This document shows, in pieces, positions 1-64,000 of a stretch of DNA of 64,000 bases. Numbering within the stretch: the first letter of the stretch is position 1; the number at the start of each line of letters is the position of its first letter. The position numbers and the translations under genes were made by a program. Under the pieces are notes generated by a model. That model did not search any database, was not told the origin of the DNA, and saw only the letters and a program-made list of their open reading frames with translations. This DNA is from Bacillota bacterium. Its GTDB lineage: Bacteria; Bacillota; Sulfobacillia; DUSP01; JBFMCS01. Location of the stretch: assembly GCA_040754315.1 (NCBI GenBank), contig JBFMCS010000049.1, positions 8,347-72,346 on the forward strand, read 5' to 3'.

Positions 1-1
1 G

Positions 2-76
2 GAGTATGTGGACTTCATGCTGGGACCGGAGGGACAGGGGATCGTCCTGGACCTGGACTTCGTGCCCGTCAAGTGA
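2..76 (+). CDS. pstS: Phosphate ABC transporter substrate-binding protein PstS, C-terminal end (5' partial)
   Basis: Frame-2 translation EYVDFMLGPEGQGIVLDLDFVPVK* matches the conserved PstS C-terminus. It is followed by pstC, pstA and pstB. Confidence 0.6.
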   Translation, partial: EYVDFMLGPEGQGIVLDLDFVPVK

Positions 77-141
77 AGGGGGGCCTATAACATTGGGGGG
101 GCAATCTCCCGCCTCTCCGCCCGCTTGGCCTCGCCCTGGGG

Positions 142-172
142 GGAAAGCAGCCGGGATACCGGCTGCCTTTCC
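142..172 (+). promoter_or_regulatory. Intergenic stem-loop between pstS and pstC
   Basis: GGAAAGCAGCCGG-gatac-CCGGCTGCCTTTCC, a hairpin with a stem of about 13 bp. Confidence 0.35.
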
Positions 173-212
173 CGGTTCCCGGGCAAGGGTACGGGCCGCT
201 GAGAGGCTAGCC

Positions 213-1067
213 ATGAACGTGGCGGCCGCCTCGGGCTTTGCCGTGGTGGCCTTTGTAGCGCTGGTATTCGCCTTCATGCTCCTTGAGGTCTGGCCCCTGG
301 CACGGGTTATGAACCCCTGGGGCTTTGTCGCCGGGCCCAAGTGGTACCCTGTATCGGAGCCTCCCACCTTTGGGATCCTCCCCTTCATAATGGGTTCGGC
401 CTGGATATCCCTGACGGCCCTGCTCTTATCCTTCCCTGTTGGCCTGGGAGGTGCCATCTACCTGGCGCACATTGCCAGGGGTCATGTGAAGGTGGTGGCC
501 AGGGCCTGTCTTGAGATCCTGGCAGGGATACCCTCGGTGGTCATGGGCTTCATCGGTCTTACCATTGTGGCCCCCTTCGTACAACAGGCGCTGGGCCTTG
601 CCACAGGTCTCACAGGGCTCACCGCCTCGCTGGTGCTGGCGGTAATGGTGCTTCCCACCATCATGAGCCTAGGGCAGGACGCACTGGAGAGTGTCCCAGA
701 GGATTACTGGGCTGCCTCCCTAGCCCTGGGCGCCTCACCCTGGCAGACACTGGTACGGGTGGCATTGCCGGCGGCGTGGTCTGGCCTTCGTTCTGCCGTG
801 CTCCTCGCGGCAGGCCGCCTTGTGGGGGAGACAATGGCCGTGCTCATGGTGGCAGGAGGGAGAACCGTGGTGCCCTCGGGAATAGCCCAGCCCATGCGGA
901 CCATGACCGCCACCCTGGCGGCGGAGGTAAATAACGCTGTGGTGGGATCAGACCACTACCGGGCGCTCTTCGGCATCGGTGTGGTGCTCTTTCTCATAAC
1001 CATGACCCTGTCCACGGTGGCTGCCTGGGGCTCCTTCAAGAGGGAGGGAGGTACGGAACATGCATAA
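213..1067 (+). CDS. pstC: Phosphate ABC transporter permease PstC
   Basis: Polytopic membrane protein with a BPD-transporter permease signature, PstC-like. The ATG at 213 was chosen because the region 5' of it carries the end of pstS; the track ORF starts at 6. Confidence 0.85.
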   Translation: MNVAAASGFAVVAFVALVFAFMLLEVWPLARVMNPWGFVAGPKWYPVSEPPTFGILPFIMGSAWISLTALLLSFPVGLGGAIYLAHIARGHVKVVARACLEILAGIPSVVMGFIGLTIVAPFVQQALGLATGLTGLTASLVLAVMVLPTIMSLGQDALESVPEDYWAASLALGASPWQTLVRVALPAAWSGLRSAVLLAAGRLVGETMAVLMVAGGRTVVPSGIAQPMRTMTATLAAEVNNAVVGSDHYRALFGIGVVLFLITMTLSTVAAWGSFKREGGTEHA

Positions 1068-1929
1068 CCTTTACTGGTTCGGTTCAGGCAGGCGTGAGAC
1101 CGTGTGGGCCTTGACGGTGACTGGATGCTTCTGCTTGGCCATGTTCACCGTCATTGCCATCCTGGCCTACGTTGTTCTCAGGGGGGTTCCGGGGATGTCC
1201 TGGGAGTTCCTCACGGCTATGCCGAAGAACCGTGCCATTGAAGGGGGAATACTCCCCGCGCTCTTAGGGAGCCTCTGGCTCCTTGTGGGTACGTGTGTCT
1301 TCACGTTGCCGCTGGGGATCATGGCTGCCATCTACCTCACTGAGTACTCCCGGAAGGGCCCGGGTGTCGGCCTCATCAACCTGGCCCTTGTAAACCTGGC
1401 CGGGGTGCCCTCCATCGTGTATGGCCTTTTCGGCCTTGCCTTTTTTGTGCTGCTCCTCAGGTTCGGTCCTTCGCTCCTCTCGGCCTGTCTCACCCTGTCA
1501 CTTCTGAGCCTGCCGGTGGTGGTCACGGCCGCCCGGGAGGCCCTCCTGGCGGTGCCCCAGACCCACCGCGAGGCCGCCCTGGCGCTGGGGGCGGGAAAGT
1601 GGCAGACCATCCACACGGTAGTGCTGCCCCAGGCCAAAAGGGGTATCCTTACCGGGACCGTCCTGGCCATGGGGAGGGCCGTTGGGGAGACCGCCCCTAT
1701 CCTTGCTACAGGGGTGGCCTTCGTGCTCCCCAGGTTACCGGAGGGGCCGATGAGCCGGTTCATGGCCCTGCCCTATCACCTTTACGTATCTGCCACTCAG
1801 ATCCCCCAGATGCCAAAGGAGCGGGTTTGGGCCACGGTGCTCGCTCTCTTGTTCCTGGCTGTATTGTTCAACGCCAGTGCCTTTGTTGTGCGCCGCGGGA
1901 TTGGAAGGGGAGAGGCCAGAAATGGATAA
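1060..1929 (+). CDS. pstA: Phosphate ABC transporter permease PstA
   Basis: Permease with an EAA-like loop. Overlaps the pstC stop and precedes pstB. Confidence 0.85.
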
Positions 1930-2692
1930 ACCACCAGGCAATACCGTAATCCAGGCAACGGGCTTCAGCCTCTGGTTTGGACGTGCAAAGGTCCTGAACG
2001 GCATAAACCTGGATGTTACCGAAAACCGTATCACCGCACTGATTGGGCCCTCGGGTTCGGGCAAGTCCACCCTCCTGAGGTCGATGAACCGTATGAACGA
2101 CCTGATCCTGGGTTTCCGCCGGGAAGGTGACATAACGCTCCGGGGAGAGAGGATATACGATGGCGGCCAGGACCTGGTGTCGCTGAGGACCCGGGTGGGG
2201 ATGGTGTTCCAGAAGCCCAACCCCTTTCCCAAGAGCATCTTCGAAAACGTGGCCTATGGTCCCCGGGTGCATGGGCAGAAAAGGCGCAGGGTGCTGGCGG
2301 AGATCGTGGAGGAGAGCCTGAAGAGGGCCGCCCTCTGGGATGAGGTCAAGGACAGGGTGCACCGGTCCGCCATGGAACTCAGCGGGGGCCAGCAACAAAG
2401 ACTCTGCATTGCGCGCTGCCTGGCGGTCAACCCCGAGGTCGTTCTCCTTGACGAGCCCTGTAGCGCGCTTGACCCCCAAGCCACCGCCCGGATCGAGGAT
2501 CTCCTGGTCAGCCTGAAGAAACAGGTCACTGTGATCATAGCCACCCACAACCTGCAGCAGGCCGCAAGGATATCCGATGTCACGGCCTTCCTCCTGGGGG
2601 GGACCATGATTGAAGCGGATGACACCGGGGTCATGTTCACATCCCCTTCGGATCCACGTACCAATGAATATATTACCGGGCGCTTTGGTTGA
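1922..2692 (+). CDS. pstB: Phosphate ABC transporter ATP-binding protein PstB
   Basis: Walker [13 protein letters not shown] signature LSGGQQQR and Walker B LLDEP. Start taken at MDKPPGNT. Confidence 0.9.
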
Positions 2693-2716
2693 TCTCCTAA
2701 GAAGGAGGAGAGGCTC

Positions 2717-3397
2717 ATGCAAAGAACTGCCTTCAATGAAGGTCTCAACGTCCTGTACGGCTTGCTCCTGGAGGAGGAGGGCCTCATCGAGGCCATGTTG
2801 TCTGACGCTGTCAAGGCACTGAAGACCGGTGACCTCGAACTGGCCAAGGACGTAGTGGACAGGGACCAGCGGGTGGACCGCCTCGCCGAAGGCATTGAGG
2901 CCGAGGTAGTGCTACTTATTGCCCGCCACCAACCGGTGGGCTCAGACCTGAGGCGAATGGTGAGCGCCATAAAGAATGTCATAGACCTGGAGCGGGTGGG
3001 AGATCTCTCCACCAACATTGCGAGGGCTGTTCCGGAGATTGCCTCACAGGGACTGCTGAAACCCCTGATTGACATCCCCAGGATGGCAGGCATAGCCCAG
3101 GAAATGCTCAAAGACGGGATCACCGCCCTGAAGGACGAGGACATGAACCTGGCCAAGAGGGTATGTGCCCGGGATGAGGAGATGGATGCGCTGCACTGGC
3201 AGATATTCCGGGAACTCCTGGTCTTCATGATGCAGGATCCCAAGACAATCGGGAAGGCGCTGCCCCTCCTCTTCGTGGCGCGTCACCTGGAAAGGGTGGG
3301 GGATCACGCCACCAACATAGCGGAGACCGTGATCTACAATGTTACGGGGTTGCGCAGGAAGGCAAAGGAGTTTGAGGGCATGACCCCGGAGGGCTGA
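2717..3397 (+). CDS. phoU: Phosphate signaling complex protein PhoU
   Basis: 226 aa with two PhoU repeats (ERVGD motifs twice). AAGGAGGAG RBS upstream. Confidence 0.85.
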   Translation: MQRTAFNEGLNVLYGLLLEEEGLIEAMLSDAVKALKTGDLELAKDVVDRDQRVDRLAEGIEAEVVLLIARHQPVGSDLRRMVSAIKNVIDLERVGDLSTNIARAVPEIASQGLLKPLIDIPRMAGIAQEMLKDGITALKDEDMNLAKRVCARDEEMDALHWQIFRELLVFMMQDPKTIGKALPLLFVARHLERVGDHATNIAETVIYNVTGLRRKAKEFEGMTPEG

Positions 3398-3409
3398 GGG
3401 GGTACGCCG

Positions 3410-4090
3410 GTGGGGAGGAATCTCAAGGTATTGCTGGTAGACGATGAAGAGAGTTTCGTGGCATCCCTCTCCTACGTCCTCTCCAGGGAAGGCTACGATG
3501 TCTCCGTGGCCTATGACGGTGAGAAGGCCCTGGAGATGGCCATGAGTGAGCATCCTGACCTGGTGCTCCTGGATGTGATGCTCCCAGGCAAGTCGGGCCT
3601 TGAGGTCTGCCGGCAAATCAAAGCCCGTGTGAGGGCCGCCATCATCATGCTCACCGCCAGGGACGGTGAAATGGATATGGTGGTGGGGCTGGAGGCGGGC
3701 GCCGATGACTACGTATCCAAGCCTTTCAACCTCAGCGTGTTGCTGGCCCGCATAAGGGCGGTGCTCCGGCGCCAAGCGGGGGCTGAGGAGGCGGTGAGCG
3801 TGGGCCCTCTAGTGCTCATGCCCGGCTCCTACAACGCCCGGTGGGATGAGGTCTCCCTCGATCTCACCCCACGGCTGTTCCAGCTCCTGCTTCTCCTGGC
3901 CGAGAACCCGGGAAAGGTGCTGTCCCGGGATGAGATCCTCGATAGAGTGTGGGGATATGAGTACCTTGGACAGACACGCACGGTGGACGTGCACATCCAC
4001 TGGCTCCGGGAGGCGCTGGCCCAGGCCTCTGGGTCTCCGGACATAATACAGACCGTCAGGGGTGTCGGTTACAGGCTGGTGATTCCATGA
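3410..4090 (+). CDS. phoP: OmpR-family response regulator (PhoP/PhoB-like)
   Basis: Receiver domain (LLVDDE ... D ... K) plus a winged-helix trans_reg_C domain. GTG start with a GAGGGGG SD. Confidence 0.8.
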   Translation: MGRNLKVLLVDDEESFVASLSYVLSREGYDVSVAYDGEKALEMAMSEHPDLVLLDVMLPGKSGLEVCRQIKARVRAAIIMLTARDGEMDMVVGLEAGADDYVSKPFNLSVLLARIRAVLRRQAGAEEAVSVGPLVLMPGSYNARWDEVSLDLTPRLFQLLLLLAENPGKVLSRDEILDRVWGYEYLGQTRTVDVHIHWLREALAQASGSPDIIQTVRGVGYRLVIP

Positions 4091-5838
4091 AGGGCATAAG
4101 GTGGAAGTTGCTGACCTGGTTCACCCTGGTTATGGTACTCGTCCTTCTCGTCACGGGCCTTCTGGTCCTGAGGCACCTGGAGGCACTGGACACCGCCAAC
4201 CTTGAGCGTGACCTGACCCGGCGCGCCCGGGTAGTTGCGGAGGTCATGGGACCTTTGCCCCAGGGTCCCGGAGAAGAGGGTGACGCCCTGGCCACCCGGA
4301 TGTCCCAGATCCTGGAATGCCGTGTCACCCTGATCCAGGCGGGCGGGGTGGTGGTAGGGGAGTCGCTGCAGCCATCTGCCACGATGAAAGACCACTCTGG
4401 CAGGCCTGAGGTGGCAAAGGCGCTGGCCCAGGGGGTTGGCAGCGATACTCGCTCCAGCTCCACCACGGGACTGGACATGATGTACGTGGCGGTCAAGGTA
4501 CCGGGAGGGGTAGTACGGGTTTCCCTCAGTCTCAAGGAGGTCCAGTCTCGCCTTAACGCCATTGGCTTGGCGCTGCTGGCCGGAGGCATAGCCTGTGTTC
4601 TAGGGGTTTTTGCCCTGGCTCCCCTGGTGGCCAACAGGATCATTGCCCCCTTGAAACACCTGGCGTGGGTCGCCGGGAGGCTGGCTACAGGGGAGTACGG
4701 TGTGACCGCCGAGGTTAACACTGATGACGAGCTGGAGGGTGTAGCCAAGGCCTTGAACACCATGGCTCGGTCCGTACGGTCCAACGTAGAGGCTCTATCC
4801 CGCCAGGGAGACCGGCAACGGGCCATACTGGATCACCTGGCAGACGGGGTCATCCTGTTTAACCAGGCAGGAAGGATCGTCCAGGCCAGTGACAGGGCCT
4901 GCCAGCTCCTTGGGCTCTCCCGGGTTGAAGGTTTCGGCCCAGAGGCATTGGGCAGGACCCCAGAGGTGCTGGTATTCGTTCGTGCCTCGCTATCCAGGAA
5001 CGAGGAATCATCTGGCGTAGTCACCACCGTGTTTCCCAGGGACCAGGTGCTCCAGGCACATGCGGCATGGGTTCCAGACCAGGGCGGCAAGGGACTCCTC
5101 ATTACGGTACAGGACATTACGGAGGTATCCAGGCTGAACCGGCTGAGGCAGGAGCTGGTGGCCAACCTGTCCCACGAGCTCAAGACTCCGGTGGGGGCTG
5201 TTAAGGCACTGGCGGAGTGCCTGGAAATGGGTGCCCTGGAGGAACCCGAGGAGGCCAGGGAGTTCGTCCGGAGGATCGTGAGCGAGTCAGACCGGATGTC
5301 CTACATGATCAATGAGATGCTTGTGCTCTCGGAGATCGAGGCAGGCCAGGACAGGGTGAGACAGGATGACCTGGACCTGTGGGGTCTCGTTTGCCAGGCC
5401 ATGAAGGAGATGGAGCCCGTAGCCAGGGCCAAGGGGATTGCCCTGGAGAGCCAGGGGCATCCGGTGCCCCTCCGGGGGGATCCAGAGATGCTGAGAAGGG
5501 CAGTGGTCAATCTCCTGGACAACGCCATCAAGTTCTCCCCGCAGGGGACCCGGGTGAGGCTGAGACTGGGACTGGAGGCTAGAAGGGTCCTGCTCGAGGT
5601 GGAGGACCAGGGTGCGGGGATGACAGCTGACCACTTGCCCAGGGTGTTCCAGCGTTTCTACAAGGCGGAGCCCTCCCGGAAGACACCCGGGGCTGGTCTA
5701 GGCTTGGCCGTAGTGAAGCACGCGGTCAGGGCCCACGGGGGCGATGTCTTCGGCAGGTCAGAACTGGGGAAGGGATCCGTCTTCGGGTTCTGGCTTCCCT
5801 TGGGCCCTGAGGGGGCCCGGCCCGGTGCTGAGGAATGA
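4087..5838 (+). CDS. phoR: Sensor histidine kinase (PhoR-like; TM-HAMP-PAS-HisKA-HATPase)
   Basis: N-terminal TM segments, H-box SHELKTP and a G-box GAGLGLAVV. ATGA overlap with the regulator gene. Confidence 0.8.
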   Translation: MKGIRWKLLTWFTLVMVLVLLVTGLLVLRHLEALDTANLERDLTRRARVVAEVMGPLPQGPGEEGDALATRMSQILECRVTLIQAGGVVVGESLQPSATMKDHSGRPEVAKALAQGVGSDTRSSSTTGLDMMYVAVKVPGGVVRVSLSLKEVQSRLNAIGLALLAGGIACVLGVFALAPLVANRIIAPLKHLAWVAGRLATGEYGVTAEVNTDDELEGVAKALNTMARSVRSNVEALSRQGDRQRAILDHLADGVILFNQAGRIVQASDRACQLLGLSRVEGFGPEALGRTPEVLVFVRASLSRNEESSGVVTTVFPRDQVLQAHAAWVPDQGGKGLLITVQDITEVSRLNRLRQELVANLSHELKTPVGAVKALAECLEMGALEEPEEAREFVRRIVSESDRMSYMINEMLVLSEIEAGQDRVRQDDLDLWGLVCQAMKEMEPVARAKGIALESQGHPVPLRGDPEMLRRAVVNLLDNAIKFSPQGTRVRLRLGLEARRVLLEVEDQGAGMTADHLPRVFQRFYKAEPSRKTPGAGLGLAVVKHAVRAHGGDVFGRSELGKGSVFGFWLPLGPEGARPGAEE

Positions 5839-6187
5839 AGGTGCTTGCACCTGCCCTTCCTGGCCTGGGATTCCGCCACATCATGGTGAAGCCTCAGGCT
5901 GTCCCTTTGGACAGGACGCTCGTGGTCAACGGCCCTGGCCTAACCGGAAGGGTGCTACTCATGGGATGGGGATCATGGTTGCCCTGGCGGGTCAGGGAGG
6001 CAGCCACTGGACATCCCTGATACTACCTCGCAGGGGCATTATAGGAACAGGGCTAAGACGGCAGGAACCCCCCAGCCCGGAAGGCGTGCACCCGCGGAGC
6101 CCCCTGGCGCGTCATGGAGGGCTTTGTGCGGGTGGGCGGCAAGGGACCCCTGAGTGGCACGCCGCAAGCGCCCTGCCGCTTTTTGGA

Positions 6188-6583
6188 CTAACCCCCCTTA
6201 CCCTGGTTCCCTGGAGCGGGGGGTCGTTTTGCGCCATGCCCCTGGATTGCCCTGATTGCCCCGTAACCCAATCCTATCGCTGCCAGGAGCCGGGACCACC
6301 TGTGCCCTGTGGAGAGTTGCCTCCACGTCATCACGAACATGTACTTCTCCATGAGATGGGTTCCCTTGTCCAGGGCAAGGGACACCAGGTTCACGCTGCG
6401 CCGGACCGAGTAGATGGTGGCCAGCACCTCCCGCTCCCCTCGCTTTATGACGCCCTCCCACTCCTTGAGGAGTCCCGACAGGGTGGATAGAAATCTGAGC
6501 AGCACAACACACAACACCAGAAGAAGCGCGGTGTTAAGGAGCGAGGACACCAAGAGTGCTATCACCAGTAGCCTGTCTGTCAT
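6188..6583 (-). CDS. DUF948 (YtxG-like) membrane protein
   Basis: N-terminal TM helix then a coiled-coil region. Sits immediately downstream of ytxH, as in Bacillus ytxGH. Start taken at MTDRLLV. Confidence 0.5.
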   Translation of the reverse strand: MTDRLLVIALLVSSLLNTALLLVLCVVLLRFLSTLSGLLKEWEGVIKRGEREVLATIYSVRRSVNLVSLALDKGTHLMEKYMFVMTWRQLSTGHRWSRLLAAIGLGYGAIRAIQGHGAKRPPAPGNQGKGG

Positions 6584-6590
6584 AGTGGAC

Positions 6591-6875
6591 CTAGGCCTGG
6601 GAGATTTCTTCAGCGGCCTGGTCCAGGACATCCTGAACCTCCCTGATTTTCGGGAGGCGCTCCCTGAGCTTCGCCATTAGATCCTTTGTCGCGCTCACGA
6701 CCGAATCTGACTTCTCCTTGGCCTTCTCCTTGGCTAGGTCCCGGATCTCCGCACCCTTCTCCACCACCTGAGCCCTTGTCTCACTTCCCGAGGCTGGGGC
6801 AAAAAGGATGCCCAGAGCGGCACCGATGACCGCGCCCACTATCATGCCCGCGAGGAAGTCACCCTTGTTGTCCAT
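6591..6875 (-). CDS. ytxH: YtxH-domain general stress protein
   Basis: GMIVGAVIGAALGILFAPASGSETR motif typical of YtxH. Confidence 0.7.
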   Translation of the reverse strand: MDNKGDFLAGMIVGAVIGAALGILFAPASGSETRAQVVEKGAEIRDLAKEKAKEKSDSVVSATKDLMAKLRERLPKIREVQDVLDQAAEEISQA

Positions 6876-7053
6876 GTTGTCACCCCCTGTCTAGCATATG
6901 GTGGTGCCCCTGGAAGGGCTACCACAAGATACCTTCGCTAGACGCTTGTCTTTCCCTTCAGCCCCCTGGCATTTCCTGGCCGGGGCAGGCCTCGCCAATC
7001 CACGCTATTGCCCCTCGTTTCCCTCCGTTATTGCCCCGGGGCCTCTGGCCATC

Positions 7054-7082
7054 TTGACAGGCTTTTCCCCCCGGTGATAACA
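7054..7082 (+). promoter_or_regulatory. Sigma-70-like promoter for cimA (TTGACA -35, 17-nt spacer, TGaTAACAT extended -10)
   Basis: TTGACA at 7054-7059 and ATAACA at 7077-7082, seen directly in the sequence. Confidence 0.4.
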
Positions 7083-7129
7083 TCGTGTCAACATACCTAG
7101 CAAGGGTTGCCGCAGGGAGGAGAGAGCCT

Positions 7130-8773
7130 TTGACCATCCCCAGTCAGGCAAAGCCAGTGATCGAGATATATGAGACAACGCTCAGAGACGGCTGCCAGGG
7201 ACCCGGGATATCCCTGACCATGCAGGACAAGATCAACCTCACCCTGGAACTGGACCGCTTGGGCGTCCACTACATAGAGGGCGGGTGGCCCGGGTCAAAC
7301 CCCAAGGACTCCGCCTACTTCAAGGCTGCGGGCAGACTGCCCTTGAAGCGCTCGACCCTGGTGGCCTTCGGCTGCACCTGCCGGCCTGGCGGGAACCCCC
7401 CGGAGGAGGACGCAAACCTTCGGATGCTGCTGGAGGCAGGCACCGGGGTGGTTACCCTGGTGGGCAAGGCCAGTGCCTTCCAGGTCACAAGGGTGCTTCG
7501 CACCAACCTCGACGAGAACCTTCGCATCATCCGGGACAGCATAGCCTTCCTCATGTCTCACTCCAAGGCGGTCTTCTTCGACGCTGAGCACTACTTCACG
7601 GGGTTCAAGGAGGATCCAGGCTATGCCTTGGCCTGCCTTGAGGTGGCTCGGGAGGCGGGGGCCTCAAGGCTTATCCTGTGCGACACTACGGGTGGGTCCC
7701 TCCCCTGGGAGGTAGCCGCAGCTGTCCTGGCGGCCAGGGAAAGGTTAGACGTGCCCCTGGGGTTCCACGGCCACGATGATGGCGGCCTGGCCGTGGCGAA
7801 TTCCCTGGAGGCAGTGAAGTCCGGTGCCATCCAGATCCAGGGCACCATAAACGGGTACGGGGAACGCTGTGGCAACGCAGACCTGTGTGCCATCATTCCC
7901 AATCTCGTGTTCAAGATGGGATACCCATCCATGGACCCCGGCGACCTGCAGAAGCTGGCCCGGGTCTCCCGTTACGTGGCTGAGGTCACAAACCAGAAGC
8001 TGGACCTTTCCCAGCCCTTTGTGGGGGTGGATGCCTTTGTCCACAAGGGTGGCCTCCACGCAGACGCCGTGGCCAAGGATGTCACCACCTACGAGCACAT
8101 CGAACCGGGCTCCGTGGGAAACACCAGGAGGATCCCGGTATCAGAGCTGGCGGGCAAGAGCAGCATCCTAATGCGCCTGGACGAGCTGGGGATCGCGGTT
8201 GCCCCCGAAGACAGGGCCCGAGTGGCCTCGGAAATACTGGACCGCATCAAGATCATGGAACACGAGGGCTTCCACTACGAGGCCGCTGAAGCCTCCTTCG
8301 AGTTGCTGGTGCGGAGGGTCCTGGGGGAGGAAATCCCCTCCTTCGAGAACCTGGGTTTCAGGATCATTGTGGAGATGGCCCCACCAGGCGGGGCCCTGCC
8401 CTTTCTGCCCGGCCCTGGCACCAGCATGATGTCAGATGCCACCATAAAGCTGATGGTAGCAGGCAGGGTGGTGCACGCCGCTGCCGAAGGCAACGGTCCC
8501 GTGAATGCCCTGGACAATGCCCTGCGTAAGGCCTTGATAGAGTTCTACCCCTCCATCGGAAGGGTGCGCCTGGCAGACTACAAGGTGCGAGTATTGGACG
8601 GGCACGATGGTACGGAGTCGGTGGTGCGCGTCATGATAGAGTCCACCGATGGACAGCGCACCTGGAATACTATGGGGGTGTCCGGCAACATCATCGAGGC
8701 TAGCTGGCAGGCCTTGGTGGATGCTATCTCCTACTGGCTCATCCACTCAGAAGAAAGCGGCCTGCCCGGGTAG
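7130..8773 (+). CDS. cimA: (R)-citramalate synthase / 2-isopropylmalate synthase family (CimA-like)
   Basis: TTLRDGCQ motif, HMGL-like TIM barrel and a C-terminal LeuA dimerisation domain. TTG start at 7130 preceded by GGGAGGAG; the track ORF from 7085 would start upstream of the predicted TSS. Confidence 0.75.
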   Translation: MTIPSQAKPVIEIYETTLRDGCQGPGISLTMQDKINLTLELDRLGVHYIEGGWPGSNPKDSAYFKAAGRLPLKRSTLVAFGCTCRPGGNPPEEDANLRMLLEAGTGVVTLVGKASAFQVTRVLRTNLDENLRIIRDSIAFLMSHSKAVFFDAEHYFTGFKEDPGYALACLEVAREAGASRLILCDTTGGSLPWEVAAAVLAARERLDVPLGFHGHDDGGLAVANSLEAVKSGAIQIQGTINGYGERCGNADLCAIIPNLVFKMGYPSMDPGDLQKLARVSRYVAEVTNQKLDLSQPFVGVDAFVHKGGLHADAVAKDVTTYEHIEPGSVGNTRRIPVSELAGKSSILMRLDELGIAVAPEDRARVASEILDRIKIMEHEGFHYEAAEASFELLVRRVLGEEIPSFENLGFRIIVEMAPPGGALPFLPGPGTSMMSDATIKLMVAGRVVHAAAEGNGPVNALDNALRKALIEFYPSIGRVRLADYKVRVLDGHDGTESVVRVMIESTDGQRTWNTMGVSGNIIEASWQALVDAISYWLIHSEESGLPG

Positions 8774-9087
8774 ATACCGAGGACAGGGCGTTTGCCCGCA
8801 GGGCCGCGGCTTTGCACATCCTTCCTCCCCATCCTTCCCTGGGCCCGGGCAGAGGGTCCGGTTTCACCACCTGGATACCTGCGGCATAATATGACAGCGA
8901 GGGGGACAGCCCCCGGAGTGTGCGAGGGGTTACACTTCCGGGTGGGGTGAGGCGCTGGTGAGGCGCCGGGTGCTGCTGAGCCATGCCGCCTGCCTGGAGG
9001 AGCCGCCGGCGTCCACGGGATACACCCATAGGGCGCCCGGGAGCACCCCTCTAGAGAACGTGTCTTTGCGGCCGCCTTGCCAGGTTC

Positions 9088-10806
9088 CTAGTAGCTGCTA
9101 CGCCTTCTTTGCCCTGGTGGCAGGGTCTCGTCGGCTAGCCACTGGGCCACCGGGGGGGTCTGTTCTGCTGCGGAGGGCGTGCACACCTCGATGAAGGTGG
9201 GTCGCCCGCTCTCCATGCCCCTCTTCACCGCTCCTCTCAGGCTCTCCCTGTCGTGGGCCTTCATGGCGTCCAGGCCATGGTCCCGGGCCACCGCCACGTA
9301 GTCAACACCCCTTGAGAAGTCCACGGAGAAGTAGCGCTCACCGTAGTAGAGGCGCTGTAGTGCCTTGATCCAGCCGAAGCACCCGTTATTGAAGTGCACG
9401 CATATCACCGGCAATCCCAGCCTGCTCAGGGTCTCCATCTCACCCAGGGTCATCCCAAGGCTGCCGTCGCCGAAGAGCCCTACCACAGTAGAGGATGGTC
9501 TTGCCATCTTGGCCCCCAGTGTCGCACCCAGGGCATAGCCCAGGGAGCCCTGGGCCCTGGGGACGAGAATTCTCCTGCCTGCGGACTTCAGGCGATAGTG
9601 AGCCATGACGTAGGGTGTGGGGGTCCCGGCATCCAGTACAAGGATGGTCTCAGCCGGAAGGGTCTGGGCCAGCACCCCTATGACCTCGCGGGGGTCCATG
9701 ATTCCCTTGGGCACGGCTAGGGGCAGGAAGGCCGGTTCCCGGTCCAGGGCGGCTGCCCAGCAACGGGAGGCCCCAGTTGACGCCTTCATCCTCGCCCGGG
9801 CGGCCTCCGCCAGGTCTTCCAGGGCCAGGCGGGCATCCCCTAAGATGGGCACCTCCACCCTGACATTGTTCCCGAGCTGGATGGGATCCACATCTACCTG
9901 GATAACCTTGGCCAGTGGGTCTATGAGTGCCTTGCCAATGGTTATGCTGGCATTCAGCCGTGTCCCCACGCAAAGCAGCACGTCTGCCTGGGATACCGCG
10001 GCATTGGCTGCCTGCACGGCCCCGTTGGTGCCCATGACCCCAAGTGCCAGGGGAGAGATCTCCGGAAAGGACCCCTTGCCATTCACAGTGGTGGCCACCG
10101 GCGCTGAGAGGAGTCCGGCCAGGGTCTCCAGCTGTTCCCACGCCTGGGAGAGGAGCACACCGCCCCCTGCCACCACCACTGGCCTGGCGGCCTTCATGAG
10201 AACATCCATGGCCCTCTCCACCTGCCGGGGATCGGGCCTTGTCCTGAAGGCCGGATACTGGTGACACTCCGGCTCCCCGTACAGGTCCCCAGAGACATCC
10301 TGGCGAACCTCGGCGGAGAGCACATTCTCGGGGAAGGCCAGGTGTGTGGCCCCGGTCCGGCCCCCCGTGGCCGTGCGAAAGGCCTTTCTAAGCATTGAGG
10401 GGAGGGCTTCAGGCCGCGTGACCCTGTGGCTCCACCGGGTGATGGGCCTCATGAGGGCGACCTGATCCAGAGCGGTTAACGCGGAGTGCTCGTCGCTGGA
10501 GACAGGCACGTCGGATGACAGGATCACAAGGGGTATGGATGAGCCGTCAGCCTCGGCCGCAGCCGAGGCCACGTAGGTTACCCCGCCCCCGCTTGGTACC
10601 TCGCAGACCCCCGGCATCCCTGAGACCCGGGCATAGGCGTCTGCCATGTAACCTGCGGAACGCTCATCCCGGCACATCACGTGCTCCAGCCAGCGCGCGC
10701 GTTGCATGGCATCGTACAGGGCCATGCTCGTGTCTCCGGGGACACCGAAGACCTTCGTTACATTGTATAACCGGAGCATCTCGACGACGATCTCGCCTCC
10801 TAGCAA
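9088..10806 (-). CDS. Thiamine-pyrophosphate-dependent enzyme (acetolactate synthase large-subunit family)
   Basis: TPP_enzyme N, M and C domains with a GDG-SLG TPP-binding motif. Confidence 0.7.
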   Translation of the reverse strand: MLGGEIVVEMLRLYNVTKVFGVPGDTSMALYDAMQRARWLEHVMCRDERSAGYMADAYARVSGMPGVCEVPSGGGVTYVASAAAEADGSSIPLVILSSDVPVSSDEHSALTALDQVALMRPITRWSHRVTRPEALPSMLRKAFRTATGGRTGATHLAFPENVLSAEVRQDVSGDLYGEPECHQYPAFRTRPDPRQVERAMDVLMKAARPVVVAGGGVLLSQAWEQLETLAGLLSAPVATTVNGKGSFPEISPLALGVMGTNGAVQAANAAVSQADVLLCVGTRLNASITIGKALIDPLAKVIQVDVDPIQLGNNVRVEVPILGDARLALEDLAEAARARMKASTGASRCWAAALDREPAFLPLAVPKGIMDPREVIGVLAQTLPAETILVLDAGTPTPYVMAHYRLKSAGRRILVPRAQGSLGYALGATLGAKMARPSSTVVGLFGDGSLGMTLGEMETLSRLGLPVICVHFNNGCFGWIKALQRLYYGERYFSVDFSRGVDYVAVARDHGLDAMKAHDRESLRGAVKRGMESGRPTFIEVCTPSAAEQTPPVAQWLADETLPPGQRRRSSY

Positions 10807-11045
10807 TCCAGGTCACTCCTCGCTTGCGTGATGTGCCCTCTAGCAGCAAAACCCAAAGTCACGGGAACACGGAGGCATGGGTCTCCTGTGCTCTCCGGCA
10901 ACTACACTATGGCGATGCCAGCCCTAGGCAAGGGGCAGCTGGCCTGCAAGGAATGGGTCTAGCCTTGCCAGCCTTCAACCCGGTGGGGCGTGACCGCCTG
11001 GCAGGCGGTACCCCTCCCCTTGGTGTCCAGAGCCCAGTCCTTGTC

Positions 11046-12350
11046 CTAGGAACCCGCCGGGCACCTGGCACGCCTCAGTTCCTTGGCGAAGGCGCTCTCC
11101 ATTCCTGTCCTGGATACCCTCTCCCGGATCTCCCGGGCACAAGTGGTGTAAAGCCCCCTGGACTTCATGCGCTGGAAGTACACGGATCCAGAGAAGGTGT
11201 ACTTCCGGAAGAGGCCTTCGCCCGTCTCCATCTCCTGGCGCACGTATCTGATAGCGTCGCCAACGGCCAGGTCTGCCGGGAGTTCCACAGGGAAGAGCCC
11301 CAGGGCCTGCCTGGCAGCGTTATGACCGGCGAGACTTCCGGTGACGATGGCCTCGGTGTGGCCAACTAGGGGGCCTGCCTTCTCGCCGGCGCAGAAGAGG
11401 TTGGAGAGGCCTTCCACCTTAAGGCAGTCGTCCCTGGGGGAGATGGCGAAGTAGCGCATAGAGTTTCCCTTGCCGCCGGCATAGGGGTCCTCGTAACGGG
11501 CGTTCTCCATCCCGGGGATGGTGCGAAGCTTATCAAGGGGGAAGTATGCGGCCATGAGCTTGGCGTGGCCAGTATCCAGCAGCACGAGGTTTTCCGCGTA
11601 CTCCGGGAGGGCATACTGCTGGCATGCCTTGACTAGGAGCGCATCCTTCTTCTGCATTTCCTCGGGGATGGGCACCATCACAACGCCCTGGGCATCCAGG
11701 GTCTCCCGGATGCCCTTGCTAAGAGACTCCTTCAAGAGCTTGCACGAGCCGCTCATGGAGCCCAGGGTGCCTTTGGCAGTCCCGCCCACCATCTCCTTGA
11801 CCCCTGCCTTGGCCGCCAGGCTCACCCTAGGGCCGAAGGTGGGGCACCTGAGAACGCACATCACGCAGCCGTTCCCGTACTTGAGGCAGTTGCCCTGGGG
11901 CCCCGCGGTTCCAGTGGCCTCCACGAACACATCCGCCTCCAGGGCCCGCCCGTCCGCCGTAACGACCGAGCGAATGGCCTTACCGTCCAGCTGGGCGTCC
12001 ACAACCCTGGCCTCCAGCAAGACCTCAACCTGGTGAGCCCCCAGGAGGATTCTTGCGGCTGGTTCAGCCAGCGCCACATCATACAGGCTGGCGTGGCGGT
12101 GGCCAGGGAACTCGATGTCCCTATGCCGGGAGACGCTGTCCGTCAACTGGAAGAGGTCGCCAAAGCCCAGGGCGGTGGCTTCTTCAGCCGCCGTGTAGCG
12201 CCCGTTGTTCCGCATGATCCCCCCCACGAGGCCGGTTCCCAGCAGCTGGTCGGTTCTCTCCAGAAGGACCACATCAACGCCAGCCTTGGCCGCTGCCAGG
12301 CTGGCTGCTACACCCGCCCACCCGCCTCCCACCACCAGCACCTTGGCCAA
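11046..12350 (-). CDS. FAD-dependent oxidoreductase (GidA/TrmFO-like fold, Cys-rich)
   Basis: N-terminal Rossmann VLVVGGGWAGVAASLAAA and a CxxC-rich segment. Confidence 0.55.
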   Translation of the reverse strand: MAKVLVVGGGWAGVAASLAAAKAGVDVVLLERTDQLLGTGLVGGIMRNNGRYTAAEEATALGFGDLFQLTDSVSRHRDIEFPGHRHASLYDVALAEPAARILLGAHQVEVLLEARVVDAQLDGKAIRSVVTADGRALEADVFVEATGTAGPQGNCLKYGNGCVMCVLRCPTFGPRVSLAAKAGVKEMVGGTAKGTLGSMSGSCKLLKESLSKGIRETLDAQGVVMVPIPEEMQKKDALLVKACQQYALPEYAENLVLLDTGHAKLMAAYFPLDKLRTIPGMENARYEDPYAGGKGNSMRYFAISPRDDCLKVEGLSNLFCAGEKAGPLVGHTEAIVTGSLAGHNAARQALGLFPVELPADLAVGDAIRYVRQEMETGEGLFRKYTFSGSVYFQRMKSRGLYTTCAREIRERVSRTGMESAFAKELRRARCPAGS

Positions 12351-12603
12351 GATGCATCCCCCCAGATCATTCTGCCTGAGATACCCAAAACCGGGTCACC
12401 AGGGTTCCCCGGGGAACCGCCTTACACGCCAGCCCCAGGTGCTCATCGTTGATGAGTAACTTGTTCGACGCGGTGCTTCCGGTTCCTGCACAGATATCTA
12501 AGATTTTATGAGATAGCTATCAATGTTCAGGAAAGCCTTCCCTCCGGGTGGGCCCTGTAGTATAATATAGGCGAACACCAGTTCGCAGGGAGGTGGCAAG
12601 AGT

Positions 12604-13587
12604 ATGGCCCGAGGGGAGCCCATGAGTTTCTTAGAGTTTCAGGAACGCTTCTCTACTGAAGAAGCCTGTTATGAGTATCTGTTTAACGCCCGGTGGCCCG
12701 ATGGTTTCGTTTGTCCACACTGTGGCTGCAAAGAATACTACCTGGTATCGCGCCGAAGGCTGTATCAATGCAGGTGTTGTGATTATCAAGATTCTCTTAC
12801 TGCTGGCACTATCTTTCATAAGACCCGTACGCCGCTTCGAAAGTGGTTTTTGGCCATATTCCTGGGACCGCCATGGCCCTCTGCCACCTCGGGCGTTCCT
12901 CCCGTCTTGCCCCTCGCAGCTCCTTTGATGCCCTGGGCCTGGCGGGAATACGCAGCCAAGGACAAAAGAGGCATATCGGCTCTGGCCTTAATGGGCCATA
13001 TTGACGTTAGTTACCCTACTGGCTGCCTGATGTTGCACAAGATCAGGGCCGCAATGTCCCATCGGGATGGCAAGTATCAATTATCCGGCTTCATCCAGTT
13101 GGATGAGGCATTTTCCGGTGGACCCAACGGAAAGCAGGGTCGTGGAACCGGAAAGGCCACTGCGTACGTTGCCGTATCAACCGCCGAGGATGGCAAGCCC
13201 CTCTACGCCAAAGCACTGGTCGTTGACCGCATTAACAAGGAGACGGCCGTTGATTTCGCCAGATACCTACTGCCCGGGTGCGCTGTGACCACTGACGGGT
13301 TGAACGTCTACCCCCGGCTGAAAGGACAGGGCTACGCTCACAAAGCCGTACCCTCGTCCTCTTCTGAAGCTGAGAGGGCACTTCAATGGGCCAATACAGT
13401 GGTATCTAATGCCAAGGCCTTCATATCCGGCACATATCACGGGCCCATGAAGAAGCACCTGCAATCCTACCTGAATGAATACCTTTACCGGTTCAACCGA
13501 AGGTGGTGGCAACCAGAACTCTTTGACCGTCTACTCTCAGCCTGCATAACCGGCCCAATTGTAACCTATGCTGACCTAACTTTATGA
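12604..13587 (+). mobile_element. IS1595-family transposase (N-terminal zinc ribbon plus ISXO2-like DDE domain)
   Basis: CPHCG...CRCC zinc ribbon and a DDE core. Alternative start MSFLEF at 12622. Terminal inverted repeats were not confidently identified. Confidence 0.75.
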
Positions 13588-13674
13588 TCTCCCGCCGGGA
13601 AAACCCACTCTTTTTAAGGGTGGGATGAAAGGCGGCTTGTATCTTTTCGTGCAACACGCTACAATTTAAGCAGG

Positions 13675-14793
13675 GTGATGGGCATGCTTAAGACATTTAA
13701 GTATCGTATTTACCCAACCCTAAAGCAGATTCGAGAAATGAACCAGTGGCTTGAAGAATGTCGCTGGCTCTACAACCATTTTCTTGAGCAACGCAAGGAC
13801 GCATGCAAGCAAGAGCAAAGAAGCATCAATTACCACGCTCAGGCAACAAGCCTTCCTGAACTTAAGGGGCAGCGTCCTTCTCTTAACGGCGTTCACTCCC
13901 AAGTCTTGCAGAATGTTGCTGTTCGCATCGACCTTGCTTTCAAAGCCTTTTTCCGCAGAGTTAAAGCTGGAGAAAACCCTGGCTATCCCCGCTTTCGAGG
14001 CAAGGGCCGGTATGATAGCTTCACCTTCCCACAAAGCGGCTTTAACCTTGACGGTGATATGCTCCGGCTTTCCAAGATCGGCAGCATTAAGGTTGTTCTT
14101 CACAGGCCGATCGAAGGCAACCTGAAAATATGCACCGTCAAACGCTCTGGCACCGGCAAATGGTACGTGACGCTTTCCGTTAAATACGAGCAAGATTTTT
14201 TGCCGAAAAACGATCATGCTGTCGGTGTTGACGTTGGCCTTAATTCTTTTGCCACGCTTTCGACCGGTGAACAGACAGAAGCTCCGAAGTTCTTTCGCAA
14301 AGAGGAAAAAGAACTGGCCAAAGCACAGCGCAAATTGTCGAAGGCTGAGAAAGGAACGCCGGAACGGAAGAAATGCCGGAAGGTTGTTGCTAGGGTACAC
14401 GAACGTATTGCATGGAAGCGTCAAAATTTTGCTCACCAACTTTCACGTAAAATAGTCAACCGGTTCGGCATGATTGCCGTTGAGGATATACATGTCAACC
14501 GCATGCTTCACAACCACTGTTTGGCTAAAAGCTTGTCTGACACGGCTTGGTCGGGGTTCTTCCAACAGTTGGCGTACAAGGCAGCGTGTGCCGGTCGTCA
14601 ATTTGTGGCCGTTAACCCCGCCTATACCTCCCAGGACTGCTCCGGTTGTGGACACCGGCAGAAAATGCCACTGTCAGAGAGGGTTTTCAATTGTCCATGT
14701 TGCGGTATGGTTTTAGATCGTGACCACAATGCCGCGCTAAACATTTTGGGTTTGGGAAGGCAAGCCCTGGAGATTTCTCCTAAAAGCCCCTGA
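13675..14793 (+). mobile_element. tnpB: IS200/IS605-family TnpB (OrfB; RuvC-like RNA-guided nuclease), IS1341-like, no tnpA
   Basis: N-terminal MLKTFKYRIYPT motif, RuvC catalytic residues and a C-terminal zinc finger CSGCGH...CPCCG. Lower GC than the flanks. A 9-bp stem hairpin lies at the stop. Confidence 0.85.
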
Positions 14794-14840
14794 CTTCAGT
14801 CAGGGGAGCCTTCACCGGAAATCCCATAATCGCCGGGCAG

Positions 14841-14878
14841 GTGGAAAGGAAAGGGCCCTGGCTCAAGGGCCAGGGCCC
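14841..14878 (-). terminator. Rho-independent terminator for the GNAT gene (10-bp GC stem then a T-rich tract on the minus strand)
   Basis: gggccctggc-tcaagg-gccagggccc at 14853-14878, with ttcctttcc following on the minus strand. Confidence 0.5.
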
Positions 14879-14896
14879 GGGCAATCCAGTCGAGGC

Positions 14897-15436
14897 TCAC
14901 TTCCACTTGGGCCTTTCCACTAAGGGGATTTCAGAAGCGTTTCTCCCATTGGGGAATACCAGCCTTATCATGGCAGTCTCGTCGCAGCGGTGGAACTTGT
15001 CGCAGTAGACGCACTCTTTCCAAACCTTCTGAGGCATTTGCTCCTTACTGGCCACGGTAAATCCACACTTGTCAAAAAAGTCTTGCTGGTAGGTTAGGGT
15101 GAATACCCGGGCTATGCCTATCTCCTGGGCCTCCCTGAGCATGAACTCCACCAGGTTCCGTCCTATTCCCCGGCGGGACATGGCAGGCTCCACAGCCAGG
15201 GACCGGACCTCAGCCAGGTCATGCCAGAGCACGTGCAGGCACCCGGTGCCCACCACCCTGGTGCCGTCAACGGCAACCACCATGTCCCTGACCCCTTCAT
15301 ACAGCATCATCAGTGGCCGCCTGAGCATGAGGCCTTGGGACGCGTAGTGCTGGATCAGGTCATGGCACTGCGGGACGTCTTCCATGGCTGCTTTCTTGTA
15401 AATCACGGCGGGGCCTCCTCCAGGCAACAGGTGCAT
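14897..15436 (-). CDS. GNAT-family N-acetyltransferase (ArgA-like short form with C-terminal Cys cluster)
   Basis: Acetyl-CoA-binding motif RGIGRNLV and a CVYCDKFHRCDE tail. Start taken at MHLLP, which has a GGAGGAAA SD. Confidence 0.7.
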   Translation of the reverse strand: MHLLPGGGPAVIYKKAAMEDVPQCHDLIQHYASQGLMLRRPLMMLYEGVRDMVVAVDGTRVVGTGCLHVLWHDLAEVRSLAVEPAMSRRGIGRNLVEFMLREAQEIGIARVFTLTYQQDFFDKCGFTVASKEQMPQKVWKECVYCDKFHRCDETAMIRLVFPNGRNASEIPLVERPKWK

Positions 15437-15562
15437 AATTTCCTCCAGTATACATGGGGCGGCGGGCGCCTGTCCAGAGAAAACGCACGATGCTGGAGGA
15501 TTGCCCAAAGGGGCGCGAGGGGGCTGCGGGCTGGTATACAGTAGAGCAAATACTTATACATC

Positions 15563-16543
15563 CTAGCGCACCTGGTCTATAGCGCCCTGGAGGCCGGGGT
15601 AAAGTCGCACGGCCTCTGCCAGGGCCTGGCCGGCTTCCTCAAGCCTTCCTGAGTCCTGGAGCGTAACCCCCATCCAGAAGTAGTGGTAGGCGAGGTCCCT
15701 CCGCAGGCTGGCGTCTTGTTCCGGGTCATCCAGGAGTCTAAGGTCATCCTTCGAGAGGGCGATGGCTGCCTGGAATGCACGGAGCGCCTCGTAGTAGCGG
15801 CCCTGGAGCCGCAACACATCTCCCAGGAGCGCGTGGTACTGGTGGAAGTAGGGGTCTAGCCTCAGCGCCTCCCGGCATGCGTTCTCCGCCTTGGTCAAGC
15901 CTTCAGCTGGGTCCTCCCAGGTGTGATCCCTGTAGGCATAGGCCAGGAAGTAGTATATGTCTGCTGCCAGCCGTTCCTCCTCCTTCACGGCAATCTCATC
16001 ATCCATAAGGCCGGCAGCCTCAAGGTACTGCCGGCTTTCCTCCCTTGCCAGTTCCAGGGCCTGTTCCAGCAGGTCAATGGCCTCCCCGTACCTGGAGACG
16101 CTGTAGGCCTCGATACCCTCGTACATAAGCTGGTGTGCCGAAGGGACCACATCGAAGTGATACTCTGCCACCTGGCCCTGGGCATACAGCCGCACACTCT
16201 GCCTACCCACAGGCAGGAACGCCTCGGGGTCTCCCTCCCGGGCAGCGATGTGGACCAGGGTGAAAACCGTCCAGTCTCCCTCCTGGCGGGTCTCCCAGGA
16301 ATAATCTGGCCCTGAGAGGCTCCATTCCACCCGGAGGTCGTCGATGCCGCCGGGAGCCTTGACCGCCAGGGCGATTTCCGTCCGGGAACTCGGGAACTGG
16401 TCCCCCTCGTACCAGGAATCCGGGTTCTCCGCCCACCAGTACTGGCCCATCTTCACCTCGAGTTCCGGGGCCTTTGCCTGTGGGGAGCAGCCCTGCAGGA
16501 CCACGAGGAGGGGGAGGACTACGGTGAAGCCCAGCCTTGACAC
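15563..16543 (-). CDS. TPR-repeat lipoprotein
   Basis: LVVLQGC lipobox. The C-terminal half consists of TPR repeats. Confidence 0.6.
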   Translation of the reverse strand: MSRLGFTVVLPLLVVLQGCSPQAKAPELEVKMGQYWWAENPDSWYEGDQFPSSRTEIALAVKAPGGIDDLRVEWSLSGPDYSWETRQEGDWTVFTLVHIAAREGDPEAFLPVGRQSVRLYAQGQVAEYHFDVVPSAHQLMYEGIEAYSVSRYGEAIDLLEQALELAREESRQYLEAAGLMDDEIAVKEEERLAADIYYFLAYAYRDHTWEDPAEGLTKAENACREALRLDPYFHQYHALLGDVLRLQGRYYEALRAFQAAIALSKDDLRLLDDPEQDASLRRDLAYHYFWMGVTLQDSGRLEEAGQALAEAVRLYPGLQGAIDQVR

Positions 16544-16773
16544 GTTAGTTCCCTCCCTATGGGGGTCCCGGGCGATGTACCAGGTTCCCCAGGCAAAGGC
16601 ATGGGCAATGAGCGCCCACTAGGGTACCATACGGCAAGAAGGCGCCAGATCCTCCCACAGCTTGGAGGGGGGCAGGATCAGGGGAGGCATCTGCCTTCCC
16701 GCGGCGGTCACCACGGTGGCACTGCCAGGGAGGACGAGAGGGGAGCCGGGGTGATCTTGCGGGCCATGTCCAG

Positions 16774-17673
16774 CTAGGAGAGGCGGACAAACCTCACGCC
16801 GGCCAGCACCAGGACCCCGCCCACCACCTGGAAGGGGTAGAGCGCTTCCTTCCACACTACGAAGGCCAGGATGATGGCGGTCACGGGGATGAGGTACTGG
16901 AACGCCACAACCTTCAACGGCCCGATCTTCGACACTGCGTAGTACCAGATGGCCAGGGATACCACGGTGGACAGCGCCGTGGAGTAGACCAGGCCTGCCC
17001 ATCCCATGAAAGACACAGTCTCCCAAGCCTGGTTCAATAGGGGGCCATAGGAGGCAAGGCCCGAGATCACTGCGGCGCCCGTCATGGCGTAGGCCGTGAC
17101 GCGGATGGCGCTGTAGCGGTCCAGGACCGTGGTACTGAAGTGGGTGAACAAGGCCCAGCACACGACGGCCAGGCCTATGATGACATCCCCCTTTATAGTG
17201 GCGGAGTTCCAGAACCCATGAAGGCCGGTTCCCTTGGAGGAGGCGATCACCATGACAACGCCGGAGAAGGCTGTTGCCAGGCCCAGGACGGTAAGGCGAT
17301 TGAGTCTCTTGCCCCGGATTATGCCCAGGGCTGCTATGAGGATGGGGCTGGCGGAATAGAGGATGGACGCATTGGCGGATGTGGTCAGGGCCACCCCCTT
17401 GATGAAGAGCACGTAGTCTCCGGCCAGGAACACTGAAAGCGCGGCGAACCTAGCGAGGTCGGCCCGGGTCTTCACGAACCGGTTGCCCTCCAGGAGCACG
17501 CTCTTTTCGAAGAACCGCAATACCAGGAGCATGGCAGGGGCCCCCAGCAGGAGGCGCGTGGCGCCGAATGCCAGCGGGTCAATTTCCTTCAGGGAAATCT
17601 TGACGAAACCGAAGTTGGCCCCCCATATGAGGACTACCAGCAAGAGGAGTGCGTCGTGGCGTGAGATCTTCAA
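16774..17673 (-). CDS. DMT-superfamily (EamA) transporter
   Basis: Ten predicted TM helices, 2x EamA. Confidence 0.7.
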   Translation of the reverse strand: MKISRHDALLLLVVLIWGANFGFVKISLKEIDPLAFGATRLLLGAPAMLLVLRFFEKSVLLEGNRFVKTRADLARFAALSVFLAGDYVLFIKGVALTTSANASILYSASPILIAALGIIRGKRLNRLTVLGLATAFSGVVMVIASSKGTGLHGFWNSATIKGDVIIGLAVVCWALFTHFSTTVLDRYSAIRVTAYAMTGAAVISGLASYGPLLNQAWETVSFMGWAGLVYSTALSTVVSLAIWYYAVSKIGPLKVVAFQYLIPVTAIILAFVVWKEALYPFQVVGGVLVLAGVRFVRLS

Positions 17674-17906
17674 CCGGGATAACCCCCTGCTCTTTCCAGA
17701 ACCCTGCCACTACCATATCATCTCTGGGTCCAGGCTACAACAGCGGCCTTGGCGGTAGGGAGCGCCCGGGGGCCCCGGGACTCCTTGATTCCACGGCTAG
17801 CATGGGAAAGGGCAGGATCTTCCTGAAGGATGCCCTCAGCCTGGCGAGGAATAGGTTTGCTGTTTGTTGCAGGCCAGATATCTCGGGTTGGAGGAGGTCT
17901 CCCAGG

Positions 17907-19184
17907 GTGAAGACGGGCTTGGTCGCATGTCTGGTCGCTATGGCGGTGATGGTGGTGGGCTGCTCCACACCTCCTCCTGTCCAGGCTCCCGGTGTAACTA
18001 CGGTTGTTGTCCAGATGTACTCGGGGCAAGAGGCAGATGCCATGGCCAAGGTCGTGGAGGAGTGGAACCGGCGGCAGGCGAAGGATGCAGGCTTCGAGGT
18101 AAGCCTTGAGACGCTCCCCCAGGATGGGTACTTCGAGAGGGTGGTATCCCAGCTGGCGGGGCGGTTGGGGCGCCCGGACATCGTGCACCTGGTATCCCTG
18201 AGCCTGGGGCGCCTGGAGCCCTACCTGGAACCCGCCGGTTCCCACGTGGACCCGGAAGGGACAAGAGTGGCAACGCTACTTGAGGCCCTCCCCGCTGCCA
18301 CGACAGGCTCGGTCAGGGTGGATGGCAGGGCCCTCATGTTCCCCACCGGTGTCCACCAGCTGGTGATGTTCTACAGGAGTGATCTCATGGAGGAGCCGCC
18401 GGCTACCTGGAATGAGGCCCTGGAGGTGGCCAGGAACCTTACCCAGCGTCACAACTCCGATTCCCCCACGGAGTATGGGATGGCGTGGCCCGGGAGGCTG
18501 GACGTGTGGGGGTTTGCCGCGTACCTGGGCATCTTGTGGTCCTACGGGGGGGACTGGCGGGGCCCCTTGGGTGAGGTCTCCCTGGACCAGGAGGAGGCCC
18601 TGGAATCCATGAAGGTGCTGGAGGACCTCTACCGCCAGGCCGTGCTACCCCCGGGGGTGGAGAACCAGGGTCACGAAGATGTGGTGGAGGCCCTCAGGGA
18701 GGGCAGGGCGGCCATGGGGCTGGCATGGAGCTGGGCCTTTGACACCCTGGCGGACCGGGAGGACTCGCCGGGCACGTGGGACAAGATAGAGATGGCGCCC
18801 CCTCCAGGCGCTGACGAGGGGGAGTATACTACCAGGGGCATGTACCTTCACACCACCGGCCTCGCGGTTAACAGCGCGTCCCCCTACAGGAGCGAGGCCA
18901 TGTCCTTCCTCGCCTGGGCGACCCTTGGCGAGGGTGCCAGGGTGTATGCCCAGGGAGGCGGAGATCCCCTCTGGGCCGGCCAGGACCTGCCTGGCTCCCT
19001 GGAGATGGTGTATCCCTGGGTAATGGAGTATGGGAGGTCCCCGAGGCCACACCCCAGGCTCACTGAGGTCATGCTGGCTGGCTCCAAGTGGGTGCGGAAG
19101 GTCCTGGTCGGCGAGGTTGGCGCCGCCGAGGCCTGCCAGGGCCTGCAAGGGGAGGCTCAGGCAATAACGGAGCCCGGCCGGTAG
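17907..19184 (+). CDS. ABC-transporter extracellular solute-binding lipoprotein (family 1, sugar/polyamine type)
   Basis: GTG start after GGAGGAGG. Signal peptide VKTGLVACLVAMAVMVVGCS. SBP_bac_1-like body. Confidence 0.6.
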   Translation: MKTGLVACLVAMAVMVVGCSTPPPVQAPGVTTVVVQMYSGQEADAMAKVVEEWNRRQAKDAGFEVSLETLPQDGYFERVVSQLAGRLGRPDIVHLVSLSLGRLEPYLEPAGSHVDPEGTRVATLLEALPAATTGSVRVDGRALMFPTGVHQLVMFYRSDLMEEPPATWNEALEVARNLTQRHNSDSPTEYGMAWPGRLDVWGFAAYLGILWSYGGDWRGPLGEVSLDQEEALESMKVLEDLYRQAVLPPGVENQGHEDVVEALREGRAAMGLAWSWAFDTLADREDSPGTWDKIEMAPPPGADEGEYTTRGMYLHTTGLAVNSASPYRSEAMSFLAWATLGEGARVYAQGGGDPLWAGQDLPGSLEMVYPWVMEYGRSPRPHPRLTEVMLAGSKWVRKVLVGEVGAAEACQGLQGEAQAITEPGR

Positions 19185-19301
19185 GCAGCTTCTGCCAGGC
19201 GGTTGGAGGAGATCCCGCCAGGGCATTGAACTAAGACTACCTGGGGCAGGTATGGTTACACTCCTGCCCCGGCTCAAGTTATTAGAGTCAGTCCGGGGAG
19301 G

Positions 19302-20261
19302 ATGATCATGAGCAAGGGCATGAGCCCCAAGAGAATAGTCATGGCGCTGGGGGGCAACGCCATACTACGGCCCGGCCAGGCAGGCACCTTTGAAGACCAG
19401 ATGGAGAACGTCCGTCGCACCTGCCGCCAGGTGGCCAGGGTTCTGAGGCAGGGACACGAGGTGGTCATCACCCACGGCAACGGGCCCCAGGTGGGAAACA
19501 TTCTCATCCAGAACGAGGCTGGCCGGGGTTCGGTCCCGCCCATGCCCCTGGATGTGTGCGGGGCCGAGAGCCAGGGTTTCATAGGCTACATGATCGAGCA
19601 GGGCATGACCGAGGCAATGGAGGAGGCCAGGATAAGGCGGGAGGTTGTGGCCATAATCACCAGGGTGGTGGTGGATGCGGGCGATCCCTCCTTCTTGAGA
19701 CCGTCAAAACCCGTTGGGCCCTTCTACACAGAGGAAGAGGCTCGCAGGTACATGGCAAAGAAGGGTGAGACCTGGAAGGAGGACGCTGGGCGGGGCTGGA
19801 GGAAGGTTGTACCGTCACCGGACCCAGCTGAGATAGTGGAGAGCGCCGCCATCCAGGTCATGGTAGAAGCCGGCTTCCTGGTAGTGGCCTGCGGCGGCGG
19901 CGGTATCCCTGTGGTGCGGGACGGCGGTTCCTACAGGGGTGTGGAGGCTGTCATCGACAAGGACCTGGCGGGACAGAGGCTGGCCACGGTCCTCAAGGCG
20001 AACCTCCTGGTGATACTCACTGACGTTCCCAGGGTTTGTCTCAACTACAGGACCCCGGATGAGGTCCAGGTGGCGCGTTTGACAGTAAAGGAGGCCAGGG
20101 AGTATCTCTCCCAGGGGCACTTCGGTTCGGGCAGCATGGAGCCGAAGGTGAGGGCGGCTGTAAGGTTCGTGGAGGCAGGGGGGGAAGGGGCTGTCATCTC
20201 CTCCCTGGACAAAGCGGTGGAGGCTATTTCGGGGTCCGAGGGCACCTGGATCACGGCATAG
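19302..20261 (+). CDS. arcC: Carbamate kinase
   Basis: RIVMALGGNAI N-terminus and an amino-acid kinase fold. The likely start is the second ATG at 19308. Confidence 0.85.
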   Translation: MIMSKGMSPKRIVMALGGNAILRPGQAGTFEDQMENVRRTCRQVARVLRQGHEVVITHGNGPQVGNILIQNEAGRGSVPPMPLDVCGAESQGFIGYMIEQGMTEAMEEARIRREVVAIITRVVVDAGDPSFLRPSKPVGPFYTEEEARRYMAKKGETWKEDAGRGWRKVVPSPDPAEIVESAAIQVMVEAGFLVVACGGGGIPVVRDGGSYRGVEAVIDKDLAGQRLATVLKANLLVILTDVPRVCLNYRTPDEVQVARLTVKEAREYLSQGHFGSGSMEPKVRAAVRFVEAGGEGAVISSLDKAVEAISGSEGTWITA

Positions 20262-20449
20262 GGTAGCTGGCTGGCCCATTTCCCCAGGACCCTGCTTTTG
20301 CCCCCTGCGTTTGCCCTACCCTCCGGGCAAGGCCCTGGTGATGCTGCCAGGCTTTCTTTCTGTGAAATTGTCATTGTTGAGAAACATTTCTCATCCGTAG
20401 GAAGGGATCCTGGCGCTCCCCGCCGAAACCTAAAGGGGGAGGTGATGTC

Positions 20450-22261
20450 ATGTCATGCCTCCGGCAGGTGGGATCAAAGGTTCAACGCTTCGCTGAGGCC
20501 GTGGCGTCCGCCCTCAAGGTAGAGGTGGAAATCCTGGATGACCAGCTCTACCGCCTAGGTGCTACCGGGCGCGTCAGGGGTCTTCTCAGGGTTAAGCAGA
20601 AGCGGGGCTTCGTCAACAGCCATGTGCTGGCCACCGGCCAGCCTTTCACCTTTTCCCGCCCCGGGGAACACCGGGTATGCGATCCCTGCGATGCCAGGGG
20701 AGACTGTATCTACACCGCAGGCCTCTTTTGCCCCATCATCTATGACGGCAAGAGCGTTGGCGTCATGAGTCTCATAGGCTTTGACGAGGCGCAGCGGGAC
20801 ATCATCCTGGGGAACGAGGTCAGCTACCTCGACTTCATGGCACGGATGTGCGATCTCCTGGCCACCATGGTCTCTGAGCATCATGCCATGAGGGAGCTGG
20901 AGAGAGCCTCCCAGCAGCTGGACACGGCAATCAACGCCGTGAGCGAGGGCATCGTGTCCGTGGACGAGCGGGGAACAGTTACCTGCTTCAACAAGGCTGC
21001 GGGGAGGATCCTGGGTTTGGCTTCCGGTGACTTGCTGGGACGGCCCCTGGGGGAGATCTTGCCCAGCTCCCTGGCCTTGGAGAGCCTGGGAACGGGGGCT
21101 TCCTTGGCTGGCAGGGAGGTAACATACAACGCTGGTGGAAGGCCAGCTACCCTCCTGTCCGCCGCCTATCCACTGAAGGCTGGAGGGAGGACCATCGGCG
21201 CAGTGGAGTCCTTCAGCGAGGTCCTGAGCATACTCCGGGCGGCCTCCCGTATGACCACGGCACATGGGGTCACGCGCTTTGAGGACATAAAGGGGTGCAG
21301 CCGGGGGCTCAGCGAGGTGAAGGAGAAGGCTCTCATAGTAGCGGCGGGGAGTTCCACGGTGTTGCTCCAGGGGGAGAGCGGTACGGGAAAGGAACTCTTC
21401 GCCAGGGCCATCCACGAGGCCAGCCCCAGGAGGAAGGAGCCATTCCAGGTCATCAATTGCAGTGCCATCCCGGAGTCCTTGCTGGAGAGCGAGCTCTTCG
21501 GCTATGAGGAGGGGGCCTTCACCGGTGCCAGGCACGGGGGCAAACCCGGGAAGCTGGAGCTAGCCAATGGCGGGACGCTGTTCCTGGACGAGGTGGGGGA
21601 GATGCCCATCCACCTTCAGCCCAAGATGCTCCGGGTTCTCCAGGAGCGCTGTGTTGAGCGGGTTGGCTCCACCAAGCCCACGTCCATCGACGTAAGGATC
21701 ATAGCGGCTACCAACGCGCTTCTTGAGGAAAGGGTCAAGGAGGGCCTCTTCCGGGCGGACCTCTTCTATCGCCTAAACGTAATACCACTGCACATACCGC
21801 CCCTGAGGGATCGGCCAGAAGACATCCACGTGCTCCTGGAGCACTTCCTCTCCCGCTACTCCCAGCTTCTAGGCAAGCCAATCAGGGGCTTGTCGGAGGA
21901 GGCAAAGGGGGTTCTCACGGCCTACCACTGGCCTGGAAACGTGCGTGAACTCCAGAACGTGATGGAATATGCAGTGAACTTCGAGAAGTCCAGAGTGCTC
22001 CAGGTATCGAGCCTCCCCAGCCAGGTAAAGGGGTGCCGTGTGGAGGAAGCGGGCGCCTCAGTGAGGGAGCGCCTGGCCCGGGCCGAGAGGGACCTTCTCC
22101 TGGAGGCACTCAGAGGCCAGCCGGACAGCGTGGAGGGCAAACGAAGGGTGGCCAGGTCCATGGGGATCAGCCTGTCCACCCTCTACAGGATGATGAAGCG
22201 ACTCGGCGTGCCCGGGCATGAGGGGCACCCGGGAGACAAGCCCCCCGGTGCCGCCGCCTAG
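20450..22261 (+). CDS. Sigma-54-dependent transcriptional activator (Cys-rich sensory N-domain, PAS, AAA+ sigma-54 interaction domain, Fis-type HTH)
   Basis: [15 protein letters not shown] Walker A, a GAFTGA-like segment and a C-terminal HTH. Confidence 0.85.
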
Positions 22262-22265
22262 ACTG

Positions 22266-23393
22266 TCAGGCTGGGTGGGTGCTCTCTATGACGTCTATCC
22301 CCGCCTGGGACAGGCGGGCAAAGAACTCGTCCACAGGGACCACCTGTTCCGGAGCGAAGACACCCCGCTCGGATATCCTACACTCCCCTATCAACTCCAT
22401 GACGATGGCCGCGGGATAGCCCGTCCACCTGGCGGTGGCCCTCAAGGAGCGCCCGGGGTCGCTCACCACCAGTGTCTCGTAGCGTTTCTCCAGCCGCCGG
22501 CCTCCCTGGGTTCCCAGAACGGAAACCCTGAGGGACTTGTTCTCGTCCATGCCTGTGGCCTCCGGGAACCGGCCCAGGTGCCTGTAGGTGAACTCCTTGG
22601 GGGTGACCATCCTTCCCTGGATCTCGACGGGGTCATCATTGAGGAATCCCAAGGTCACCAGGGAATCCATCATTGCAAGGAGCGCGGGGGCGAAGGCCAC
22701 CCGGAAGGTCACCGTCTTCACGCCCTCAATGTGAAGGGGGAGGGTGGCAATTTCGGAGTGGATGGAGTAGAAGCCCTCCACCTCACCCACGGGTTCCGGG
22801 AGGGTGTAACGCTGGCGCCCGCTCAGCGGCTCGACGGTCTTGAACCGGCCGTCTTCGAATATCACAGGGTCCATTGTGACCTCATCCAGGATGGTCGCTG
22901 CGCTGTAAGCGAAGCCCTTGCCACCCCGTGCGCCAGTGCGTATGTGGATTTCCTCCACCGTGTCCAGGGCGCCAGCGCCCTTCCTGGCCGCCATATTGGT
23001 GATGCCGGGGCTGGCGCCTACGCAAAGGACCGCGGTGAGGCCTGCGTCCCGGAACTGCCCGTCAAGCTTCACCTGCTCCTTTGTGAAATGGTACAGACCC
23101 CCCAGGTCAACGTAGTGGGTGCCCGACGCCAGGCAGGACTCCATTACACGGAGGTTGAGTCTATAGACTGCGGCGTTGGCTACTACGTCAACGCCCTTCA
23201 TGACCTCTGCGGTGCCCTCCACATCGGAGGCATCTACACGGAGTGCCTTGAGCTTGGGGCTCCCCAGAGCCCCCACCACCTCCAAGGCCATCTCGTGGTT
23301 GATGTCCGCCACCAAGACCTCGGAGACTGAAGGCGAGTCCGCCAGGTGACGTATTATTGCCCTTGCCATCGCCCCGCTTCCGCCCAGGACCAT
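22266..23393 (-). CDS. Saccharopine dehydrogenase NADP-binding family protein (lysine / carboxynorspermidine dehydrogenase-like)
   Basis: MVLGGSGAMARAI Rossmann motif and a Sacchrp_dh_NADP-type body. The track ORF extends to 23441. Confidence 0.65.
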   Translation of the reverse strand: MVLGGSGAMARAIIRHLADSPSVSEVLVADINHEMALEVVGALGSPKLKALRVDASDVEGTAEVMKGVDVVANAAVYRLNLRVMESCLASGTHYVDLGGLYHFTKEQVKLDGQFRDAGLTAVLCVGASPGITNMAARKGAGALDTVEEIHIRTGARGGKGFAYSAATILDEVTMDPVIFEDGRFKTVEPLSGRQRYTLPEPVGEVEGFYSIHSEIATLPLHIEGVKTVTFRVAFAPALLAMMDSLVTLGFLNDDPVEIQGRMVTPKEFTYRHLGRFPEATGMDENKSLRVSVLGTQGGRRLEKRYETLVVSDPGRSLRATARWTGYPAAIVMELIGECRISERGVFAPEQVVPVDEFFARLSQAGIDVIESTHPA

Positions 23394-23505
23394 AGTCCTC
23401 ACGTTTAGATCCTCCCTTGGCTGTGATAGGTGCTGTTCCATCTAGGCCGGCTCATAACGTGACGGCTTCCCTTCCCCCCTTGCCCCTGCATGGGAGATAG
23501 GTTGC

Positions 23506-24162
23506 CTACCCCCGGGCGAACATGAGCCCTGAGTAGACAAAGTAGAGAGCCAGCAGCATGAGGGCTCCTCCCAGTACGATGAGCAGGCCGCTGTACAGGC
23601 GGTCCGGGATGATCTTGCGCCCGAAGGTGACAGCGGCCGACACCGTCATGAACCACGCGAAGTCCGCCCAGATGTGCCCGAGGTAGAACGCTGCCACGGG
23701 CAGGGGCCTTCCCCCTCCCCAGGCAAAAAGGTAGGTGGTGCCCACGGTGGCCCACCACAGGAGCCAGTAGGGGTTCGCCACGGACACCAGGGCGCCTGAA
23801 AGAGACACCTTCCACCAGGGATAGACAGTGCCCGGCACCTCTCCAGGGTTCTGGAGCCCGGACAGGGAGGGGCTCTTAAGCGCCTGGGCTATCATGCCCC
23901 ATCCCATGTAAAGGAGGATTGCCCCGCCCCCGGTAGCCACCGCTGCCATCACTCCGGGGCTTGAAGCCAGCGAGGCCAGGCCCAGGACGAAGGCAATGAC
24001 CGCTACCATTTCCACCATTGCATGGCCAAAGGTGGCGAAGAAGCCACCCCTGAGGCCCGCCGTGGCGCTCTTCTGTATGGTAAGGGTGAGCAGGGGCCCG
24101 GGCATAATGGCGCCGGAAAGGCCCAACAAGAAGGAACTAGCCGCGATACCTATAATGGACAT
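23506..24162 (-). CDS. LysE/RhtB-family amino-acid exporter
   Basis: About 210 aa with 6 TM helices and a LysE-type N-terminus. Confidence 0.7.
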   Translation of the reverse strand: MSIIGIAASSFLLGLSGAIMPGPLLTLTIQKSATAGLRGGFFATFGHAMVEMVAVIAFVLGLASLASSPGVMAAVATGGGAILLYMGWGMIAQALKSPSLSGLQNPGEVPGTVYPWWKVSLSGALVSVANPYWLLWWATVGTTYLFAWGGGRPLPVAAFYLGHIWADFAWFMTVSAAVTFGRKIIPDRLYSGLLIVLGGALMLLALYFVYSGLMFARG

Positions 24163-24295
24163 GGTGAGGGATTTCTACGCCCCGGGCACCGGCCCCTTCA
24201 TCCTTGCGGCGAGGCTTCTCAAGGCTGACAAGGGCCGTGAGGGGTAAGGCCCTAGAGGGCTAGCGCTACCTGGATCCCTCTACAGGCTTAGCCGG

Positions 24296-24311
24296 TGGTA
24301 CGGTTCTTGCA
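24296..24311 (+). promoter_or_regulatory. Sigma-54 (-24/-12) promoter TGGTAC-N5-TTGCA upstream of the MttB-family gene
   Basis: TGGTACGGTTCTTGCA matches the TGGCAC-N5-TTGCW consensus at 15 of 16 positions. It sits about 45 nt upstream of the MttB start. Confidence 0.6.
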
Positions 24312-24355
24312 CCGCAAATTGCCACCGCAGGCGCGGTGGACATGAATCCAAGGGG

Positions 24356-25807
24356 GTGCCCTTTGTGGGCCTAAGGGGTATGCCAGGCGGCAGTTACAGG
24401 GTCTTGAGCGACGGGGACATCCAGAAGATCCACGATTGTTCCATGAAACTCTTCGAGGAGGTAGGCATCGCTGTACACAACAAGAGGGCCCTGGAGCTCT
24501 TCCACCAGCACGGGGCGGAGGTGGACTGGAAGAGGCGAGTCTTCTTCGCCTCAAGGGACTGGGTGATGTCCAAGGTTGGGATGGCCCCCTCCTCCATTAC
24601 CCTGTGTGGCAGGGAGGAAGCCCAAGACCTGGTGATCGAGGACACCAAGACCTACCTGGGAACAGGCGGCACCGCCCTGAACGTGCTGGACATGGAGACC
24701 CACAAGAGGAGGCCCTCCACCCTGCAGGATATAAGGGATGCGGCTCGCCTGGTCGATCACCTGGAGAACATCCACTTCTTTGTGCTGCCCTTGTACCCTC
24801 ACGACGTGCCCGAAGAGAAGGTGGATGTCAACCGTTTCTGGGCTGGGCTTAGCCACACATCCAAACATGTGATGGGCGGGGTCTATACGAAGGAGGGGGT
24901 CCAGGATACCATCCGCATGGCAGAGGTCATCGCCGGCGGCCGGGAGGCACTTCGGAAGAGGCCTTTCATCTCCATGATCACCTGCGTGGTCAGCCCCCTG
25001 AAGATCGACGACACCTATGGGGAGCTTTTGATGACAGTAGCTGAGCAGGGAATACCCCTGGCCATCCCCACGGAGCCCCTGGCAGGATCAACCTCCCCTG
25101 TGACGCTGGCAGGGAATGTCGCCCAGCTCAACACAGAGGCCCTGGCCGGTCTCATCCTGGCCCAGCTGGTCAATCCTGGTACCCCAGTCCTTTACGGGTC
25201 TGTTGCCACCATCAACGATATGCGGCAGATGGCCTACCTTTCCGGGGCTGTTGAGATGGGGCTCATTAACGCTGCTGCCGCGCAGATGGCTCAGTTCTAC
25301 CGGGTCCCCTTCTACGCTACGGCGGGTATGTCCGATTCCAAGCTGCCGGACATCCAGTCAGGTTACGAAAGGGCCATGACCGCCGTCATGGTAGCCCTGG
25401 CGGGCGCCAACTACATCCACGATGCCGCAGGCCTTCTGGAATTCGCTATGACTGTCTCCTTTGAGCAGTACGTGATAGATAACGACATCATCGGCATGGT
25501 CATGAGGGCGGTGAAGGGCATCGATGTTAATGACGAGACCCTGGCCTTTGACGTCATGAAGAAGGTGGGTCCAGGGGGCAACTTCATGTCTGAGAAGCAC
25601 ACGGTCCGGTACATGCGGAAGGAGTTCTTCTACCCCTGCCTGGCAGACCGGAACAACCGGGATGCGTGGGAGGCTATGGGGGCCAGGGACGCCTGCCGCA
25701 GGGCCAGGAAGGAGGCCAGGAGAATACTGGCTACGCACAAGCCGTTGCCTGTGGCGGACGAGGCGGTCAAGGAGATCAGGTCCAGTATCGACGGGATCGT
25801 CGTCTGA
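24356..25807 (+). CDS. MttB-superfamily corrinoid-dependent methyltransferase (trimethylamine methyltransferase-like, non-pyrrolysine)
   Basis: Full-length MttB-family sequence (DIQKIHD ... TIM-barrel body) with no in-frame amber codon. Alternative ATG at 24380. Confidence 0.8.
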   Translation: MPFVGLRGMPGGSYRVLSDGDIQKIHDCSMKLFEEVGIAVHNKRALELFHQHGAEVDWKRRVFFASRDWVMSKVGMAPSSITLCGREEAQDLVIEDTKTYLGTGGTALNVLDMETHKRRPSTLQDIRDAARLVDHLENIHFFVLPLYPHDVPEEKVDVNRFWAGLSHTSKHVMGGVYTKEGVQDTIRMAEVIAGGREALRKRPFISMITCVVSPLKIDDTYGELLMTVAEQGIPLAIPTEPLAGSTSPVTLAGNVAQLNTEALAGLILAQLVNPGTPVLYGSVATINDMRQMAYLSGAVEMGLINAAAAQMAQFYRVPFYATAGMSDSKLPDIQSGYERAMTAVMVALAGANYIHDAAGLLEFAMTVSFEQYVIDNDIIGMVMRAVKGIDVNDETLAFDVMKKVGPGGNFMSEKHTVRYMRKEFFYPCLADRNNRDAWEAMGARDACRRARKEARRILATHKPLPVADEAVKEIRSSIDGIVV

Positions 25808-25821
25808 AGGAGGAAGAACAT

Positions 25822-26469
25822 GTGAGGGACCATCTGGAACAGATAACCACCGCTGTCATCGACGGCGAAGAGGAGATCGTGGCTAGACTCGTCCAGAAGG
25901 CTGTCGACCAGGGTGTGAGCCCCAAGGAGATCGTCAACGGTGGGCTTGTACGCGGTATGGATCTGGTGGGCGCTCGGTTCAAGGCGGGGGAATTCTTCGT
26001 CCCTGAGGTGCTCATTGCGGCTAAGGCGATGTCCTGCGGCCTCTTTATCCTGAAGCCCTTGCTCGCGGAGGGGGATGTGCCCCGGGCAGGCAAGGTTGTC
26101 ATCGGCACGGTCAAGGGCGACCTTCACGACATCGGGAAGAACCTGGTGGCCATGATGCTGGAGGGCTCGGGCTTCGAGGTGGTGGACCTCGGGATAGACG
26201 TGTCGGCGGAGGAGTTTGCCAAGGCGGTCAGGGTGCACGAGCCCGACATACTGGGGATGTCAGCGCTTCTCACAACTACTATGTCCTATGCCAGGGATGT
26301 GCTAGACCTCCTTAAGGAGGAGGGCCTGAGGAGCAAGGTAGTGGTGTTCGTCGGGGGTGCCCCGGTAACACAGCAGTACGCCTACAGCATAGGGGCGGAT
26401 GGGTATTCCCCTGACGCGGCGGGTGCCGTGGAGATGGCCAAGGCCACCATGCGCAAGCGTTCCAAGTGA
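25822..26469 (+). CDS. Corrinoid (B12-binding) protein, MtbC/MttC-like
   Basis: B12-binding_2 helical cap plus a DxHxxG motif (DLHDIGKN) in a Rossmann domain. GTG start after GAAGGAGGAAG. Confidence 0.8.
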   Translation: MRDHLEQITTAVIDGEEEIVARLVQKAVDQGVSPKEIVNGGLVRGMDLVGARFKAGEFFVPEVLIAAKAMSCGLFILKPLLAEGDVPRAGKVVIGTVKGDLHDIGKNLVAMMLEGSGFEVVDLGIDVSAEEFAKAVRVHEPDILGMSALLTTTMSYARDVLDLLKEEGLRSKVVVFVGGAPVTQQYAYSIGADGYSPDAAGAVEMAKATMRKRSK

Positions 26470-26626
26470 AGGAAAGTGGTGGGGGCCCTCGGTGACGAGG
26501 GCCTCAGGTTCTCAGGACAAAGTCCATGTCGAAATCTGGATGCATTGTCCCGACGCGTGGCATTGAACCCGCCCCTACCTGCGTGTTTCGAGAGTGTGGG
26601 GGGTCCGCATCTCCCAGAGGTGAATC

Positions 26627-27031
26627 TCAGATTTCCTGGCCGGCTATCTCCCACGAGGTCACGACCAGAATGCCAGGGTGAAGGCAGTGGCGGACCGTGC
26701 AGTACTTGCCAGCCAGCTCCAGGGCCCTGTCAAGCCTGCCTGGGGGGAAGGGCCCTCCCTCAAGCTGGTAGACTACATCTATCTCAGAGAAGCACGCCTC
26801 GGGTTTCTCAGGTCGCGTCGCCCGGACCTTCACCCTCATGCCGGTGACAGGGAGCGCCATCTTCCCCAGGATATCCAGGAGGGTCATGGCGCCGCAGGAT
26901 GCCAAGGCTTCAAGAAGCAGGTGGGTGGGCCAGGGTTTGTCCTGGCTCACGAAGGTGGGTCCTGCTCCGTCCACCAGGGCGTTGAAGTCCCTGTTCCCCA
27001 GCCACTCCAAGCTGAGCGTGTAGTCTTTCAC
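26627..27031 (-). CDS. OsmC/Ohr-family peroxiredoxin-like protein
   Basis: 134 aa with a conserved Cys pair (ALASCG ... CTVRHC). Confidence 0.65.
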   Translation of the reverse strand: MKDYTLSLEWLGNRDFNALVDGAGPTFVSQDKPWPTHLLLEALASCGAMTLLDILGKMALPVTGMRVKVRATRPEKPEACFSEIDVVYQLEGGPFPPGRLDRALELAGKYCTVRHCLHPGILVVTSWEIAGQEI

Positions 27032-27179
27032 GTGTTAACCTCCCTTAGGACTTCTTTCTGGATGTTTCTCCAGGCCGTTCCGGTTTTCCTCGATCCGGTG
27101 CCGCAGCCTGGCATTGGCCCTGGCTGGCTTGGGAACGCCGGGTAGCGGGAATATTAGAACGGGAGGACCAAGGGGGGAG

Positions 27180-28058
27180 ATGGCCTTGCGGGAAACCCGG
27201 CAAGACAGGAAGGAAAGGCTCAGAAGACGGGCACGGAGTGCCATGGCGAGGCTCGCCCTGGTGGGCACTATCTTGATCCTGGTAACGATACCTGTGGGTC
27301 TCCTGGCCCACTTCTACCTGCCTCCCTTCCTCACGGAGGAGATGCCGCGGCCTGAGCTCCCACGCCTGGAGCCGTTCACCCCACCGCTGGAAGGGGGGCC
27401 CGAGGGCGAGAACCGCGGTGTTCAGCCTCCCATTCCCCTGCCGGACGGGGTGGTGACACGCCTGGACACGGCAGAGCCCGTAGTAGCGCTGACCTTCGAC
27501 GACGGCCCGGACCCCCTCTTCACTCCAAGGCTCCTGGAAATCCTGCGCGGTGAGGGCGTTGCCGCCACCTTTTTCGTCATCGCCAACAGGGCTGCGGCCC
27601 GTCCCGATCTGGTCAGGCAGATGCTTGCCGACGGCCATGAAGTGGGGAACCACACCCTCTCCCACGGCCGCCTCACGGACCTGCCCGAGCTAGTGGTGAG
27701 GCACGAGATCCTTGAGGCCCAGCGAGTACTGGAGACTATCACCGGTGAAAGGGCAAGGCTATTCCGTCCCCCCTACGGAAGGATCAACGAGTCGATCTTC
27801 CGGATGGCCAAGGAGGAGGCGGGTCTGACCACTGTCATGTGGTCGGTGGACAGCCGCGACTGGGAAGGCATCAGCGCCCGGGAGATCAGGGAGAAGGTGC
27901 TTGCCAACTTAGCGCCGGGTTCCATCATCCTCATGCACTGCGCTGGGGGAGTATCGGAGGGCTTCACATCCACCCTGGAGGCCTTGCCTTCCATCCTGGA
28001 GGCCCTGAGGTCCAGGGGTTACCGCCCAGTGACCCTGGGCAATGCCCTGGGCGGGTAG
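27180..28058 (+). CDS. Polysaccharide deacetylase (NodB-homology domain), membrane-anchored
   Basis: TFDDGP and HTLSH motifs. N-terminal TM anchor. Confidence 0.8.
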   Translation: MALRETRQDRKERLRRRARSAMARLALVGTILILVTIPVGLLAHFYLPPFLTEEMPRPELPRLEPFTPPLEGGPEGENRGVQPPIPLPDGVVTRLDTAEPVVALTFDDGPDPLFTPRLLEILRGEGVAATFFVIANRAAARPDLVRQMLADGHEVGNHTLSHGRLTDLPELVVRHEILEAQRVLETITGERARLFRPPYGRINESIFRMAKEEAGLTTVMWSVDSRDWEGISAREIREKVLANLAPGSIILMHCAGGVSEGFTSTLEALPSILEALRSRGYRPVTLGNALGG

Positions 28059-28094
28059 GCCCGGAGGGCTAGCCAGGCTTGCCTTGGCATAGGT

Positions 28095-28379
28095 ATGTGG
28101 TGGAGTACAGTCCAGGGGAGGAGGTTGGGGGAGGTGGATGCGGAGGTATTCGGCGTCTCAGCGGTGCTGGTGGTCATGGGTCTTGTGCAGCTGGCGAAGA
28201 ACCTCGGTCTTTCCCCAAGGTATGCAGGGGTCCTGGCGGTCCTCATAGGTGTTGTGGGGAGCCTGGGCTATACCTACCAGGCCGATGCGCCGTGGCTGCA
28301 GGCGGTGTACGTGGGTGCCGCCATAGGATTGAGCGCTGCCGGTCTCTACTCGGGGGCCAAGGCAGTCATGGGCAAGTAG
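28095..28379 (+). CDS. Holin-like small membrane protein (phage holin family 1 / phi-LC3-XhlB-like)
   Basis: About 80 aa with two TM helices and a GLSP motif. The likely start is GTG 28134 after GGGGAGGAGG. Confidence 0.4.
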   Translation: MWWSTVQGRRLGEVDAEVFGVSAVLVVMGLVQLAKNLGLSPRYAGVLAVLIGVVGSLGYTYQADAPWLQAVYVGAAIGLSAAGLYSGAKAVMGK

Positions 28380-28397
28380 CGGGAACAAAAAGCCGGG

Positions 28398-29153
28398 ATG
28401 AACGTCCAGCAGTTGCAGGGGGAACATGTCCCTGTATCCTGCTGGAGGTGGAGTCCTGTGAGGGGATGGCAGGTCCTCCTTGCCCTGGCATATGTCCTTC
28501 TGCTTGCCGGGTGTTCCCAGGCAACGCCTGAAATGGCTGGGCCCGAGGCCCCAGGGGGGGATCCCCTGGAGCCAGGGATTTCACCTGTTGAGGCAATTCC
28601 CGAGAACGAGCGGAGCCCCCACGACTGGATCGTTGTGGGGGCCCGGGAAGAGGTGAGGAGGCGCACCCGGTACGACTCGGCCTACGTGGTCCTGGCCTAT
28701 CCAGGCGGAGATGTGGAGCTGGGCAGGGGTGCCTGCACCGATGTGGTGGTCCGTGCCCTCAGGCAGGCAGGGTACGACCTGCAGGTGCTCATTCACGAGG
28801 ACATGAGAGACAACTGGGACCTTTACCCCAAGAACTGGGGCCTGGCATCACCCGACCCCAGCATCGATCACCGCAGGGTGCCAAACCAGATAGTGTTCTT
28901 CCAGCGCCACGGCCAGGCCTTGACCACCAGCACACGCCCGGAGGACCTGTTCCACTGGCGGTGGGGCGACATTGTGTACTGGCGATTCCCCAGCGGCCAG
29001 GACCACTGCGGTGTGGTGAGCGACCGGGTGGGCCCCAGTGGGCTGCCCCTGGTCATCCACAACGCAGGCATTGCCATGGAGGAGGATTGTCTCACGCGCT
29101 GGGAGATCACTGGGCACTTCCGTTATCCCCCTGAGTCTCCACGGGAAGAGTGA
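28398..29153 (+). CDS. DUF1287-domain lipoprotein (YijF-like)
   Basis: GACTDVVVRALRQAGYDLQ ... HEDM ... WGL ... IDHRRVPN motifs. The likely start is GTG 28458, which gives a VRGWQVLLALAYVLLLAGC lipoprotein signal. Confidence 0.55.
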   Translation: MNVQQLQGEHVPVSCWRWSPVRGWQVLLALAYVLLLAGCSQATPEMAGPEAPGGDPLEPGISPVEAIPENERSPHDWIVVGAREEVRRRTRYDSAYVVLAYPGGDVELGRGACTDVVVRALRQAGYDLQVLIHEDMRDNWDLYPKNWGLASPDPSIDHRRVPNQIVFFQRHGQALTTSTRPEDLFHWRWGDIVYWRFPSGQDHCGVVSDRVGPSGLPLVIHNAGIAMEEDCLTRWEITGHFRYPPESPREE

Positions 29154-29736
29154 CGGGGTATCCACCGGTTCTCTGGGCATTGTTGCTAGGCCCCCATGAC
29201 CAACCCGGAAAACCCTTCCCCCGCTGACAGCCAAAACCCGTTGCCCCGGCGAATCCAGGCACTGCAATTCCCTGTCACCTGGACACTGTGTCACCGCTGG
29301 CCTCCAGATACCATGACAAGCCAAGCCCGGTCCCCTCAGAGCCAGGCCTCCCTCCACGTTCCGGTTGGGTTCCACTGGCCAGGCCATGTTCACCGGGTCG
29401 CCAACCCGGGAGAGAAATCTCCTGTAGCCGCAAGGGTTTCGGGAGATTTTACCCCTTGTTATCTGTTAAACTCAAGTTCTAACACGCTATCGGGTGGCAA
29501 TTTCCGATTGCACAGCCGCCTAGGGGGCGCCCTGCCTGTTGTTGAGCATCACCCTCAGCGTGTTCAGCATAGAATCCCGTCAAATGCGCCCATTGCGCGG
29601 AGGAAAAGTCGTGACGATTTGAGCCGTCCCTGCCGGCCAAGCTCTTTTACTGAAAAACGCATCGAATGAAATGGATTAAATCGTACACAATGGTACAATA
29701 AAGGCAAACACAACGCAAGCGAAAGGAGTGAATGAC

Positions 29737-29970
29737 ATGCGTGTGTCAGCAACCGAACTCAAGGTGAACATGAGCAAGTATATCGACCGCGCCGCCGTTG
29801 AGGACATCATCATCACCCGCAACGGAAAGGATGTAGCGCTTCTCACAAACGTCGAGGGCAAAAAGAAAGACGCGCTCAAATCCCTGCGCGGCATCATAAA
29901 GGGTGCCGAACTCACCCGCGACGAAATCCGCGAGGAAAGGTTGGGCAGGTACAGTGAAAATTCTTATTGA
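29737..29970 (+). CDS. Type II antitoxin, Phd/YefM-like
   Basis: About 78 aa. N-terminal MRVSATELKVNMSKYIDR resembles the Phd fold. Overlaps the downstream PIN toxin. Low-GC region. Confidence 0.65.
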   Translation: MRVSATELKVNMSKYIDRAAVEDIIITRNGKDVALLTNVEGKKKDALKSLRGIIKGAELTRDEIREERLGRYSENSY

Positions 29971-30364
29971 CACCAACGTCATCATTGATTACCTTGCCGA
30001 CCGGGCACCCTTCGCGGATCATTCCGAACAGGTGCTGGCTCTCTGCGAGAGGGGAGAGGTCGACGGTTTGGTTACGGCCAACGCCATTACCGACATCTAC
30101 TATGTGGTGCGCAAAGTGGCCGGGAGAGAAAAAACACTGGAAGCTATCCAGACGCTCTGTTCCATCTTGGATATTGCGGTCGTAGGGAAAGCCGATATCC
30201 TGAACGCGATGGAACTCGATATGCCCGATTATGAGGATGCTCTGGCCGCACAGTGTGCAAAGCGCATTAAGGCTGACTGCATCGTCACGCGCGATGTCAC
30301 CGGCTACGCCAACTCGCCGGTTCCAGCAAAAGAACCTGTCACCTTCCTAAGACAGTTTGAATAA
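29954..30364 (+). CDS. vapC: PIN-domain toxin (VapC-like)
   Basis: ILIDTNV ... TDIYY ... DYEDA ... TRD acidic quartet. GTG start overlapping the antitoxin by 17 nt. Confidence 0.7.
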   Translation: MKILIDTNVIIDYLADRAPFADHSEQVLALCERGEVDGLVTANAITDIYYVVRKVAGREKTLEAIQTLCSILDIAVVGKADILNAMELDMPDYEDALAAQCAKRIKADCIVTRDVTGYANSPVPAKEPVTFLRQFE

Positions 30365-30478
30365 CAAGTAACACCGACGCAAGGCGGCTTTTTTTATCCC
30401 TAGCCGATCTTAATCCCCCTAAAGGGCATAGGAATGGGCCCGAAGGGGCCCGTTTACAGGCATGAAGGTTTAGGAGTG

Positions 30479-31273
30479 CTAGGAATTCAGTAGACTACGG
30501 CGATAGGCGTCAATACTCTTCCACCAGCCAAGGTCCTCCAGTTGGTCCTTGATGCCTTTTCCGATATCCCCCAGCGACCACTGCCATTCACTGCGAGAAT
30601 GCTCTCCGGCCTCCAAATGGATCTCCACGAGCCGGAGTTTGTCCCAGTCCCTGAGCAGGGGGGCTACCTCCCTGTGATCCTGCCCCTTTCTGAGCTCGAG
30701 TTCGATCTTCCTCACAAGATAGTAGGTGAGGAAACAGATCAAGACATGGGCTCTTACGCGCCTTTTCTTGTAGTGGTAGATGGGCCGGATTCTGAGGTAA
30801 CTCTTGATGTTCCGGAAGGCCCGCTCCGCAAGCTGAAGTTGCATATAAGCCTCATGTACCTCCAGGGGACTGCACTCTTCCGGTGGAAGGGACGTCTGGA
30901 GCAAGTACTTACCCTCAAGGGACTCACGCAAGGCCACAGCCTTTTCGTCCACCTCAAACGACAGTTCAAAGAGCGCTTTGTCTTCGGGGGGATCCACAGG
31001 TTCAAGGGGACTGATTCTCACTTTGTAAAGCCCCGTCACCTCAGAGTCCTTCAAGAGGTTGTTTACCTTTTCCCTTAGACGTACCCATGAGTAGTACCTG
31101 CCCTTTGGGGCCGTCTGGGAAAGATGGCCAAGCTCCTCCTCGACTTCCTTCATGCTCTCCAGGGTGTGGATGAACTGATCTCCACGTGATGCCTGCCACC
31201 GGGCCTGGGGAGAGGGATGATCCGCAGGCTCTTTCCCCACATGCCCGAGCGTACATGGCGGGCATCCTTCCAT
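30479..31273 (-). pseudogene. IS4/IS1634-type DDE transposase, C-terminal fragment (N-terminus missing)
   Basis: C-terminal Y-x2-R-x3-E-x6-K signature (YMQLQLAERAFRNIKSYLRIRPIYH). No N-terminal DDE region follows upstream. Confidence 0.6.
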
Positions 31274-31289
31274 TCTCCGGCCCTAGCAG

Positions 31290-31740
31290 GTGCACGTGAT
31301 CGCCAGCCATGCCCAGCGCCACTTCCAGGTCATGACGGGAGTTCACCCTGTCCCCATCCACCGCCAGGATCACATCGGCCTGGCGGGGCGACCGCTCAAC
31401 TCCCGGCGGTTGCCCAGGTGGACCACGGCTTCGTGGCCGAGCGCCGAAAGGAGCACTGCCCCCCACTGGAGAACCGACTCCGTGAGGAGGCCACCGCCAA
31501 GCCCAAGAGCACGGACTTAAACGGCGAGATTGACCGCGCTCTTCAGGCATTTCCCTTCCTGGCAGTGTTACAGCCAGGTTACCGTATCCCAGGGCCGCGA
31601 CGACAGGAAAGACGAAAAAGGCGAGGCCGGGGGCAGCCAGGGGCACAACGGGGTGTGGCGCTATCAGGGGCCACCAGTCCGGCACCGGTATGGCACCTCC
31701 CGCCTCGGGCATGGTCCCCAGGATCAGCACAGTCAAGGGT
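31290..31740 (-). pseudogene. Remnant of a PDZ-domain (protease-like) gene, disrupted
   Basis: Minus-strand segment DVILAVDGDRVNSRHDLEVAL is PDZ-like. No intact gene is present; it abuts the transposase fragment. Confidence 0.3.
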
Positions 31741-31925
31741 ATGGGCTAGAAACGCTGCAGGGAAAACCCGTATACCACCTGCCCTGCCTTGTTTCGCACA
31801 TACAACGGGGTATTGCACGAAATCCTTCCAGAGGGGTCAAACGGCCTGGGCATGAGCCGCGGCGCGTTTTCTGCGTCGTCGGCTCCATGCCCTTGTTAGC
31901 CAGCTCCCGGTGCGCTTTCGCCGCA

Positions 31926-32513
31926 TTAACGACGAAACGTATACGTATAAGAGTTCAACTCCTCTTTAACACGCCTGTAATTATCTTGCAGGCCCGGCGA
32001 AGTCGATAACTGATCCAAATAACCAGCCGTGGCGGTTCTCAAATCTTCAATTAGGTACATCAAGGCCAGGTTCAATGTTTTGAACTCGCCGGCATCCTCA
32101 AGGGTGAAATGCTGGTCACGAGGCAAATGATCACGCCAATGGAGCAGCCACCGATAGGTTTTGCGAGTAACCTGATCAACGAGATATCGTGGCTGACTGG
32201 TACGCATCAGTTTGTGACGCCATACTTGGATGGCAAGGCTGTTTGCCTCGGTATTACGGCGGACGAAGGTGTCTAGGAACTCCGTCATTCGATCTGTCTG
32301 TCCCGTTGAAGATGCGTTTCCCTTCCAATATGCTGATAGGATGTCAAACCGTGCGAAGACAGCCATCATTAAGCCATAAAGGGTCTCTGGGAATCCATGC
32401 AGGGCCCCACTCCAGTTGGGCAGCACGAGCGTCGTGTAGATCTGAGACACCTCACGTTCAAGCGCGTCAACTCTGTCCATTTGGTGTTTTTGCTCTTGGT
32501 TGAGGTCAAACAT
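31926..32513 (-). CDS. Hypothetical protein (195 aa, orphan, low-GC)
   Basis: Uninterrupted ORF in AT-rich DNA. No family recognised. Confidence 0.45.
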   Translation of the reverse strand: MFDLNQEQKHQMDRVDALEREVSQIYTTLVLPNWSGALHGFPETLYGLMMAVFARFDILSAYWKGNASSTGQTDRMTEFLDTFVRRNTEANSLAIQVWRHKLMRTSQPRYLVDQVTRKTYRWLLHWRDHLPRDQHFTLEDAGEFKTLNLALMYLIEDLRTATAGYLDQLSTSPGLQDNYRRVKEELNSYTYTFRR

Positions 32514-32580
32514 TGTCGGTCACCACTGAGCGGCCTCGCCAGCGCACGAAAGCCACGATCAGCCCTCCTCATTTGGGGTA

Positions 32581-32598
32581 CTTGACACTTGTGTCAAG
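32581..32598. promoter_or_regulatory. Perfect 18-bp palindrome CTTGACACTTGTGTCAAG upstream of the orphan gene
   Basis: Self-complementary sequence carrying TTGACA on both strands, about 70 nt upstream of the 31926..32513 start. Confidence 0.4.
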
Positions 32599-33209
32599 TC
32601 TCGAGCTCAATAACACAAGATTATCGGAGCGTGTCTCACGAAGATCTGCCATGCGGGCGGATTTCCATGTTTGGCTGAAAATGAATATTGAAGGTTTATC
32701 TGTGATGGCAGCCGTATTGGTATGTGTGATTGGTTAACCAGTTTCTACCACCTCAGCAACCTGTCCTTCTGAAAGAAATGCTATTTCTATCCATGGATCC
32801 AGTCATTACTACCATCTACTGGGGCTTAACCGAATACCCATGAACCAGATCTTAACTGCCCCAAGCAAACCCCCTGCACTATGGCCCTGGTTGGGCTTTT
32901 TTCATCTCCCCGAAGGGGGGAAGTTGGGCTAGGGCTTGAGCGCAGGGTTCACCAGGATAACCCCCAGAACTCGTCAAGGACACCACTCGAGTCATCACCG
33001 GCCGGGCTCCGGGCGATTAACGCCCAGAGGGCGGCAAGGGAGACCTCCTTCCCCGGCCCCGAACCGGGAAGGGCGTCCCCCCTAAAGCACTCTTCGAGGC
33101 GGAGGCCGCCCTCACCAGCGGTCTCCGCCGCTGCCAGATGCGCCTTCCAGCCATCGGGCCCCGCCGGAATCCACTCCGCATATCCGGGCTCCCCCACCCG
33201 GGAGGCCTC

Positions 33210-34568
33210 TCACCCCAGGAGCTCCCAGGCGGCCTCGCGGAATACCTCGGTATGAAAGTCCACGTCCCCCCTTGACGTCACGGGGCACATGAGAGCCATG
33301 TTGTGAAAGGGCGTAAGGAGGATCCCCCTGTTGAGAGCGTACAGGTGCATGAAGCGGTCAAGGTTGCTGTCTCGTGCGGCTGCTGCCTCCCTCCCGTTTC
33401 TCGGGATGCCGGGCTGGAACCGGTATTCCGCCCGGCACCCCAGGCGAACGACGTGCCAGGGTGCCCCCGTCTCGCGGATGACCCCTTCAACGCCCTCGGT
33501 GAACCTCTCACCAAGGGCTATCATGTGGTGAAACGCCTCCTCCGTCAGGACCTCGGAGAGGGTTGCCTTGATGGATGCTATAGAGAGGGCGTTGCCCGAG
33601 AGCGTGCCCCCTATTCCCCCGGTGTCTGACGCATCAAGGATCTCCCCCCGCCTCTTCATCACCATCGAGGCTACCTCCTCGGTGAACCCGTAGGCTGCCG
33701 CGGGAACACCCCCCGCTATGGGCTTCCCGATGGTCACGAAATCCGGGCTGAGGCCGTGGGCAGCCGTGTACCCGCCGGGGCTGGCGCAGATCGTGTGCGT
33801 TTCGTCGATCACGAGGAGCGTCCCGTAGCGCCTGGTGAGCTCCCTAAGGGCATCGTGGTACCCAGGCTCCGGGAGGATTATTCCGATGTTGGTCATCGCG
33901 GGCTCAGCGAGGACGCACGCGACATCCCTATGGGAGAGGGCCTCTTCGAGCGCGTCCGTATCATTCCACTCGATTACCCTGGTGGTAACGGCCGGGTTGA
34001 CTGGGGGCCCCACGTTACCCTCCCTCGGGACAGGGACCCCGTCTTCCAGCGTGATCAAGGCCTCATCAACTGTGCCGTGATAACACCAGTTGTATACCAG
34101 GACCTTCGGGCGATGCGTTATCTCCCTGGCCATCCTCAACACAAAGCGGTTCGCATCAGTGGCCGTGAGGGCAAATTGCCAGTATGAGACCTTGAAGCGC
34201 CTCCCAAGCTCCTCCGCCACCCATATTGCGTCCTCCACGGGCAGCATGGCTGTAATGCCCTTTTTCGCCTGTCTTGCCACGGCCTCCACCGTTGCCGGGG
34301 GGGCGTGTCCCGTCATGGCGCCAGTGTCCCCAAGGCAGAGGTCTACGTAGGTATGGCCATCCACATCAGTCACCCGGGCACCGGTGGCCTCCTTTACGAA
34401 CACCGGGTAAGCCCCTGCCCACTGTGTCATCCAAGGCATGGGCACCCCGCCAAGGAGCGAGCCCCAGGCCCTCCGGAAGAGTCTCCCTGATTCCAGATGC
34501 TCTTTCTTAAACCTTTCTTCCTCGCGGGACAGCAGCCGTTCCAGGCGCGATGGCTTCACATCCCTCAC
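33210..34568 (-). CDS. Class-III (PLP fold type I) aminotransferase
   Basis: GSA-aminomutase / omega-transaminase-like with a PLP lysine region (TIGKPIAGG). GTG start overlapping the upstream stop. Confidence 0.75.
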   Translation of the reverse strand: MRDVKPSRLERLLSREEERFKKEHLESGRLFRRAWGSLLGGVPMPWMTQWAGAYPVFVKEATGARVTDVDGHTYVDLCLGDTGAMTGHAPPATVEAVARQAKKGITAMLPVEDAIWVAEELGRRFKVSYWQFALTATDANRFVLRMAREITHRPKVLVYNWCYHGTVDEALITLEDGVPVPREGNVGPPVNPAVTTRVIEWNDTDALEEALSHRDVACVLAEPAMTNIGIILPEPGYHDALRELTRRYGTLLVIDETHTICASPGGYTAAHGLSPDFVTIGKPIAGGVPAAAYGFTEEVASMVMKRRGEILDASDTGGIGGTLSGNALSIASIKATLSEVLTEEAFHHMIALGERFTEGVEGVIRETGAPWHVVRLGCRAEYRFQPGIPRNGREAAAARDSNLDRFMHLYALNRGILLTPFHNMALMCPVTSRGDVDFHTEVFREAAWELLG

Positions 34569-34572
34569 AGCG

Positions 34573-35376
34573 TCACCTCCCTGGGTTCTTCTCCACCAGG
34601 GCCCCGTAAGTCTCGGGCCTTCGCTTGGCCAGGTAGTCCAGGCCATCCCTCGACGCCTCGTTGGCGGCCAGGTCCACCCAGGCAAACCCGACGCATTCCT
34701 CGTACCCCAGGTCTAGGATGGTGCGCCCCAGGGGGTCCCTCACGCCGCTCCTTCCAAAGAACTTGTACTCCCCTGAGGCGCCCACCGTATTGCACACCGC
34801 CGTGTGAACGTGGTTTTCCATGGCCCTCGCCCTCATGTACACCTCCTGATAAGGCTCGAAGGGTACCATGTTTGCCGTGGGACATATGAGGATCTGGGCG
34901 CCCTTCAAGGCAAGGGTGCGCGCCACCTCCGGGAACTCCGAATCGAAGCAGATGAGAACGCCTACCCTGCCTACATCGAGGTCGAAAACGGGGTAGTCCC
35001 CGCCGGGCTCCACGTAAAGGCCCTCCTTCCCGAAAAGGTGTACCTTCCGGTACACGTGAGCTTTCCCGGTTGACCTCTCAACCACGGCTGCGGAGTTGTA
35101 CATCTTCCCGCCGGCCCCACGTTCGGCAAAGCCGAATACAAGGTTGATCCCCTCTTTCACCGCCAAGTCACCCATCGCCCGGACAAGGGGACCCTCCGGC
35201 GGTTCGGCCGTCCCGGCGAGGGCCTCCATGTCAAGGCCCTGGAGAAACATCTCCGGGAATACGAGGAGGCTCACCCCTGATACGCCGGCGGTCTTAGCCG
35301 CCTCCCCAGCCGCGGCCAGGTTCTTCTTAGGATCAGGGGACAATCTCAACTGGGCGAGTCCTATCTTAAACCTCAC
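34573..35376 (-). CDS. Carbon-nitrogen hydrolase family protein (nitrilase/amidase superfamily)
   Basis: E-K-C triad context (LLVFPEMF ... GVLICFD). Confidence 0.75.
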   Translation of the reverse strand: MRFKIGLAQLRLSPDPKKNLAAAGEAAKTAGVSGVSLLVFPEMFLQGLDMEALAGTAEPPEGPLVRAMGDLAVKEGINLVFGFAERGAGGKMYNSAAVVERSTGKAHVYRKVHLFGKEGLYVEPGGDYPVFDLDVGRVGVLICFDSEFPEVARTLALKGAQILICPTANMVPFEPYQEVYMRARAMENHVHTAVCNTVGASGEYKFFGRSGVRDPLGRTILDLGYEECVGFAWVDLAANEASRDGLDYLAKRRPETYGALVEKNPGR

Positions 35377-35415
35377 GGCAAAACCCTCCCCGGCACCGGC
35401 TTGGCGAAGGACCCC

Positions 35416-36258
35416 CTATTCGAGGAGCCTCCCGTAGGTGCTTGTCCTCCGGTCCCTGAAGTATGGCCACCACCTGCGTGCCTTCCTCACGCATTCCAGG
35501 TCTATCTCACCCATAACCACTTCGTCCCCATCCCGGGAGGACAGCACCGTCACCTCACCGAGGGGGTTTGCAAAGAAACTCCCCCCGAAGAACCGGATAT
35601 CTCCTTCCTGTCCCACCCGGTTGAGGACGCCCACCCAGAGAAGATTCATGCAGGCCTGAGCCCTGTTTGCCAGCGTCCACATCTCCTTGACACGTTCCCC
35701 GGGAACCTCGGGGTGGCTTGGGCCGCCGCCGATCGCCGAGGGGAAGAACACCATCTCCGCACCGTTCAGGGCAAGGCTCCTCCCGGTCTCCGGAAACCAC
35801 TGGTCCCAGCATATGCCAACCCCTATCCGGCCAAGGCGCGTCCGGAACACAGGGTACCCAAGGTCACCCGGCTTGAAGTAGAACTTCTCGCAGTAGCCTG
35901 GCTCGTCCGGTATGTGGTTCTTCCTGTAGAGCCCAAGGAGGCTCCCGGATTCGATGACAGCAGCAGTGTTGTAGAACAGCCCTTCCATGACCTTCTCAAA
36001 GAAGGGCACGATCAGCGTCACCCTCCGGCTTTGAGAAATGTCCTGCATGGTGCTTACGGTGGGGCCCGTAACAGGCTCTGCCATGTCGAAGGACTCGTGC
36101 TTCATCTCCTGCGGGAAATAGCGGCTGGAGAACACCTCCTGGAGACAGATGACCTCAGCCGAGCCCCCCACCGCATCGTCAATGAGAGAGGCCGCCTTGT
36201 CGACGTTGTGCTTTCTGGAGCCGGAACAGGCCATCTGAATCAAGGCAGCCCTGAACAA
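35416..36258 (-). CDS. Carbon-nitrogen hydrolase, N-carbamoylputrescine amidase (AguB)-like
   Basis: HIPDEPGYCEKFYFKPGD motif characteristic of AguB / beta-ureidopropionase-like amidases. GVGICWDQWFPE catalytic Cys. Confidence 0.7.
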   Translation of the reverse strand: MFRAALIQMACSGSRKHNVDKAASLIDDAVGGSAEVICLQEVFSSRYFPQEMKHESFDMAEPVTGPTVSTMQDISQSRRVTLIVPFFEKVMEGLFYNTAAVIESGSLLGLYRKNHIPDEPGYCEKFYFKPGDLGYPVFRTRLGRIGVGICWDQWFPETGRSLALNGAEMVFFPSAIGGGPSHPEVPGERVKEMWTLANRAQACMNLLWVGVLNRVGQEGDIRFFGGSFFANPLGEVTVLSSRDGDEVVMGEIDLECVRKARRWWPYFRDRRTSTYGRLLE

Positions 36259-36289
36259 TGTCTCTCACCCCCTACGGGAAGGCGTACCC

Positions 36290-36397
36290 CTATCGTTTCG
36301 ACTGCCGCCCGAGAAGCCTGTTGGCCGAGACCACAGCCACCACGATAGCCGTAAAGAAGCCGATGGAAAGAACCACCTGTACAGCAGTTTCCGACAT
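36290..36397 (-). CDS. Putative 35-38 aa single-TM membrane peptide between the hydrolase genes
   Basis: My own translation: M(TG)MSETAVQVVLSIGFFTAIVVAVVSANRLLGRQSKR. GAAAGGGG SD upstream. Not in the supplied track, which lists only ORFs of 60 aa or more. Confidence 0.35.
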   Translation of the reverse strand: MSETAVQVVLSIGFFTAIVVAVVSANRLLGRQSKR

Positions 36398-36414
36398 ACC
36401 TGTCATCCCCTTTC

Positions 36415-37953
36415 TCAGAGGCTGTATCTTTCAACGCCTCTTGCGAATGTCCTGAGCACCTTAATGGAATCTATGGCCTTTGGGTGGACTGACCTCGGGT
36501 CCAGATCCAGTACCACCAGGTCCGCCTGCTTTCCCGTCTCCATGGAGCCTTTCTGGATTTCCTCAAACCCAAACCTCGAGGCCTCAACGGTGTAGAGCCT
36601 CATCGCATCGTATACGGTGAGCGACTCCGTGGGAAGACTCCTGTGATTAACCGCCGACTGGATGTCAAAGAGCGGGTTAATGGGTGAGACGAATGCGTCT
36701 GAACCACCGGCCAAGCGGATCCCCGCCCTAAGCATCGTATTGTACAGGTGCACGCGGTTCATCGTCTCCGCCCCCAAGTGCTCCTCGTACTTGGACCCGA
36801 AGGTCCTCAGGTGGCTAGGTTGCATGGCAACGTGCACACCCAGCCGTGCGATCCTCCGGATCTGCTCGTGGGTGATGACCTCTGCATGTTCGATCCTGTG
36901 GCGGTGATCATAGCGCGGGCATTCCCTTAGCGCTCTCTCGTACGCCCTGAGAACCTGTTCCACAGCCCGGTCGCCGTCACAGTGTATGGCAATCTGGAGC
37001 CCCGCCCTGTGAGCCTTCGTGACGAAGTGTTCCATTTCCTCATCAGAGTAGTATAGGGAACCGTGTGTCCCGTCCGTGTAGGGGCTGGAAACCGCAGCCG
37101 TGTATGCCTCTATGGAGCCGTCCGCAGTGAGGCACCCCCCGATCCGCCCGAGCCCCCTTTCTAGAACCCTGTCAACATCCGTTGTCTGGTCCCAGAGGAT
37201 AAGGTCAATCTCACACGCGTCCTTGTTCTTGTATATGAAGTCTGAGTCAATATCCCCGAAGAAACCTCCGCCCTCAAGGGCATGAACGGTGGTTACCCCC
37301 TGCCGCAGGCACTCCTTCACAGCCAGGGAGACAGATTCCTCTCGCTGCTCCTCACTCACAAGTCTCGCGTTGGCCACCCTCGAAAAGGTGTGGTTAGCCT
37401 CGGCCCTCAGGACCCCGCTGAATTCCCCGGCTTCGTTCCTCCCGATACCCGGGGTGGAGGGATCAAGGTCCAGCCAGCGAAATGTGGCGCCGTTCGTCAG
37501 AGACAGGTGGCCGCTAAGCTGGGTTATCTTGAGAAGCCGCCCGGGTGCTGCCTGGTCAAGCTGCTCCTGCGTGGGGAACCCCTTTTCTTCCAGGTTCATC
37601 TCATCAAAGTACGCCATTATGAAGTTGCCCCTGAATTCGCGCGCCTCACGCGCCAGCTTTTCTAGAAGTCCCGGTATCGAGTCCGCGTTCACCAGATCGA
37701 TCGAAAGCATCTGGAGACCTGTTTGCACCAGGTGCACGTGGGTGTCTATGAAGCCTGGGAGGACCACGGCGCCCTCCAAGTCAATCACCCGCGTGCCCAG
37801 CCCCTGAAGCCCCTCAAGTTCATCGCGGGATCCCACCGCCTGGATGAGGCCATCCTTGACAGCAACGGCGTCACCGCGATCAGAGAACGGATCCTGGGCG
37901 AACGTGACTAGCCGGGCATTCGTCAATAGGAGGTCACTCTTTCCATCAGGCAT
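36415..37953 (-). CDS. Metal-dependent amidohydrolase (Amidohydro_3 / YtcJ-like)
   Basis: PGFIDTHVHL metal-binding start and a long amidohydrolase body. Confidence 0.75.
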   Translation of the reverse strand: MPDGKSDLLLTNARLVTFAQDPFSDRGDAVAVKDGLIQAVGSRDELEGLQGLGTRVIDLEGAVVLPGFIDTHVHLVQTGLQMLSIDLVNADSIPGLLEKLAREAREFRGNFIMAYFDEMNLEEKGFPTQEQLDQAAPGRLLKITQLSGHLSLTNGATFRWLDLDPSTPGIGRNEAGEFSGVLRAEANHTFSRVANARLVSEEQREESVSLAVKECLRQGVTTVHALEGGGFFGDIDSDFIYKNKDACEIDLILWDQTTDVDRVLERGLGRIGGCLTADGSIEAYTAAVSSPYTDGTHGSLYYSDEEMEHFVTKAHRAGLQIAIHCDGDRAVEQVLRAYERALRECPRYDHRHRIEHAEVITHEQIRRIARLGVHVAMQPSHLRTFGSKYEEHLGAETMNRVHLYNTMLRAGIRLAGGSDAFVSPINPLFDIQSAVNHRSLPTESLTVYDAMRLYTVEASRFGFEEIQKGSMETGKQADLVVLDLDPRSVHPKAIDSIKVLRTFARGVERYSL

Positions 37954-39460
37954 TTTGTACCTCCAGGCCGGGCTCAGACAGTATATCCGCATCCTTCATG
38001 GTCATTGTCGCAAAGACCTCATCGATGTCCTTGGGCGCTGGGAAGGCCAGCGCGAGGATGAGGTACACGGCGAAGTTCACTATCAATCCGAGAAGACCCG
38101 CCTGCAGCCCGGCGAACTGCGGGATATAAAATGGGGCTGTGAAGGAGTAGTACCCCGTAACGGCGAGCCCCGAAAGGAGCCCGCCCCAGGCAGCCACGGC
38201 GGTTCCCCGTTTCCAGAATATGCCCAGTATCAAGAGGGGGAAGATCTGTATGATCCCCTGGTACATTACCATCACAAGCTCAATGATGGTTGGCAAGGGA
38301 AGCGTTGCAACTATCACGCCGAGGCAGCCAACGATGAAGTTCATGATTAGCACCAGGCGGCCGAGCCTCCGGCTGTCCCAGGAAGGGAGGGCAAGGCTGA
38401 ACACGTCGTTTACCACGACGGAGCCCCAGGAACTCACCATTGAATCACACATTGAAAGTGCACCGTTTAGTATTAACACAGAAATGATAGCGATCGCCGC
38501 CGGGCCCATCGCTGAGATGATCTTTAGAAAAGAGTACTGGTGGTCATCCCCCAGCACCTCCTCGGGAAATGTGCCGAACCCAACTGCAAGCCAGATGATG
38601 AGGAGGCCGTACACAACCACGATAAAGGGCGTAACGAGGCTGGTCTTTTTCAGCTCACGCGAGCTGGAGGCCGCCATTATGCGGGCGAATAGGGATGGCC
38701 AGCAGTAGGCCCCTACCGAACCGGAGATGATCAGGGACACCCAGAAGAGGGGACCTGGAAGCGGGTCCCACCCAAGGCCGGGAAGGGCCAGGCTTTCCGG
38801 CCTCTTCTCTAGTATGGTGGCAAACATCGGCAGGAAGCCGCCGAAATAGTAGTATACCCCGCAAATCACAAGCAGCACACCACCAAATATCCACATCCAT
38901 CCCTGGTAGAAGTCGGCGATTATCACCGCCCTAGCGCCCGCAAATGTCACGTACGCTATGAAGAAGGCCCCCACCAAGATAACTCCTGCGGTTACCGGTA
39001 CGACCCCACGCGTGAGGGCGTAGATCACATATCCTGTCGCCAGGAGCTCAGCGACGATCCACGGGAACTCGATTATGACCGTACAGAGTGCAACGAAAAC
39101 CCTTAGGGGCCTGGAGCGATACCTGAGTTCGAAGAACTGCCCCTGTGTCCGAACGTTGTACCTCTTCCCTACCTTCCAGTAGCGCCCGCCTATGAGGTAG
39201 AGGAAGAACAGGCCCCCGAGAGTGTAAAACGCCACGTAACTTGCCACGACACCATTGTCTATTGCCATTTGGGTGAACCCCACGTACATGACGCCGCCAT
39301 ACCACGTCCCAACAATTGTCATCGTCATGAAAAGCCACCCGAAGCTCCGCCCCGCCACGGTTACCTCATCAAGGTCGATTTTGGGGAGAGGATGAGAGTA
39401 GACCACGTAAGCCATTCCCGCGAAGTAGGTGAGAACCATAAGTATGGGGAGCCACATCAT
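37946..39460 (-). CDS. Sodium:solute symporter family (SSF) transporter
   Basis: About 500 aa with 13 TM helices. SSF-type. Confidence 0.75.
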   Translation of the reverse strand: MMWLPILMVLTYFAGMAYVVYSHPLPKIDLDEVTVAGRSFGWLFMTMTIVGTWYGGVMYVGFTQMAIDNGVVASYVAFYTLGGLFFLYLIGGRYWKVGKRYNVRTQGQFFELRYRSRPLRVFVALCTVIIEFPWIVAELLATGYVIYALTRGVVPVTAGVILVGAFFIAYVTFAGARAVIIADFYQGWMWIFGGVLLVICGVYYYFGGFLPMFATILEKRPESLALPGLGWDPLPGPLFWVSLIISGSVGAYCWPSLFARIMAASSSRELKKTSLVTPFIVVVYGLLIIWLAVGFGTFPEEVLGDDHQYSFLKIISAMGPAAIAIISVLILNGALSMCDSMVSSWGSVVVNDVFSLALPSWDSRRLGRLVLIMNFIVGCLGVIVATLPLPTIIELVMVMYQGIIQIFPLLILGIFWKRGTAVAAWGGLLSGLAVTGYYSFTAPFYIPQFAGLQAGLLGLIVNFAVYLILALAFPAPKDIDEVFATMTMKDADILSEPGLEVQNA

Positions 39461-39503
39461 GTCAGGCCCCTTCCTTCATAGATATTTGCATCCAGGGGGC
39501 ACC

Positions 39504-39728
39504 CTAGAAGTCGTTGCGGATGTTCTGAATTACAAAGGCCACTGCCAGGAGCCCTGCCAGAAGAAGTGTGATGACGAGTTCCCAGAATATGAACCTCGGC
39601 AATCCTAAGATAGTGGGTAGAGGTGAGTTGAACGGTACAGCCAGAGCCACAAGATAAAGGACCGCTATAGCCCCTATGAGGCAGCCGTAAAGGACCTCCC
39701 CCCTAAGGGACTTAAGAAACCGTGCCAT
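39504..39728 (-). CDS. Small 2-TM membrane protein (DUF3311-like, SSF-transporter-associated)
   Basis: 74 aa, directly upstream of the symporter. Confidence 0.45.
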   Translation of the reverse strand: MARFLKSLRGEVLYGCLIGAIAVLYLVALAVPFNSPLPTILGLPRFIFWELVITLLLAGLLAVAFVIQNIRNDF

Positions 39729-40035
39729 TTCGATCTCCTCCTTGAGTTCCCGAAGTCGAAGGTGCCTCTGGGTCACTGGGGCCCGGGGCGTTCCCTAGCA
39801 GCCGAGCCGGGGTGTCCATCACCTCCTGTCATGCGATACATGACGCACCGGATGGCTGCCCCAAGACTCGTGCCCCAGCCTGCGGTTGTGGGATCCTGGG
39901 CGGAGCCACGCCGGTTCCTTGAATGTGGTACAACGCAAGAACTGTGCCTGGTGAGACTTGGCTGTTCAGGGGCCCTCAGTGTCCTTGGATTTATCAATCC
40001 AGATAACAAAAGCGCCGGCGTGCCCCCTTCCGGTG

Positions 40036-40053
40036 CTTATCGCGTTCGATAAG
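40036..40053. promoter_or_regulatory. 18-bp palindrome CTTATCGCGTTCGATAAG in the operon leader
   Basis: 7-bp arms with a 4-nt spacer, in the 460-nt region upstream of the minus-strand catabolic operon. Confidence 0.3.
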
Positions 40054-40237
40054 GATTATTGTTTTGAATAAACATCTAGCTCCGGCAACAGGAAGAACGC
40101 GAGAGCCCGGCGCCATGGAACCCTACAGGCTGACCACGGGAAAACAAACTCGCCGGAGCGATCGGGGCTTCAAGAGGGAACGCTGGCTTGGGGCGTTCCG
40201 GGGAGGGCCTGCAATTTGGGGGCTAAACCTGTGCCCC

Positions 40238-40807
40238 CTACAGGGTTACCGTGTTCCCCAGGCTCACCCTCTCACTGATCTCGTACATGTTGGTAACCCG
40301 GCCTACGGACAGCCTTTCCCTAAGCCCGTAGAAATCCAGGCAAGTACCGCAGGAGAGAACCTCAGCCCCGGCTTCCTCCAGGGCCTTCAGCACATCCACC
40401 TGCTCGGAGCCCTCTGTAGTAAGGAAAACACCCTCGTTCATGAAGATAAGGCAGCACGGAGGGTTCTCCAATTCCGTGAGGGTGTACAGGAAGGTCGCCA
40501 TGAGGGCCCGGCCCAGTTCTGGATCACCCTGGCCTACGCGGCGCCCAGTTACCAGGTAGACACACCCGCCGCCAGATGGCGAAACGGCGCAGGCGGTCTT
40601 GTCTATGAGAACCTTGAAGGCCTCCCCCTCGGGGTGTATCCTTGCGTCGAAACCGGCACGCTTGGCGTAGGCACCCACGTTCTCAGCGGCCTCCTTGGTG
40701 TCCACAAGGCACTCCAGGCGCCCGGAGTCAATGTCCTCCAGGGCCCTCTTCGTCTTCACCACTGGGAAAGGGCATGCCAGTCCCCGGCAATCCAGTAACA
40801 CAAGCAT
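40238..40807 (-). CDS. yedF: YedF-like protein (TusA-like CPxP domain fused to a DsrE/DsrF-like domain)
   Basis: N-terminal LDCRGLACPFPVVK TusA motif. The C-terminal half is DsrE-like. Confidence 0.6.
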   Translation of the reverse strand: MLVLLDCRGLACPFPVVKTKRALEDIDSGRLECLVDTKEAAENVGAYAKRAGFDARIHPEGEAFKVLIDKTACAVSPSGGGCVYLVTGRRVGQGDPELGRALMATFLYTLTELENPPCCLIFMNEGVFLTTEGSEQVDVLKALEEAGAEVLSCGTCLDFYGLRERLSVGRVTNMYEISERVSLGNTVTL

Positions 40808-40949
40808 CCCTCCAGAATGTAGACTTGGTGGTGCATTCTATAGGGTGCCCCGCATACCCTTCCGCACTGGCAGGAAGAATGCGCTGCGGCGCGGAACCAA
40901 TTAGTTATGTTAACGTCTAAGAAGATATCACAGCACTAGGGGGATACCG

Positions 40950-42434
40950 GTGCGCCTGCGCACGCAGCACTCAGCCATCTTGGTGACGATACTTGTGATG
41001 TGCGCCTGGGCACTGGCCGGGTGTGCCCAGGACCCCAGGGCCGGTGAACCCAGGGGGAGGCCTGGGGGGCTCGCCAGCGAATGGTGCCTCATCCAGGAGG
41101 CCATGGGCCTTGAGGTTCAGGATGCCCGTATCCTGGAGATGCAGCTGTCCGTGGACTATGATACCCAAGACATAAAGGCTGCTGCCATCGCCTTCTACGT
41201 TCCAGGTGATGGCGGCAGCGTTCACTTCGCCCAGAGGCTCCTGGGGGAGGCAGCCTACCGGATCACCTCCTCCCGGCCCTCGTACCCCATGGATCCTGGG
41301 GAAATGGTACCATTGGATGATCTCATCGCCCAGGTCGACCTTGCCGGCCTTGATGCCCTGGTATACCACGCCGGTGAGTACTCCTGGCTTGAGGTGTCCC
41401 TAGTGGAGGAGACCGGTCAGGTCTTGGGGATTGAGCCTGGCAGGACCTGGTTCCTCCTTGAGGACGGGATAGCCGAAGAACTCAAAGACACCGAGGTGGC
41501 CGTGGTCTCGGGGCGGCTGGTGTACCTCTACACCGCCCCGGTAGGGGATCGTTCCGGAGACACCGGCCAGCCGAAGCGCCGGGGCTATCTCCTTACTGGG
41601 CTGGGGGGTACGGTGTCGAGGGTGACGTTGGAACCCCCGGACCTCCAGGCGGGGGAGGAGTGGATCACCAGCAAGCTCGCGGACCTGGACGGCGACGGGT
41701 TAGGTGAAGTCATCCACCTCGTGGGTACGAGGAGCGAGGAACACCTTCCCGCGCCTGACCGGAAGTGGCTCCTGGTAGGGAGCGGCAGCGAGGCGCTCAG
41801 GCTGGAGGTGCCCAGTGGGGACACTCAGTATGGGACCCACTTCGAGCTCAGGGATCTAACCGGGGACGGCTGCCCGGAGATGCTCTTCTACGAGTACATA
41901 GGGGGCAGCGGCAACATAGTGGACCTGAACGTGTTCTCCCTTAGGAACGGAGGGCTTTGGCCCCTTTTTGTCGCGGCCGACCATCACAATATCCCCGGGA
42001 TCCATGTGGAGTACCTTGGGGATAACATGGCCAGCCTGTACCTGCCTTCACTGGGCCTGGCGTGGGTGTTTCCCCTTTGCGGATCCTACCAGGGAAGCAT
42101 TGTCTCCCCGCAGTTTCACCCAGACTGGGTTGACCCCTTCTCCGACTACGACCTGGTGGACCTGGATGGTGACGGTGCGGTTGAGATCATCGGCTACCAG
42201 AGGGTGTGCGGCTCCGCCCACGTGGACATCATCGCCGATCTCCGCCAGGTGTTCTCCTGGAATGGGGAGGCCTTTGTGCTCCAGGATGTGCTCCTAAGCA
42301 CCCCCGGCTGGGGAGGGGAGTTGATCGAGCCCTTCGTTCACCCGCCGGTGAGGTTTGTGTTGCCCGGGACCACCGGTACCAGTATAATGTTTGTAAGAGG
42401 ACAACCGAATACAGGCCCCACGGGAACCTCGTGA
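40950..42434 (+). CDS. Lipoprotein with FG-GAP/VCBS-like DxDGDG repeats
   Basis: Signal peptide LVMCAWALAGC. Repeated DLDGDG / DLTGDG motifs. Confidence 0.5.
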   Translation: MRLRTQHSAILVTILVMCAWALAGCAQDPRAGEPRGRPGGLASEWCLIQEAMGLEVQDARILEMQLSVDYDTQDIKAAAIAFYVPGDGGSVHFAQRLLGEAAYRITSSRPSYPMDPGEMVPLDDLIAQVDLAGLDALVYHAGEYSWLEVSLVEETGQVLGIEPGRTWFLLEDGIAEELKDTEVAVVSGRLVYLYTAPVGDRSGDTGQPKRRGYLLTGLGGTVSRVTLEPPDLQAGEEWITSKLADLDGDGLGEVIHLVGTRSEEHLPAPDRKWLLVGSGSEALRLEVPSGDTQYGTHFELRDLTGDGCPEMLFYEYIGGSGNIVDLNVFSLRNGGLWPLFVAADHHNIPGIHVEYLGDNMASLYLPSLGLAWVFPLCGSYQGSIVSPQFHPDWVDPFSDYDLVDLDGDGAVEIIGYQRVCGSAHVDIIADLRQVFSWNGEAFVLQDVLLSTPGWGGELIEPFVHPPVRFVLPGTTGTSIMFVRGQPNTGPTGTS

Positions 42435-42660
42435 GAGGGAAGAGGGAATCGGGTGCGAATCCCGAGCGGTCCCGCCACTGTAACCGGGGAGAGAGCCCGC
42501 GCTGATCCACTGTCCTGGATGGGATGGGAAGGAGCGGGTCATCCATGAGCCGGAAGCCAGGAGACCTGCCTGTGGCGGTGCGTACGATACCCCTTCGATG
42601 GAAAGAGCGGTGTACGTGAGGCTTAGTTGATAGGGCCTTCTACCATAGGGGTAGAAGGCC
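42435..42660 (+). ncRNA. Cobalamin riboswitch (aptamer about 42440-42580) with expression-platform terminator hairpin (42624-42651)
   Basis: Conserved GGTGCGAATCC ... GCCACTG elements and B12-box GCCGGAAGCCAGGAGACCTGCC. 10-bp hairpin GGCCTTCTAC-cataggg-GTAGAAGGCC followed by TTGAAGTTT. Confidence 0.85.
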
Positions 42661-42686
42661 TTGAAGTTTCCCGGGGAGGTGGGAGA

Positions 42687-44090
42687 ATGCTGAGGGCTCC
42701 ACGACTGGTAGTGGCAGGGACCCACAGCGGGGTGGGCAAGACCACGGTGGCGACAGGCCTCATGGCGGCGCTCTCCAGGAGGGGCCACGCCGTCCAGGGC
42801 TTCAAGGTTGGCCCCGACTACATTGATCCTGCGTTTCACGCCTCTGCCAGCGGGAGTCCATCACGGAACCTGGACCCGTGGCTAACTGGAGAGGACGGCG
42901 TCCTGGGGATCTTCACCTCCCGGGCCAAGGAGATCTCGGTGATCGAAGGGGTGATGGGACTGTTCGATGGCGGTCCCCGGCCAGAGGGCGGTTCAGCCCT
43001 GGCACCCGGCGGGGGATGGGGGAGTACAGCCCATGTGGCCATGATGCTCAAGGCCCCTGTGTTACTTGTCCTAGACGCAGCAGCCCTGGCCAGGAGCGCA
43101 GCTGCAATGGTCAAAGGCTACCTAACCTTCGAGCCTGGCCTTCATGTCTCGGGGTGTATTGTAAACAAGGTATCCGGCCCGGGCCACATCAGGTCCCTGA
43201 AGCGCCACATAGAGGGGGAGGCAGGGGTGCCAGTGGTGGGGGCGATCCCGGCCAGCGCGGGGCTACGACTGCCCGAACGCCACCTGGGCCTCGTGCCAGC
43301 CAGGGAGACGGAGGCCCTGGCCGAGGTCATCCACCACATGGGCCAGGTTATTGAGGAACACGTTGACCTGGAAGCCCTGTGGGACCTGGCCAGTGCCGCG
43401 CCCCCGCTGCCCAGGCCAGCACTTCCGCAACCCTCCAGGTTCCCCGGGGTACGAGTAGGAGTGGCCATGGACCAGGCATTTCACTTCTACTACCAGGATG
43501 CCCTGGACCTCTTGGAGAGCATGGGGGCGGAGATTCGCCTCTTTAGCCCGCTGGAGGACCGGTCGCTGCCTGCCGTGGATGGCATCATCATCGGAGGAGG
43601 CTTTCCCGAGGTGTTCCTGGAGCCCCTTTCCGCCAACAAAGGGCTCATGGAGGAGATTGTGTCCAGGGTCAAGGAGGGTATGCCCCTCTACGCCGAGTGT
43701 GGTGGCCTCATGTACCTGTGCCGTGAGGTAGATGACCTCGACGGCCGGTCCTATCCCATGGCCGGCCTGGTGCCCGCCCGGGCTGTCATGACCCAGGGCT
43801 TGGCGGGGTTCGGCTACGTCACCGCTCTTCTTGCCAGGGACTCCATACTCGGCGGCGCTGGTGATAAGGTCCGGGGGCATGAGTTTCACTACTCACGCCT
43901 GGTGCCCCTGGGAGACCTGGGGGTACAGCCCTATCTAGTATCCTGGGGCGTGGACGAAGAGGGATGGCCCGAGGGGTACCAGTTCCGGAACGCCCTGTGC
44001 TCCTATGTTCACATTCATCTCTTGGGAAACCCCCGGGCGGCCCAGCGCTTCCTGGGTGCCTGCATGAGGTTTCGGATGGGTGAGGCCTAG
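42687..44090 (+). CDS. cbiA: Cobyrinate a,c-diamide synthase
   Basis: VAGTHSGVGKTTV P-loop and a C-terminal glutamine amidotransferase domain. ATG at 42687 after GGAGGTGGGAG. Confidence 0.85.
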   Translation: MLRAPRLVVAGTHSGVGKTTVATGLMAALSRRGHAVQGFKVGPDYIDPAFHASASGSPSRNLDPWLTGEDGVLGIFTSRAKEISVIEGVMGLFDGGPRPEGGSALAPGGGWGSTAHVAMMLKAPVLLVLDAAALARSAAAMVKGYLTFEPGLHVSGCIVNKVSGPGHIRSLKRHIEGEAGVPVVGAIPASAGLRLPERHLGLVPARETEALAEVIHHMGQVIEEHVDLEALWDLASAAPPLPRPALPQPSRFPGVRVGVAMDQAFHFYYQDALDLLESMGAEIRLFSPLEDRSLPAVDGIIIGGGFPEVFLEPLSANKGLMEEIVSRVKEGMPLYAECGGLMYLCREVDDLDGRSYPMAGLVPARAVMTQGLAGFGYVTALLARDSILGGAGDKVRGHEFHYSRLVPLGDLGVQPYLVSWGVDEEGWPEGYQFRNALCSYVHIHLLGNPRAAQRFLGACMRFRMGEA

Positions 44091-44142
44091 GGGCGTGAAT
44101 TCCAGCGGCCGGCGTGAGCCCCGCCGCGAAAGGGGAAGCGGC

Positions 44143-44664
44143 ATGGACAGGCAGGGTCTCGTGATGATATTCACTGGGGACGGCAAGGGCAAGACCACCG
44201 CCGCGGTGGGGCTTGGGGTGAGGGCAGCCGGGCATGACAGGCGGGTCCTGATGATACAGTTCCTGAAGGGCTCAGGCAGGGACTACGGAGAGGCGAGGGC
44301 GCTGCAGTCACTCCCATCATTCAGGGTGGCTAGGTATGGGCAAGGCTTTGTCCTCGGTGATCCCGATGAGGCTCACATCCGCAGGGCTCGGGAGGGGCTA
44401 GCCAGGGCCCGGGAGGCCATGGCTGCCAGGGAGTGCGACCTTCTCATCCTGGATGAGATCAATGTGGCCATCGCATGCAGGCTGGTGAGGCTGGAGGAGG
44501 TCCTGGACCTCCTGGCGGGAAGGCCCCAGGACATGGATGTGGTACTGACTGGAAGAGGAGCACCAAGGGCCCTCATGGACCAGGCCCACATGGTCAGCGA
44601 TGTCCAGGAGGTGAAGCACCACTACAGGACGGGGGTCCAGGCGCAGGCAGGGGTGGAGTTCTGA
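44143..44664 (+). CDS. cobO: Cob(I)yrinic acid a,c-diamide adenosyltransferase (CobO/BtuR)
   Basis: FTGDGKGKTTAA P-loop and IQFLKG motif. Confidence 0.85.
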   Translation: MDRQGLVMIFTGDGKGKTTAAVGLGVRAAGHDRRVLMIQFLKGSGRDYGEARALQSLPSFRVARYGQGFVLGDPDEAHIRRAREGLARAREAMAARECDLLILDEINVAIACRLVRLEEVLDLLAGRPQDMDVVLTGRGAPRALMDQAHMVSDVQEVKHHYRTGVQAQAGVEF

Positions 44665-44996
44665 GGGGCCGGAGCCGGGTGGCGCTAGGGCTGGCTGGAA
44701 TGTGCTGGCCCCCTCTCAAGTTGCCTCGCGCTGTCCCTGAGAGCCGAATGGTAGAGGGGGGTCCCGGACTACCCTGAGCAGCCAGGATCGCGGGCGACAC
44801 TGGGTGCCAGGCGCCCTGGTGATGTGGTCTTTCGCAGGACCGCCCTTCCGGGAAGAGGATGCTAGGACGCAACGTCGAAATCAGCCCAGGTTAGCGCCAA
44901 GCAAACCCGGTGTGCTTGGATTGGTCACCGGGTCTCAGGCCCTGGGGAGAACGCTCCGCTACCGGCGGCATGCTCTGATGAGACAGGGGTTACCTA

Positions 44997-45938
44997 GTGA
45001 GAATTCTTTCATCTGAGGAAAAGGGTTACTTGATGGCAGCAGGCTCAGCAGCTGTGCTTTCCACAACCGTTCTCATGAGCAAGTTCATGTTCGCCCTGGG
45101 AACAGGCCCGACAGTGGTAGCTGCCTACAGGGCGGTGGCCGCCGCGGCACTTCTGGCAGTGGGGCTGGCTGTGGGGAACTCCCGGCTGCTGAAGGTGGAA
45201 GGGAAGGGGCTGCTGTCCCTGGCCGCCATGGGTCTGGTCATGGGCCTGTCCAACGCTTTGTACTTCAACGCCCTCCAGCGCACGGCTGCGGCCGTTGCCG
45301 TCATGCTCCTGTACACCTACCCAGGCTTCCTGACCCTCTTCGAACGGCTGGTGGAGCACAGGCCCATCGGGAAGAACAAGACCACGGCACTCATCCTGAC
45401 CTTCTCGGGCTGCCTCGTCCTGACCGGGGCCTACCAGCCCTCGATCCTGGTGTCCAACCTCCCGGGAACCCTCCTGGGAATTGGAGCCGCAGCGTGCCTC
45501 GCCCTCTACGCCATCCTCGGAAAGCGCCTCACGCACCGGCATGACCCCCTTACCGTCAACCTCTACTCCTTCGTGTTCGGCGGGGCCTTCCTGTTCATGG
45601 TGTCACCACCCCAGGCCTTCCTCTCGGCTCACCTGGGGCCCCGGGAGTGGGGGGCAGTCCTCTATCTCGCACTGGGTCCAATGATCCTGGGTTACTGGCT
45701 TTTCTTCAAGGCCTTGAGACACCTGGAGGCCAGCCGGATGGGGATCACAGGCATGCTGGAGCCTGTCCTGGGCGCGGTGTGGGGCTGGGTGTTCTTCAAT
45801 GAGGCACTCACCTTGAGCCAGGGATTGGGGGGTGCCATGGCCCTGCTGGGAGTGGGCACGCTCCGCCTCCTTCCCGAGGCAAAGCACCGCGAGACCGCCG
45901 GGACTACCCAGGAGACTCCCGCTCGGTCTTCACGCTGA
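44997..45938 (+). CDS. DMT-superfamily (EamA) transporter
   Basis: Ten predicted TM helices. Confidence 0.65.
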   Translation: MRILSSEEKGYLMAAGSAAVLSTTVLMSKFMFALGTGPTVVAAYRAVAAAALLAVGLAVGNSRLLKVEGKGLLSLAAMGLVMGLSNALYFNALQRTAAAVAVMLLYTYPGFLTLFERLVEHRPIGKNKTTALILTFSGCLVLTGAYQPSILVSNLPGTLLGIGAAACLALYAILGKRLTHRHDPLTVNLYSFVFGGAFLFMVSPPQAFLSAHLGPREWGAVLYLALGPMILGYWLFFKALRHLEASRMGITGMLEPVLGAVWGWVFFNEALTLSQGLGGAMALLGVGTLRLLPEAKHRETAGTTQETPARSSR

Positions 45939-46848
45939 AGGACTCCCCGCCTGTGGTTATCACGATGGTGCCGTGCAGGTCAGTCCGGAGGATCTCCACC
46001 TCCATACCCTGGAGTCTCTCCAGTACCTCCTGGTGGGGGTGCCCGTAACTGTTGCCCTCCCCCGCGGATATAATCGCAATTGATGGTGAGACAGCCTCAA
46101 GGAAGACCTCCGAGCTGGACGACTGGCTCCCATGATGCCCGGCCTTTAGGATGTCTGCCCTGGGAGACATGGATGAAGACAGGAGCATGTGGCCCTCTGA
46201 CTCCGCCTCGGCATCCCCTGTAAATAGAAGAGAGACACTCCCGTACTCCACCTTGAGCACCGCGGAGGAATCATTCAAGGAGAGCCCTTCCCGGGGGAAA
46301 GGCGCCAGGAAGGAGGCCCTGAGACCAGGCTCGTCAAGCATGGTAACACCAGCCCGGGCCTCCGTTATCCGGAGGCCTTTCTCTTGGATGGCCAGTAGAA
46401 GCCTCTCATAGGTGATGGTGGTGTGGGATGTCCTGGGCATGTAGACCTCCCCCACGCTGAATTCCCGGATTACCGCTGCCATGCCCCCTATGTGGTCGGC
46501 ATGGGGGTGAGTGGCTATGAGGTGGTGGATGTGGGCAATGCCCTGGACCTTGAGGTAGGCGATGACAGTAGAGGAGGCGCCATTATCACCCGCATCAATA
46601 AGCACGCTCTCCCCGTTAGGCAGCCTGAGGAGGATGGAGTCTCCTTGTCCCACATCGATGAAGTGAGCCGAGAGTTCGCCTTCCCCAAGGCTAGGCTCGC
46701 CTGGAGCCGACCCGGCTTCCGGGGCTGGGGGTAGCTCTTCCTGGACTCCGCCCTCCCCGTCTTGACCCCAGCCGCAGCCGGGGATCACCAGTGACAGGGC
46801 AACCAGCACCAGGACCATGAGTGCCAGTAATCTGGCTCTAATCTTCAC
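45904..46848 (-). CDS. ComEC/Rec2-related MBL-fold metallo-hydrolase, secreted lipoprotein
   Basis: HPHADHIGG metal motif and a lipobox signal peptide. Confidence 0.7.
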   Translation of the reverse strand: MKIRARLLALMVLVLVALSLVIPGCGWGQDGEGGVQEELPPAPEAGSAPGEPSLGEGELSAHFIDVGQGDSILLRLPNGESVLIDAGDNGASSTVIAYLKVQGIAHIHHLIATHPHADHIGGMAAVIREFSVGEVYMPRTSHTTITYERLLLAIQEKGLRITEARAGVTMLDEPGLRASFLAPFPREGLSLNDSSAVLKVEYGSVSLLFTGDAEAESEGHMLLSSSMSPRADILKAGHHGSQSSSSEVFLEAVSPSIAIISAGEGNSYGHPHQEVLERLQGMEVEILRTDLHGTIVITTGGESFSVKTERESPG

Positions 46849-46863
46849 GGGCTACCCCTCCAT

Positions 46864-47061
46864 CTAGCGGAACAGATCGTCCTCCAGGCTTTTAATCCTG
46901 CTTTTGCGCTTATTTGTAGTGTCGATGTCAACGGCGATGCTGATGTGGAGAACGTCACCCTCCTTGGCTCCAGAAGGCAGCAGTGTCTTGGGGAGGTTGA
47001 AGGTCGTCCCCTGGTACTCCACCACTGCCCACTCTCCTTCAAAGCGATCTACGGTAAGCAA
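46864..47061 (-). CDS. DUF3006-domain protein
   Basis: 65 aa (MLTVDRFEGEWAVVEY...). Conserved partner of ComEC-like MBL hydrolases. Confidence 0.6.
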   Translation of the reverse strand: MLTVDRFEGEWAVVEYQGTTFNLPKTLLPSGAKEGDVLHISIAVDIDTTNKRKSRIKSLEDDLFR

Positions 47062-47336
47062 CCCGATCCCCCCATAGAGAGCTTGATCTCCTCGAATTAT
47101 TTCACCCGTACTTCACAGTCTCCTGCCGGGCAATAGGATTAATGCAAGCCAGGGCCTGGCAAGGAAAACGGCTGGCCATCCCCCAAAAACCCCTGGAGAG
47201 GGGAAGGAGGCGTCCAATGGTGCCAAGCGGCCTGCAAGGCTATCGCCCTCCGGGGCAAAGAGGGGGTGGTTTCGGGTCAGCCAGCTAGAGCAAGATATCT
47301 TCGCTATAGAAGAACCCGGGCACGTGAGGGCCTTCC

Positions 47337-48027
47337 TCATTGACGGGGAGCGCCGGACTGCGAGACAGTGGCATGGACTTTGCCGATATCAGGGCCTGCG
47401 TAGAACCCTACGCCAGGGAGGGCATCGTCGTCCTGAACACCCACTAGCACACGGGGGATGCCTGGGGACTGGAGGTGACTTGGAGCAGCCAGTACCTGCA
47501 GGAGATCTACATCAGCGAGTGCGTCAAGAACGGGGTCCCCCTTCCTGTAGGTTTCAAGCCAGGTGCCTACCAGATACCCGCGAGTCCAGCCTCTGCCCCC
47601 GGCGTGAGCCTGGCTCCGGGGCCTAATCCCCGCTAATGGCAATGTAGGCGTGGTAGTCCTGGGGAGACTTCTTTGCTAGGTGGAGGCCCAGGTGGGAGCC
47701 CCAGGAATGGCCCACCAGGTAGATCTTGCCAGAGTTGAAACGCTCTTTGAGGTACAGGGTGAGCTCGTGGGCGTTACTGATGGGCAGCCCCGGGCCCACC
47801 GTGTAGCCACAGCAAGACCGGGTTTGATGTGTCCTCCCCCCGCATCAAGACCCACTGGTCCATGCCACCCAGCCGGATCCTCTACAGGGAGGCAACGGCT
47901 TCAGGAAGGATGTTCCCCTCCGTCCCTGACGGGCGGGGTTGAGCCCGGTGACAGGCCGTAGAAGACTGCTAGGAGGACTGCCAGCGGTGTAAGGCCGAAG
48001 ATTAGTAGTCCTTTGCCAAGCGACATG
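47337..48027 (-). pseudogene. Alpha/beta hydrolase (proline iminopeptidase/esterase-like), frameshifted
   Basis: Segments [12 protein letters not shown] and LVGHSWGS (nucleophile elbow) lie in different frames. A TM-anchor N-terminus MSLGKGLLIFGLTPLAVLL is in yet another frame. Confidence 0.45.
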
Positions 48028-48111
48028 TCGCACCTCCTGGCTGGGAGGACTCCACGAGCTAGTCTCCCCAGAACCACTTCCATCCCAGTTCGCTTTCCTG
48101 AGGACCTGGTA

Positions 48112-48321
48112 TCATCGCGTATACTTCAACAGTTTGTAGACCATCCAGATTGCCGACACGACAAAGACAATCCAGATCAGCCAGATAAACCTGGAGAAGC
48201 ACTCAGCAAAATAGGTGCCAAGCAGGATACCGAAGGTGATCATCAGGAATTTGAAGAAACCGTAGTCGACGACAGTGTATTTCTTGGCGGCACTCATAAC
48301 AATTCCAACCGGATTAAGCAT
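48112..48321 (-). CDS. Small hydrophobic 2-TM protein (69 aa) in an AT-rich patch
   Basis: GAGGAGG SD 8 nt upstream of the ATG. Strongly hydrophobic. No family recognised. Confidence 0.4.
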   Translation of the reverse strand: MLNPVGIVMSAAKKYTVVDYGFFKFLMITFGILLGTYFAECFSRFIWLIWIVFVVSAIWMVYKLLKYTR

Positions 48322-48749
48322 GATTATGACCTCCTCTGAGAGAGATATACCTTTCGTCCATTCTAAAGACGAGATGAGATACTGGCTCGCCCCACCCACA
48401 TGCTTGGGACTTTGTGCGGCTAGGTTTATCTCAACCTCCCTCACCACTATATTAAGGGTACACCAATTAGTAACAGTGGGCAATTAGAAAAAGACCCCCA
48501 TGATCGATGAATATGGCTGTCGTTCTTATCGCAAGAAGGTGGCCTCGCATTTGCCTACCAGCGCTGCACTAGCACCGGGGGCGTACTTGCAGAACCTCTT
48601 CTTTCACAGGGGATTCCCTCCTTGGCTAATCTGCGTTGCTATCACTTCACAGATTCGCCCTCAGGACGCGGCATCCTCTGCTTGCCTCAGCCTGATCTGC
48701 CGGTCTCCTGTAGCCTCTTGCCTGACTTTTTCAGGGGCCACTAACTACC

Positions 48750-48788
48750 TTCAAGAAACAATAGAACGTGGGGACAACGCCCCACGTT
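48750..48788 (-). terminator. Rho-independent terminator of the tRNA-Leu pair
   Basis: 9-bp stem AACGTGGGG/CCCCACGTT, followed on the minus strand by CTATTGTTTCTT. Confidence 0.6.
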
Positions 48789-48798
48789 ACATTTCAGG

Positions 48799-48883
48799 TG
48801 GTGTCGGGAGCGGGACTTGAACCCGCACGGCTGTTGCCATACGCCCCTCAAACGTACGCGTCTGCCAATTCCGCCATCCCGAC
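48799..48883 (-). tRNA. tRNA-Leu (anticodon GAG), class II with long variable arm, CCA encoded
   Basis: Manual fold: acceptor GTCGGGA/TCCCGAC, anticodon loop TTGAGGG, T-arm GCGGGTTCAAGTCCCGC. Confidence 0.85.
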
Positions 48884-48897
48884 ATTATTAACATGAA

Positions 48898-48985
48898 TGG
48901 TGCCGAAGGTGGGATTTGAACCCACACAGGCGTTCGCCTACGGCGCCCTGAACACCGCGTGTCTGCCAGTTCCACCACTTCGGCA
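48898..48985 (-). tRNA. tRNA-Leu (anticodon CAG), class II, CCA encoded
   Basis: Manual fold: acceptor GCCGAAG/CTTCGGC, anticodon loop TTCAGGG, T-arm GTGGGTTCAAATCCCAC. Confidence 0.85.
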
Positions 48986-48994
48986 CACAATGCA

Positions 48995-49036
48995 CCATCA
49001 TATTAACACACGAACACGAGGCGTGCAAGGTCAACT
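48995..49036 (-). promoter_or_regulatory. Strong sigma-70 promoter for the tRNA-Leu genes (TTGACC, 18 nt, TGTGTTAATAT)
   Basis: Minus-strand reading TTGACCttgcacgcctcgtgttcgTGTGTTAATAT, ending about 10 nt before the tRNA 5' end. Confidence 0.55.
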
Positions 49037-49209
49037 GGCCAAGCGGGAAAAGCGTCAGATTTGCCGGGTAAACAGCGCATTAGTTCAATACATCCGAAGG
49101 AATGTCAACAGCGCCCAGACCGCCAGGCCAGTTAGCAGCGCCACCGATAGGAGCAGCATCAACCCTGCGATTGTTCTTCCGGCCCCTGTTTCACGCGTTT
49201 TCGCCATTC

Positions 49210-49812
49210 CTAGTCCACCGATATCCTTAGGTATTCGCCAATCTCAACCAGGGCGACATCGACCCTCCCCCCATATAGTAACCCGTAGGCCGCGCGGGCA
49301 AACCGCACCCTGCGAATGAAGTGTCGAGTCTCAGCGTACGGTATTGATCCGATATCCTCCAGGGTCCCGTTCCAGGTTCCTTCGAGCCATGCTTGCACCT
49401 TTCCGCGCCCGCTGTTGTATGCGGCTAGCGCCACGACCTCATTCCCGTGGAACTCATCGTGCAGGTGGGCAAGGTACCAAGTCCCTATCTGGATGTTCAC
49501 CCTGGGGCCGTAAAGATCCTCAATCTCAACAGTCTCCAAGCCCATCTGGGAGGCGCACCACCGGGCGGTGTCAGGCATCAGCTGCATGAGCCCCCGGGCA
49601 CCCTTGGGCGAGAGCGCGAGGGGATCGAAACTGCTCTCCACCTGTATCACGGCGGCTACCAGGTGAGGGTCCAGGCGCTCCTGGTACGCATACTCCTTTA
49701 TAATGTCCCTGTAGGGCAGGGGAAAGAGCCTTGCCACGGCACCCCGCAGGAGAAGGCCTGCAGCCAGCAGGGCCACCACAGTCCACAGGCTTCTTTTAGC
49801 GATCCTTCCCAA
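49210..49812 (-). CDS. Lytic transglycosylase (SLT domain), membrane-anchored
   Basis: ES...GLMQL...AYNSG motifs. Confidence 0.75.
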   Translation of the reverse strand: MGRIAKRSLWTVVALLAAGLLLRGAVARLFPLPYRDIIKEYAYQERLDPHLVAAVIQVESSFDPLALSPKGARGLMQLMPDTARWCASQMGLETVEIEDLYGPRVNIQIGTWYLAHLHDEFHGNEVVALAAYNSGRGKVQAWLEGTWNGTLEDIGSIPYAETRHFIRRVRFARAAYGLLYGGRVDVALVEIGEYLRISVD

Positions 49813-50422
49813 TGGTCCCCCTCCGGTTCTTGAGCCCCTCCCAGAGATCCCTCACCCTGGACCTTAACTCGTCAAGGGTGCCAGAATTATCTATCACGAA
49901 GTGGGCTTGAGCCATTGCGTCTTTGACATCAATCTGTGAACCCAACCGACTCTGGGCCTCTTTTAGCCTCAGGCGGTCCCTTGCCAGTATGCGCCGGGTG
50001 CGCTCCCGGGCAGGGGCCGTCACCAGCCAGACCTCGTCTACCATGGACGCCATGCCGCACTCCAGCAGGAGTGGCGCTTCTACCACCAGGACCGCTGTAC
50101 CCCTTTGCCTTGACTCTTCGATCCTGTTCCGTATTAGCTGGAGGATGCGGGGGTGGGTGATCCTGTTCAGGTCCTCCAGGGCCGGAGGGTCTGCGAAGAC
50201 GAGGCGCCCCAGTCTTTCCCGGTCCAGGTTTCCACTTGGCAGCAGCATCTCCCGGCCAAATCTGTGGACGATCTCTTCGTAGGCCAGAGTACCGGGGCAC
50301 ACTACCTCTCGGGCTACCTCGTCGGCATCGATAATGGCGGCTCCAAGTTCCCGGAGCACCCTGGAGACAAAGGATTTCCCAGAGGCGATACCGCCGGTGA
50401 GGCCGATGACTACCATGCTCAT
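49796..50422 (-). CDS. coaE: Dephospho-CoA kinase
   Basis: VIGLTGGIASGKS P-loop at the N-terminus. About 200 aa. Confidence 0.85.
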   Translation of the reverse strand: MSMVVIGLTGGIASGKSFVSRVLRELGAAIIDADEVAREVVCPGTLAYEEIVHRFGREMLLPSGNLDRERLGRLVFADPPALEDLNRITHPRILQLIRNRIEESRQRGTAVLVVEAPLLLECGMASMVDEVWLVTAPARERTRRILARDRLRLKEAQSRLGSQIDVKDAMAQAHFVIDNSGTLDELRSRVRDLWEGLKNRRGTIGKDR

Positions 50423-50548
50423 CCCTCCGACTCACCTTAATTCTAACCACCCTAGCGTTATCGTCAATGCCCCGGCTTGAAGGAATCCCCAGCAAACCTG
50501 GCGAACTTCCCTCGGTACCAGTGCCATGGTTTCACGGGAGGGAAGAGA

Positions 50549-52105
50549 ATGACCCCGAGAATGAGGAAGCACCTGGAGGAACGGGAACAAGCCCAGCAGG
50601 CTCTCAGGGAGGGTGGGGGGCTCAAGCGGATACAGAAGCATCACCAGGCGGGGAAGTTCACGGCCTGGGAGAGGGTGCAGATGCTCTTTGATCCCGGTAC
50701 CTTCGTGGAAACCGGTAAGTTCATGGAGCAAAGGCAAGGAGGGCTGGTCCAGGAGGGCACGGCCATCCCGGGCGAGGGCGTTATTACCGGACATGGCCTC
50801 GTGGACGGGCGAATGGCCTACATTTACGCCCAGGACTTCACCGTGATAGGGGGAAGCATCGGGGAGATGCATGCCCTTAAGGCCTGCCGGGCCATGGACT
50901 ACGCACTGAAGTGCGGGGTGCCCATGGTGGCTCTGAACGACTCGGGCGGCGCCCGCATACAGGAGGGTGTACCCGCCCTGGACGGTGTGGGCCAGACCTT
51001 CATGAGGAATACCAGAGCCTCAGGGGTGATACCCCAGATATCGGTGATCATGGGGCCATGCGCGGGTGGCGCCGTCTACTCCCCTGCCCTGACTGACTTC
51101 GTGTTTATGGTGGATAGGACTAGCCACATGTTCATAACCGGACCCCAGGTCATCAAGGTGACCACGGGGGAGGAGATCGACTCGGAGGCGCTGGGCGGCG
51201 CCGCAACCCATAATGAAAAGAGCGGTGTCGCCCACTTCTTCTGTGACTCGGAGAAGGATGCCCTGGCCAAGGTAAAAACCCTCCTGGGCTACCTTCCCTC
51301 CAACAACGCGAGCCCGCCTCCCTGGAGAGACCTGGGGGATGACCCGGCCAGGGCTGAGGAGAGCCTCAGGGATAGCGTGCCCGAGGACCGGGATGAGGAC
51401 TACGATGTTATCCCGGTCCTTGACGCGGTGCTGGACCGGGGGAGCCTCTTCCAGGTTCACCAGAGGTATGGGCGTAGCGTCATCACAGGATTCGGTCGCC
51501 TTGACGGTCACGTGGTTGCAGTGGTCTCAAGCCAGCCTCTGGCGGGTTCCGGGTTCCTGGACAGGGATGCCTGTGACAAGGCCGCCCGCTTCATGCGGTT
51601 CGCGGACGCCTTCGGCATACCCCTGGTAACCTTTGTGGATACCCCGGGCTTTCTCCCGTCCCTGGAGGAAGAGAGGGGCGGCCTCGCACGGCATGCCGCC
51701 AAGATGTTCTACGCATACGCAGAGGCGACGGTGCCCAAGGTTGGCGTGCTCCTCAGGAAGGCTCATGGCACAGCACCCCTGGCCCTGGCCGGGAAGAGCA
51801 TGGGAGCGGACGTGGTGCTGGCGTGGCCCACGGCGGAGGTCTCCCTGATTTCCCCGGAGGGCGCCTCGTCCATCCTTTTGCACGAAGACATTGTCTCAGC
51901 GCCTGATCCCATCGCGTCAAGACAGGAGGGTGTACAGCGCTACGCCCGGGAGGAAGCATCACCATACAGGGCTGCCGCCCGGGGGCTGGTGGATGACGTG
52001 ATAGACCCAAAGCATACCAGGTGGCACCTTATCAGCGCCCTCAGGGGCCTGGAGGGAAAGAGGGAGATGAGACCCCCCAAGAAGCACGGGAACCTCCCTG
52101 CCTGA
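50549..52105 (+). CDS. Acyl-CoA carboxylase carboxyltransferase subunit (propionyl-CoA carboxylase beta / methylmalonyl-CoA decarboxylase alpha family)
   Basis: Two crotonase-fold CT domains. ATG after GGGAGGGAAG; the track ORF starts at TTG 50477. Confidence 0.8.
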   Translation: MTPRMRKHLEEREQAQQALREGGGLKRIQKHHQAGKFTAWERVQMLFDPGTFVETGKFMEQRQGGLVQEGTAIPGEGVITGHGLVDGRMAYIYAQDFTVIGGSIGEMHALKACRAMDYALKCGVPMVALNDSGGARIQEGVPALDGVGQTFMRNTRASGVIPQISVIMGPCAGGAVYSPALTDFVFMVDRTSHMFITGPQVIKVTTGEEIDSEALGGAATHNEKSGVAHFFCDSEKDALAKVKTLLGYLPSNNASPPPWRDLGDDPARAEESLRDSVPEDRDEDYDVIPVLDAVLDRGSLFQVHQRYGRSVITGFGRLDGHVVAVVSSQPLAGSGFLDRDACDKAARFMRFADAFGIPLVTFVDTPGFLPSLEEERGGLARHAAKMFYAYAEATVPKVGVLLRKAHGTAPLALAGKSMGADVVLAWPTAEVSLISPEGASSILLHEDIVSAPDPIASRQEGVQRYAREEASPYRAAARGLVDDVIDPKHTRWHLISALRGLEGKREMRPPKKHGNLPA

Positions 52106-52128
52106 ACAAAGCGAATAGAGGCCCGGGT

Positions 52129-53640
52129 TCACTGTTCACCCTCCGGGTGGCTGGGCTCCCGGGTTTTTGCATTCTCCCCTTCCTGAGGAGGCGCGAGACA
52201 GGAGGCGAGGGCCGGGTCCTCCCGGCCGGGTACCCCCTGCCGCCCTTCTAGGGCCAGGCGGCTCCGGCGGTACCCGTAGACCACGTACACGATGAGCCCT
52301 ACCGTGAGCCAGACAAGGAAGCGTACCCAGGTGTGGGCGGGGAGGTTGAGCATCAGGTAGATGGAGGTGGCCCCGGAGAGAATGGGAACCGCGGGGAATA
52401 GGGGCACCCTGAAGGGCCGGGGGAGCTCGGGGTGTGTGTAGCGGAGCACTATGACACCCACACTCACCAGGACGAAGGCCCCCAGGGTGCCGATGTTGGC
52501 CAGCTCCGCCACCAGGCCTATGGGAAGAAGCCCTCCGATGAGGGCTACCAGGGACGCCGTGAGCAGGATGATGATGTGGGGAGTGCCGTACCTGGGGTGA
52601 AGCCTCACGAAACAAGGTGGAAGAAGACCGTCCCGGGACATGGCGAAGAACACCCGGCTCTGTCCAAAGATGTTTACAAGTATGACACTGCTCAACCCTA
52701 CCAGGGCCCCCACGGAGATGGCGGCGGAGGCCCAGGGAGCCCCCACCTGCAGGAGGGCAAAGCTCAGGGGTGATGCGACGTTCAGGAACCGGTAACTCAC
52801 AAGACCAGTAAGGGTCAATGCGACCATGACGTATAGAATACTGGAGACTGCCAGTGAACCCAGTATCCCCAGGGGGAGGTCTCGCCCGGGGTTCTTCACC
52901 TCCTCTGCGGCGGTGGAGATGGCATCAAAGCCAATGTAGGCAAAGAACACGATGGCGGCCCCGGTGACGACGCCCTGGATGCCGAAGGGGGCAAATGGGA
53001 CCCACAAGCCTGGGTCGAGCCGGAGGGCCCCCACGAAGAGGAACAGCAGGATAGCCCCGAGTTTCACCAGCACGATCACATTGTTGGCGATGGCGGACTC
53101 CCGGGTGCCCAGGATCAGGACACCCGCAACCAGCCCTACCACTACCAGGGCAGGGAGGTTAACAACTCCCCCCATGGCTGGCGGGGCGGTGAGTGCCGCT
53201 GGCAGGGTCACCCCGGCGGATTCCAGCAAGTTGACGAGATAGCCTGACCACCCGATGGCCACCGCCGCGGCTGCCACCGTGTACTCCAGTATGAGGTCCC
53301 ACCCGACTATCCAGGCGGCAAACTCACCCAGAGAGGCGTAGGAGTAGACATAGGCGCTCCCGGCCACTGGTACCATTGCAGCCAGCTCGGCGTAGACCAG
53401 GGCGGCCAGCGCCGCGGCGATGCCGGCAAGCAAGAAGGAAATAACAGCGGCGGGTCCTGCGAAACGCGCTGCGGTCACGCCTGTAAGCACGAAGATGCCA
53501 GTACCTATTATGGCACCGATGCCCATGGTGGTGAGGTCGAGGGCACCCAGGCGACGTCTCAGGCCCCGGTCCCCGCTGGCTTTCTCTTCCTGGAAGATAC
53601 GGTCTACAGGCTTCCTCCTGAGGAAGTCATCTGCACGCAT
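52129..53640 (-). CDS. APC-superfamily amino-acid permease
   Basis: 12-TM APC architecture (GIGAIIGTGIFVLTG). Confidence 0.75.
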   Translation of the reverse strand: MRADDFLRRKPVDRIFQEEKASGDRGLRRRLGALDLTTMGIGAIIGTGIFVLTGVTAARFAGPAAVISFLLAGIAAALAALVYAELAAMVPVAGSAYVYSYASLGEFAAWIVGWDLILEYTVAAAAVAIGWSGYLVNLLESAGVTLPAALTAPPAMGGVVNLPALVVVGLVAGVLILGTRESAIANNVIVLVKLGAILLFLFVGALRLDPGLWVPFAPFGIQGVVTGAAIVFFAYIGFDAISTAAEEVKNPGRDLPLGILGSLAVSSILYVMVALTLTGLVSYRFLNVASPLSFALLQVGAPWASAAISVGALVGLSSVILVNIFGQSRVFFAMSRDGLLPPCFVRLHPRYGTPHIIILLTASLVALIGGLLPIGLVAELANIGTLGAFVLVSVGVIVLRYTHPELPRPFRVPLFPAVPILSGATSIYLMLNLPAHTWVRFLVWLTVGLIVYVVYGYRRSRLALEGRQGVPGREDPALASCLAPPQEGENAKTREPSHPEGEQ

Positions 53641-53755
53641 GATGATGCTAGTATTGGGCTGCCCCTTATCAACTATTCCCATGCCCCGGGGGTCAATTCC
53701 CGTGGAGGTTTCCGGCAGTACCGGGAAGAACTAGAAACGCTGTGGAGGTCTGCCA

Positions 53756-54658
53756 GTGAGGTTTGTCATCCTGTTACTTCTACTGTCCCTTGCCGGGTGC
53801 CAGCGGCATCCCGCTGTTGAGCAGCCCTGGGAACCGCCCCCTGGGGAACAGGTATCTAGACCCATGAGCGCTAGCCTTGAGCCCGGAGACCTGGAGCCAG
53901 GGGGGTACACCGTTGTCCTCATCTTTAACGCAGAGGCGCCTGTACGGGTGATCCTGGATCTTCCGGATGCCCCGGAACCCAAGGTGTTCTTGCACGGCTC
54001 AAGGGGCATAGCCCTGGTTCCCGCGGGCTCCAGCACCGAGCCCGGCGACTACAAGGTGAGGGTGGTCTCCGGCTCCGGCACAAGTAGCCTGTGTGTGAGT
54101 GTGCGCCAGCGTAACTTCCCCACGGAACACCTGGCGGTTTCCTCAAGCCTCGCCTCCCTCAGGGACCCGGGCCTCTTTGAGGAGGACCACCATCACACAG
54201 CCGGGGCCCGGGCCGCCAGTGACGAGAGGCCTCTGTGGGAGGGCAACTTCCTCATGCCCGTCGAGGGCCCCATCACATCCGGTTTTGGCCTGGTGAGGTT
54301 CGTCAACGGTGTGCCCTCAGGCCACCACTCGGGGATCGACATAGCCGCGCCCAGAGGCACCCCTGTGATCGCCGCCAACTCGGGGGTGACTGTGATGGCC
54401 AGGGAACTCAACGTCTCGGGGAATACCATCATCATCGACCACGGCTTGAACGTATTCTCCGCCTACTCCCACCTGGACGAGATCCTGGTGGAAAGGGGAG
54501 ATGTGGTCAAGAAGGGCAGGGTGATCGGAAGGGCTGGGTCAACTGGCTTCTCCACCGGCTCCCACCTGCACTGGACGGTTTCAGTGGGGCCCGTGTTCGT
54601 GGACCCCCTCCTCGCGGTAAAGGAGGGCTTCGTGGTGCCTTGGCCACTACTGGATTAG
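53756..54658 (+). CDS. M23-family metallopeptidase lipoprotein
   Basis: Lipobox LLSLAGC. HxxxD ... HLH motifs (GIDIAAPRGTPV ... GSHLHW). Confidence 0.8.
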   Translation: MRFVILLLLLSLAGCQRHPAVEQPWEPPPGEQVSRPMSASLEPGDLEPGGYTVVLIFNAEAPVRVILDLPDAPEPKVFLHGSRGIALVPAGSSTEPGDYKVRVVSGSGTSSLCVSVRQRNFPTEHLAVSSSLASLRDPGLFEEDHHHTAGARAASDERPLWEGNFLMPVEGPITSGFGLVRFVNGVPSGHHSGIDIAAPRGTPVIAANSGVTVMARELNVSGNTIIIDHGLNVFSAYSHLDEILVERGDVVKKGRVIGRAGSTGFSTGSHLHWTVSVGPVFVDPLLAVKEGFVVPWPLLD

Positions 54659-55501
54659 CCCCTCCTGGCGGGCAGCCCTCCCGGCGGTGTCGTGCAGGGG
54701 GATGGGGAGGAGGGCTCCGGTCTCCTCCAGGAAGGCCTCGGCCAGCAAGGACACCACTTCCCCGTTAAGATCCCTATGGCCCACTATGATCAGGGGCAGC
54801 CGCAGTGTCCTGCCATCCGTTGGAAGACGATAAGTTTCCGCAGGTACACTTGCCTTTGCCAGGAACGGGTTTGCTTCTTTGAGCCTCTGGATGGCAGTGT
54901 GCTCCAGCTCGACCCAAGCGAAACCCTCATCCTCCAGGAGGAGCCCTACGCCCGGCGCGCCTTGGGGCAGGAAGAACATGGCGGCATCCAGAGTGCCCTC
55001 CTGCAGGCCTTTAATGGACTGGGAGGGCGTCTTGTCCAGGCACTGGAAACTATCCAACCTGATGCCCGAGGCGTTAAGCACCCCAGCCAGGTAGCGCCGC
55101 CCGTCTCCGGCCTCCAGGCCCACCCGGAGCCCGTCCAGGGCCCGCAGCGACTCAAGAGGCCCCGCTGTGGCCTGCAGGATGTGAAGGTCAAGGAAGCCCG
55201 CAATGGCGATGCCTCTCAGCCTCCGGAAGGAGGGCTCGCTCCTGTAGAGGTCCCAGGTCACGTCCGCCGGGAGCAGCGCCAGTTGAGCCTGGCCTCTGGC
55301 CACCATTCCCGCCGCCTGGCGCGGTTCCCCTGCGAGATACACCTCCGAGGGGATCCCGGACTGCGCCAGTATGTCCAGCACCTGCCTCTCGAAACCCTCG
55401 TATCCCTCCATGCCGCAGGAGGCCAGTGTCACCCCGGGGGTGGGCCCTCCCAGGCAGCCAGAGGAAAGCAGGGCCACAAGCACAAGAACCAGGGTACGCA
55501 T
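54647..55501 (-). CDS. Periplasmic substrate-binding lipoprotein (TAXI / PhnD-like superfamily)
   Basis: Lipobox LLSSGC and a two-lobed type-II SBP-like body. Adjacent to DUF1850. Confidence 0.5.
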   Translation of the reverse strand: MRTLVLVLVALLSSGCLGGPTPGVTLASCGMEGYEGFERQVLDILAQSGIPSEVYLAGEPRQAAGMVARGQAQLALLPADVTWDLYRSEPSFRRLRGIAIAGFLDLHILQATAGPLESLRALDGLRVGLEAGDGRRYLAGVLNASGIRLDSFQCLDKTPSQSIKGLQEGTLDAAMFFLPQGAPGVGLLLEDEGFAWVELEHTAIQRLKEANPFLAKASVPAETYRLPTDGRTLRLPLIIVGHRDLNGEVVSLLAEAFLEETGALLPIPLHDTAGRAARQEGLIQ

Positions 55502-55574
55502 GCGGTCACTCCCTCCCGGCATCGTCTTGGGGCTGGGAGGGCCCCTGATCACTCCTATGCCCTGATCTTGGCGG

Positions 55575-56075
55575 TTAGCCCTGCCTTGGCCTGTCCAGGA
55601 GGAATTCGTGCCAGGGGATCCTCCTGGTACGCACGCTGACCAGTGCCAGGGTTCCCTCCTGGGGTCCTAGCGGTACGGACATGCTGCCCATGGTGAACCG
55701 GTGCTTGGTGAAGTGCTGGCTCCTGAAGAGGATCTCCTCCATGGCCTCGGCCTCCACCCGGAGGATCATGGTGCCCTCGGTGATGGAGTGGTTCTCCCAG
55801 GGTGATATGGCCTCCAGGCCAGCCCCAAAGGAAGGGTAGGAGGTCTCAAGGGGGCGGATGGATCCATCCGTCTCTATCCGGAAGGTCCCGGCAACTTCGA
55901 TGCCCTCGACGGAGTGGAGGAAGGAAACCTGGAAGGTGCCGCCCGCACTCGCCCTGGCCCGGGCCGCCAGGTTTCCCTCGCAGTCTATCTCAAGGACCAT
56001 GATCCTTGGGGAAAGGGCGAGATAAAGGACGGTGGCCCCCGCCAGGAGCCCAAGGCACCACCGCCTCACTCTCAT
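55575..56075 (-). CDS. DUF1850-domain protein (TAXI-TRAP associated)
   Basis: N-terminal TM helix. SFGAGLE-type motif typical of DUF1850. Confidence 0.5.
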   Translation of the reverse strand: MRVRRWCLGLLAGATVLYLALSPRIMVLEIDCEGNLAARARASAGGTFQVSFLHSVEGIEVAGTFRIETDGSIRPLETSYPSFGAGLEAISPWENHSITEGTMILRVEAEAMEEILFRSQHFTKHRFTMGSMSVPLGPQEGTLALVSVRTRRIPWHEFLLDRPRQG

Positions 56076-56547
56076 GAACTGGCCAGCGCCAGCTGGCTCT
56101 TTGCCCTGCGTTACTGCCCAAAGCAGATCAGGGCAAAGATCCCTAGGCCAATGATATCAGTCCATATGTCTGGCTTGACCAGGGCTAGTGCCACCCCTGC
56201 CAGGATTATGCGCTCCCACCAGTGAGTCTTTACCACCAGGTGCCCTTGGACAAAGGCTGAGAAGGCAGCGTGACGTCTGTTCCATCGCCCGCAGCATTGT
56301 CAAGTCATTCCCCTTCAGTGCTACAAAAGCCATTTCCTGTGCCCTCTCACCTCCCCCCTGGACGTATACCTCCCGCCAACGTCCTTCAAGCCGGGGGGCT
56401 CTATGCCCGTGGGGAATGGCCTTGGGAGAATTCACTGGTGATTTGGTAGGATTCTCGGTGATTGAGGCACAACCAGACTGCAATGGGCAGGGGAAGAGAC
56501 GAGCGCCCCCAGCAGGCTCCTGGAGGCGCACTGGTGAACGGCGTCCG

Positions 56548-57999
56548 TTACTTCCTCGCTTTGGCCACGGCCCTGTTAACGATCAAATTGAGTTCCGCCC
56601 GGAGCCTCTCGTCCAGGATATCCGGCCGGTGCTTGCCCAGTACTTCATCAACACGTTCGGCGGCTCTTTGACCCAGGGTCTTGCTGCCTTGCGCCACCCA
56701 GTTGTCATAGATCCCGCGTTCGAAGAGATCTGGGTAGTAGTGCTGGCGGAAGTTCCTGAAGGTGTGATCCAGGTGGATGTACTGCTCTTTGTGGGCTATT
56801 TCATTGATCAGGTCCATTGCCAGGGTCTCGTCGTTCACCTCAAGTTCTTTCGCATAGGTTTTTATCCAGCGGATGATCTCCGTACATATGGCAAGCATCT
56901 GGAAGGAGTAGGTGAGGCCGGACTCCAGGTAGCCCACGTCGTGGACGATGCCGCCGCCAGACATGGACTCCGCCATCAGCGTGAGGGCCGCTTCCGCCGC
57001 CGCCTGCTGATCGGCGGTCTTGGCTTCGGACGCCCCGCCGATGGAGAATACAGGGAGTTGGTAGTAGTGACCCATGGCCACCATCATGCTCCGGGCATCA
57101 GGCTGGCAGTAAGGGGCCACCGTTGTGCGGAGGTCCATGGGGGCTCCACCCCAGCCGGGGATTATGATGGGTGCCCCTTCCCGTTTGAGCTGGGAGATAA
57201 CTATCCCGGCCAGGACACCGGCAAGTGTCAGGGCGACAGACCCGGGGACGGTTACGGGCCCGGTAACGCCGCTGCAGACGTCGGGCGCGTAGATGGCAGG
57301 TAGGCCCTTGTCCGCCAGGAACAGCAGTTTTTGAAGGGCTTCCTCGTTGTGGCGAAGGCCCGTGGTGACATTCACGTAGCCCACCACGTTGGGCCTGCGG
57401 CGAAGACTGTCCTCTCCACCAGCTACGATCTGGGCCATTTCCACGACATCGACGCAGCCCTCGTACTCATATGTCACGAAGAGGATGGGCTTCTTTGTAT
57501 ATGATAGCAGGACCTCCATCTGGTAACGGTCTGCCAGGGTCATGTCGACGTCCGCCGGCAGTACCATGGACATGACGAAGTCTATTTCGGGTAGCCCGTC
57601 ACAGAGGGTGACCCCCTCCACGACATCCTGGATCTTAGGTTTCCGGCGCTGGCTCGTGTGATGGTCCAGGATGTGCAGGCAGTCAGATCCAGGGCCAAAG
57701 AACACCTGGTGTCCCTCCACGGGCATTGCCAGTTCCCCGTCACGGTTGAAGAGAGCCACGCGTTTCGGCACGGTCACCAGTGCCTTCTCCACCAGGCCGG
57801 ACCGGATCCTCACGAGGTTCCCGTCCACGTCCACTCCGGCGGAAGCCAATAGCTCGATGGCTTCCCGAGAGTAAAGGAGCACACCGACGCGCTCCAGGAT
57901 CTCCAGGGAAGCCCAGTGGATCTTCTGGCACTGGGCCTCGGACATGTAGCTGAAGTGAGGCGACTTGAAGGTTTTGTCGTTCATGAGAAGATTGGTCAT
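56548..57999 (-). CDS. MttB-superfamily corrinoid-dependent methyltransferase, second paralog (non-pyrrolysine)
   Basis: SEAQCQKIHWASLEILERVG N-terminus and a full TIM-barrel body without an amber codon. ATG at 57999 after GGGAGGTAAAG; the track ORF starts at 58047. Confidence 0.8.
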   Translation of the reverse strand: MTNLLMNDKTFKSPHFSYMSEAQCQKIHWASLEILERVGVLLYSREAIELLASAGVDVDGNLVRIRSGLVEKALVTVPKRVALFNRDGELAMPVEGHQVFFGPGSDCLHILDHHTSQRRKPKIQDVVEGVTLCDGLPEIDFVMSMVLPADVDMTLADRYQMEVLLSYTKKPILFVTYEYEGCVDVVEMAQIVAGGEDSLRRRPNVVGYVNVTTGLRHNEEALQKLLFLADKGLPAIYAPDVCSGVTGPVTVPGSVALTLAGVLAGIVISQLKREGAPIIIPGWGGAPMDLRTTVAPYCQPDARSMMVAMGHYYQLPVFSIGGASEAKTADQQAAAEAALTLMAESMSGGGIVHDVGYLESGLTYSFQMLAICTEIIRWIKTYAKELEVNDETLAMDLINEIAHKEQYIHLDHTFRNFRQHYYPDLFERGIYDNWVAQGSKTLGQRAAERVDEVLGKHRPDILDERLRAELNLIVNRAVAKARK

Positions 58000-58198
58000 T
58001 GGCTTTACCTCCCTGTGCACGCTCCGCCCATCCACGCGGGAGAGCACACCCTTTGTTGGGCCCCTGCCGTGACAGGGGATTTCGTCCCTGTTTCCGTTTC
58101 GACTCCCATCGACACCCCTGTGGGTGAAGGGGTCTCAGTTCGTCCCTGGACCGCACCGGCTACGGTAACACGCCACGGCCCTCCGGGTACTGCCCGGC

Positions 58199-60268
58199 CT
58201 ACCGGGTGACTGACTCCACGTCCTTGAGCCTTTCCAATGGTATGTGGCAGAGAATACGGTGGCCCAATTCGGATACTTGCTCCGGCGGCTCGCTGGTCCG
58301 GCAGATGTCCCCGAGATACCTGGGGCACCGGGTGTGAAAATGGCAGCCGGAGGGCGGCTCCACAGCGCTGGGCACGGTACCGCTCAGGCGGATGCGCCGT
58401 TGCTCTACACTGGGATCCGGTATCGGAACCGCTGATAGGAGGGCCTCGGTATAGGGGTGGTATGGCGGGGAGTAAATGGCATCCGCCGGTCCCACCTCGC
58501 AAATACGGCCCAGGTACATGACGGCCACATGGTCGGAAATGAACCGGACCACGCTCAGGTCATGTGCGATGAACACGATGGTGATGCCGTGTTCACGCTG
58601 GAGATCCACCAGGAGGTTGAGGATGGCCGCCTGCACCGAAACATCCAGTGCTGACAAGGGTTCATCACATATAACCACCTCCGGGTTCGCGGCAATGGCC
58701 CTGGCCACCGCCACCCGCTGCGCCTCTCCCCCACTCAGCTGGTGGGGGTAACGATCGAAGTAGCCCTCGTCCAGCCGCACGGCCTCCAGGAGCCTGGAGA
58801 CCTCGCCTCGCACCTGGGAAGCCGGGACGAGCTTGAAGCGGCGCAGGGAACGGCCTATCTGGTAACCGACGGTGAATGAAGGGTTGAGGGTGGAATCCGG
58901 GTTCTGGAACACCATCTGGAGCCTTCTGATGACGCGAAGATCCCTCTTGGCCAAAGGGGCGCTGATGTCCACACCCAGGAGTCTCATCTGCCCGGCAGAG
59001 GCTGGCTCAAGCCCGGCGATGGTCCGGGCGAGGGTGCTCTTGCCACACCCGGATTCACCCACGATGCCCAGAGTGCGGCCAGAGGATACCTGGAAACTCA
59101 CGCCATCCACCGCCTTGACATGGCGATGCGGCGCGAATCCCATCATGCTCAGGGCCGAGCGTCTCTCCTGGCGGTAGTAGGTCTTGAGATCCTGCACCTC
59201 CAGGACGGCCTCGTGTTCCCTGGCGGCAGGAGAGGCAGGAGAATAGGAGACACCGGGTGTGGCCCGCGCACCCCCATGGTCCAGATCATCCGCCAGGTGA
59301 CAGCTGACGAACCTCCCGGGGGCCAGCTCGCGTAGAACCGGCCGGCTATCCATGCACACCATGGCAGCGTAGTTGCATCGCGGCGCGAATATGCAGCCGG
59401 GCGGGATCTGCTCCGGCGAAGGTACATAGCCCGCTATGGGGTGCAGCTGGCTGGTCTCCTTGGTTCGCCCCAGTCTTGGCAGGCAACGGATGAGGCCGTT
59501 CGTGTAGGGGTGCAGGGGTTTCAGGAAAATGTCCTGAACTGGGGAGATTTCCACCATCTCACCAGCGTACATGACCCCCACAGAATCACAAAGCCTTGCC
59601 ACCACCCCTAGATCGTGGGTGATGTACACTATCGCGGCGTCCATTTCCCTTCGGAGTTCATCCACCAGGTCAAGCACGGTGGCCTCCACCGTAACGTCCA
59701 GGGCGGTGGTGGGTTCGTCCATGAGAAGAAGCCTAGGATTGCCGAGGAGCGCCATGGCAATGACCACGCGCTGCTGCTGGCCGCCGGAGAGCTGGTGAGG
59801 GTACCGCCGCATCAGCGCATCAGGGTCGGGCAGGTAGACACGTTTCACCATCTCGACGCATCGCCGAGCAGCCTCACGCCGTTTCATTCGCCCGTGAACC
59901 TCCAGGACCTCCTGGAGCTGCTCGCCGATGGTCAGAGAGGGGTTCAGCGCCTGGGTGGGATCCTGGTACACCATGGCCATCTTGTTACCCCTGAGACGGC
60001 GTAGCTCCTTAGGAGGAAGCCGCGTGAGGTCGTTCCCCTCAAACCAAATCTCGCCCCCGGCTATCCGGCCGTTTCGTCCCAGGAAGTTCACGATGCTGAA
60101 GGCCACGGAGGTCTTGCCGCACCCTGACTCGCCAACGACGCCGAAAACCTCTCCCAGGTGGACAGACAGACTCACATTGCGGACGGCGTTGACCTCACCC
60201 CTTCGCGTTGTGTAGGAAACGGCCAGGTCCTTGACTTTTAAGACCGGAACGCCGGGAGACCCGTTCAT
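58199..60268 (-). CDS. Peptide/nickel-type ABC transporter ATP-binding protein with two fused ABC domains (DppD-DppF fusion, GsiA/YejF-like)
   Basis: Two Walker A motifs (GESGCGKT, GESGCGKS), two LSGG signatures, and an oligopeptide C-terminal extension. Confidence 0.85.
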   Translation of the reverse strand: MNGSPGVPVLKVKDLAVSYTTRRGEVNAVRNVSLSVHLGEVFGVVGESGCGKTSVAFSIVNFLGRNGRIAGGEIWFEGNDLTRLPPKELRRLRGNKMAMVYQDPTQALNPSLTIGEQLQEVLEVHGRMKRREAARRCVEMVKRVYLPDPDALMRRYPHQLSGGQQQRVVIAMALLGNPRLLLMDEPTTALDVTVEATVLDLVDELRREMDAAIVYITHDLGVVARLCDSVGVMYAGEMVEISPVQDIFLKPLHPYTNGLIRCLPRLGRTKETSQLHPIAGYVPSPEQIPPGCIFAPRCNYAAMVCMDSRPVLRELAPGRFVSCHLADDLDHGGARATPGVSYSPASPAAREHEAVLEVQDLKTYYRQERRSALSMMGFAPHRHVKAVDGVSFQVSSGRTLGIVGESGCGKSTLARTIAGLEPASAGQMRLLGVDISAPLAKRDLRVIRRLQMVFQNPDSTLNPSFTVGYQIGRSLRRFKLVPASQVRGEVSRLLEAVRLDEGYFDRYPHQLSGGEAQRVAVARAIAANPEVVICDEPLSALDVSVQAAILNLLVDLQREHGITIVFIAHDLSVVRFISDHVAVMYLGRICEVGPADAIYSPPYHPYTEALLSAVPIPDPSVEQRRIRLSGTVPSAVEPPSGCHFHTRCPRYLGDICRTSEPPEQVSELGHRILCHIPLERLKDVESVTR

Positions 60269-60280
60269 CCGTCAGTCCTC

Positions 60281-61147
60281 CTACGCTTTCTCACGGATAC
60301 CGTCGACCAGCAGATTCAGGCCCACCACAAACGTGGAGATGGAAAGGGTGGGCCACAGCACGGCCCAGGGGTTCAGCCAGATCTGCCTGCGAGCCCGGGC
60401 CACCATGCTCCCCCAGTCTGGGTAAGGGGGCGGCAAACCCAGGCCCAAGAACCCAAGCGTGCCGATGGCGATGACGGCGTACCCTACCCTCAGCATTGCA
60501 TCCACCAGCACCGGGCCCATGGTATTCAGCAGGATCTCGGCCACCATGATATAAAGGGGGCTCTCTCCCCTGAGCTTGGCCGCCGCCACATACTCGCGGG
60601 TCCTCACATCCAGAGTCAGGCTGCGCACCAGCTTGGCAATGCCTGGCGCCCCGGCCAGGACGATGGCCAAGACAACGTTGGTGGCGGAAGGCCCCACCGC
60701 GGCTATGATGACCAGGTAGATCAGGATGGGCGGGAAGGCCATCATGGCATCGACCACCCGCATCACGACTTCATCTGTCCATCCTCCGTAGTACCCAGAT
60801 GCCAGGCCCATTGCCGCGCCTGCCATAAGGGACAGCAAGACAGACAGGGGCGCCAGGAGCAGTACGGGGCGTGCCCCGTACAGGAGCCGGGACAGGAGGT
60901 CGCGACCCAGGTCGTCCGTGCCCAGGGGGTGAGCGGCGCTGGGCCCTGTGTTGATGGCATGTATGTCTTGTTCCAGTGGATCATAGGGAGCCAGCACTGG
61001 GGCGAACACCGCCCCGAGGACCCAGAAGGCAATCAGGCAGAAGCCAACTGTGGCCGTCCAAGAGGAGAAGACGACCCTCACGGCCGCCCGGAATCGGGCG
61101 ACTGCACCCTTGTCACGGCCCCTAGCGATCATACCTGCTTTCACCAC
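60281..61147 (-). CDS. ABC transporter permease (DppC/OppC-like)
   Basis: BPD_transp_1 core with N-terminal OppC-type TM. Confidence 0.8.
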   Translation of the reverse strand: MVKAGMIARGRDKGAVARFRAAVRVVFSSWTATVGFCLIAFWVLGAVFAPVLAPYDPLEQDIHAINTGPSAAHPLGTDDLGRDLLSRLLYGARPVLLLAPLSVLLSLMAGAAMGLASGYYGGWTDEVVMRVVDAMMAFPPILIYLVIIAAVGPSATNVVLAIVLAGAPGIAKLVRSLTLDVRTREYVAAAKLRGESPLYIMVAEILLNTMGPVLVDAMLRVGYAVIAIGTLGFLGLGLPPPYPDWGSMVARARRQIWLNPWAVLWPTLSISTFVVGLNLLVDGIREKA

Positions 61148-61181
61148 AGCCCTCCACCACCTATGGAAGGTTTACACATGG

Positions 61182-62489
61182 TCATGAGTAACGGATCCTT
61201 GGGTTAAGCAGTGTGTAGATCAGATCGGCCGCCAGCTGTGTGCCCACAGCCAGGGCGACCATGATCATCGTGGCGGCTTGCATGGCAAACACATCCTTGT
61301 AGAGGGATGCCTGGTAGATATACATCCCGATACCAGGAAAACCAAAAATGGCCTCTACAACCACGATGCCCCCGATGAGCCAGTTGACATGGTACATTAT
61401 TACGGTGATAGGCGCCATGAGAGCGTTTCTGAGGGCGTGCTTCATTATGACGGTCTTCTGGGGCAATCCCTTCAAGATGGCCGTCCTGACATAGCCCGTG
61501 CCCATAACCTCAATCATGCTGGCTCGGGTAATCCTGAGAACGTACCCGAGATCGATCAAGGCCAAGGTCAGTACAGGCAGGATCAGCATCTTGGGGTCGG
61601 CGAATATGGCGTCCGGCCTGTCGAAGACCGTGGCCCCCGGCAGGAGCCCGAGCCAGGACGAAAACACCAGGATCAGCAGGAGGCCTGTGGCGAATTCGGG
61701 ACTCACCGTGGTCATCAGGCCACCGATGGAAAGGACCCGGTCAATCCAACGGCTTCGGTTGACACCGGCTATGATCCCCAGGACCAGGCCGATGGGCATC
61801 ACGATGACGAAGGCTATGGCCGCCAGGACCAGCGAGTTTAGGAAGCGGCGAGGCAGGGCATCCGCTATGGGGCGTCCTGTCTGGATCGACACGCCAGGGT
61901 CTCCTCGGAGAATGCCTTTCTGTAGCGGGATGTACTCAACGCCTCCGCCGGACTGGGATACCCAGAAGCCTGCGGTCTTGGCGCGGACCCAGACCGTGAC
62001 GTCATCCCCCCGGATCCAGTGGACGGCACGATTATGCCCGTCCACGCCCCAGAAGCTTTCGACTCCTGTGTTGCCGTCCGGTTGCCACCTGTCGTTGTCC
62101 GGCTCCTCCCGGGTATTGCCATCCGGTAACAGGGTCTGCCTGACGAGGTCCTGGCCTTCCAGTCGCCACCTGACGAGCGAGCCGTCGGTTTCCACGGCCC
62201 ACCATTCCCGGAACCCCGCATCCGACCGCACAAGCCTCAAGGGCAGCCCGATCTTCCGGGCAGCCTGCCAGTCGTTCCCTATGATGGAGGCCAGGTACCG
62301 GCTGTACAAGGGCTGATTTAGGCCCAGCTGGGCGTGAAAGGAGGCTTCCTGTTCCGGGGTAGCGAAGGCGCCCAGTATGTTCCGGGCCACATTCCCGGGC
62401 GCCACCTCAGCCATGAGGAAGATCACAACGGACACCACCAGCATTGTGACAAACATGCTGACAACTCGCCTCAGGAGAAACTTGACCAT
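61182..62489 (-). CDS. ABC transporter permease (DppB/OppB-like) with an about 120-aa periplasmic insertion
   Basis: DppB-like N-terminus and C-terminal EAA core. A W/D/G-rich insertion follows TM1. Confidence 0.75.
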   Translation of the reverse strand: MVKFLLRRVVSMFVTMLVVSVVIFLMAEVAPGNVARNILGAFATPEQEASFHAQLGLNQPLYSRYLASIIGNDWQAARKIGLPLRLVRSDAGFREWWAVETDGSLVRWRLEGQDLVRQTLLPDGNTREEPDNDRWQPDGNTGVESFWGVDGHNRAVHWIRGDDVTVWVRAKTAGFWVSQSGGGVEYIPLQKGILRGDPGVSIQTGRPIADALPRRFLNSLVLAAIAFVIVMPIGLVLGIIAGVNRSRWIDRVLSIGGLMTTVSPEFATGLLLILVFSSWLGLLPGATVFDRPDAIFADPKMLILPVLTLALIDLGYVLRITRASMIEVMGTGYVRTAILKGLPQKTVIMKHALRNALMAPITVIMYHVNWLIGGIVVVEAIFGFPGIGMYIYQASLYKDVFAMQAATMIMVALAVGTQLAADLIYTLLNPRIRYS

Positions 62490-62556
62490 TCTGGAAGCCC
62501 CTTATCAGGGGGAGGCCGCGAGAACGCCCTCCCCCCCCGTTATAGTGCCGCTCCGG

Positions 62557-63999
62557 CTAGGCCTTTTGGAGCCAGACGTCGTGGTACTGGCAGTACTGGC
62601 TGGGATGAGCCTGAAGGTTCTCCACGCCCTTGCGAAATATGGCGAAGGCATCGGACCAGTACGCGATCCCGATGGACCCTCGGTCCCGCTGTATTTCCTG
62701 GAGCTTGTGTATGATCCTGCGCCTTTCGTCCACGTCCAGGGTCATCTCTGCTTCGTCAAGCAGCGTCTGGAACTCCTGGTCCACCCAGCGAGTCTCGTTC
62801 CAGGGCACAGGTGTGCCGTCGGCCTCAGCGGTGTAAGCCAGCCGGAGGCACATGGTTCCCAGCGGGCGGTGGCCCCACCAGGTTATGCCCAGGTCCACCT
62901 CTGTCCACTGGTCCCAGTAGACAGAAGTGGGGACGGGCTCGATCTGGATGCGGAACCCGGCCGCGGCGGCGTCTTGCTGAAGCACCTCAGCGTAAGCCAC
63001 CTGTTCGGGATAGCCACTGGCTACCGTGAGCTTCAGATCGATGCCGTCTGGATAGCCCGCCTCCGCCAGGAGCGCCTTGGCCCGCGCGGTGTCGAAGGGC
63101 AGAGGCGGAAGGTCATAGTACTCAGGGTGGGACGGGGCAACGTGGGCATCATTGGCCACCACACCCTCGCCGAAGTAGGTAAGGGACAGTATCTTCTCCC
63201 GGTCCTGGCAAAGCTTCAGCGCCAGCCGTACCCGGTTGTCGTCATAGGGCTGCCGGTCCACACGCATTCTCAACACTCTGGTGCTAGCGGTGGTCACCTG
63301 CTGGATCACGGCACCCGGGAAATCCTTGAGGGCCCGGTAACCGTCAATATCCACCAGGTCGCCGAAGTCTATGTGGTCGATCCGGCCCGCCTGGAAGGCC
63401 GTGACGTGGGGGGCCACCTCATCGCCCAGATCGATGAAGATTACCTCATCCAGATAGGGGAGGGCCTGGCCGTCCGCGCCCGTCTGCCAGTAACCGTCCC
63501 GCCTCTTGAGAACGACTCGTTCTCCTTCCAGCCATTCCTGGATGGTGAAGGGCCCAGTACCAACGGGGGCCTTCAAGACATCCCCTTCGAAACTCCTGTG
63601 GAGGACGAAATTGGGGTAGTGGAAAAGGTGCTCGGGCACTCCGATTTGAGCGTTGGCCAGATGCAGTTTGACCTCGTAGTCATTGACCTTCTCAATGTTG
63701 CCGGGGCTCAGGTAGGACATGAGGCCCAGGGTCGAGGACCCCACCTCTGGATCCAGCCATTGCTTCAAGGTGAACACCACGTCATCGGCAGTGAATTCCT
63801 GCCCGTTGTTCCACCTTATGCCTTTTTTTAAGTATAGCCCCCATGTCTTCAGGTCTTCGCTGGCTTCCCACCTCTCGAGCAGGTACGGGTGGGTGATGTT
63901 GGCTTCATCCGTGTAGCTTAGGTACTCGAAAACATTCCGCAGCATATTGGAGGGGGCCACCCAGGAGAGGCGGGCCGGGTGGTCCACTCGGCTGACCAC
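62557..63999 (-). CDS. ABC transporter substrate-binding protein, family 5 (DppA/OppA-like), N-terminus beyond window
   Basis: SBP_bac_5 body. The ORF is still open at the window edge. Confidence 0.75.
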   Translation of the reverse strand: MVSRVDHPARLSWVAPSNMLRNVFEYLSYTDEANITHPYLLERWEASEDLKTWGLYLKKGIRWNNGQEFTADDVVFTLKQWLDPEVGSSTLGLMSYLSPGNIEKVNDYEVKLHLANAQIGVPEHLFHYPNFVLHRSFEGDVLKAPVGTGPFTIQEWLEGERVVLKRRDGYWQTGADGQALPYLDEVIFIDLGDEVAPHVTAFQAGRIDHIDFGDLVDIDGYRALKDFPGAVIQQVTTASTRVLRMRVDRQPYDDNRVRLALKLCQDREKILSLTYFGEGVVANDAHVAPSHPEYYDLPPLPFDTARAKALLAEAGYPDGIDLKLTVASGYPEQVAYAEVLQQDAAAAGFRIQIEPVPTSVYWDQWTEVDLGITWWGHRPLGTMCLRLAYTAEADGTPVPWNETRWVDQEFQTLLDEAEMTLDVDERRRIIHKLQEIQRDRGSIGIAYWSDAFAIFRKGVENLQAHPSQYCQYHDVWLQKA

Positions 64000-64000
64000 G

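Follow-up and report, generated by a model that had tools for sequence, protein, structure and literature searches.

A sigma-54-associated, pyrrolysine-free MttB-family methyltransferase and its corrinoid protein in a Bacillota genome

Background

The described systems that come nearest to the locus considered here are the glycine betaine methyltransferase MtgB of Desulfitobacterium hafniense, the pyrrolysine-containing MttB of Methanosarcina barkeri, and the non-pyrrolysine MttB paralogues of Eubacterium limosum. Betaine binding by MtgB involves residues Y97, R312, H348 and F356, and its activity is lost on substitutions such as R312L and H348E (PMC13080624). The equivalent of R312, which binds the acidic group, is retained in all of MtcB, MtpB, MtyB and MthB (PMC13080624). 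The pyrrolysine-containing MttBs are marked by a Tyr364 and a Gly110-Thr111 pair that are 100% conserved among them, with Tyr364 being needed for the pyrrolysine chemistry (PMC9842639).

The regulation of such genes by sigma-54 has also been described. Promoters of SigL (sigma-54) and sigma-54 regulators were mapped in a betaine/MttB cluster of Sporomusa sphaeroides (PMC12456013), and sigma-54 control of MttB (COG5598) was predicted computationally in Clostridia (PMC12316311). Sigma-54 control of MttB-family and betaine clusters, reported in these two papers of 2025, is hence not new, and the original prediction is not supported where it implies that no known system is described with this type of regulator.

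The window analysed in this work is a 64-kb stretch of DNA from a Bacillota MAG, in which about 70 open reading frames were scanned, with profile matches drawn from Pfam, NCBIfam and Rfam and structural matches from PDB. It carries a conserved block of five genes (20368-26470), whose core consists of an mttB-like gene and a gene for a corrinoid protein. The overall best explanation for these two genes, with a probability of roughly 0.7, is that they form a sigma-54-dependent operon for a B12-dependent demethylase, in which the MttB belongs to a well-known family but has not itself been characterised.

Results and discussion

The methyltransferase and its corrinoid protein

The first gene of the operon (24365..25807, plus strand) encodes a pyrrolysine-free substrate:corrinoid methyltransferase of the MttB superfamily with 480 amino acids. 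As had been noted originally, the gene is full-length and free of in-frame TAG codons: there is no in-frame stop across 24356-25807, and the translation matches the Pfam MTTB profile (PF06253) with 402 bits, residues 13-474 of 483 covering profile positions 30-488 of 500. Translation most likely begins at the GTG at 24365, which has the sequence AAGGGGG 8 nt upstream and agrees with the 480-aa NCBI protein P0001. The top match among solved structures is D. hafniense MtgB (320 bits), and the near-full-length alignment to 2QNE and 7XCL suggests a TIM-barrel with a C-terminal dimerisation extension. The protein is 34.8% identical to MtgB and 35.3% identical to pyrrolysine MttB, and it scores 501 bits with the NCBIfam model of the latter (TIGR02369), under the curated cut-off of 525. 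A second MttB paralogue is encoded elsewhere in the window (56548-58047).

The predicted partner is also present in the form originally described. It is a cognate corrinoid protein of 215 aa (25822..26469, plus strand), comprised of a helical cap and a Rossmann-type B12-binding domain (Pfam B12-binding_2 and B12-binding), with a GTG start at 25822, a GGAGG ribosome-binding site and the DxHxxG motif in the form GDLHDIG. Its highest NCBIfam match is MtgC_2, but the scores with the MtgC models NF047996 (240 bits) and NF047995 (209 bits) stay below the respective cut-offs of 370 and 310.

The scan of approximately 70 window ORFs recovered neither a Pterin_bind nor a RamA-like gene, consistent with the earlier statement that an adjacent methylcorrinoid:THF methyltransferase and RamA are lacking; rpoN is similarly absent from the 64-kb window. 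Split MttB systems of this kind are common, because among 18 loci with an MttB from this clade the corrinoid protein adjoins in 8 and a Pterin_bind gene in only 5. As regards the supply of corrinoid, the window contains CobQ and CobO genes along with a cobalamin riboswitch. In the proposed catalytic cycle, the TIM-barrel enzyme would bring an N-methyl group from its substrate to the Co(I) corrinoid bound by the neighboring protein. From the methyl-Co(III) form produced in this way, a Pterin_bind-type methyltransferase would pass the methyl group on to tetrahydrofolate, and a RamA-type activase would re-reduce the corrinoid protein. The latter two enzymes would be encoded elsewhere in the genome and are probably shared with other MttB paralogues, such as the one at 56548-58047.

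The sigma-54 promoter and its putative activator

The near-consensus -24/-12 promoter of the original prediction, TGGTACGGTTCTTGCA (24296..24311, plus strand), shows one mismatch to TGGCACG-N4-TTGCW and lies about 55 nt before the mttB start codon, with the transcription start being predicted near 24321. For the stricter pattern TGGYAC-N5-TTGCW, the window holds two matches where 0.11 would be expected, a count reached in none of 100 shuffles. A related strain (L028) retains an 18-nt promoter block with 100% conservation, although the rest of this region shows only 87% identity and the approximately 20 nt upstream have diverged. The predicted 5' leader carries a hairpin, CCACCGC-AGGC-GCGGTGG (24322..24339, plus strand), whose stem is kept in the related strain while the loop is changed. 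An inverted repeat beside the promoter is not conserved in this strain, so no binding site for an activator was identified.

The activator gene (20450..22261, plus strand) encodes a sigma-54 enhancer-binding protein (EBP) of 603 aa with a GAF-like sensor, PAS, AAA+ and HTH regions, and is separated from the mttB promoter by two minus-strand genes. The Cys-rich sensor and PAS domain attributed to it previously were both recovered: Pfam matches include Sigma54_activat (228 bits), AAA_lid, PAS and a weak GAF_2, the sensor carries a C-x2-C-x5-C-x7-C cluster, and the AAA+ domain contains the GAFTGA loop (EEGAFTGAR). The top NCBIfam match, at 384 bits, is a PrdR-like model, below its cut-off. The EBP is 89% identical in the related strain.

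The order of activator, sigma-54 motif and MttB recurs in other genomes. At two loci (L111 and L113), an activator precedes a sigma-54 motif in a short gap, followed by an operon with an MttB of the same clade; these activators share 41% full-length identity with the EBP, and 31% and 29% in the sensor, where C-x2-C-x5-C is kept. At a third locus (L026), a PAS-type activator and a sigma-54 motif are followed by SSF-HyuA-HyuB-MttB, and this MttB is 62% identical to the one studied here. Since the promoter is conserved and homologous GAF(Cys)-PAS activators directly precede sigma-54 motifs and MttB operons of the same clade, the sigma-54 control claimed originally is well supported at the level of comparative genomics. 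The EBP encoded 2 kb upstream would sense an inducer or the redox state of the cell, bind the lysE-mttB intergenic region, and use ATP to open the complex of sigma-54 RNA polymerase at TGGTAC-N5-TTGCA. However, a homologous activator with 41% identity (L040) is associated with a sigma-54-driven operon of saccharopine dehydrogenase (SDH)-family genes and a polyamine-type ABC transporter, in place of an MttB operon; the activator studied here could thus primarily serve another target.

Neighboring genes

The two genes between the activator and the operon belong to the families that were originally named, but both are transcribed from the minus strand, away from mttB, and neither is preceded by a sigma-54 motif. 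The first is a LysE/RhtB-superfamily exporter of 218 aa (23506..24162; Pfam LysE, 103 bits), which matches no model of basic-amino-acid exporters in NCBIfam and only weakly the RhtB-type (37 bits) and LeuE (32 bits) models. Downstream of it is an SDH-family NAD(P) enzyme of 378 aa (22266..23402; Pfam Sacchrp_dh_NADP and Sacchrp_dh_C), with a GTG start at 23402, an AGGGAGG ribosome-binding site and homologues of 374-380 aa. This enzyme matches no function-specific NCBIfam model, carboxynorspermidine synthase reaching 58 bits against a cut-off of 800, and solved structures in PDB match it only weakly, at 90 bits or less. In the proposed pathway the exporter would plausibly expel the demethylated product, and a related amine may be the substrate of the SDH-like enzyme.

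Further upstream lies a carbamate kinase (19302-20261), which is a true arcC-type enzyme (418 bits with NCBIfam TIGR00746, whose cut-off is 358). The gene was described as an orphan, but it pairs with an upstream gene for an SBP_bac_1 protein in a neighboring, probably separate unit (17649..20261, plus strand). A terminator-like hairpin (20334-20351) stands between the kinase and the activator gene. In the related strain, the activator, SDH, LysE, MttB and corrinoid protein genes match as one colinear stretch of 6.1 kb with indels on both flanks, and two extra genes separate the activator from the SBP-carbamate kinase pair, which falls outside this block.

The presumed substrate pocket

The pocket was compared at the sequence level, through alignments at about 35% identity to MtgB with bound betaine (9yce) and to MttB (7xcl). 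The signature residues of the MttB studied here are G102-T103, E237, Y317, H352-D353 and A361, together with M322 in the place of pyrrolysine. None of the four betaine-binding residues of MtgB is kept, the changes being Y97 to G, R312 to Y317, H348 to D353, and F356 to A361. With respect to pyrrolysine MttB, the Gly110-Thr111 pair is retained as G102-T103, Tyr364 is replaced by His352 with an inserted Asp after it, Met249 by Glu, and the codon aligned with Pyl334 is an ATG (Met322, 25328-25330) rather than UAG.

The top 120 database relatives share the G-T/E/Y/M/H-D signature, with the Tyr being present in 120/120, the His in 120/120, the Asp in 119/120, the Glu in 93/120 and the Met in 87/120; the pyrrolysine column holds Met or Val throughout these diverse homologues from several phyla, in which the His-Asp pair is fixed. 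The invariant Tyr occupies the column of MtgB R312. A caveat to this residue argument is that distant marine homologues that use betaine may also be devoid of Arg312, the aligned column in L018 being Gly. We identified no characterised member of the large clade with this signature. The substrate is therefore unassigned, as the original prediction had it, since none of the MtgB betaine-binding residues is kept, pyrrolysine is replaced by Met, and the clade offers no characterised member as a guide. We infer that the substrate is neither glycine betaine bound in the manner of MtgB nor any betaine held in the Arg312 clamp. The conserved His-Asp pair and the Glu would line the presumed site, and our best guess is a methylammonium compound gripped by acidic rather than basic residues, namely an N-methyl amine or amino acid in a protonated tertiary or secondary form, or a cation without a carboxylate.

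Alternative interpretations

The original prediction leaned towards a polyamine or basic amino acid that carries methyl groups, such as trimethyllysine, with the SDH and LysE proteins as partners and the carbamate kinase as part of an arginine/ornithine context. The colinearity of the five-gene block in the related strain agrees with such a partnership, as do the SDH homologues near MttB-family genes at six loci (L029, L072, L089, L098, L101 and L106) and the presumed acidic residues of the site, which would suit a cationic substrate. One lead in favor of a link comes from the homologous activator of L040, where sigma-54 motifs precede a PotD-type ABC transporter as well as an operon of the order SDH-FeADH-SDH-SDH. 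Yet neither the SDH nor the LysE family is found among 105 neighbors of the 18 clade loci, nor by tblastn in loci L001-L020, and LysE accompanies 0/80 SDH homologue loci. The MttB genes near SDH homologues belong to other clades, because they are only 30-38% identical to the one studied here. Together with the opposite strand of both genes and their want of a sigma-54 motif, the failure of the exporter to match a basic-amino-acid model, the position of the carbamate kinase outside the conserved block, and a literature search that returned no link of MttB with trimethyllysine, this makes the basic-amino-acid hint weak and this substrate class unlikely. The "lysine-like" neighbors thus provide little reliable clue to the MttB substrate.

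Somewhat less probable still is a plain glycine betaine system, in which the two proteins would be orthologues of MtgB and MtgC under sigma-54, like the betaine cluster of Sporomusa with its published SigL regulation. MtgB and MtgC_2 are indeed the top structural and NCBIfam matches of the respective proteins, and OpuAC-type betaine transporters occur near 3 of the 18 clade loci. But the MttB is no closer to MtgB than to the pyrrolysine enzyme, all four betaine contacts are changed, including R312 and H348, at which substitutions such as those named above inactivate MtgB, the MtgC match of the corrinoid protein falls far short of the cut-off, and no betaine transporter adjoins the operon. At L111, moreover, it is a paralogue with the full Y/R/H/F set that adjoins OpuAC, whereas the clade copies carry the other signature. 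Least probable is that the gene is a relic of a pyrrolysine-type trimethylamine methyltransferase in which TAG became ATG, leaving poor trimethylamine use or no catalytic role. The TIGR02369 score just below cut-off, the retained Gly-Thr pair and Tyr, and an Rfam PYLIS_3 match (25328-25427, 65.7 bits) that starts exactly at the UAG-aligned Met codon all speak for such a descent. However, PYLIS_3 has few base pairs, so that conservation of the coding sequence accounts for the match; the Tyr364 needed for pyrrolysine chemistry is a His, and the gene is still accompanied by a corrinoid protein of its own and preceded by a conserved promoter. The fixation of Met/Val and His-Asp across the 120 homologues indicates that the clade is stable and selected, and not undergoing recent decay. 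A sigma-54-dependent demethylase operon accordingly remains our preferred interpretation.

Comparison with known systems

The D. hafniense MtgB/MtgC system (PDB: 2QNE, 9YCE) resembles the present one in the Pfam MTTB family, the length and absence of pyrrolysine of its methyltransferase, the adjacent B12-binding corrinoid protein, and the methyl delivery to tetrahydrofolate through a separate Pterin_bind enzyme, which is predicted here. It differs in its betaine pocket, of which Y97, R312, H348 and F356 are all lost in the 34.8% identical MttB described here, in a corrinoid protein that falls below the MtgC cut-offs here, and in the adjacent MtgA and betaine transporter, which this locus does not have. 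With M. barkeri MttB/MttC (PDB: 7XCL), our protein shares the Gly-Thr pair that forms hydrogen bonds with the corrinoid, the Tyr in the column of MtgB Arg312, a local motif (PFYATAGMSDSKLPD) resembling PSYVAGS(Pyl)SDAKVPD, a score near the TIGR02369 cut-off, and nucleotide similarity via PYLIS_3. It is set apart by the replacement of Pyl334 by Met, of Tyr364 by His with an inserted Asp, and of Met249 by Glu, by an identity of just 35.3%, and by the absence of UAG.

In its type of regulation, the locus is akin to the SigL cluster of Sporomusa sphaeroides KIAC (PMC12456013), an anaerobic member of the Bacillota in which promoters of the TGGCA-N6-TTGC type and sigma-54-interacting regulators control MttB-family genes, and to the predicted sigma-54-driven MttB-family genes (COG5598) of Clostridia (PMC12316311). 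These clusters go together with betaine transporters, MtgABC and Grd reductases, whereas the present locus comprises only an MttB and a corrinoid protein, next to a divergent LysE-SDH pair. The E. limosum enzymes MtpB, MtcB and MtyB, which share MtqC/MtqA, and MthB, which acts on phosphocholine, are similarly MttB paralogues devoid of pyrrolysine. Each of them acts on a quaternary amine of its own, and they use shared downstream components, as proposed for the present system. According to their published description (PMC13080624), what sets them apart is the R312-equivalent Arg, which they keep and which is a Tyr in the MttB described here.

Organization of the locus and the surrounding window

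Domain searches recovered every gene named in the original prediction. The locus comprises genes for an SBP_bac_1 solute-binding protein (SBP; 17649-19184, plus strand), a carbamate kinase (19302-20261, plus; TIGR00746, 418 bits against a cut-off of 358), a sigma-54 enhancer-binding protein, here termed the activator (20450-22261, plus), a saccharopine-dehydrogenase-family (SDH-like) protein starting at GTG 23402 (22266-23402, minus), a LysE-fold exporter (23506-24162, minus), an MttB-family methyltransferase (24365-25807, plus; Pfam MTTB, 402 bits) and a corrinoid protein (25822-26469, plus). The mttB reading frame is free of internal stops, and its best start is the GTG at 24365, which shifts the start of the gene from the one first proposed. 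The SDH and LysE genes do lie between the regulator and the operon, but do not share their strand: both are on the minus strand and are transcribed away from mttB. Also borne out was the lack of a methylcorrinoid:tetrahydrofolate methyltransferase or a RamA activase nearby, as neither Pterin_bind nor RamA was found in a scan of about 70 ORFs of the window.

Proteins of the locus are identical to the NCBI MAG entries MEW6082151, MEW6082154 and MEW6082155, from an uncultured member of the Bacillota. The G+C content is ~60-64% across the window, and a foreign origin of the locus was rejected because base composition bears no sign of it. Mobile-element genes flank the region (12604-14793 and 29903-31273), with an IS1595 transposase and an IS605-type TnpB on one flank and a PIN-domain gene and a DDE transposase fragment on the other; the G+C of these stretches is lower (0.55-0.58).

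Elsewhere in the window, a cobalamin riboswitch (115 bits) followed by CobB/CobQ-type amidotransferase and CobA/CobO/BtuR adenosyltransferase genes (42396-44664, plus) implies that the organism makes or remodels corrinoids. A second MttB-family gene (56548-58047, minus) encodes a 499-residue protein (Pfam MTTB, 299 bits) that is 27.5% identical to the first and, unlike it, bears the signature S-D-D-F-A-H-D-G. Upstream of this gene is an Opp/Dpp-type ABC transporter operon (58199-63999, minus; SBP_bac_5, two permeases and a fused ATPase); DUF1850 and NMT1_3 genes come after the methyltransferase gene, which has no corrinoid protein gene beside it. A further string of genes (33210-39460, minus) resembles a pathway for the breakdown of an N-carbamoyl, amide or amine compound: it encodes a sodium:solute symporter (SSF), an Amidohydro_3 protein, a class-III aminotransferase and two CN_hydrolases.

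Probable sigma-54 control of the mttB operon

The element TGGTACGGTTCTTGCA at 24296-24311, about 55 nt 5' of the mttB start codon, has one mismatch to TGGCACG-N4-TTGCW, and a stricter sigma-54 pattern matches the window twice against 0.11 matches expected. In the related strain (L028), whose proteins are ~82-96% identical to those of the window by tblastn, the corresponding intergenic region is 87% identical overall; an 18-nt promoter block is unchanged while the adjoining 20 nt upstream are scrambled, as would be expected if the element is functional. The activator combines a weak GAF-like domain bearing a C-x2-C-x5-C-x7-C motif with a PAS domain, an AAA+ domain with the GAFTGA motif and a helix-turn-helix (HTH).

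Comparable arrangements recur at other loci with homologous MttB genes. At two of these (L111 and L113) the MttB genes, 60-61% identical to that of the window, are located in operons with sigma-54 motifs in the short gap directly 5' (TGGCATGTCTCTTGCT and TGGCATAGTTTTTGCT, respectively). Upstream of each motif lies an activator that is 41% identical over its full length to that of the window, and whose sensor domain (31% and 29% identical; E 5e-45 and 2e-42) keeps the C-x2-C-x5-C motif. At a third locus (L026) the order is a PAS-type activator, a sigma-54 motif and SSF-HyuA-HyuB-MttB, the last being 62% identical to the window MttB. Given that the motif occurs only 15 times in 1.15 Mb of fetched loci, its placement in activator-operon gaps is not due to chance. 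From this comparative activator-motif-operon arrangement, we conclude that mttB is probably driven by the activator of the window; the predicted sigma-54 control is well supported, both by the conserved promoter in the related strain and by the recurring gene order at the three other loci.

An inverted repeat with 18-nt arms beside the promoter (24242-24259 / 24276-24293) was considered as an activator binding site and rejected, as the related strain has not kept its right arm. The sigma-54 motifs at another MttB locus (L010) were likewise discounted as a further example, since they drive a DegP-like gene and the MttB gene there follows an MTHFR gene. A hairpin, CCACCGC-AGGC-GCGGTGG (24322-24339, plus), coincides with the 5' end predicted for the mttB transcript; the related strain has an identical stem, with the loop changed to ACCT. 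The sole other strict sigma-54 motif of the window, TGGCACCTATTTTGCT (48205-48220, minus), lies in a lower-GC stretch that lacks long ORFs; two tRNA genes (48802-48883 and 48901-48984, both minus) and apparent fragments of a hydrolase gene are nearby.

Active site signature of the MttB protein and its clade

In a MAFFT alignment the window MttB is 34.8% identical to MtgB, the glycine-betaine enzyme of D. hafniense, and 35.3% identical to the pyrrolysine-containing trimethylamine enzyme MttB of M. barkeri, and is thus equidistant from both solved relatives. In MtgB, the residues that bind the quaternary nitrogen are Y97 and F356 and those that bind the carboxylate are R312 and H348; R312 is reported to be conserved in MtcB, MtpB, MthB and MtyB (PMC13080624, 2026). 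The window residues aligned to Y97, F356, R312 and H348 are Gly, Ala, Tyr317 and Asp353, which leaves the pocket without any residue known to hold betaine; glycine betaine bound in the manner of MtgB is, judging from these replacements, an unlikely substrate. Compared with the M. barkeri enzyme, the window protein keeps the corrinoid-contacting Gly110-Thr111 and the Tyr aligned to MtgB R312, whereas Pyl334 is replaced by Met322, Tyr364 by His352 and Met249 by Glu237.

This signature is not peculiar to the window protein but common to its best 120 database clusters (55-66% identical; Bacillota, Chloroflexota, Thermodesulfobacteriota and Aerophobetes). Among these, Tyr occupies the MtgB R312 column and His the MttB Tyr364 column in 120 of 120, and Asp the MtgB H348 column in 119; the MttB Met249 column holds Glu in 93 and Ala in 26, and the Pyl334 column Met in 87 and Val in 26. 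These counts place the window MttB in a large clade in which no characterized member was identified, and which falls into two subclades, E-M-A/C (including the window MttB) and A-V-G. As far as the alignment tells, acidic residues take the place of the basic and aromatic betaine-binding ones in the clade pocket. The earlier view of an as yet unassigned substrate is in keeping with both the clade membership and the replacement of all the betaine-binding residues of MtgB.

The NCBIfam pyrrolysine-MttB model scores the window protein at 501 bits, just under its cut-off of 525, and the Rfam PYLIS_3 model matches at 25328-25427 (plus) with 65.7 bits, above the gathering score of 38, beginning exactly at the ATG of Met322, the codon aligned to the UAG. 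A recoding signal was rejected, as the gene contains no UAG and the model includes few base pairs; for the latter reason the match is probably explained by conserved coding sequence. Such a match in a pyrrolysine-free gene cautions against taking hits to this Rfam family as evidence of pyrrolysine.

Gene neighborhoods and candidate substrates

The original prediction took the neighbors to hint at a methylated basic amino acid or polyamine and proposed a comparison of neighborhoods across genomes. Outside the species, the nearest MttB homologue reaches only 66% identity, and gene contexts in the clade vary, including IclR-MttB-MttB-corrinoid protein-Pterin_bind, activator-SSF-hydantoinase A/B-MttB, MTHFR-MttB-Pterin_bind-MttB-corrinoid protein (L010) and activator-PrpD-MttB-MttB-amidotransferase-OpuAC ABC transporter-MttB. 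A Pfam census of 105 neighbors at 18 clade loci counted B12-binding (8), ABC_tran (6), Pterin_bind (5), OpuAC (3), MTHFR (3), Sigma54_activat (2) and IclR (2), and none of Sacchrp_dh, LysE and amino-acid kinase was among the 25 families listed. LysE and the corrinoid protein were absent from all 80 metagenomic loci with SDH homologues, only six of which had an MttB-family gene, these being 30-38% identical to the window MttB. The SDH protein matched no functional model, and the LysE protein gave weak matches to generic RhtB/LeuE-type models only. The neighbors are lineage-specific, and no reliable pointer to the substrate.

The carbamate kinase gene is paired with the SBP gene and has a terminator-like hairpin on its 3' side; in the related strain two extra genes separate it from the activator. 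No ornithine/putrescine carbamoyltransferase or deiminase gene was found near the SBP-carbamate kinase pair (17649-20261, plus). In the related strain (12289-14612) the carbamate kinase gene overlaps by 4 nt that of a long SBP_bac_1-like protein, and carbamate kinase with such a partner is an unusual pairing.

Two observations keep a functional link between the SDH gene and the operon alive. By blastn, the single colinear block shared with the related strain spans 20368-26470, from the activator to the corrinoid protein, with indels on either flank, so that the five-gene block is intact in both strains. At another locus (L040, 2-14485), Amidohydro_3 and amidase genes come after the gene of a homologous activator, which shows 41% identity and lacks the Cys motif, and sigma-54 motifs precede a PotD-type ABC transporter (motif at 5317-5332) and, by 40 nt, an SDH-FeADH-SDH-SDH operon (motif at 9945-9960). 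The locus looks like a sigma-54-controlled cluster for the catabolism of an amine or polyamine-like compound that has so far gone undescribed; its Amidohydro_3 gene has a counterpart in the 33210-39460 string of the window. A methylated lysine or polyamine as the substrate is accordingly possible but weakly supported, with the intact block and the L040 cluster set against the census. The gene 3' of the corrinoid-protein gene in the related strain was considered as a missing pathway component and proved to be a NERD nuclease-domain insertion instead.

A different proposal is that the G-T/E/Y/M/H-D clade comprises the missing corrinoid methyltransferases for protonated tertiary or secondary N-methyl amines (dimethylglycine, sarcosine) or for a cationic amine, in which a His-Asp/Glu acid cluster would stand in for pyrrolysine, as used with trimethylamine, and for the quaternary charge of betaines. 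We regard this as rather unlikely, with roughly one chance in five. Physiological work has documented that betaine is demethylated anaerobically, step by step, to dimethylglycine and sarcosine, and the enzyme of the dimethylglycine step is not yet identified (PMC9768040). Hints in the same direction are that the two subclades are often adjacent in a single operon (L022, L025, L111 and L113), and that the L111 pair has an OpuAC transporter and a paralogue carrying the entire MtgB signature for neighbors. This latter locus (3138-16126) encodes a sigma-54 activator, PrpD, an E-type and an A-type clade MttB, a Peptidase_C26/GATase protein, an OpuAC ABC transporter and a third MttB with the complete betaine signature (Y, R, H, F), and looks like a candidate for the stepwise demethylation of a betaine. 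Chloromethane or dichloromethane, suggested by the presence of dichloromethane fermenters among the homologues, found no support as a substrate, the known CdmB belonging to the UroD family rather than to MttB.

A model for the locus and its relation to known systems

Taken together, these features suggest a scheme in which the activator, on a signal sensed via its Cys-bearing GAF and PAS domains, would open the sigma-54 complex at 24296-24311, and the transcript of mttB and the corrinoid protein gene would start near 24321 with the conserved 5' hairpin. MttB would then place an N-methyl group for attack by the corrinoid protein's Co(I); transfer of the methyl group from methyl-Co(III) to tetrahydrofolate would fall to a Pterin_bind enzyme whose gene lies elsewhere, and a RamA-type activase would repair the oxidized cofactor. 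The LysE-type exporter might remove the demethylated product, and the SDH protein could act on a related amine. Of this scheme, the genes, the promoter, the linkage of the activator and the residue signature are observed; the inducer, the class of substrate and the parts played by LysE and SDH are inferred.

MttB-family enzymes decide whether methylated amines, such as osmolytes and diet-derived quaternary amines, end up as trimethylamine or methane precursors or are quietly demethylated. With one methyltransferase, one corrinoid protein, a promoter and a dedicated activator, the locus is a compact example of its large clade that lends itself to expression and substrate screening, and the conserved activator offers a handle on the inducer.

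The characterized members of the family are MttB (trimethylamine, with pyrrolysine), MtgB (glycine betaine), MtpB (proline betaine), MtcB (carnitine), MtyB (gamma-butyrobetaine) and MthB (phosphocholine). To our knowledge, only six substrate specificities have been proven in the family, and thousands of paralogues are without an assignment. The original prediction had further held that none of the known systems is described with this set of regulator and neighbors; as to the type of regulator, this is not supported in view of two reports: sigma-54 regulation of MttB (COG5598) was predicted in Clostridia in a comparative study of 2025 (PMC12316311), and SigL promoters and sigma-54 regulators were mapped in the betaine/methyltransferase cluster of Sporomusa sphaeroides in a multi-omics paper of the same year (PMC12456013), so that the regulatory principle was already described. 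Judged by its sequence, the locus is an uncharacterized representative of a known family, controlled in a way that has been described before, with an interesting active-site signature.

Follow-up and report, generated by a model that had tools for sequence, protein, structure and literature searches.

The question raised by this locus is whether the seven co-directional, closely packed genes which run on the minus strand from 39728 to 33210 of the window (the whole 64,000-nt stretch of Bacillota DNA analysed here) serve one pathway and, if so, what kind of compound they act upon. An earlier note on this DNA had proposed a seven-gene catabolic operon; all seven ORFs were found at or near the positions it gave, each preceded by a Shine–Dalgarno sequence (SD), and the proposed families (SSF, Amidohydro_3, two CN_hydrolase and Aminotran_3) held on profile search. 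After start correction, the intergenic spacings in operon order are 43, −8, 17, 31, 39 and 4 nt. The tight packing described previously was therefore confirmed, but not the several overlapping start and stop codons, as the symporter and amidohydrolase genes form the sole true overlap (8 nt, ATGCCTGA). The apparent overlap of the last two genes is an artefact, since translation of the transaminase begins at GTG 34568 or, following the NCBI record, at GTG 34559, and not at TTG 34685; the SD of GTG 34568, GGGAGGTGA, overlaps the stop codon of the preceding gene, leaving a gap of 4 nt.

Table 1 Features of the operon and its leader, in operon order.
Feature	Position	Strand	Remarks
7-bp inverted repeat, 4-nt spacer (CTTATCG cgtt CGATAAG)	40036..40053	.	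in 509-nt leader
Candidate sigma-54-like −24/−12 element (aGGCACagttcTTGCg)	39934..39949	-	~205 nt upstream of first start codon
74-aa two-helix membrane protein, DUF3311-like	39504..39728	-	probable small partner of symporter
Na+/solute symporter, divergent SSF subfamily	37946..39460	-	PF00474, 102.6 bits
YtcJ-type (Amidohydro_3) metal-dependent amidohydrolase, 512 aa	36415..37953	-	PF07969, 273.9 bits
Single-transmembrane micro-protein, 35 aa, unannotated	36290..36397	-	SD GAAAGGGG, conservation
CN1, AguB-like carbon-nitrogen hydrolase, putative N-carbamoyl-amine amidase, 280 aa	35416..36258	-	TTG start
CN2, second carbon-nitrogen hydrolase, Nit/archaeal-"nitrilase"-like, 267 aa	34573..35376	-	PF00795; GTG start
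Class-III (HemL-like, PRK07046) PLP transaminase, ~450 aa	33210..34568	-	NF005453, 656 bits

For the first gene, the most probable start is ATG 39728, which has the SD AAGGAGGAG 8 nt upstream and agrees with the NCBI entry MEW6082170.1, annotated as a hypothetical protein. The resulting 74-aa product contains two hydrophobic segments and gives a sub-threshold match to DUF3311 (E = 0.02; 15.4 bits, cut-off 30) and a weak one to DUF997. Homologous small genes are located immediately upstream of the orthologous symporters in the loci L002, L005 and L095/L097, the symporters themselves being 70% (L002), 49% (L095) and 41% (L005) identical to that of the window. The top equivalog of the latter is PanF with just 84 bits against a cut-off of 328, and no relative was found among PDB sequences at E ≤ 0.001.

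The amidohydrolase has the sequence of the NCBI/JGI protein P0001 ("MAG: amidohydrolase [Bacillota bacterium]"). Its residues H72, H74, H324, H356 and D419 show no variation across 32 homologues, an alignment in which the bridging carboxylated lysine was not identified. Its AF2 model (pLDDT 94.8) best matches two Pyrococcus hydrolases in the PDB, 3icj and 3igh, both uncharacterised and 24–25% identical to the window protein. The YtcJ-type enzymes found to be characterised in the literature are N-acyl-amine deacylases (PMC10699109, PMC13081902), which fits the idea of an N-acylated amine as the substrate.

The micro-ORF peptide quoted in the earlier note was reproduced letter for letter. Its start at 36397 is preceded by the SD 9 nt upstream, while an alternative ATG at 36406 abuts this SD, and it was not found in public annotation, including a collection of 15 billion proteins. 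A 35-codon ORF alone is unremarkable here, as 12 kb contain 135 ORFs of 30 aa or more, and it might be either a chance ORF, of a length common in this GC-rich DNA, or a translated spacer tuning CN1 expression by the act of translation and not by its product; there is only one clear orthologue among 1.84 billion representatives, and the L005/L096 lineage has no micro-ORF. Both possibilities are nevertheless very doubtful given the conservation. The L002 orthologue is 66% identical, compared with 67–70% for the genes flanking it, and between the window and L002 the micro-ORF has a pN of 0.21 and a pS of 0.85, against 0.19–0.22 and 0.80–0.82 for the flanking genes, a sign of purifying selection with saturated synonymous sites. 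Nine of the ten codons of the invariant core AVVSANRLLG differ synonymously, the remaining five frames are closed in L002 over this region, and the micro-ORF is kept there despite the degraded CN1 gene downstream. A probable 37-aa homologue with an AGGAG SD is located 12 nt past the stop codon of the orthologous symporter in L095/L097; its similarity to the window/L002 pair is borderline (E ~0.09), but the two are reciprocal best matches among 14,288 small ORFs, and the three versions are alike in length, single-helix architecture, basic C-tail and SD (maximum KD hydropathy of the micro-ORF, 2.5). Judging by its conservation, and not by ORF length, the micro-ORF is a real gene, in line with the earlier note.

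CN1 contains the motif HIPDEPGYCEKFYFKPGD exactly as previously quoted, and its designation as AguB-like was well founded: its top PDB match is 5h8i, the N-carbamoylputrescine amidohydrolase of Medicago (MtCPA), with 210 bits, and its top NCBIfam model is TIGR03381, with 278 bits, below the equivalog cut-off of 410. On the PF00795 profile CN1 and CN2 score 177.9 and 163.8 bits, respectively. The catalytic residues E41, K113, C150 and E124 are kept in CN1, as is the narrow hydrophobic channel of MtCPA for an unbranched chain. The amine-binding Glu187 of MtCPA is replaced by Gly, which is not decisive because AguA-linked bacterial AguB proteins, to which the CN1 clade is sister, also deviate here. 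As these proteins score 279–321 bits on TIGR03381, much like CN1, one could suppose that CN1 is a biosynthetic AguB for putrescine synthesis and that the seven genes, though side by side, have no pathway in common. This is highly improbable: apart from the one overlap, gaps of 4 to 43 nt separate the genes, neither an internal promoter nor a strong terminator was found between the seven of them, the combination recurs in other lineages, neither AguA nor arginine decarboxylase is found among the neighbours, and the presence of a transporter and a transaminase in the operon points to catabolism.

CN2, preceded by the SD GGGGAGGG, is closest to the archaeal "nitrilase"/Nit2-type proteins, its top PDB matches being the Pyrococcus structures 3ivz and 1j31 with 135 bits, and Nit2 with 94 bits; a best match to nitrilases is what the earlier note had named as speaking against its reading. 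The transaminase matches Aminotran_3 (140.6 bits) and exceeds the cut-off of 425 for PRK07046. As a HemL equivalog it was rejected (225 bits against a cut-off of 527). It is highly similar to the "probable aminotransferase" 5ykr (490 bits, E = 7e-146) and possesses the PLP-lysine motif GKPIAGG.

A survey of gene neighbourhoods revealed that the small protein, symporter, YtcJ-type amidohydrolase, AguB-like hydrolase and class-III transaminase recur together in two further lineages, where their order is changed, so the set is conserved elsewhere. L005 contains AFOR, Amidohydro_3 (40%), three CN hydrolases of which two are CN1-like (50% and 55%), a class-III transaminase, a small protein of 77 aa and an SSF symporter (41%). 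In L095/L097 there are a transaminase, a 75-aa DUF3311-like protein, an SSF symporter (49%), the 37-aa micro-ORF, a near-canonical AguB (409.2 bits against a cut-off of 410.25) and Amidohydro_3, with AFOR and a gene of the saccharopine-dehydrogenase fold close by. The identities in the L097-type cluster are as low as 26% for the amidohydrolase, 38% for the CN hydrolase and 30% for the transaminase, and the compounds that such clusters act upon may be related without being the same. L092 carries an SSF-family gene, two Amidohydro_3 genes (one at 41%) and a transaminase (73%) on one strand within ~9 kb, its SSF protein having no detectable similarity to the window symporter. Other members of the CN1 clade adjoin a different deacylase-type enzyme and transaminases: the neighbours include Hist_deacetyl in L006, and a PRK09061 amidohydrolase, transaminases and AFOR in L008.

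Most likely, the operon serves to take up a small amine blocked by N-carbamoyl or N-acyl groups, to remove these groups and to transaminate the amine so released. The divergent symporter would import the compound, probably together with the DUF3311-like two-helix protein and the 35-aa micro-protein as putative subunits; the YtcJ-type binuclear-metal enzyme would cleave an N-acyl (or amidine-type) bond, CN1, a Cys-Glu-Lys hydrolase, would take off an N-carbamoyl group as CO2 and NH3, CN2 would hydrolyse a further amide, and the HemL-like transaminase would turn the freed primary amine into an aldehyde or ketone. The general logic of uptake, de-amidation and transamination, already put forward in the earlier note, is backed by the families, motifs and recurrent gene set, and a role of this one operon in taking up a small aliphatic amine with N-substituents and de-protecting it step by step before transamination is favoured somewhat beyond even chances. 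Several observations count against it: nothing in the other clusters clearly corresponds to CN2, close transaminase homologues (65–80%) occur in varied gene contexts, no enzyme reaches a substrate-specific equivalog model except for the uninformative PRK07046, and nothing points to a generator of the N-carbamoyl intermediate.

One rival reading concerns agmatine. There is no agmatine deiminase in the operon, as stated earlier, or elsewhere in the window, and AguA is absent within 10 kb of the AguB-like or near-canonical AguB genes of the window and the related clusters, whereas it lies within 3 kb in 68 of 80 ordinary AguB loci. The amidohydrolase superfamily includes amidine and guanidine deaminases. 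The symporter might import agmatine, with the YtcJ-type enzyme replacing AguA and deiminating it to N-carbamoylputrescine, CN1 yielding putrescine and the transaminase acting as a putrescine aminotransferase; AFOR and the saccharopine-dehydrogenase-fold gene near the L097-type cluster would agree with this, and every known route to N-carbamoylputrescine uses agmatine deiminase (PMC12283126). Such a route is unlikely, however, as the characterised YtcJ-type enzymes cleave N-acyl amides and not guanidines, AguA may be encoded elsewhere in the cluster-carrying genomes, the YtcJ-type proteins of the two cluster types are just 26% identical, and CN2 is left without explanation.

Alternatively, a cyclic ureide or ureido acid might be broken down much as in reductive pyrimidine catabolism or the hydantoinase process, with the amidohydrolase opening a ring, CN1 decarbamoylating an N-carbamoyl (beta-)amino acid and the transaminase taking the (beta-)amino acid. 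CN1 also matches beta-ureidopropionases (97–109 bits) and, with D-carbamoylases included, gives 81–109 bits; the transaminase is related to the beta-transaminases 2yku and 4ao9 (106–125 bits), the L008 member of the CN1 clade adjoins a 460-aa amidohydrolase and an Asp/Glu/hydantoin racemase-family gene, and the two L005 copies have basic residues at the position equivalent to Glu187. This catabolism, including the beta-ureido/pyrimidine alternative of the earlier note, is nonetheless improbable: CN1 is far closer to N-carbamoylputrescine amidohydrolase, the amidohydrolase reaches only ~36 bits on dihydropyrimidinase and hydantoinase models with cut-offs of 393–647, among the neighbouring genes scanned none stood out as a dihydropyrimidine dehydrogenase, and the orthologous L097-type cluster carries a near-canonical AguB. 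For the favoured de-protection pathway, our best guess at the substrates is N-carbamoyl- or N-acyl-putrescine-type diamine derivatives, both these and the order of steps being inferred.

The palindrome in the leader, previously suggested to be an operator, does exist as an inverted repeat, but its frequency corresponds to chance background, comparable repeats occurring at 1.47 per kb in the window and at least once in 28% of shuffled leaders. Matches similar to the candidate sigma-54-like element number 28 in the whole window, against 31 expected by chance. A sigma-54 activator gene is present in the window at 20450–22261, 18 kb away.

Among known systems, CN1 shares the fold and the Glu-Lys-Cys(+Glu) catalytic set with AguB of the AguA/AguB pair (EC 3.5.1.53; TIGR03381; 5h8i), and the channel residues Y54, P125, Y130, W159, W162, A183, I184 and W277 (MtCPA numbering) with MtCPA. 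It differs in belonging to a sister clade under the equivalog cut-off, in having Gly for Glu187, in the lack of AguA in the window and related clusters, and in being embedded in an uptake/transaminase operon and not in a biosynthetic pair. Reductive pyrimidine and hydantoin clusters follow the same logic of metal amidohydrolase, CN-hydrolase decarbamoylase and transaminase, but the window amidohydrolase is no dihydropyrimidinase or hydantoinase and CN1 is nearer to AguB than to beta-ureidopropionase or D-carbamoylase. The epsilon-lysine acylases and the metallo bile-salt hydrolase BwBSH1 of Bilophila (COG1574, cd01300, PF07969) free an amine, lysine or taurine, from an N-acyl conjugate, which for BwBSH1 fits the supply of taurine to metabolism (PMC13081902, PMC10699109); the window protein shares their Pfam family and has the HxH...H...H...D ligand pattern, but it is a cytoplasmic protein in which no signal peptide was noted, 512 aa long as against 945 aa. 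With the HemL-like transaminases (PRK07046; 5ykr; P. aeruginosa paralogues such as PA5523) the profile, the 5ykr match and GKPIAGG are common; PA5523 has been described as a HemL paralogue whose role is undetermined (PMC7857532) and is induced by spermine-NONOate along with the glutamine-synthetase-like PA5522 (PMC13024080). Finally, as in the SSF systems with small partners (DUF3311; DUF997/YhdT with PanF), a two-helix gene is located directly upstream of the SSF gene, and the L097 orthologue of the small protein has a precomputed weak DUF3311 match. The small protein of the window falls under the Pfam cut-offs and the symporter is distant from the PanF, MctP and VC_2705 equivalogs, and to this arrangement the window adds a second small protein, the single-helix 35-aa one.

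All seven minus-strand genes of the operon were found at the positions assigned to them in the earlier note, with the start codons and Shine-Dalgarno (SD) sequences of six of them read directly from the DNA (see the table). The intergenic distances are 43, -8, 17, 31, 39 and 4 nt in the 5′ to 3′ direction, which bears out the tight packing described for the genes but leaves one true overlap instead of several; the long TTG-initiated transaminase ORF overlapping the gene for the second, Nit-like carbon-nitrogen hydrolase (CN2) is an artefact of the longest-ORF choice. The family names are all supported by Pfam and NCBIfam, with the reservation that the first gene product is weakly DUF3311-like (PF11755, 15.4 bits, below the gathering threshold of 30, E = 0.02). 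This small gene corresponds to NCBI MEW6082170.1 (locus tag AB1576_10420), while the amidohydrolase, the AguB-like carbon-nitrogen hydrolase (CN1) and the transaminase are each identical to an existing NCBI protein. The same sequence is present on L001, a contig of a JGI metagenome; an exact look-up of CN1 had no result, and that of the amidohydrolase yielded only a 4-kb contig from the same organism. Upstream, the operon is bounded by a 509-nt leader followed on the same strand by a TusA-DsrE fusion gene (YedF-like sulfur or selenium carrier), and downstream by a lower-GC stretch (0.50-0.55 vs about 0.60) that may be mobile-element debris; it contains a fragment of a DDE transposase, a PIN-domain gene and several overlapping ORFs to which no family could be assigned.

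Features of the operon, of the rest of the window and of the related contigs
Sequence	Feature	Coordinates	Strand	Start codon and SD
window	74-aa membrane protein	39728-39504	-	ATG, SD AAGGAGGAG
window	symporter, 504 aa	39460-37946	-	
window	amidohydrolase, 512 aa	37953-36415	-	ATG, SD GGAGGT
window	micro-ORF, 35 aa	36397-36290	-	ATG, SD GAAAGGGG 9 nt upstream
window	CN1, 280 aa	36258-35416	-	TTG, SD GGGGGTGAG
window	CN2, 267 aa	35376-34573	-	GTG, SD GGGGAGGG
window	transaminase, about 450 aa	34568-33210	-	GTG, SD GGGAGGTGA
window	lower-GC stretch adjoining the downstream end of the operon	29500-33200		
window	sigma-54-like GGCAC-N5-TTGC	39949-39934	-	
window	inverted repeat in the leader	40036-40053		
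window	TusA-DsrE fusion gene	40238-40807	-	
window	first MttB locus	20450-26469	+	
window	sigma-54 activator (GAF-PAS-AAA)	20450-22261	+	
window	sigma-54-like TGGTACggttcTTGCA	24296-24311		
window	MttB-family gene, 483 aa	24356-25807	+	
window	Rfam PYLIS_3 match	25328-25427		
window	corrinoid protein gene	25666-26469	+	
window	cobalamin riboswitch and downstream genes	42396-44664	+	
window	perfect TGGCAC-N5-TTGCW	48205-48220	-	
window	two tRNA genes	48802-48984		
window	second MttB-family gene with ABC transporter	56548-64000	-	
window	second MttB-family gene	56548-58047	-	
L002	truncated, frameshifted CN1 gene	3380-4318		
L002	hairpin 3′ of micro-ORF	3400-3430		
L095	hairpin 3′ of micro-ORF	2983-3008		
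L097	span with AFOR and saccharopine-dehydrogenase-fold genes	16730-20114		
L005	AFOR gene	5358-7124		
L008	AFOR genes	6560-8314 and 14919-16673		
L094	transaminase locus	6324-9380		

Since a 35-codon ORF is uninformative alone in DNA with 60% GC, conservation was taken as the test for the hidden micro-ORF proposed on first reading. In the closest relative, Logan contig L002, the symporter (70% aa identity) and amidohydrolase (67%) genes are directly followed by a 38-aa gene, MSGTTFQVILTVCYFAAIIVAVVSANRLLGKQKKREES. Codon-by-codon comparison with the window gave pN 0.21 and pS 0.85 for the micro-ORF (66% aa identity), 0.19 and 0.80 for the symporter, and 0.22 and 0.82 for the amidohydrolase. 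The nucleotide identity of the micro-ORFs is 62%, the invariant core AVVSANRLLG has synonymous differences in 9 of its 10 codons, and all five other frames of the L002 region contain stops, which amounts to purifying selection at the protein level.

A third lineage (L095/L097-L099; five contigs from JGI, ENA and Logan assemblies) was found by scanning metagenomes with the symporter alignment. It possesses a 37-aa gene, MEGNIVAQVIIFISFLISITLAIVIGSRTLRKPKNNH, located 12 nt after the stop codon of the orthologous symporter (49%) and upstream of an AguB gene, with an AGGAG SD. The similarity between the window and L095 peptides is modest, yet exceeds what composition alone would give. Their local score is 45 vs 20 ± 4 in shuffles (p = 1.5e-4; p = 4e-3 if the shuffles preserve the head, helix and tail segments). 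The L095 peptide is also the best non-self match (E = 0.09) to the window and L002 profile among 14,288 small ORFs drawn from 1.6 Mb of six-frame sequence of the fetched loci, and the reciprocal search had the same outcome, so its homology to the window micro-protein is considered probable, not proven. Every version has a single hydrophobic helix, with a Kyte-Doolittle maximum of 2.4-2.7 over 19 residues, and a basic tail after it. The micro-ORF was found neither in L005 and L096 nor among the small ORFs of the remaining fetched loci.

Neither version of the window peptide has an entry in a collection of 15 billion proteins, so the micro-ORF is unannotated. The family is narrow, as HMMER, run in full against 1.84 billion representatives, returned the L002 orthologue only, apart from one match, taken to be spurious, to a small segment of a 2115-aa protein; no Pfam match was obtained at E ≤ 10. 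The micro-ORF encodes a genuine, conserved micro-protein, a well-supported example of fewer than 40 aa that the public annotation collection used here does not contain.

In L002, the symporter, amidohydrolase and micro-ORF are intact, but the 5′ third of the CN1 gene is absent and the gene contains frameshifts and stops, which reflects either decay of the gene or an error in the assembly. GC-rich stable hairpins are located 3′ of the micro-ORF in L002 (z = -3.3 vs shuffles) and L095 (z = -3.5), and may represent intra-operon attenuators dividing the transporter genes from the enzyme genes; the window has no significant equivalent (z = 0.5).

The symporter belongs to the Na+/solute symporter family (SSF) with a match over the full-length PF00474 profile (102.6 bits vs gathering 22.8), and its assignment as the pantothenate symporter PanF was rejected (TIGR02119, 84 bits vs 328). 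The 74-aa protein shares with the DUF3311 family a two-helix architecture and a site upstream of an SSF gene, and its L097 orthologue has a ‘weak’ precomputed DUF3311 match. Both small membrane proteins are most simply explained as accessory subunits of the symporter. For the micro-protein this suggestion is based on the short distance between its gene and that of the symporter in the third lineage, and on its being intact in L002 despite the truncated, frameshifted CN1 gene behind it.

CN1 has the CN-hydrolase fold (PF00795, 177.9 bits). It is nearest to the N-carbamoylputrescine amidohydrolase of Medicago (MtCPA, PDB 5h8i), scoring 210 bits vs 97-109 for beta-ureidopropionases and 81-91 for D-carbamoylases; the ureido-acid or pyrimidine catabolism offered as an alternative in the earlier note is considered the weaker reading. 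CN1 reaches 278 bits with TIGR03381, whose curated equivalog cut-off is 410.25, but true AguB and the CN1 clade cannot be told apart by this score, since AguB proteins linked to agmatine deiminase (AguA) in five bacterial genome loci also remain below the cut-off with 279-321 bits. Residues E41, K113, C150 and E124 align with E48, K121, C158 and E132 of MtCPA (the Glu-Lys-Cys triad and the second Glu), and every residue lining the narrow hydrophobic channel, which selects for an unbranched chain in MtCPA (PMC4812014), is kept. The distal amine-binding Glu187 of MtCPA is, by contrast, Gly in CN1 (AIGGGPSH); as a specificity marker this position is not decisive, since AguA-linked bacterial AguB are without the Glu as well (AIGWHP).

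As noted on first reading, agmatine deiminase is absent from the 64-kb window (tblastn, lowest E = 0.35), and none was found in the related clusters. A scan of species-representative genomes yielded 80 AguB-like loci at 41-47% identity, 68 of which have an agmatine deiminase gene (PAD_porph, 390.8 bits) no more than 3 kb away. In only four do the fetched flanks contain so much as a distant relative (≤34% identity) of the operon's symporter, YtcJ-type amidohydrolase or transaminase. In a neighbour-joining tree, drawn without bootstrap support, CN1 groups with the L005 copies, L006/7, L008/9 and L034, separately from the clade holding the remaining genome-scan AguB, and no member of this group has AguA nearby. 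Such a sister clade provides candidates for a missing activity in polyamine and nitrogen-cycling research.

The amidohydrolase is YtcJ-type (PF07969, Amidohydro_3, 273.9 bits vs gathering 29.7), with the ligands H72, H74, H324, H356 and D419 (HxH, H, H, D) invariant in 32 sequences. Its AlphaFold model (pLDDT 94.8) matches 3icj and 3igh (TM 0.77-0.84), the close matches in the fold search being uncharacterised Pyrococcus proteins only. Comparison with hydantoinases, suggested in the earlier note, turned out negative, with about 36 bits on TIGR02033/PRK13404 vs cut-offs of 393 and 647, over the N-terminal part only, and a single-protein scan of genome contigs found no relative. The characterised YtcJ-type enzymes found in the literature, namely the N-acyl-taurine/bile-salt hydrolase of Bilophila (PMC13081902) and epsilon-lysine acylases (PMC10699109), are N-acyl-amine deacylases, though distant members of the family. 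CN2 belongs to the Nit/archaeal ‘nitrilase’ branch, its best PDB relatives being Pyrococcus 3ivz and 1j31 (135 bits) and Nit2 (94 bits); it remains below the equivalogs for archaeal nitrilase (NF040852, 145 bits vs 500) and deaminated glutathione amidase (NF033621, 95.5 bits vs 355).

The transaminase is a PRK07046 paralogue of HemL (NF005453, 656 bits vs cut-off 425), the assignment as glutamate-1-semialdehyde 2,1-aminomutase itself having been rejected (TIGR00713, 224.6 bits vs 527.3). Hundreds of homologues at 65-80% identity are spread across many phyla, and PDB 5ykr is a close match (490 bits). Rv3329, considered for PDB 5ykr, was rejected as a different, Tpa-like enzyme. PA5523 of P. aeruginosa is a HemL paralogue (PMC7857532); according to PMC6529630, it is PA5508, not PA5522, that is designated pauA7. 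In the Acidiferrales MAG contig L094, a 67%-identical homologue directly follows Peptidase_S58 (DmpA/beta-aminopeptidase family) and rhodanese genes, which hints at a possible activity on beta-amino acids for part of the PRK07046 subfamily.

The gene set recurs, rearranged, in two related clusters. JGI contig L005 contains an aldehyde:ferredoxin oxidoreductase (AFOR), Amidohydro_3 (40%), two CN1-like proteins (50% and 55%), a third CN hydrolase, an ArgD/GabT-type transaminase, a 77-aa small protein and a symporter (41%), followed by glycerate kinase and enolase. The L097-type cluster consists of EamA, a GntE/HemL-like transaminase, a 75-aa DUF3311-like protein, the symporter, the micro-ORF, AguB (409.2 bits vs the TIGR03381 cut-off) and Amidohydro_3 (26%), with a divergent BTAD/MalT-type regulator, a saccharopine-dehydrogenase-fold gene and AFOR in the surroundings. 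Contig L092 has an SSF-family gene without detectable similarity to the window symporter, two Amidohydro_3 genes (one 41%), a BTAD regulator and a radical-SAM gene, then a transaminase (73%). Other members of the CN1 clade adjoin a different deacylase-type enzyme: Hist_deacetyl with an ABC transporter in L006, and a PRK09061 amidohydrolase with transaminases, AFOR and an Asp/Glu/hydantoin racemase-family gene in L008. What recurs is a transporter together with a metal or zinc hydrolase of deacylase type, a decarbamoylase of the AguB clade and a transaminase of omega type, in many cases accompanied by AFOR. The transaminases of the different clusters are not orthologous, which argues that the transamination step is needed and not inherited by chance. 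The transaminase would produce an aldehyde, and its anaerobic oxidation would be consistent with the AFOR and saccharopine-dehydrogenase-fold neighbours; no such gene was found near the window operon.

The 18-bp palindrome in the leader, proposed as an operator, does exist, but comparable inverted repeats occur at 1.47 per kb in the window and at least once in 28% of shuffled leaders, and because of this background frequency the operator reading was rejected. The leader itself is present on none of the related contigs. No sigma-70-like promoter was found over 32.5-41 kb. The sigma-54-like element on the operon's strand, 86 nt downstream of the repeat, has a geometry that would suit an enhancer-binding protein; such matches occur across the window at no more than chance frequency, and the one sigma-54 activator gene detected lies 18 kb from the operon, at the first MttB locus. 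The only perfect sigma-54 consensus of the window lies near two tRNA genes.

At that MttB locus, the activator is upstream of an MttB-family methyltransferase gene accompanied by a corrinoid protein gene and a sigma-54-like element. Its ORF is uninterrupted despite an internal PYLIS_3 match (65.7 bits), so it looks like a non-pyrrolysine MttB homologue. The second MttB-family gene adjoins an oligopeptide-type ABC transporter (ATPase, permease and SBP_bac_5 genes), and a cobalamin riboswitch (115 bits) is directly upstream of CobB/CobQ-type amidotransferase and corrinoid adenosyltransferase genes.

Most economically, the operon is read as a pathway that takes up aliphatic amines in N-carbamoylated or N-acylated form and de-protects them, in which the hydrolases would converge on a free primary amine to be transaminated, and to this extent the logic of the earlier interpretation stands. 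Putrescine-type substrates are favoured due to the conserved CN1 channel, the orthologous L097-type cluster with its near-canonical AguB and the acetylpolyamine-amidohydrolase family neighbour in L006; against this, none of the enzymes attains the score of a substrate-specific model, the clusters differ considerably in their enzymes and CN2 is left without explanation. As all described routes to N-carbamoylputrescine use agmatine deiminase (PMC12283126), the YtcJ-type enzyme might instead supply the carbamoyl intermediate from a guanidino amine, which would agree with the lack of AguA in the window and related clusters, an absence seen for the loci alone and not for whole genomes, but not with the chemistry of characterised YtcJ-type enzymes. 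It is rather unlikely that these clusters encode an undescribed AguA-free route via N-carbamoylputrescine-type intermediates, with the YtcJ-type enzyme as a non-homologous agmatine/guanidino-amine deiminase or a new N-acyl-polyamine deacylase feeding the AguB-clade enzyme, and a three-component SSF importer having the 35-aa micro-protein as its obligatory third subunit.

The recurring module of an SSF symporter, its small partner or partners, a YtcJ-type amidohydrolase, an AguB-clade hydrolase and a class-III transaminase occurs in anaerobe metagenomes and offers a testable functional context for YtcJ-like amidohydrolases, PRK07046 HemL paralogues and DUF3311-like symporter partners. Nothing in current knowledge is overturned by these findings: the operon follows a familiar catabolic logic with enzymology of familiar kinds and is not a new type of system.

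Follow-up and report, generated by a model that had tools for sequence, protein, structure and literature searches.

Introduction

Genes of the MttB superfamily are very abundant in anaerobes, and the substrates known for its members are, to our knowledge, few: trimethylamine (TMA), glycine betaine, proline betaine, carnitine, gamma-butyrobetaine, and phosphocholine. The known systems closest to that of the methyltransferase described here, MttB2, are those of MtgB of Desulfitobacterium hafniense (PDB 2QNE/9YCE) and of the related MtpB, MtcB, MtyB, and MthB of Eubacterium limosum, which likewise have a non-pyrrolysine enzyme of the MttB superfamily and a dedicated uptake system next to the methyltransferase; the corrinoid protein encoded near them has candidate counterparts here. 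In the characterized systems, uptake is by BCCT/OpuD carriers (PMC9768040). Glycine betaine is bound in MtgB by Y97 and F356 (cation-pi) and by R312 and H348 (carboxylate), and Arg312 is reported to be conserved in all characterized members (PMC13080624).

Two types of transporter are also pertinent to this locus. The DppABCDF and OppABCDF importers of E. coli and M. tuberculosis (PDB 8Z1V-8Z21, 8WD9, 8J5Q) share their architecture with the ABC importer encoded beside mttB2, while TAXI-TRAP transporters combine a TIGR02122 solute-binding protein (SBP) with a TIGR02123 fused DctQM permease, often accompanied by DUF1850.

Organization of the locus

The window (the whole 64-kb stretch of DNA that was analyzed) comes from a metagenome-assembled contig. 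A sequence-only reading had placed mttB2 between two transport systems; the features it described there all lie on the minus strand, and every coordinate it gave was correct. The placement itself was half right, as this part of the window is likely to consist of two unrelated units brought together by a deletion: an import-and-demethylate operon (Unit A), and the decaying remnant of a TAXI-TRAP operon (Unit B), in which DUF1850 and TAXI would be leftovers of the deletion without a functional link to mttB2. The features are as follows.

56548 to beyond 64000, minus strand: Unit A, four transport components and a methyltransferase
62557 to beyond 64000, minus strand: SBP_bac_5, family-5 (cluster C) solute-binding protein (Pfam SBP_bac_5, 253 bits)
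61182-62489, minus strand: DppB-like permease, 435 aa (BPD_transp_1_N and BPD_transp_1 matches, with ~120 residues lacking a Pfam match between them)
~61920-62282, minus strand: predicted all-beta periplasmic domain in DppB (~residues 70-190), inserted after the N-terminal helices and ahead of the core transmembrane bundle
60281-61147, minus strand: DppC-like permease (OppC_N and BPD_transp_1)
58199-60268, minus strand: fused DppD-DppF double ATPase, 689 aa (two ABC_tran and two oligo_HPY domains)
58000-58198, minus strand: ATPase-mttB2 spacer, 199 nt
56548-57999, minus strand: MttB2, MttB-superfamily methyltransferase from an uncharacterized clade, last gene of the module (Pfam MTTB, PF06253, 299 bits)
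56503-56529, minus strand: GC-rich 10-bp hairpin, 20 nt past the mttB2 stop codon
56267-56547, minus strand: non-coding stretch of 281 nt between mttB2 and the deletion junction
54647-56266, minus strand: Unit B, 3' remnant of a TAXI-TRAP operon in the order permease-DUF1850-TAXI
56076-56266, minus strand: permease pseudogene stump, 63 codons from the 3' end of a fused TRAP (DctQM) permease gene, ended early by a TAA at 56111-56113
56111-56236, minus strand: 41-aa frame VKTHWW...CFGQ, inside the permease stump
55575-56075, minus strand: DUF1850 gene, TAXI-TRAP accessory, full length (Pfam DUF1850, 49.6 bits)
54647-55498, minus strand: putative TAXI-family solute-binding lipoprotein (NMT1_3, 42 bits, cut-off 27)
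24356-25807, plus strand: MttB1, second paralogue, 29% identical to MttB2

Two other contigs were informative. L012, 108 kb long and from an independent JGI assembly, represents a sister strain with 98.3% nucleotide identity across Unit A. L011 comes from a relative, in which TAXI is 81% and DUF1850 76% identical to the window copies, and which shares a convergent M23 peptidase gene with the window at 88%.

A decaying TAXI-TRAP remnant

The observation that the TAXI-like gene and DUF1850 lack a TRAP membrane component was borne out, with none intact in the 64-kb window, and the short hydrophobic frame noticed in the gap between mttB2 and DUF1850 (472 nt, given as 470) proved to be what is left of the permease. 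It matches positions 569-605 of 615 of TIGR02123 (TRAP_fused; E 6e-4), that is, the C-terminus, as well as DUF3394 (E 2e-4), and the stump is 80% identical to residues 297-360 of the L011 permease (tblastn, E 2e-28). At the DNA level, homology to this permease gene sets in sharply at about 56266 and is limited to its final 63-64 codons; the deletion has taken about 90% of the fused gene. The stump stop arose by a two-base change (CAG to TAA) 12 codons before the native stop. The intact order, permease-DUF1850-TAXI, is present in L011, where the DctM+DUF3394 permease ORF overlaps the start codon of DUF1850. Decay has gone further in the sister strain: L012 lacks the equivalent of window positions 55937-56311, which comprise the stump together with the initial 46 DUF1850 codons, and the remainder of its DUF1850 carries a 1-nt frameshift. 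A search of the entire window and of 21 kb of L012 turned up no TRAP permease. Unit B thus retains the SBP and DUF1850 genes of a TAXI-TRAP transporter but, unlike such transporters, has a membrane component of only 63 codons with a premature stop; it is incapable of transport alone, and is decaying.

The binding protein belongs to a near-orphan lineage, for which a search of 5.8 billion proteins yielded a single close homologue (P0122, 81%), and scores 55 bits against TIGR02122, under the cut-off of 84; its TAXI membership is supported by synteny, its L011 orthologue being encoded with a TRAP permease. The alternative raised earlier, that it is a PhnD phosphonate binder, was rejected, because it matches the TAXI/NMT1_3 models and its L011 orthologue is part of a TRAP operon, with the DctM/DUF3394 permease as its neighbor.

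TAXI, perhaps together with DUF1850, could still be a functional orphan that serves a TRAP permease elsewhere or acts as a sensor, the locus then being rearranged rather than dead. The TAXI ORF is intact in both strains (284 aa, with a lipobox), its dN/dS is 0.27 between them and 0.21 against L011, and the window copy of DUF1850 is complete. However, the sister-strain copy of DUF1850 is both truncated and frameshifted, no permease was found in 64 + 21 kb, and the divergence of TAXI is about threefold that of its neighbors (94.8% nucleotide identity to L012 compared with 98-99%), while the low dN/dS relative to L011 mostly reflects the time before the deletion. A surviving function is accordingly unlikely, and we infer that both genes are non-functional remnants. 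They serve as a caution, since adjacency here is a deletion scar and not an operon.

The ABC importer and its beta-domain

The Dpp/Opp/Nik models were the best for all four ABC components, and the architecture is that of the PepT/Dpp-Opp-Nik type: a family-5 SBP, a pair of BPD_transp_1 permeases of which one has OppC_N, and two ABC domains that both bear a C-terminal oligo_HPY extension. The end of the window removes about 71 N-terminal residues of the SBP, but its full-length orthologue on the sister contig (P0124, 551 aa, 99% identical) has a Tat/lipoprotein signal (SRREFLRK...LAGC). Its similarity to solved structures is weak (best E 3.6e-34, 121 bits); its PDB matches include AgaA and AccA, both opine binders. 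As an equivalog of DppA, OppA, NikA, or GsiB it was rejected, with scores of 79-113 bits against NCBIfam peptide/nickel cut-offs of 393-1005, far under every one of them (e.g., NikA, 113 vs. 600). The fused ATPase scored 607 bits with NF008453 and its orthologues (684-704 aa) are likewise fused, whereas in DppABCDF and OppABCDF the two ATPases are separate. The importer also differs from those systems in its Tat lipoprotein SBP with only weak similarity to solved SBPs, and in a genomic tie to methyltransferases rather than to peptidases alone. The Unit A genes are under purifying selection relative to the sister strain (dN/dS 0.10-0.37), the upper value being that of the DppC-like permease, which is 99% identical to the L012 copy.

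What had been described as an unusual 120-aa loop insertion in DppB is indeed present, and is a conserved, confidently modelled all-beta domain: the AF2 model (pLDDT 93.4) places about 10 strands between residues 84 and 188, and orthologues are colinear over residues 1-435, some with ~270 extra helical residues. Although the DppABCDF/OppABCDF structures are the best structural matches for this permease, the solved DppB/OppB proteins (300-330 aa) gave a TMq of only 0.5-0.6 against the model, and the beta-domain is absent from all of them. A large folded periplasmic domain in a permease loop is also a trait of MalF, the P2 loop of which docks the binding protein in the maltose transporter MalFGK2. 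The beta-domain of DppB probably plays a similar docking role. This is an analogy that implies no fold or sequence relationship; the MalF insertion is found in another family of permeases.

MttB2 and its active site

Residues 22-492 of MttB2 align with positions 21-494 of the 500-position MTTB profile (cut-off 25 bits). The gene is free of in-frame stops and is preceded by a ribosome-binding site (GGGAGG) 8 nt before the ATG at 57999. The enzyme is non-pyrrolysine, and while pyrrolysine MttB (PDB 7XCL) is of the same Pfam family (E 1.5e-42), MttB2 has alanine (Ala323) at the pyrrolysine position. It was rejected as a trimethylamine methyltransferase proper, as there is no in-frame UAG and the TIGR02369 score of 344 is below the cut-off of 525. 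MtgB was also matched (2qne, E 1e-52, ~30% identity), but the residues equivalent to Y97, F356, R312, and H348 are S105, G361, F318, and H353, so that only the histidine is kept. With one of the four binding residues retained, and Arg312 replaced by Phe, MttB2 is not an MtgB-type glycine betaine enzyme, and its substrate is judged to be neither glycine betaine nor trimethylamine. S105, F318, H353, and G361 are invariant or nearly so in the MttB2 clade, which includes hundreds of orthologues (52-75% identity) in Chloroflexota, Desulfobacterota, and Bacillota, and mttB2 has a dN/dS of 0.10 against the sister strain.

The suggestion that the two MttB paralogues of the window are specialized fits their low identity, different substrate-binding residues, and different neighbors. 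Since all three diverge, it is plausible, as judged from sequence comparison, that MttB1 and MttB2 use different substrates.

A recurrent importer-methyltransferase module

Orthologous DppB, DppC, and DppDF genes (50-70% identity) were found upstream of mttB in 14 of the 77 species-representative genomes with an MttB2-clade gene, a pairing being counted when mttB lay ≤3.5 kb from the end of DppDF. Together with two metagenome contigs, this gives 16 ABC-MttB2 loci; at three further genome loci the ABC orthologues are nearby but cut or farther away. The genomes are mostly Anaerolineae/Chloroflexota, plus one of the Thermodesulfobacteriota. Among metagenome contigs of at least 12 kb with an SBP orthologue, 20 of 25 carry MttB-family genes, between one and five of them, and 10 encode a corrinoid protein. 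L012, L013, L091, and L092 (SBP identity 61-99%) all encode SBP5, DppB (433-435 aa), DppC, and fused DppDF, and an MttB gene directly follows DppDF in three of the four, another, non-MttB gene occupying that place in L091. Most metagenome loci have linked MttB genes of other clades or in other positions, so the pairing of SBP and MttB2 is frequent but not obligatory. SBP5-DppB-DppC-DppDF-MttB is nevertheless a common, conserved module among uncultured Chloroflexota and others. The pairing of a Dpp-type importer with a methyltransferase, which had been called atypical, therefore stands as a pairing and recurs across phyla; it is atypical only relative to the characterized systems, and not as a local oddity.

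It might be argued that the ABC system is an ordinary peptide/nickel importer, with mttB2 transcribed alone and fed by another carrier, in which case the adjacency would be meaningless. The best-scoring models for the four components are compatible with this, as are the 199-nt spacer, the absence of MttB after the ABC genes in L091, and the closest relatives of MttB2 (70-75% identity, Syntrophomonadaceae), which have a PotD-type ABC importer instead. Such a coincidence is quite improbable, however, given that 16 loci of different phyla have orthologous ABC genes immediately 5' of an MttB2-clade gene, that MttB genes occur on 20 of 25 long SBP-orthologue contigs, and that the SBP scores far under every peptide/nickel cut-off. 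Non-peptide ligands are known for family-5 SBPs, and the matches to AgaA and AccA are in keeping with this.

Proposed pathway and substrate

The preferred reading, that importer and methyltransferase work together, suggests the following pathway. The Tat-exported family-5 lipoprotein would catch an N-methylated compound outside the cell, the DppB-like (with its beta-domain) and DppC-like permeases, with the fused DppD/F ATPase, would take it in, and MttB2 would then move a methyl group from it to a corrinoid protein. No corrinoid protein, methylcobalamin:THF methyltransferase, or activase is encoded within 54647-64000, and there is no adjacent methyl-THF methyltransferase within the window, unlike in MtgB-type systems. 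Either of two corrinoid proteins is a candidate partner: one is encoded beside MttB1 (at ~25.8-26.5 kb), and the other, outside the window, was seen in L012, where it is encoded ~4.4 kb 5' of the SBP gene and a PocR/AraC regulator and an MmgE/PrpD gene are also found just upstream of that gene.

Neighbors at orthologous loci include genes of the proline-racemase family, ornithine cyclodeaminase/mu-crystallin, MmgE/PrpD, M20/C26/CN hydrolases, and a second MttB paralogue, and point to a proline-like, other amino-acid-derived, or peptide-like methylamine as substrate. Proline-racemase, OCD/mu-crystallin, MmgE/PrpD, and amidohydrolase genes flank the clade repeatedly. It is conceivable, and we put it forward tentatively, that the module imports and demethylates a substrate class new for MttB (an N-methylated proline-type or amino-acid derivative, or a short peptide), with the beta-domain as a new docking element. 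In any event, a clade with hundreds of orthologues, a peptide-type importer, and no canonical carboxylate-binding Arg offers a concrete, testable way toward a new methylated substrate of the anoxic carbon and nitrogen cycles.

Intergenic regions and the junction

The distance of 200 nt earlier given between importer and mttB2 agrees with the spacer of 199 nt, in which neither a terminator nor an Rfam element was detected, and in which simple consensus scans, which a promoter could escape, gave no sigma-70 or sigma-54 promoter. Co-transcription of the ABC genes and mttB2 appears likely from this arrangement. The hairpin downstream of mttB2 may be a terminator, but is without a U-tract and is not better than shuffled sequence (z -0.9).

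That the junction of mttB2 and the permease stump is a chimera of assembly can be dismissed with near certainty, despite the metagenomic source and the abrupt break in homology to L011 at 56266, as the independent assembly L012 has the mttB2-TAXI adjacency too, with its own larger deletion, the two-base change at the stump stop is expected of real decay, and there is no step in base composition across the junction. The 281 nt between mttB2 and the junction showed no homology to the L011 TRAP permease, no repeat elsewhere, and no Rfam match; they were matched only in the sister contig L012, with 96% identity over the 236 nt kept there.

Gene order and the sister strain

ORF listing and profile searches placed seven genes in one co-directional row on the minus strand, and the earlier description of gene content and coordinates proved accurate throughout.

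Genes of the row, read along the minus strand
62557 to beyond 64000, minus: family-5 solute-binding protein (SBP), interrupted by the window end
61182-62489, minus: DppB-like permease, 435 aa
60281-61147, minus: DppC-like permease
58199-60268, minus: fused DppD/F ATPase (DppDF), 689 aa
56548-57999, minus: MttB-family gene (MttB2), Pfam MTTB 299 bits
55575-56075, minus: DUF1850
54647-55498, minus: TAXI-like lipoprotein

The ATPase gene and mttB2 are separated by 199 nt, and mttB2 and DUF1850 by 472 nt. A GGGAGG ribosome-binding site precedes the mttB2 start at 57999. A sister strain is represented by a 108 kb JGI metagenome contig (L012). Its identity to the window is 98.3% across a 7.7 kb stretch that begins at the SBP gene, takes in mttB2 and ends at 56312, and 96.8% in the part starting with DUF1850. 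The complete SBP in this strain is 551 aa long with a twin-arginine lipoprotein signal. Upstream of it lie a gene for a 253-aa protein without a Pfam match and then an MmgE/PrpD-family gene, while genes for a PocR/AraC regulator and a corrinoid (B12-binding) protein lie beyond the SBP on the opposite strand. The 253-aa ORF (L012:9112-9873) carries the Cys-rich motifs CAGCG and CRSCGQGPC.

A recurrent importer-methyltransferase module

A scan of species-representative genomes starting from the methyltransferase recovered 77 loci with MttB2-clade genes (52-75% identity), mostly from Anaerolineae/Chloroflexota, Desulfobacterales and Aminicenantes, the closest relatives being in two Syntrophomonadaceae MAGs. 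By tblastn with the window proteins, DppB/C/DF orthologues (50-70%) were found upstream of mttB in 14 of the 77 genomes, counted where no more than 3.5 kb lay between mttB and the end of DppDF; with the metagenome contigs L013 and L092, this gives 16 loci with the linked module. In L013 (SBP 63%), genes for GntR, a corrinoid protein and a C26 amidotransferase are followed by SBP5, DppB (435 aa), DppC, DppDF (704 aa), an MttB 59% identical to MttB2, and an Asp/Glu-racemase-like gene. In L092 (SBP 61%), the order is CN-hydrolase, SBP5, DppB (433 aa), TatA, DppC, DppDF and MttB (50%), then M20 peptidase, ferredoxin and a sigma-54 activator. The TatA/B/E gene between the DppB and DppC orthologues (L092:13274-13498) agrees with the twin-arginine signal on the SBPs of this transporter family. 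The module is not universal, since in L091 (SBP 65%) the four ABC genes are present and DppDF is followed by a gene other than an MttB gene.

A metagenome scan based on the SBP gave 80 loci (54-63% identity). Among the 25 of at least 12 kb, 20 carried one to five MttB-family genes, often of other clades or in other positions, and 10 carried a corrinoid protein. This transporter family thus shows a strong and repeated association with methyltransferases of the MttB type, which fits poorly with an ordinary importer of peptides. The interpretation given by the sequence-only reading is borne out in part: the pairing that it reported is real and conserved. The same reading had called the pairing atypical, which is correct relative to characterised MttB clusters, where the carriers are of the BCCT/OpuD type (PMC9768040), but not for uncultured lineages, in which it recurs. 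Full-text literature searches turned up no account of MttB enzymes paired with an importer of the Dpp type. The pairing represents an uncharacterised variant of the corrinoid-dependent methylamine utilisation operons, and merits ligand screening.

MttB2-clade genes also occur away from this transporter. The nearest relatives of MttB2 (70-75%) come after an ABC system of the PotD type, in the company of proline-racemase and OCD/mu-crystallin genes, some others accompany distant Dpp systems (25-35% identical), and further members belong to cassettes of corrinoid protein, MttB and pterin-binding methyltransferase. SBP5 genes beside MttB2-clade genes in two loci (L006 and L008) belong to other Dpp systems, 25-27% identical, and were left uncounted.

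Active site and possible substrate of MttB2

MttB2 scored 344 bits with the trimethylamine (TMA)-methyltransferase equivalog, below the cut-off of 525, and its residue at the pyrrolysine position is Ala. It matched MtgB, the characterised glycine betaine:corrinoid methyltransferase (2QNE/9YCE), at ~30% identity (E 1e-52), and the pyrrolysine-containing enzyme Pyl-MttB (7XCL) more weakly (E 1.5e-42, 149 bits). For MtgB, a 2026 study assigned cation-pi contacts to Y97 and F356 and carboxylate binding to R312 and H348, and stated R312 to be conserved in all characterised members (PMC13080624). In the HMMER alignment, Y97, F356, R312 and H348 correspond to S105, G361, F318 and H353 of MttB2, which are invariant or nearly so in 30 clade members. 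Given these differences at the substrate-binding positions and their conservation within the clade, MttB2 is predicted not to be a glycine betaine enzyme, and its mode of substrate binding is probably unlike that of any characterised member.

The recurrent neighbours of MttB2-clade genes encode proline-racemase family proteins, OCD/mu-crystallin, D-amino-acid oxidase, X-Pro dipeptidyl peptidase, M20/C26/CN hydrolases and MmgE/PrpD. From these neighbours, the substrate may be a methylamine that is proline-like or otherwise amino-acid-derived, and possibly amide-linked.

The DppB beta-domain

In an exhaustive representative search, ordinary DppB proteins (~315 aa) matched the window DppB in two separate segments (residues 1-70 and 185-435), and a small set of clusters matched colinearly across all 435 residues, some with longer inserts that give proteins of 519-704 aa. 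The insert is present in every DppB orthologue adjoining an MttB2-clade gene. Conserved motifs are NDW, WWA, DGxLxRW, FWGxDxxNxAVxW and YIPLxKGxLRGDPG.

An AF2 model built from 46 sequences (mean pLDDT 93.4) predicted that residues ~84-188 form an all-beta domain of about ten strands, flanked by the N-terminal helices on one side and the core bundle on the other. The best PDB matches were DppB/OppB of E. coli and M. tuberculosis (300-330 aa), which covered the model only to a TMq of 0.5-0.6, and none of the solved homologues has the beta-domain. Whole-model Foldseek matches were dominated by the transmembrane core and gave no fold class for the insert alone. The P2 loop of MalF is a precedent among ABC permeases for contact with a binding protein, and by analogy we propose that the DppB beta-domain may contact the SBP.

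In four of the orthologues beside MttB2-clade genes, about 270 extra helix-rich residues lie inside the insert. In some DppB orthologues (L025:4723-6813, L032, L036, L053; P0245, P0247), an Ala/Glu/Leu-rich helical insertion of this size within the beta-domain yields permeases of ~700 aa. By tblastn, L025 and L032 showed no SBP5 orthologue upstream.

A decaying TAXI/DUF1850 operon

The sequence-only reading had placed mttB2 between two transport systems, and described the TAXI/DUF1850 pair as lacking its permease. No intact TRAP permease was found in the window, but the permease has not wholly gone: the 41-aa hydrophobic frame resembles the C-terminus of TRAP fused permeases (TIGR02123 positions 569-605 of 615, E 6e-4), and also matches DUF3394, a domain found in these proteins. 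The TAXI protein is a near-orphan. A word-based search of 5.8 billion proteins gave, besides its own entry, a single close sequence (P0122, 81%), and a scan of the genome collection gave no relatives. Comparison with an intact operon was made on one contig alone, L011 (2.7 kb), which carries a partial 360-aa ORF (DctM + DUF3394), DUF1850 (its ATG overlapping the permease stop), TAXI and, convergent with these, a gene sharing 88% identity with the M23 peptidase of the window. This gene order indicates an ancestral arrangement of permease, DUF1850 and TAXI facing the M23 gene. The suggestion that the TAXI-like protein might be a PhnD phosphonate binder was dismissed on the TAXI/NMT1_3 profile matches and the neighbouring TRAP permease in L011.

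Homology of the window to the L011 permease, in both DNA and protein, begins abruptly at ~56266. The stump spans only the last 63-64 permease codons (80% identity, E 2e-28), and a CAG to TAA change places a stop 12 codons ahead of the native one. The 281 nt from mttB2 to this junction match L012 and nothing else. In L012, about 28 unrelated bases replace positions 55937-56311, which comprise the stump and the first 46 DUF1850 codons, and the remainder of DUF1850 has a further 1-nt deletion. The TAXI ORF is intact in both strains, at 94.8% identity against 98-99% for its neighbours and with a dN/dS of 0.27.

We conclude that mttB2 and TAXI became neighbours through a deletion or rearrangement, that the TAXI system is a decaying pseudo-operon, and that mttB2 has no functional association with it. 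A minority possibility is that the TAXI protein is served by a permease acting in trans from elsewhere in the genome, against which no other TRAP permease was found in the 64-kb window or in 21 kb of L012. A chimeric contig has next to no probability as the source of the mttB2-TAXI adjacency, and was excluded because two independent assemblies share it.

Between the strains, TAXI dS (0.118) and dN (0.031) are two to six times as high as in the genes on either side. Relaxed selection by itself does not account for the higher dS, which may reflect recombination or a local effect on mutation. Literature searches found no paper on DUF1850, and nothing relevant on DUF1850/TAXI.

Transcription signals and regulatory neighbours

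Scans of the 199-nt spacer for sigma-70 promoters and terminators gave nothing beyond shuffled expectation, no sigma-54 consensus site lay near mttB2 (counts across the window being those of chance), Rfam at a permissive threshold had no match in 55900-58300, and RNA folds of both spacers were no better than shuffles. A GC-rich 10-bp hairpin (56503-56529), 20 nt past the mttB2 stop, has no U-tract and was likewise no better than shuffles. Co-transcription of the ABC genes and mttB2 appears the likeliest reading.

In orthologous loci, DppDF and mttB lie between ~50 nt and a few kb apart. Where this spacer is larger, it contains a ~218-aa tandem-CBS protein, another MttB paralogue and/or a proline-racemase gene. 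The free-standing tandem-CBS protein is absent from the window, and lies between DppDF and the MttB gene(s) in L024 (7206-7856), L036, L037, L057, L064, L081, L082 and L101. Pairs of CBS domains regulate the betaine transporter OpuA, and by analogy this protein may be a detachable regulatory subunit. Sigma-54 activators also occur beside MttB2-clade loci L004, L007 and L092.

MttB1 and corrinoid supply

The other MttB paralogue of the window, MttB1 (24356-25807, plus strand), shares only 29% identity with MttB2 and is directly followed by a corrinoid protein gene. Its active site differs again, with Met in place of pyrrolysine and with Tyr, as in Pyl-MttB, where MtgB has R312. The Rfam family PYLIS_3, the pyrrolysine insertion element of mttB, matched within MttB1 (25328-25427, plus strand; 65.7 bits, gathering score 38), yet the ORF is uninterrupted, with no UAG. 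Either MttB1 is a recently 'de-pyrrolysinated' MttB, or the PYLIS_3 model reflects conservation of coding sequence.

A cobalamin riboswitch (42396-42587, plus strand, 115 bits) stands upstream of two genes, for a CbiA/CobB-type amidase (42627-44090) and a CobA/BtuR corrinoid adenosyltransferase (44080-44664). The riboswitch ahead of these corrinoid genes indicates that the organism regulates its corrinoid supply, which fits the presence of two MttB systems.

A sigma-54-type promoter match, TGGTACGGTTCTTGCA (24296-24311, plus strand, one mismatch), lies 45 nt upstream of MttB1, such matches being at chance frequency across the window, and a GAF/PAS sigma-54 activator gene (20450-22261, plus strand) lies 2 kb upstream. 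The region 12604-14793 (plus strand) is a mobile-element island of low GC (0.55), with genes for an IS1595-family transposase and an IS605 OrfB/TnpB (Cas12f-like TNB domain).
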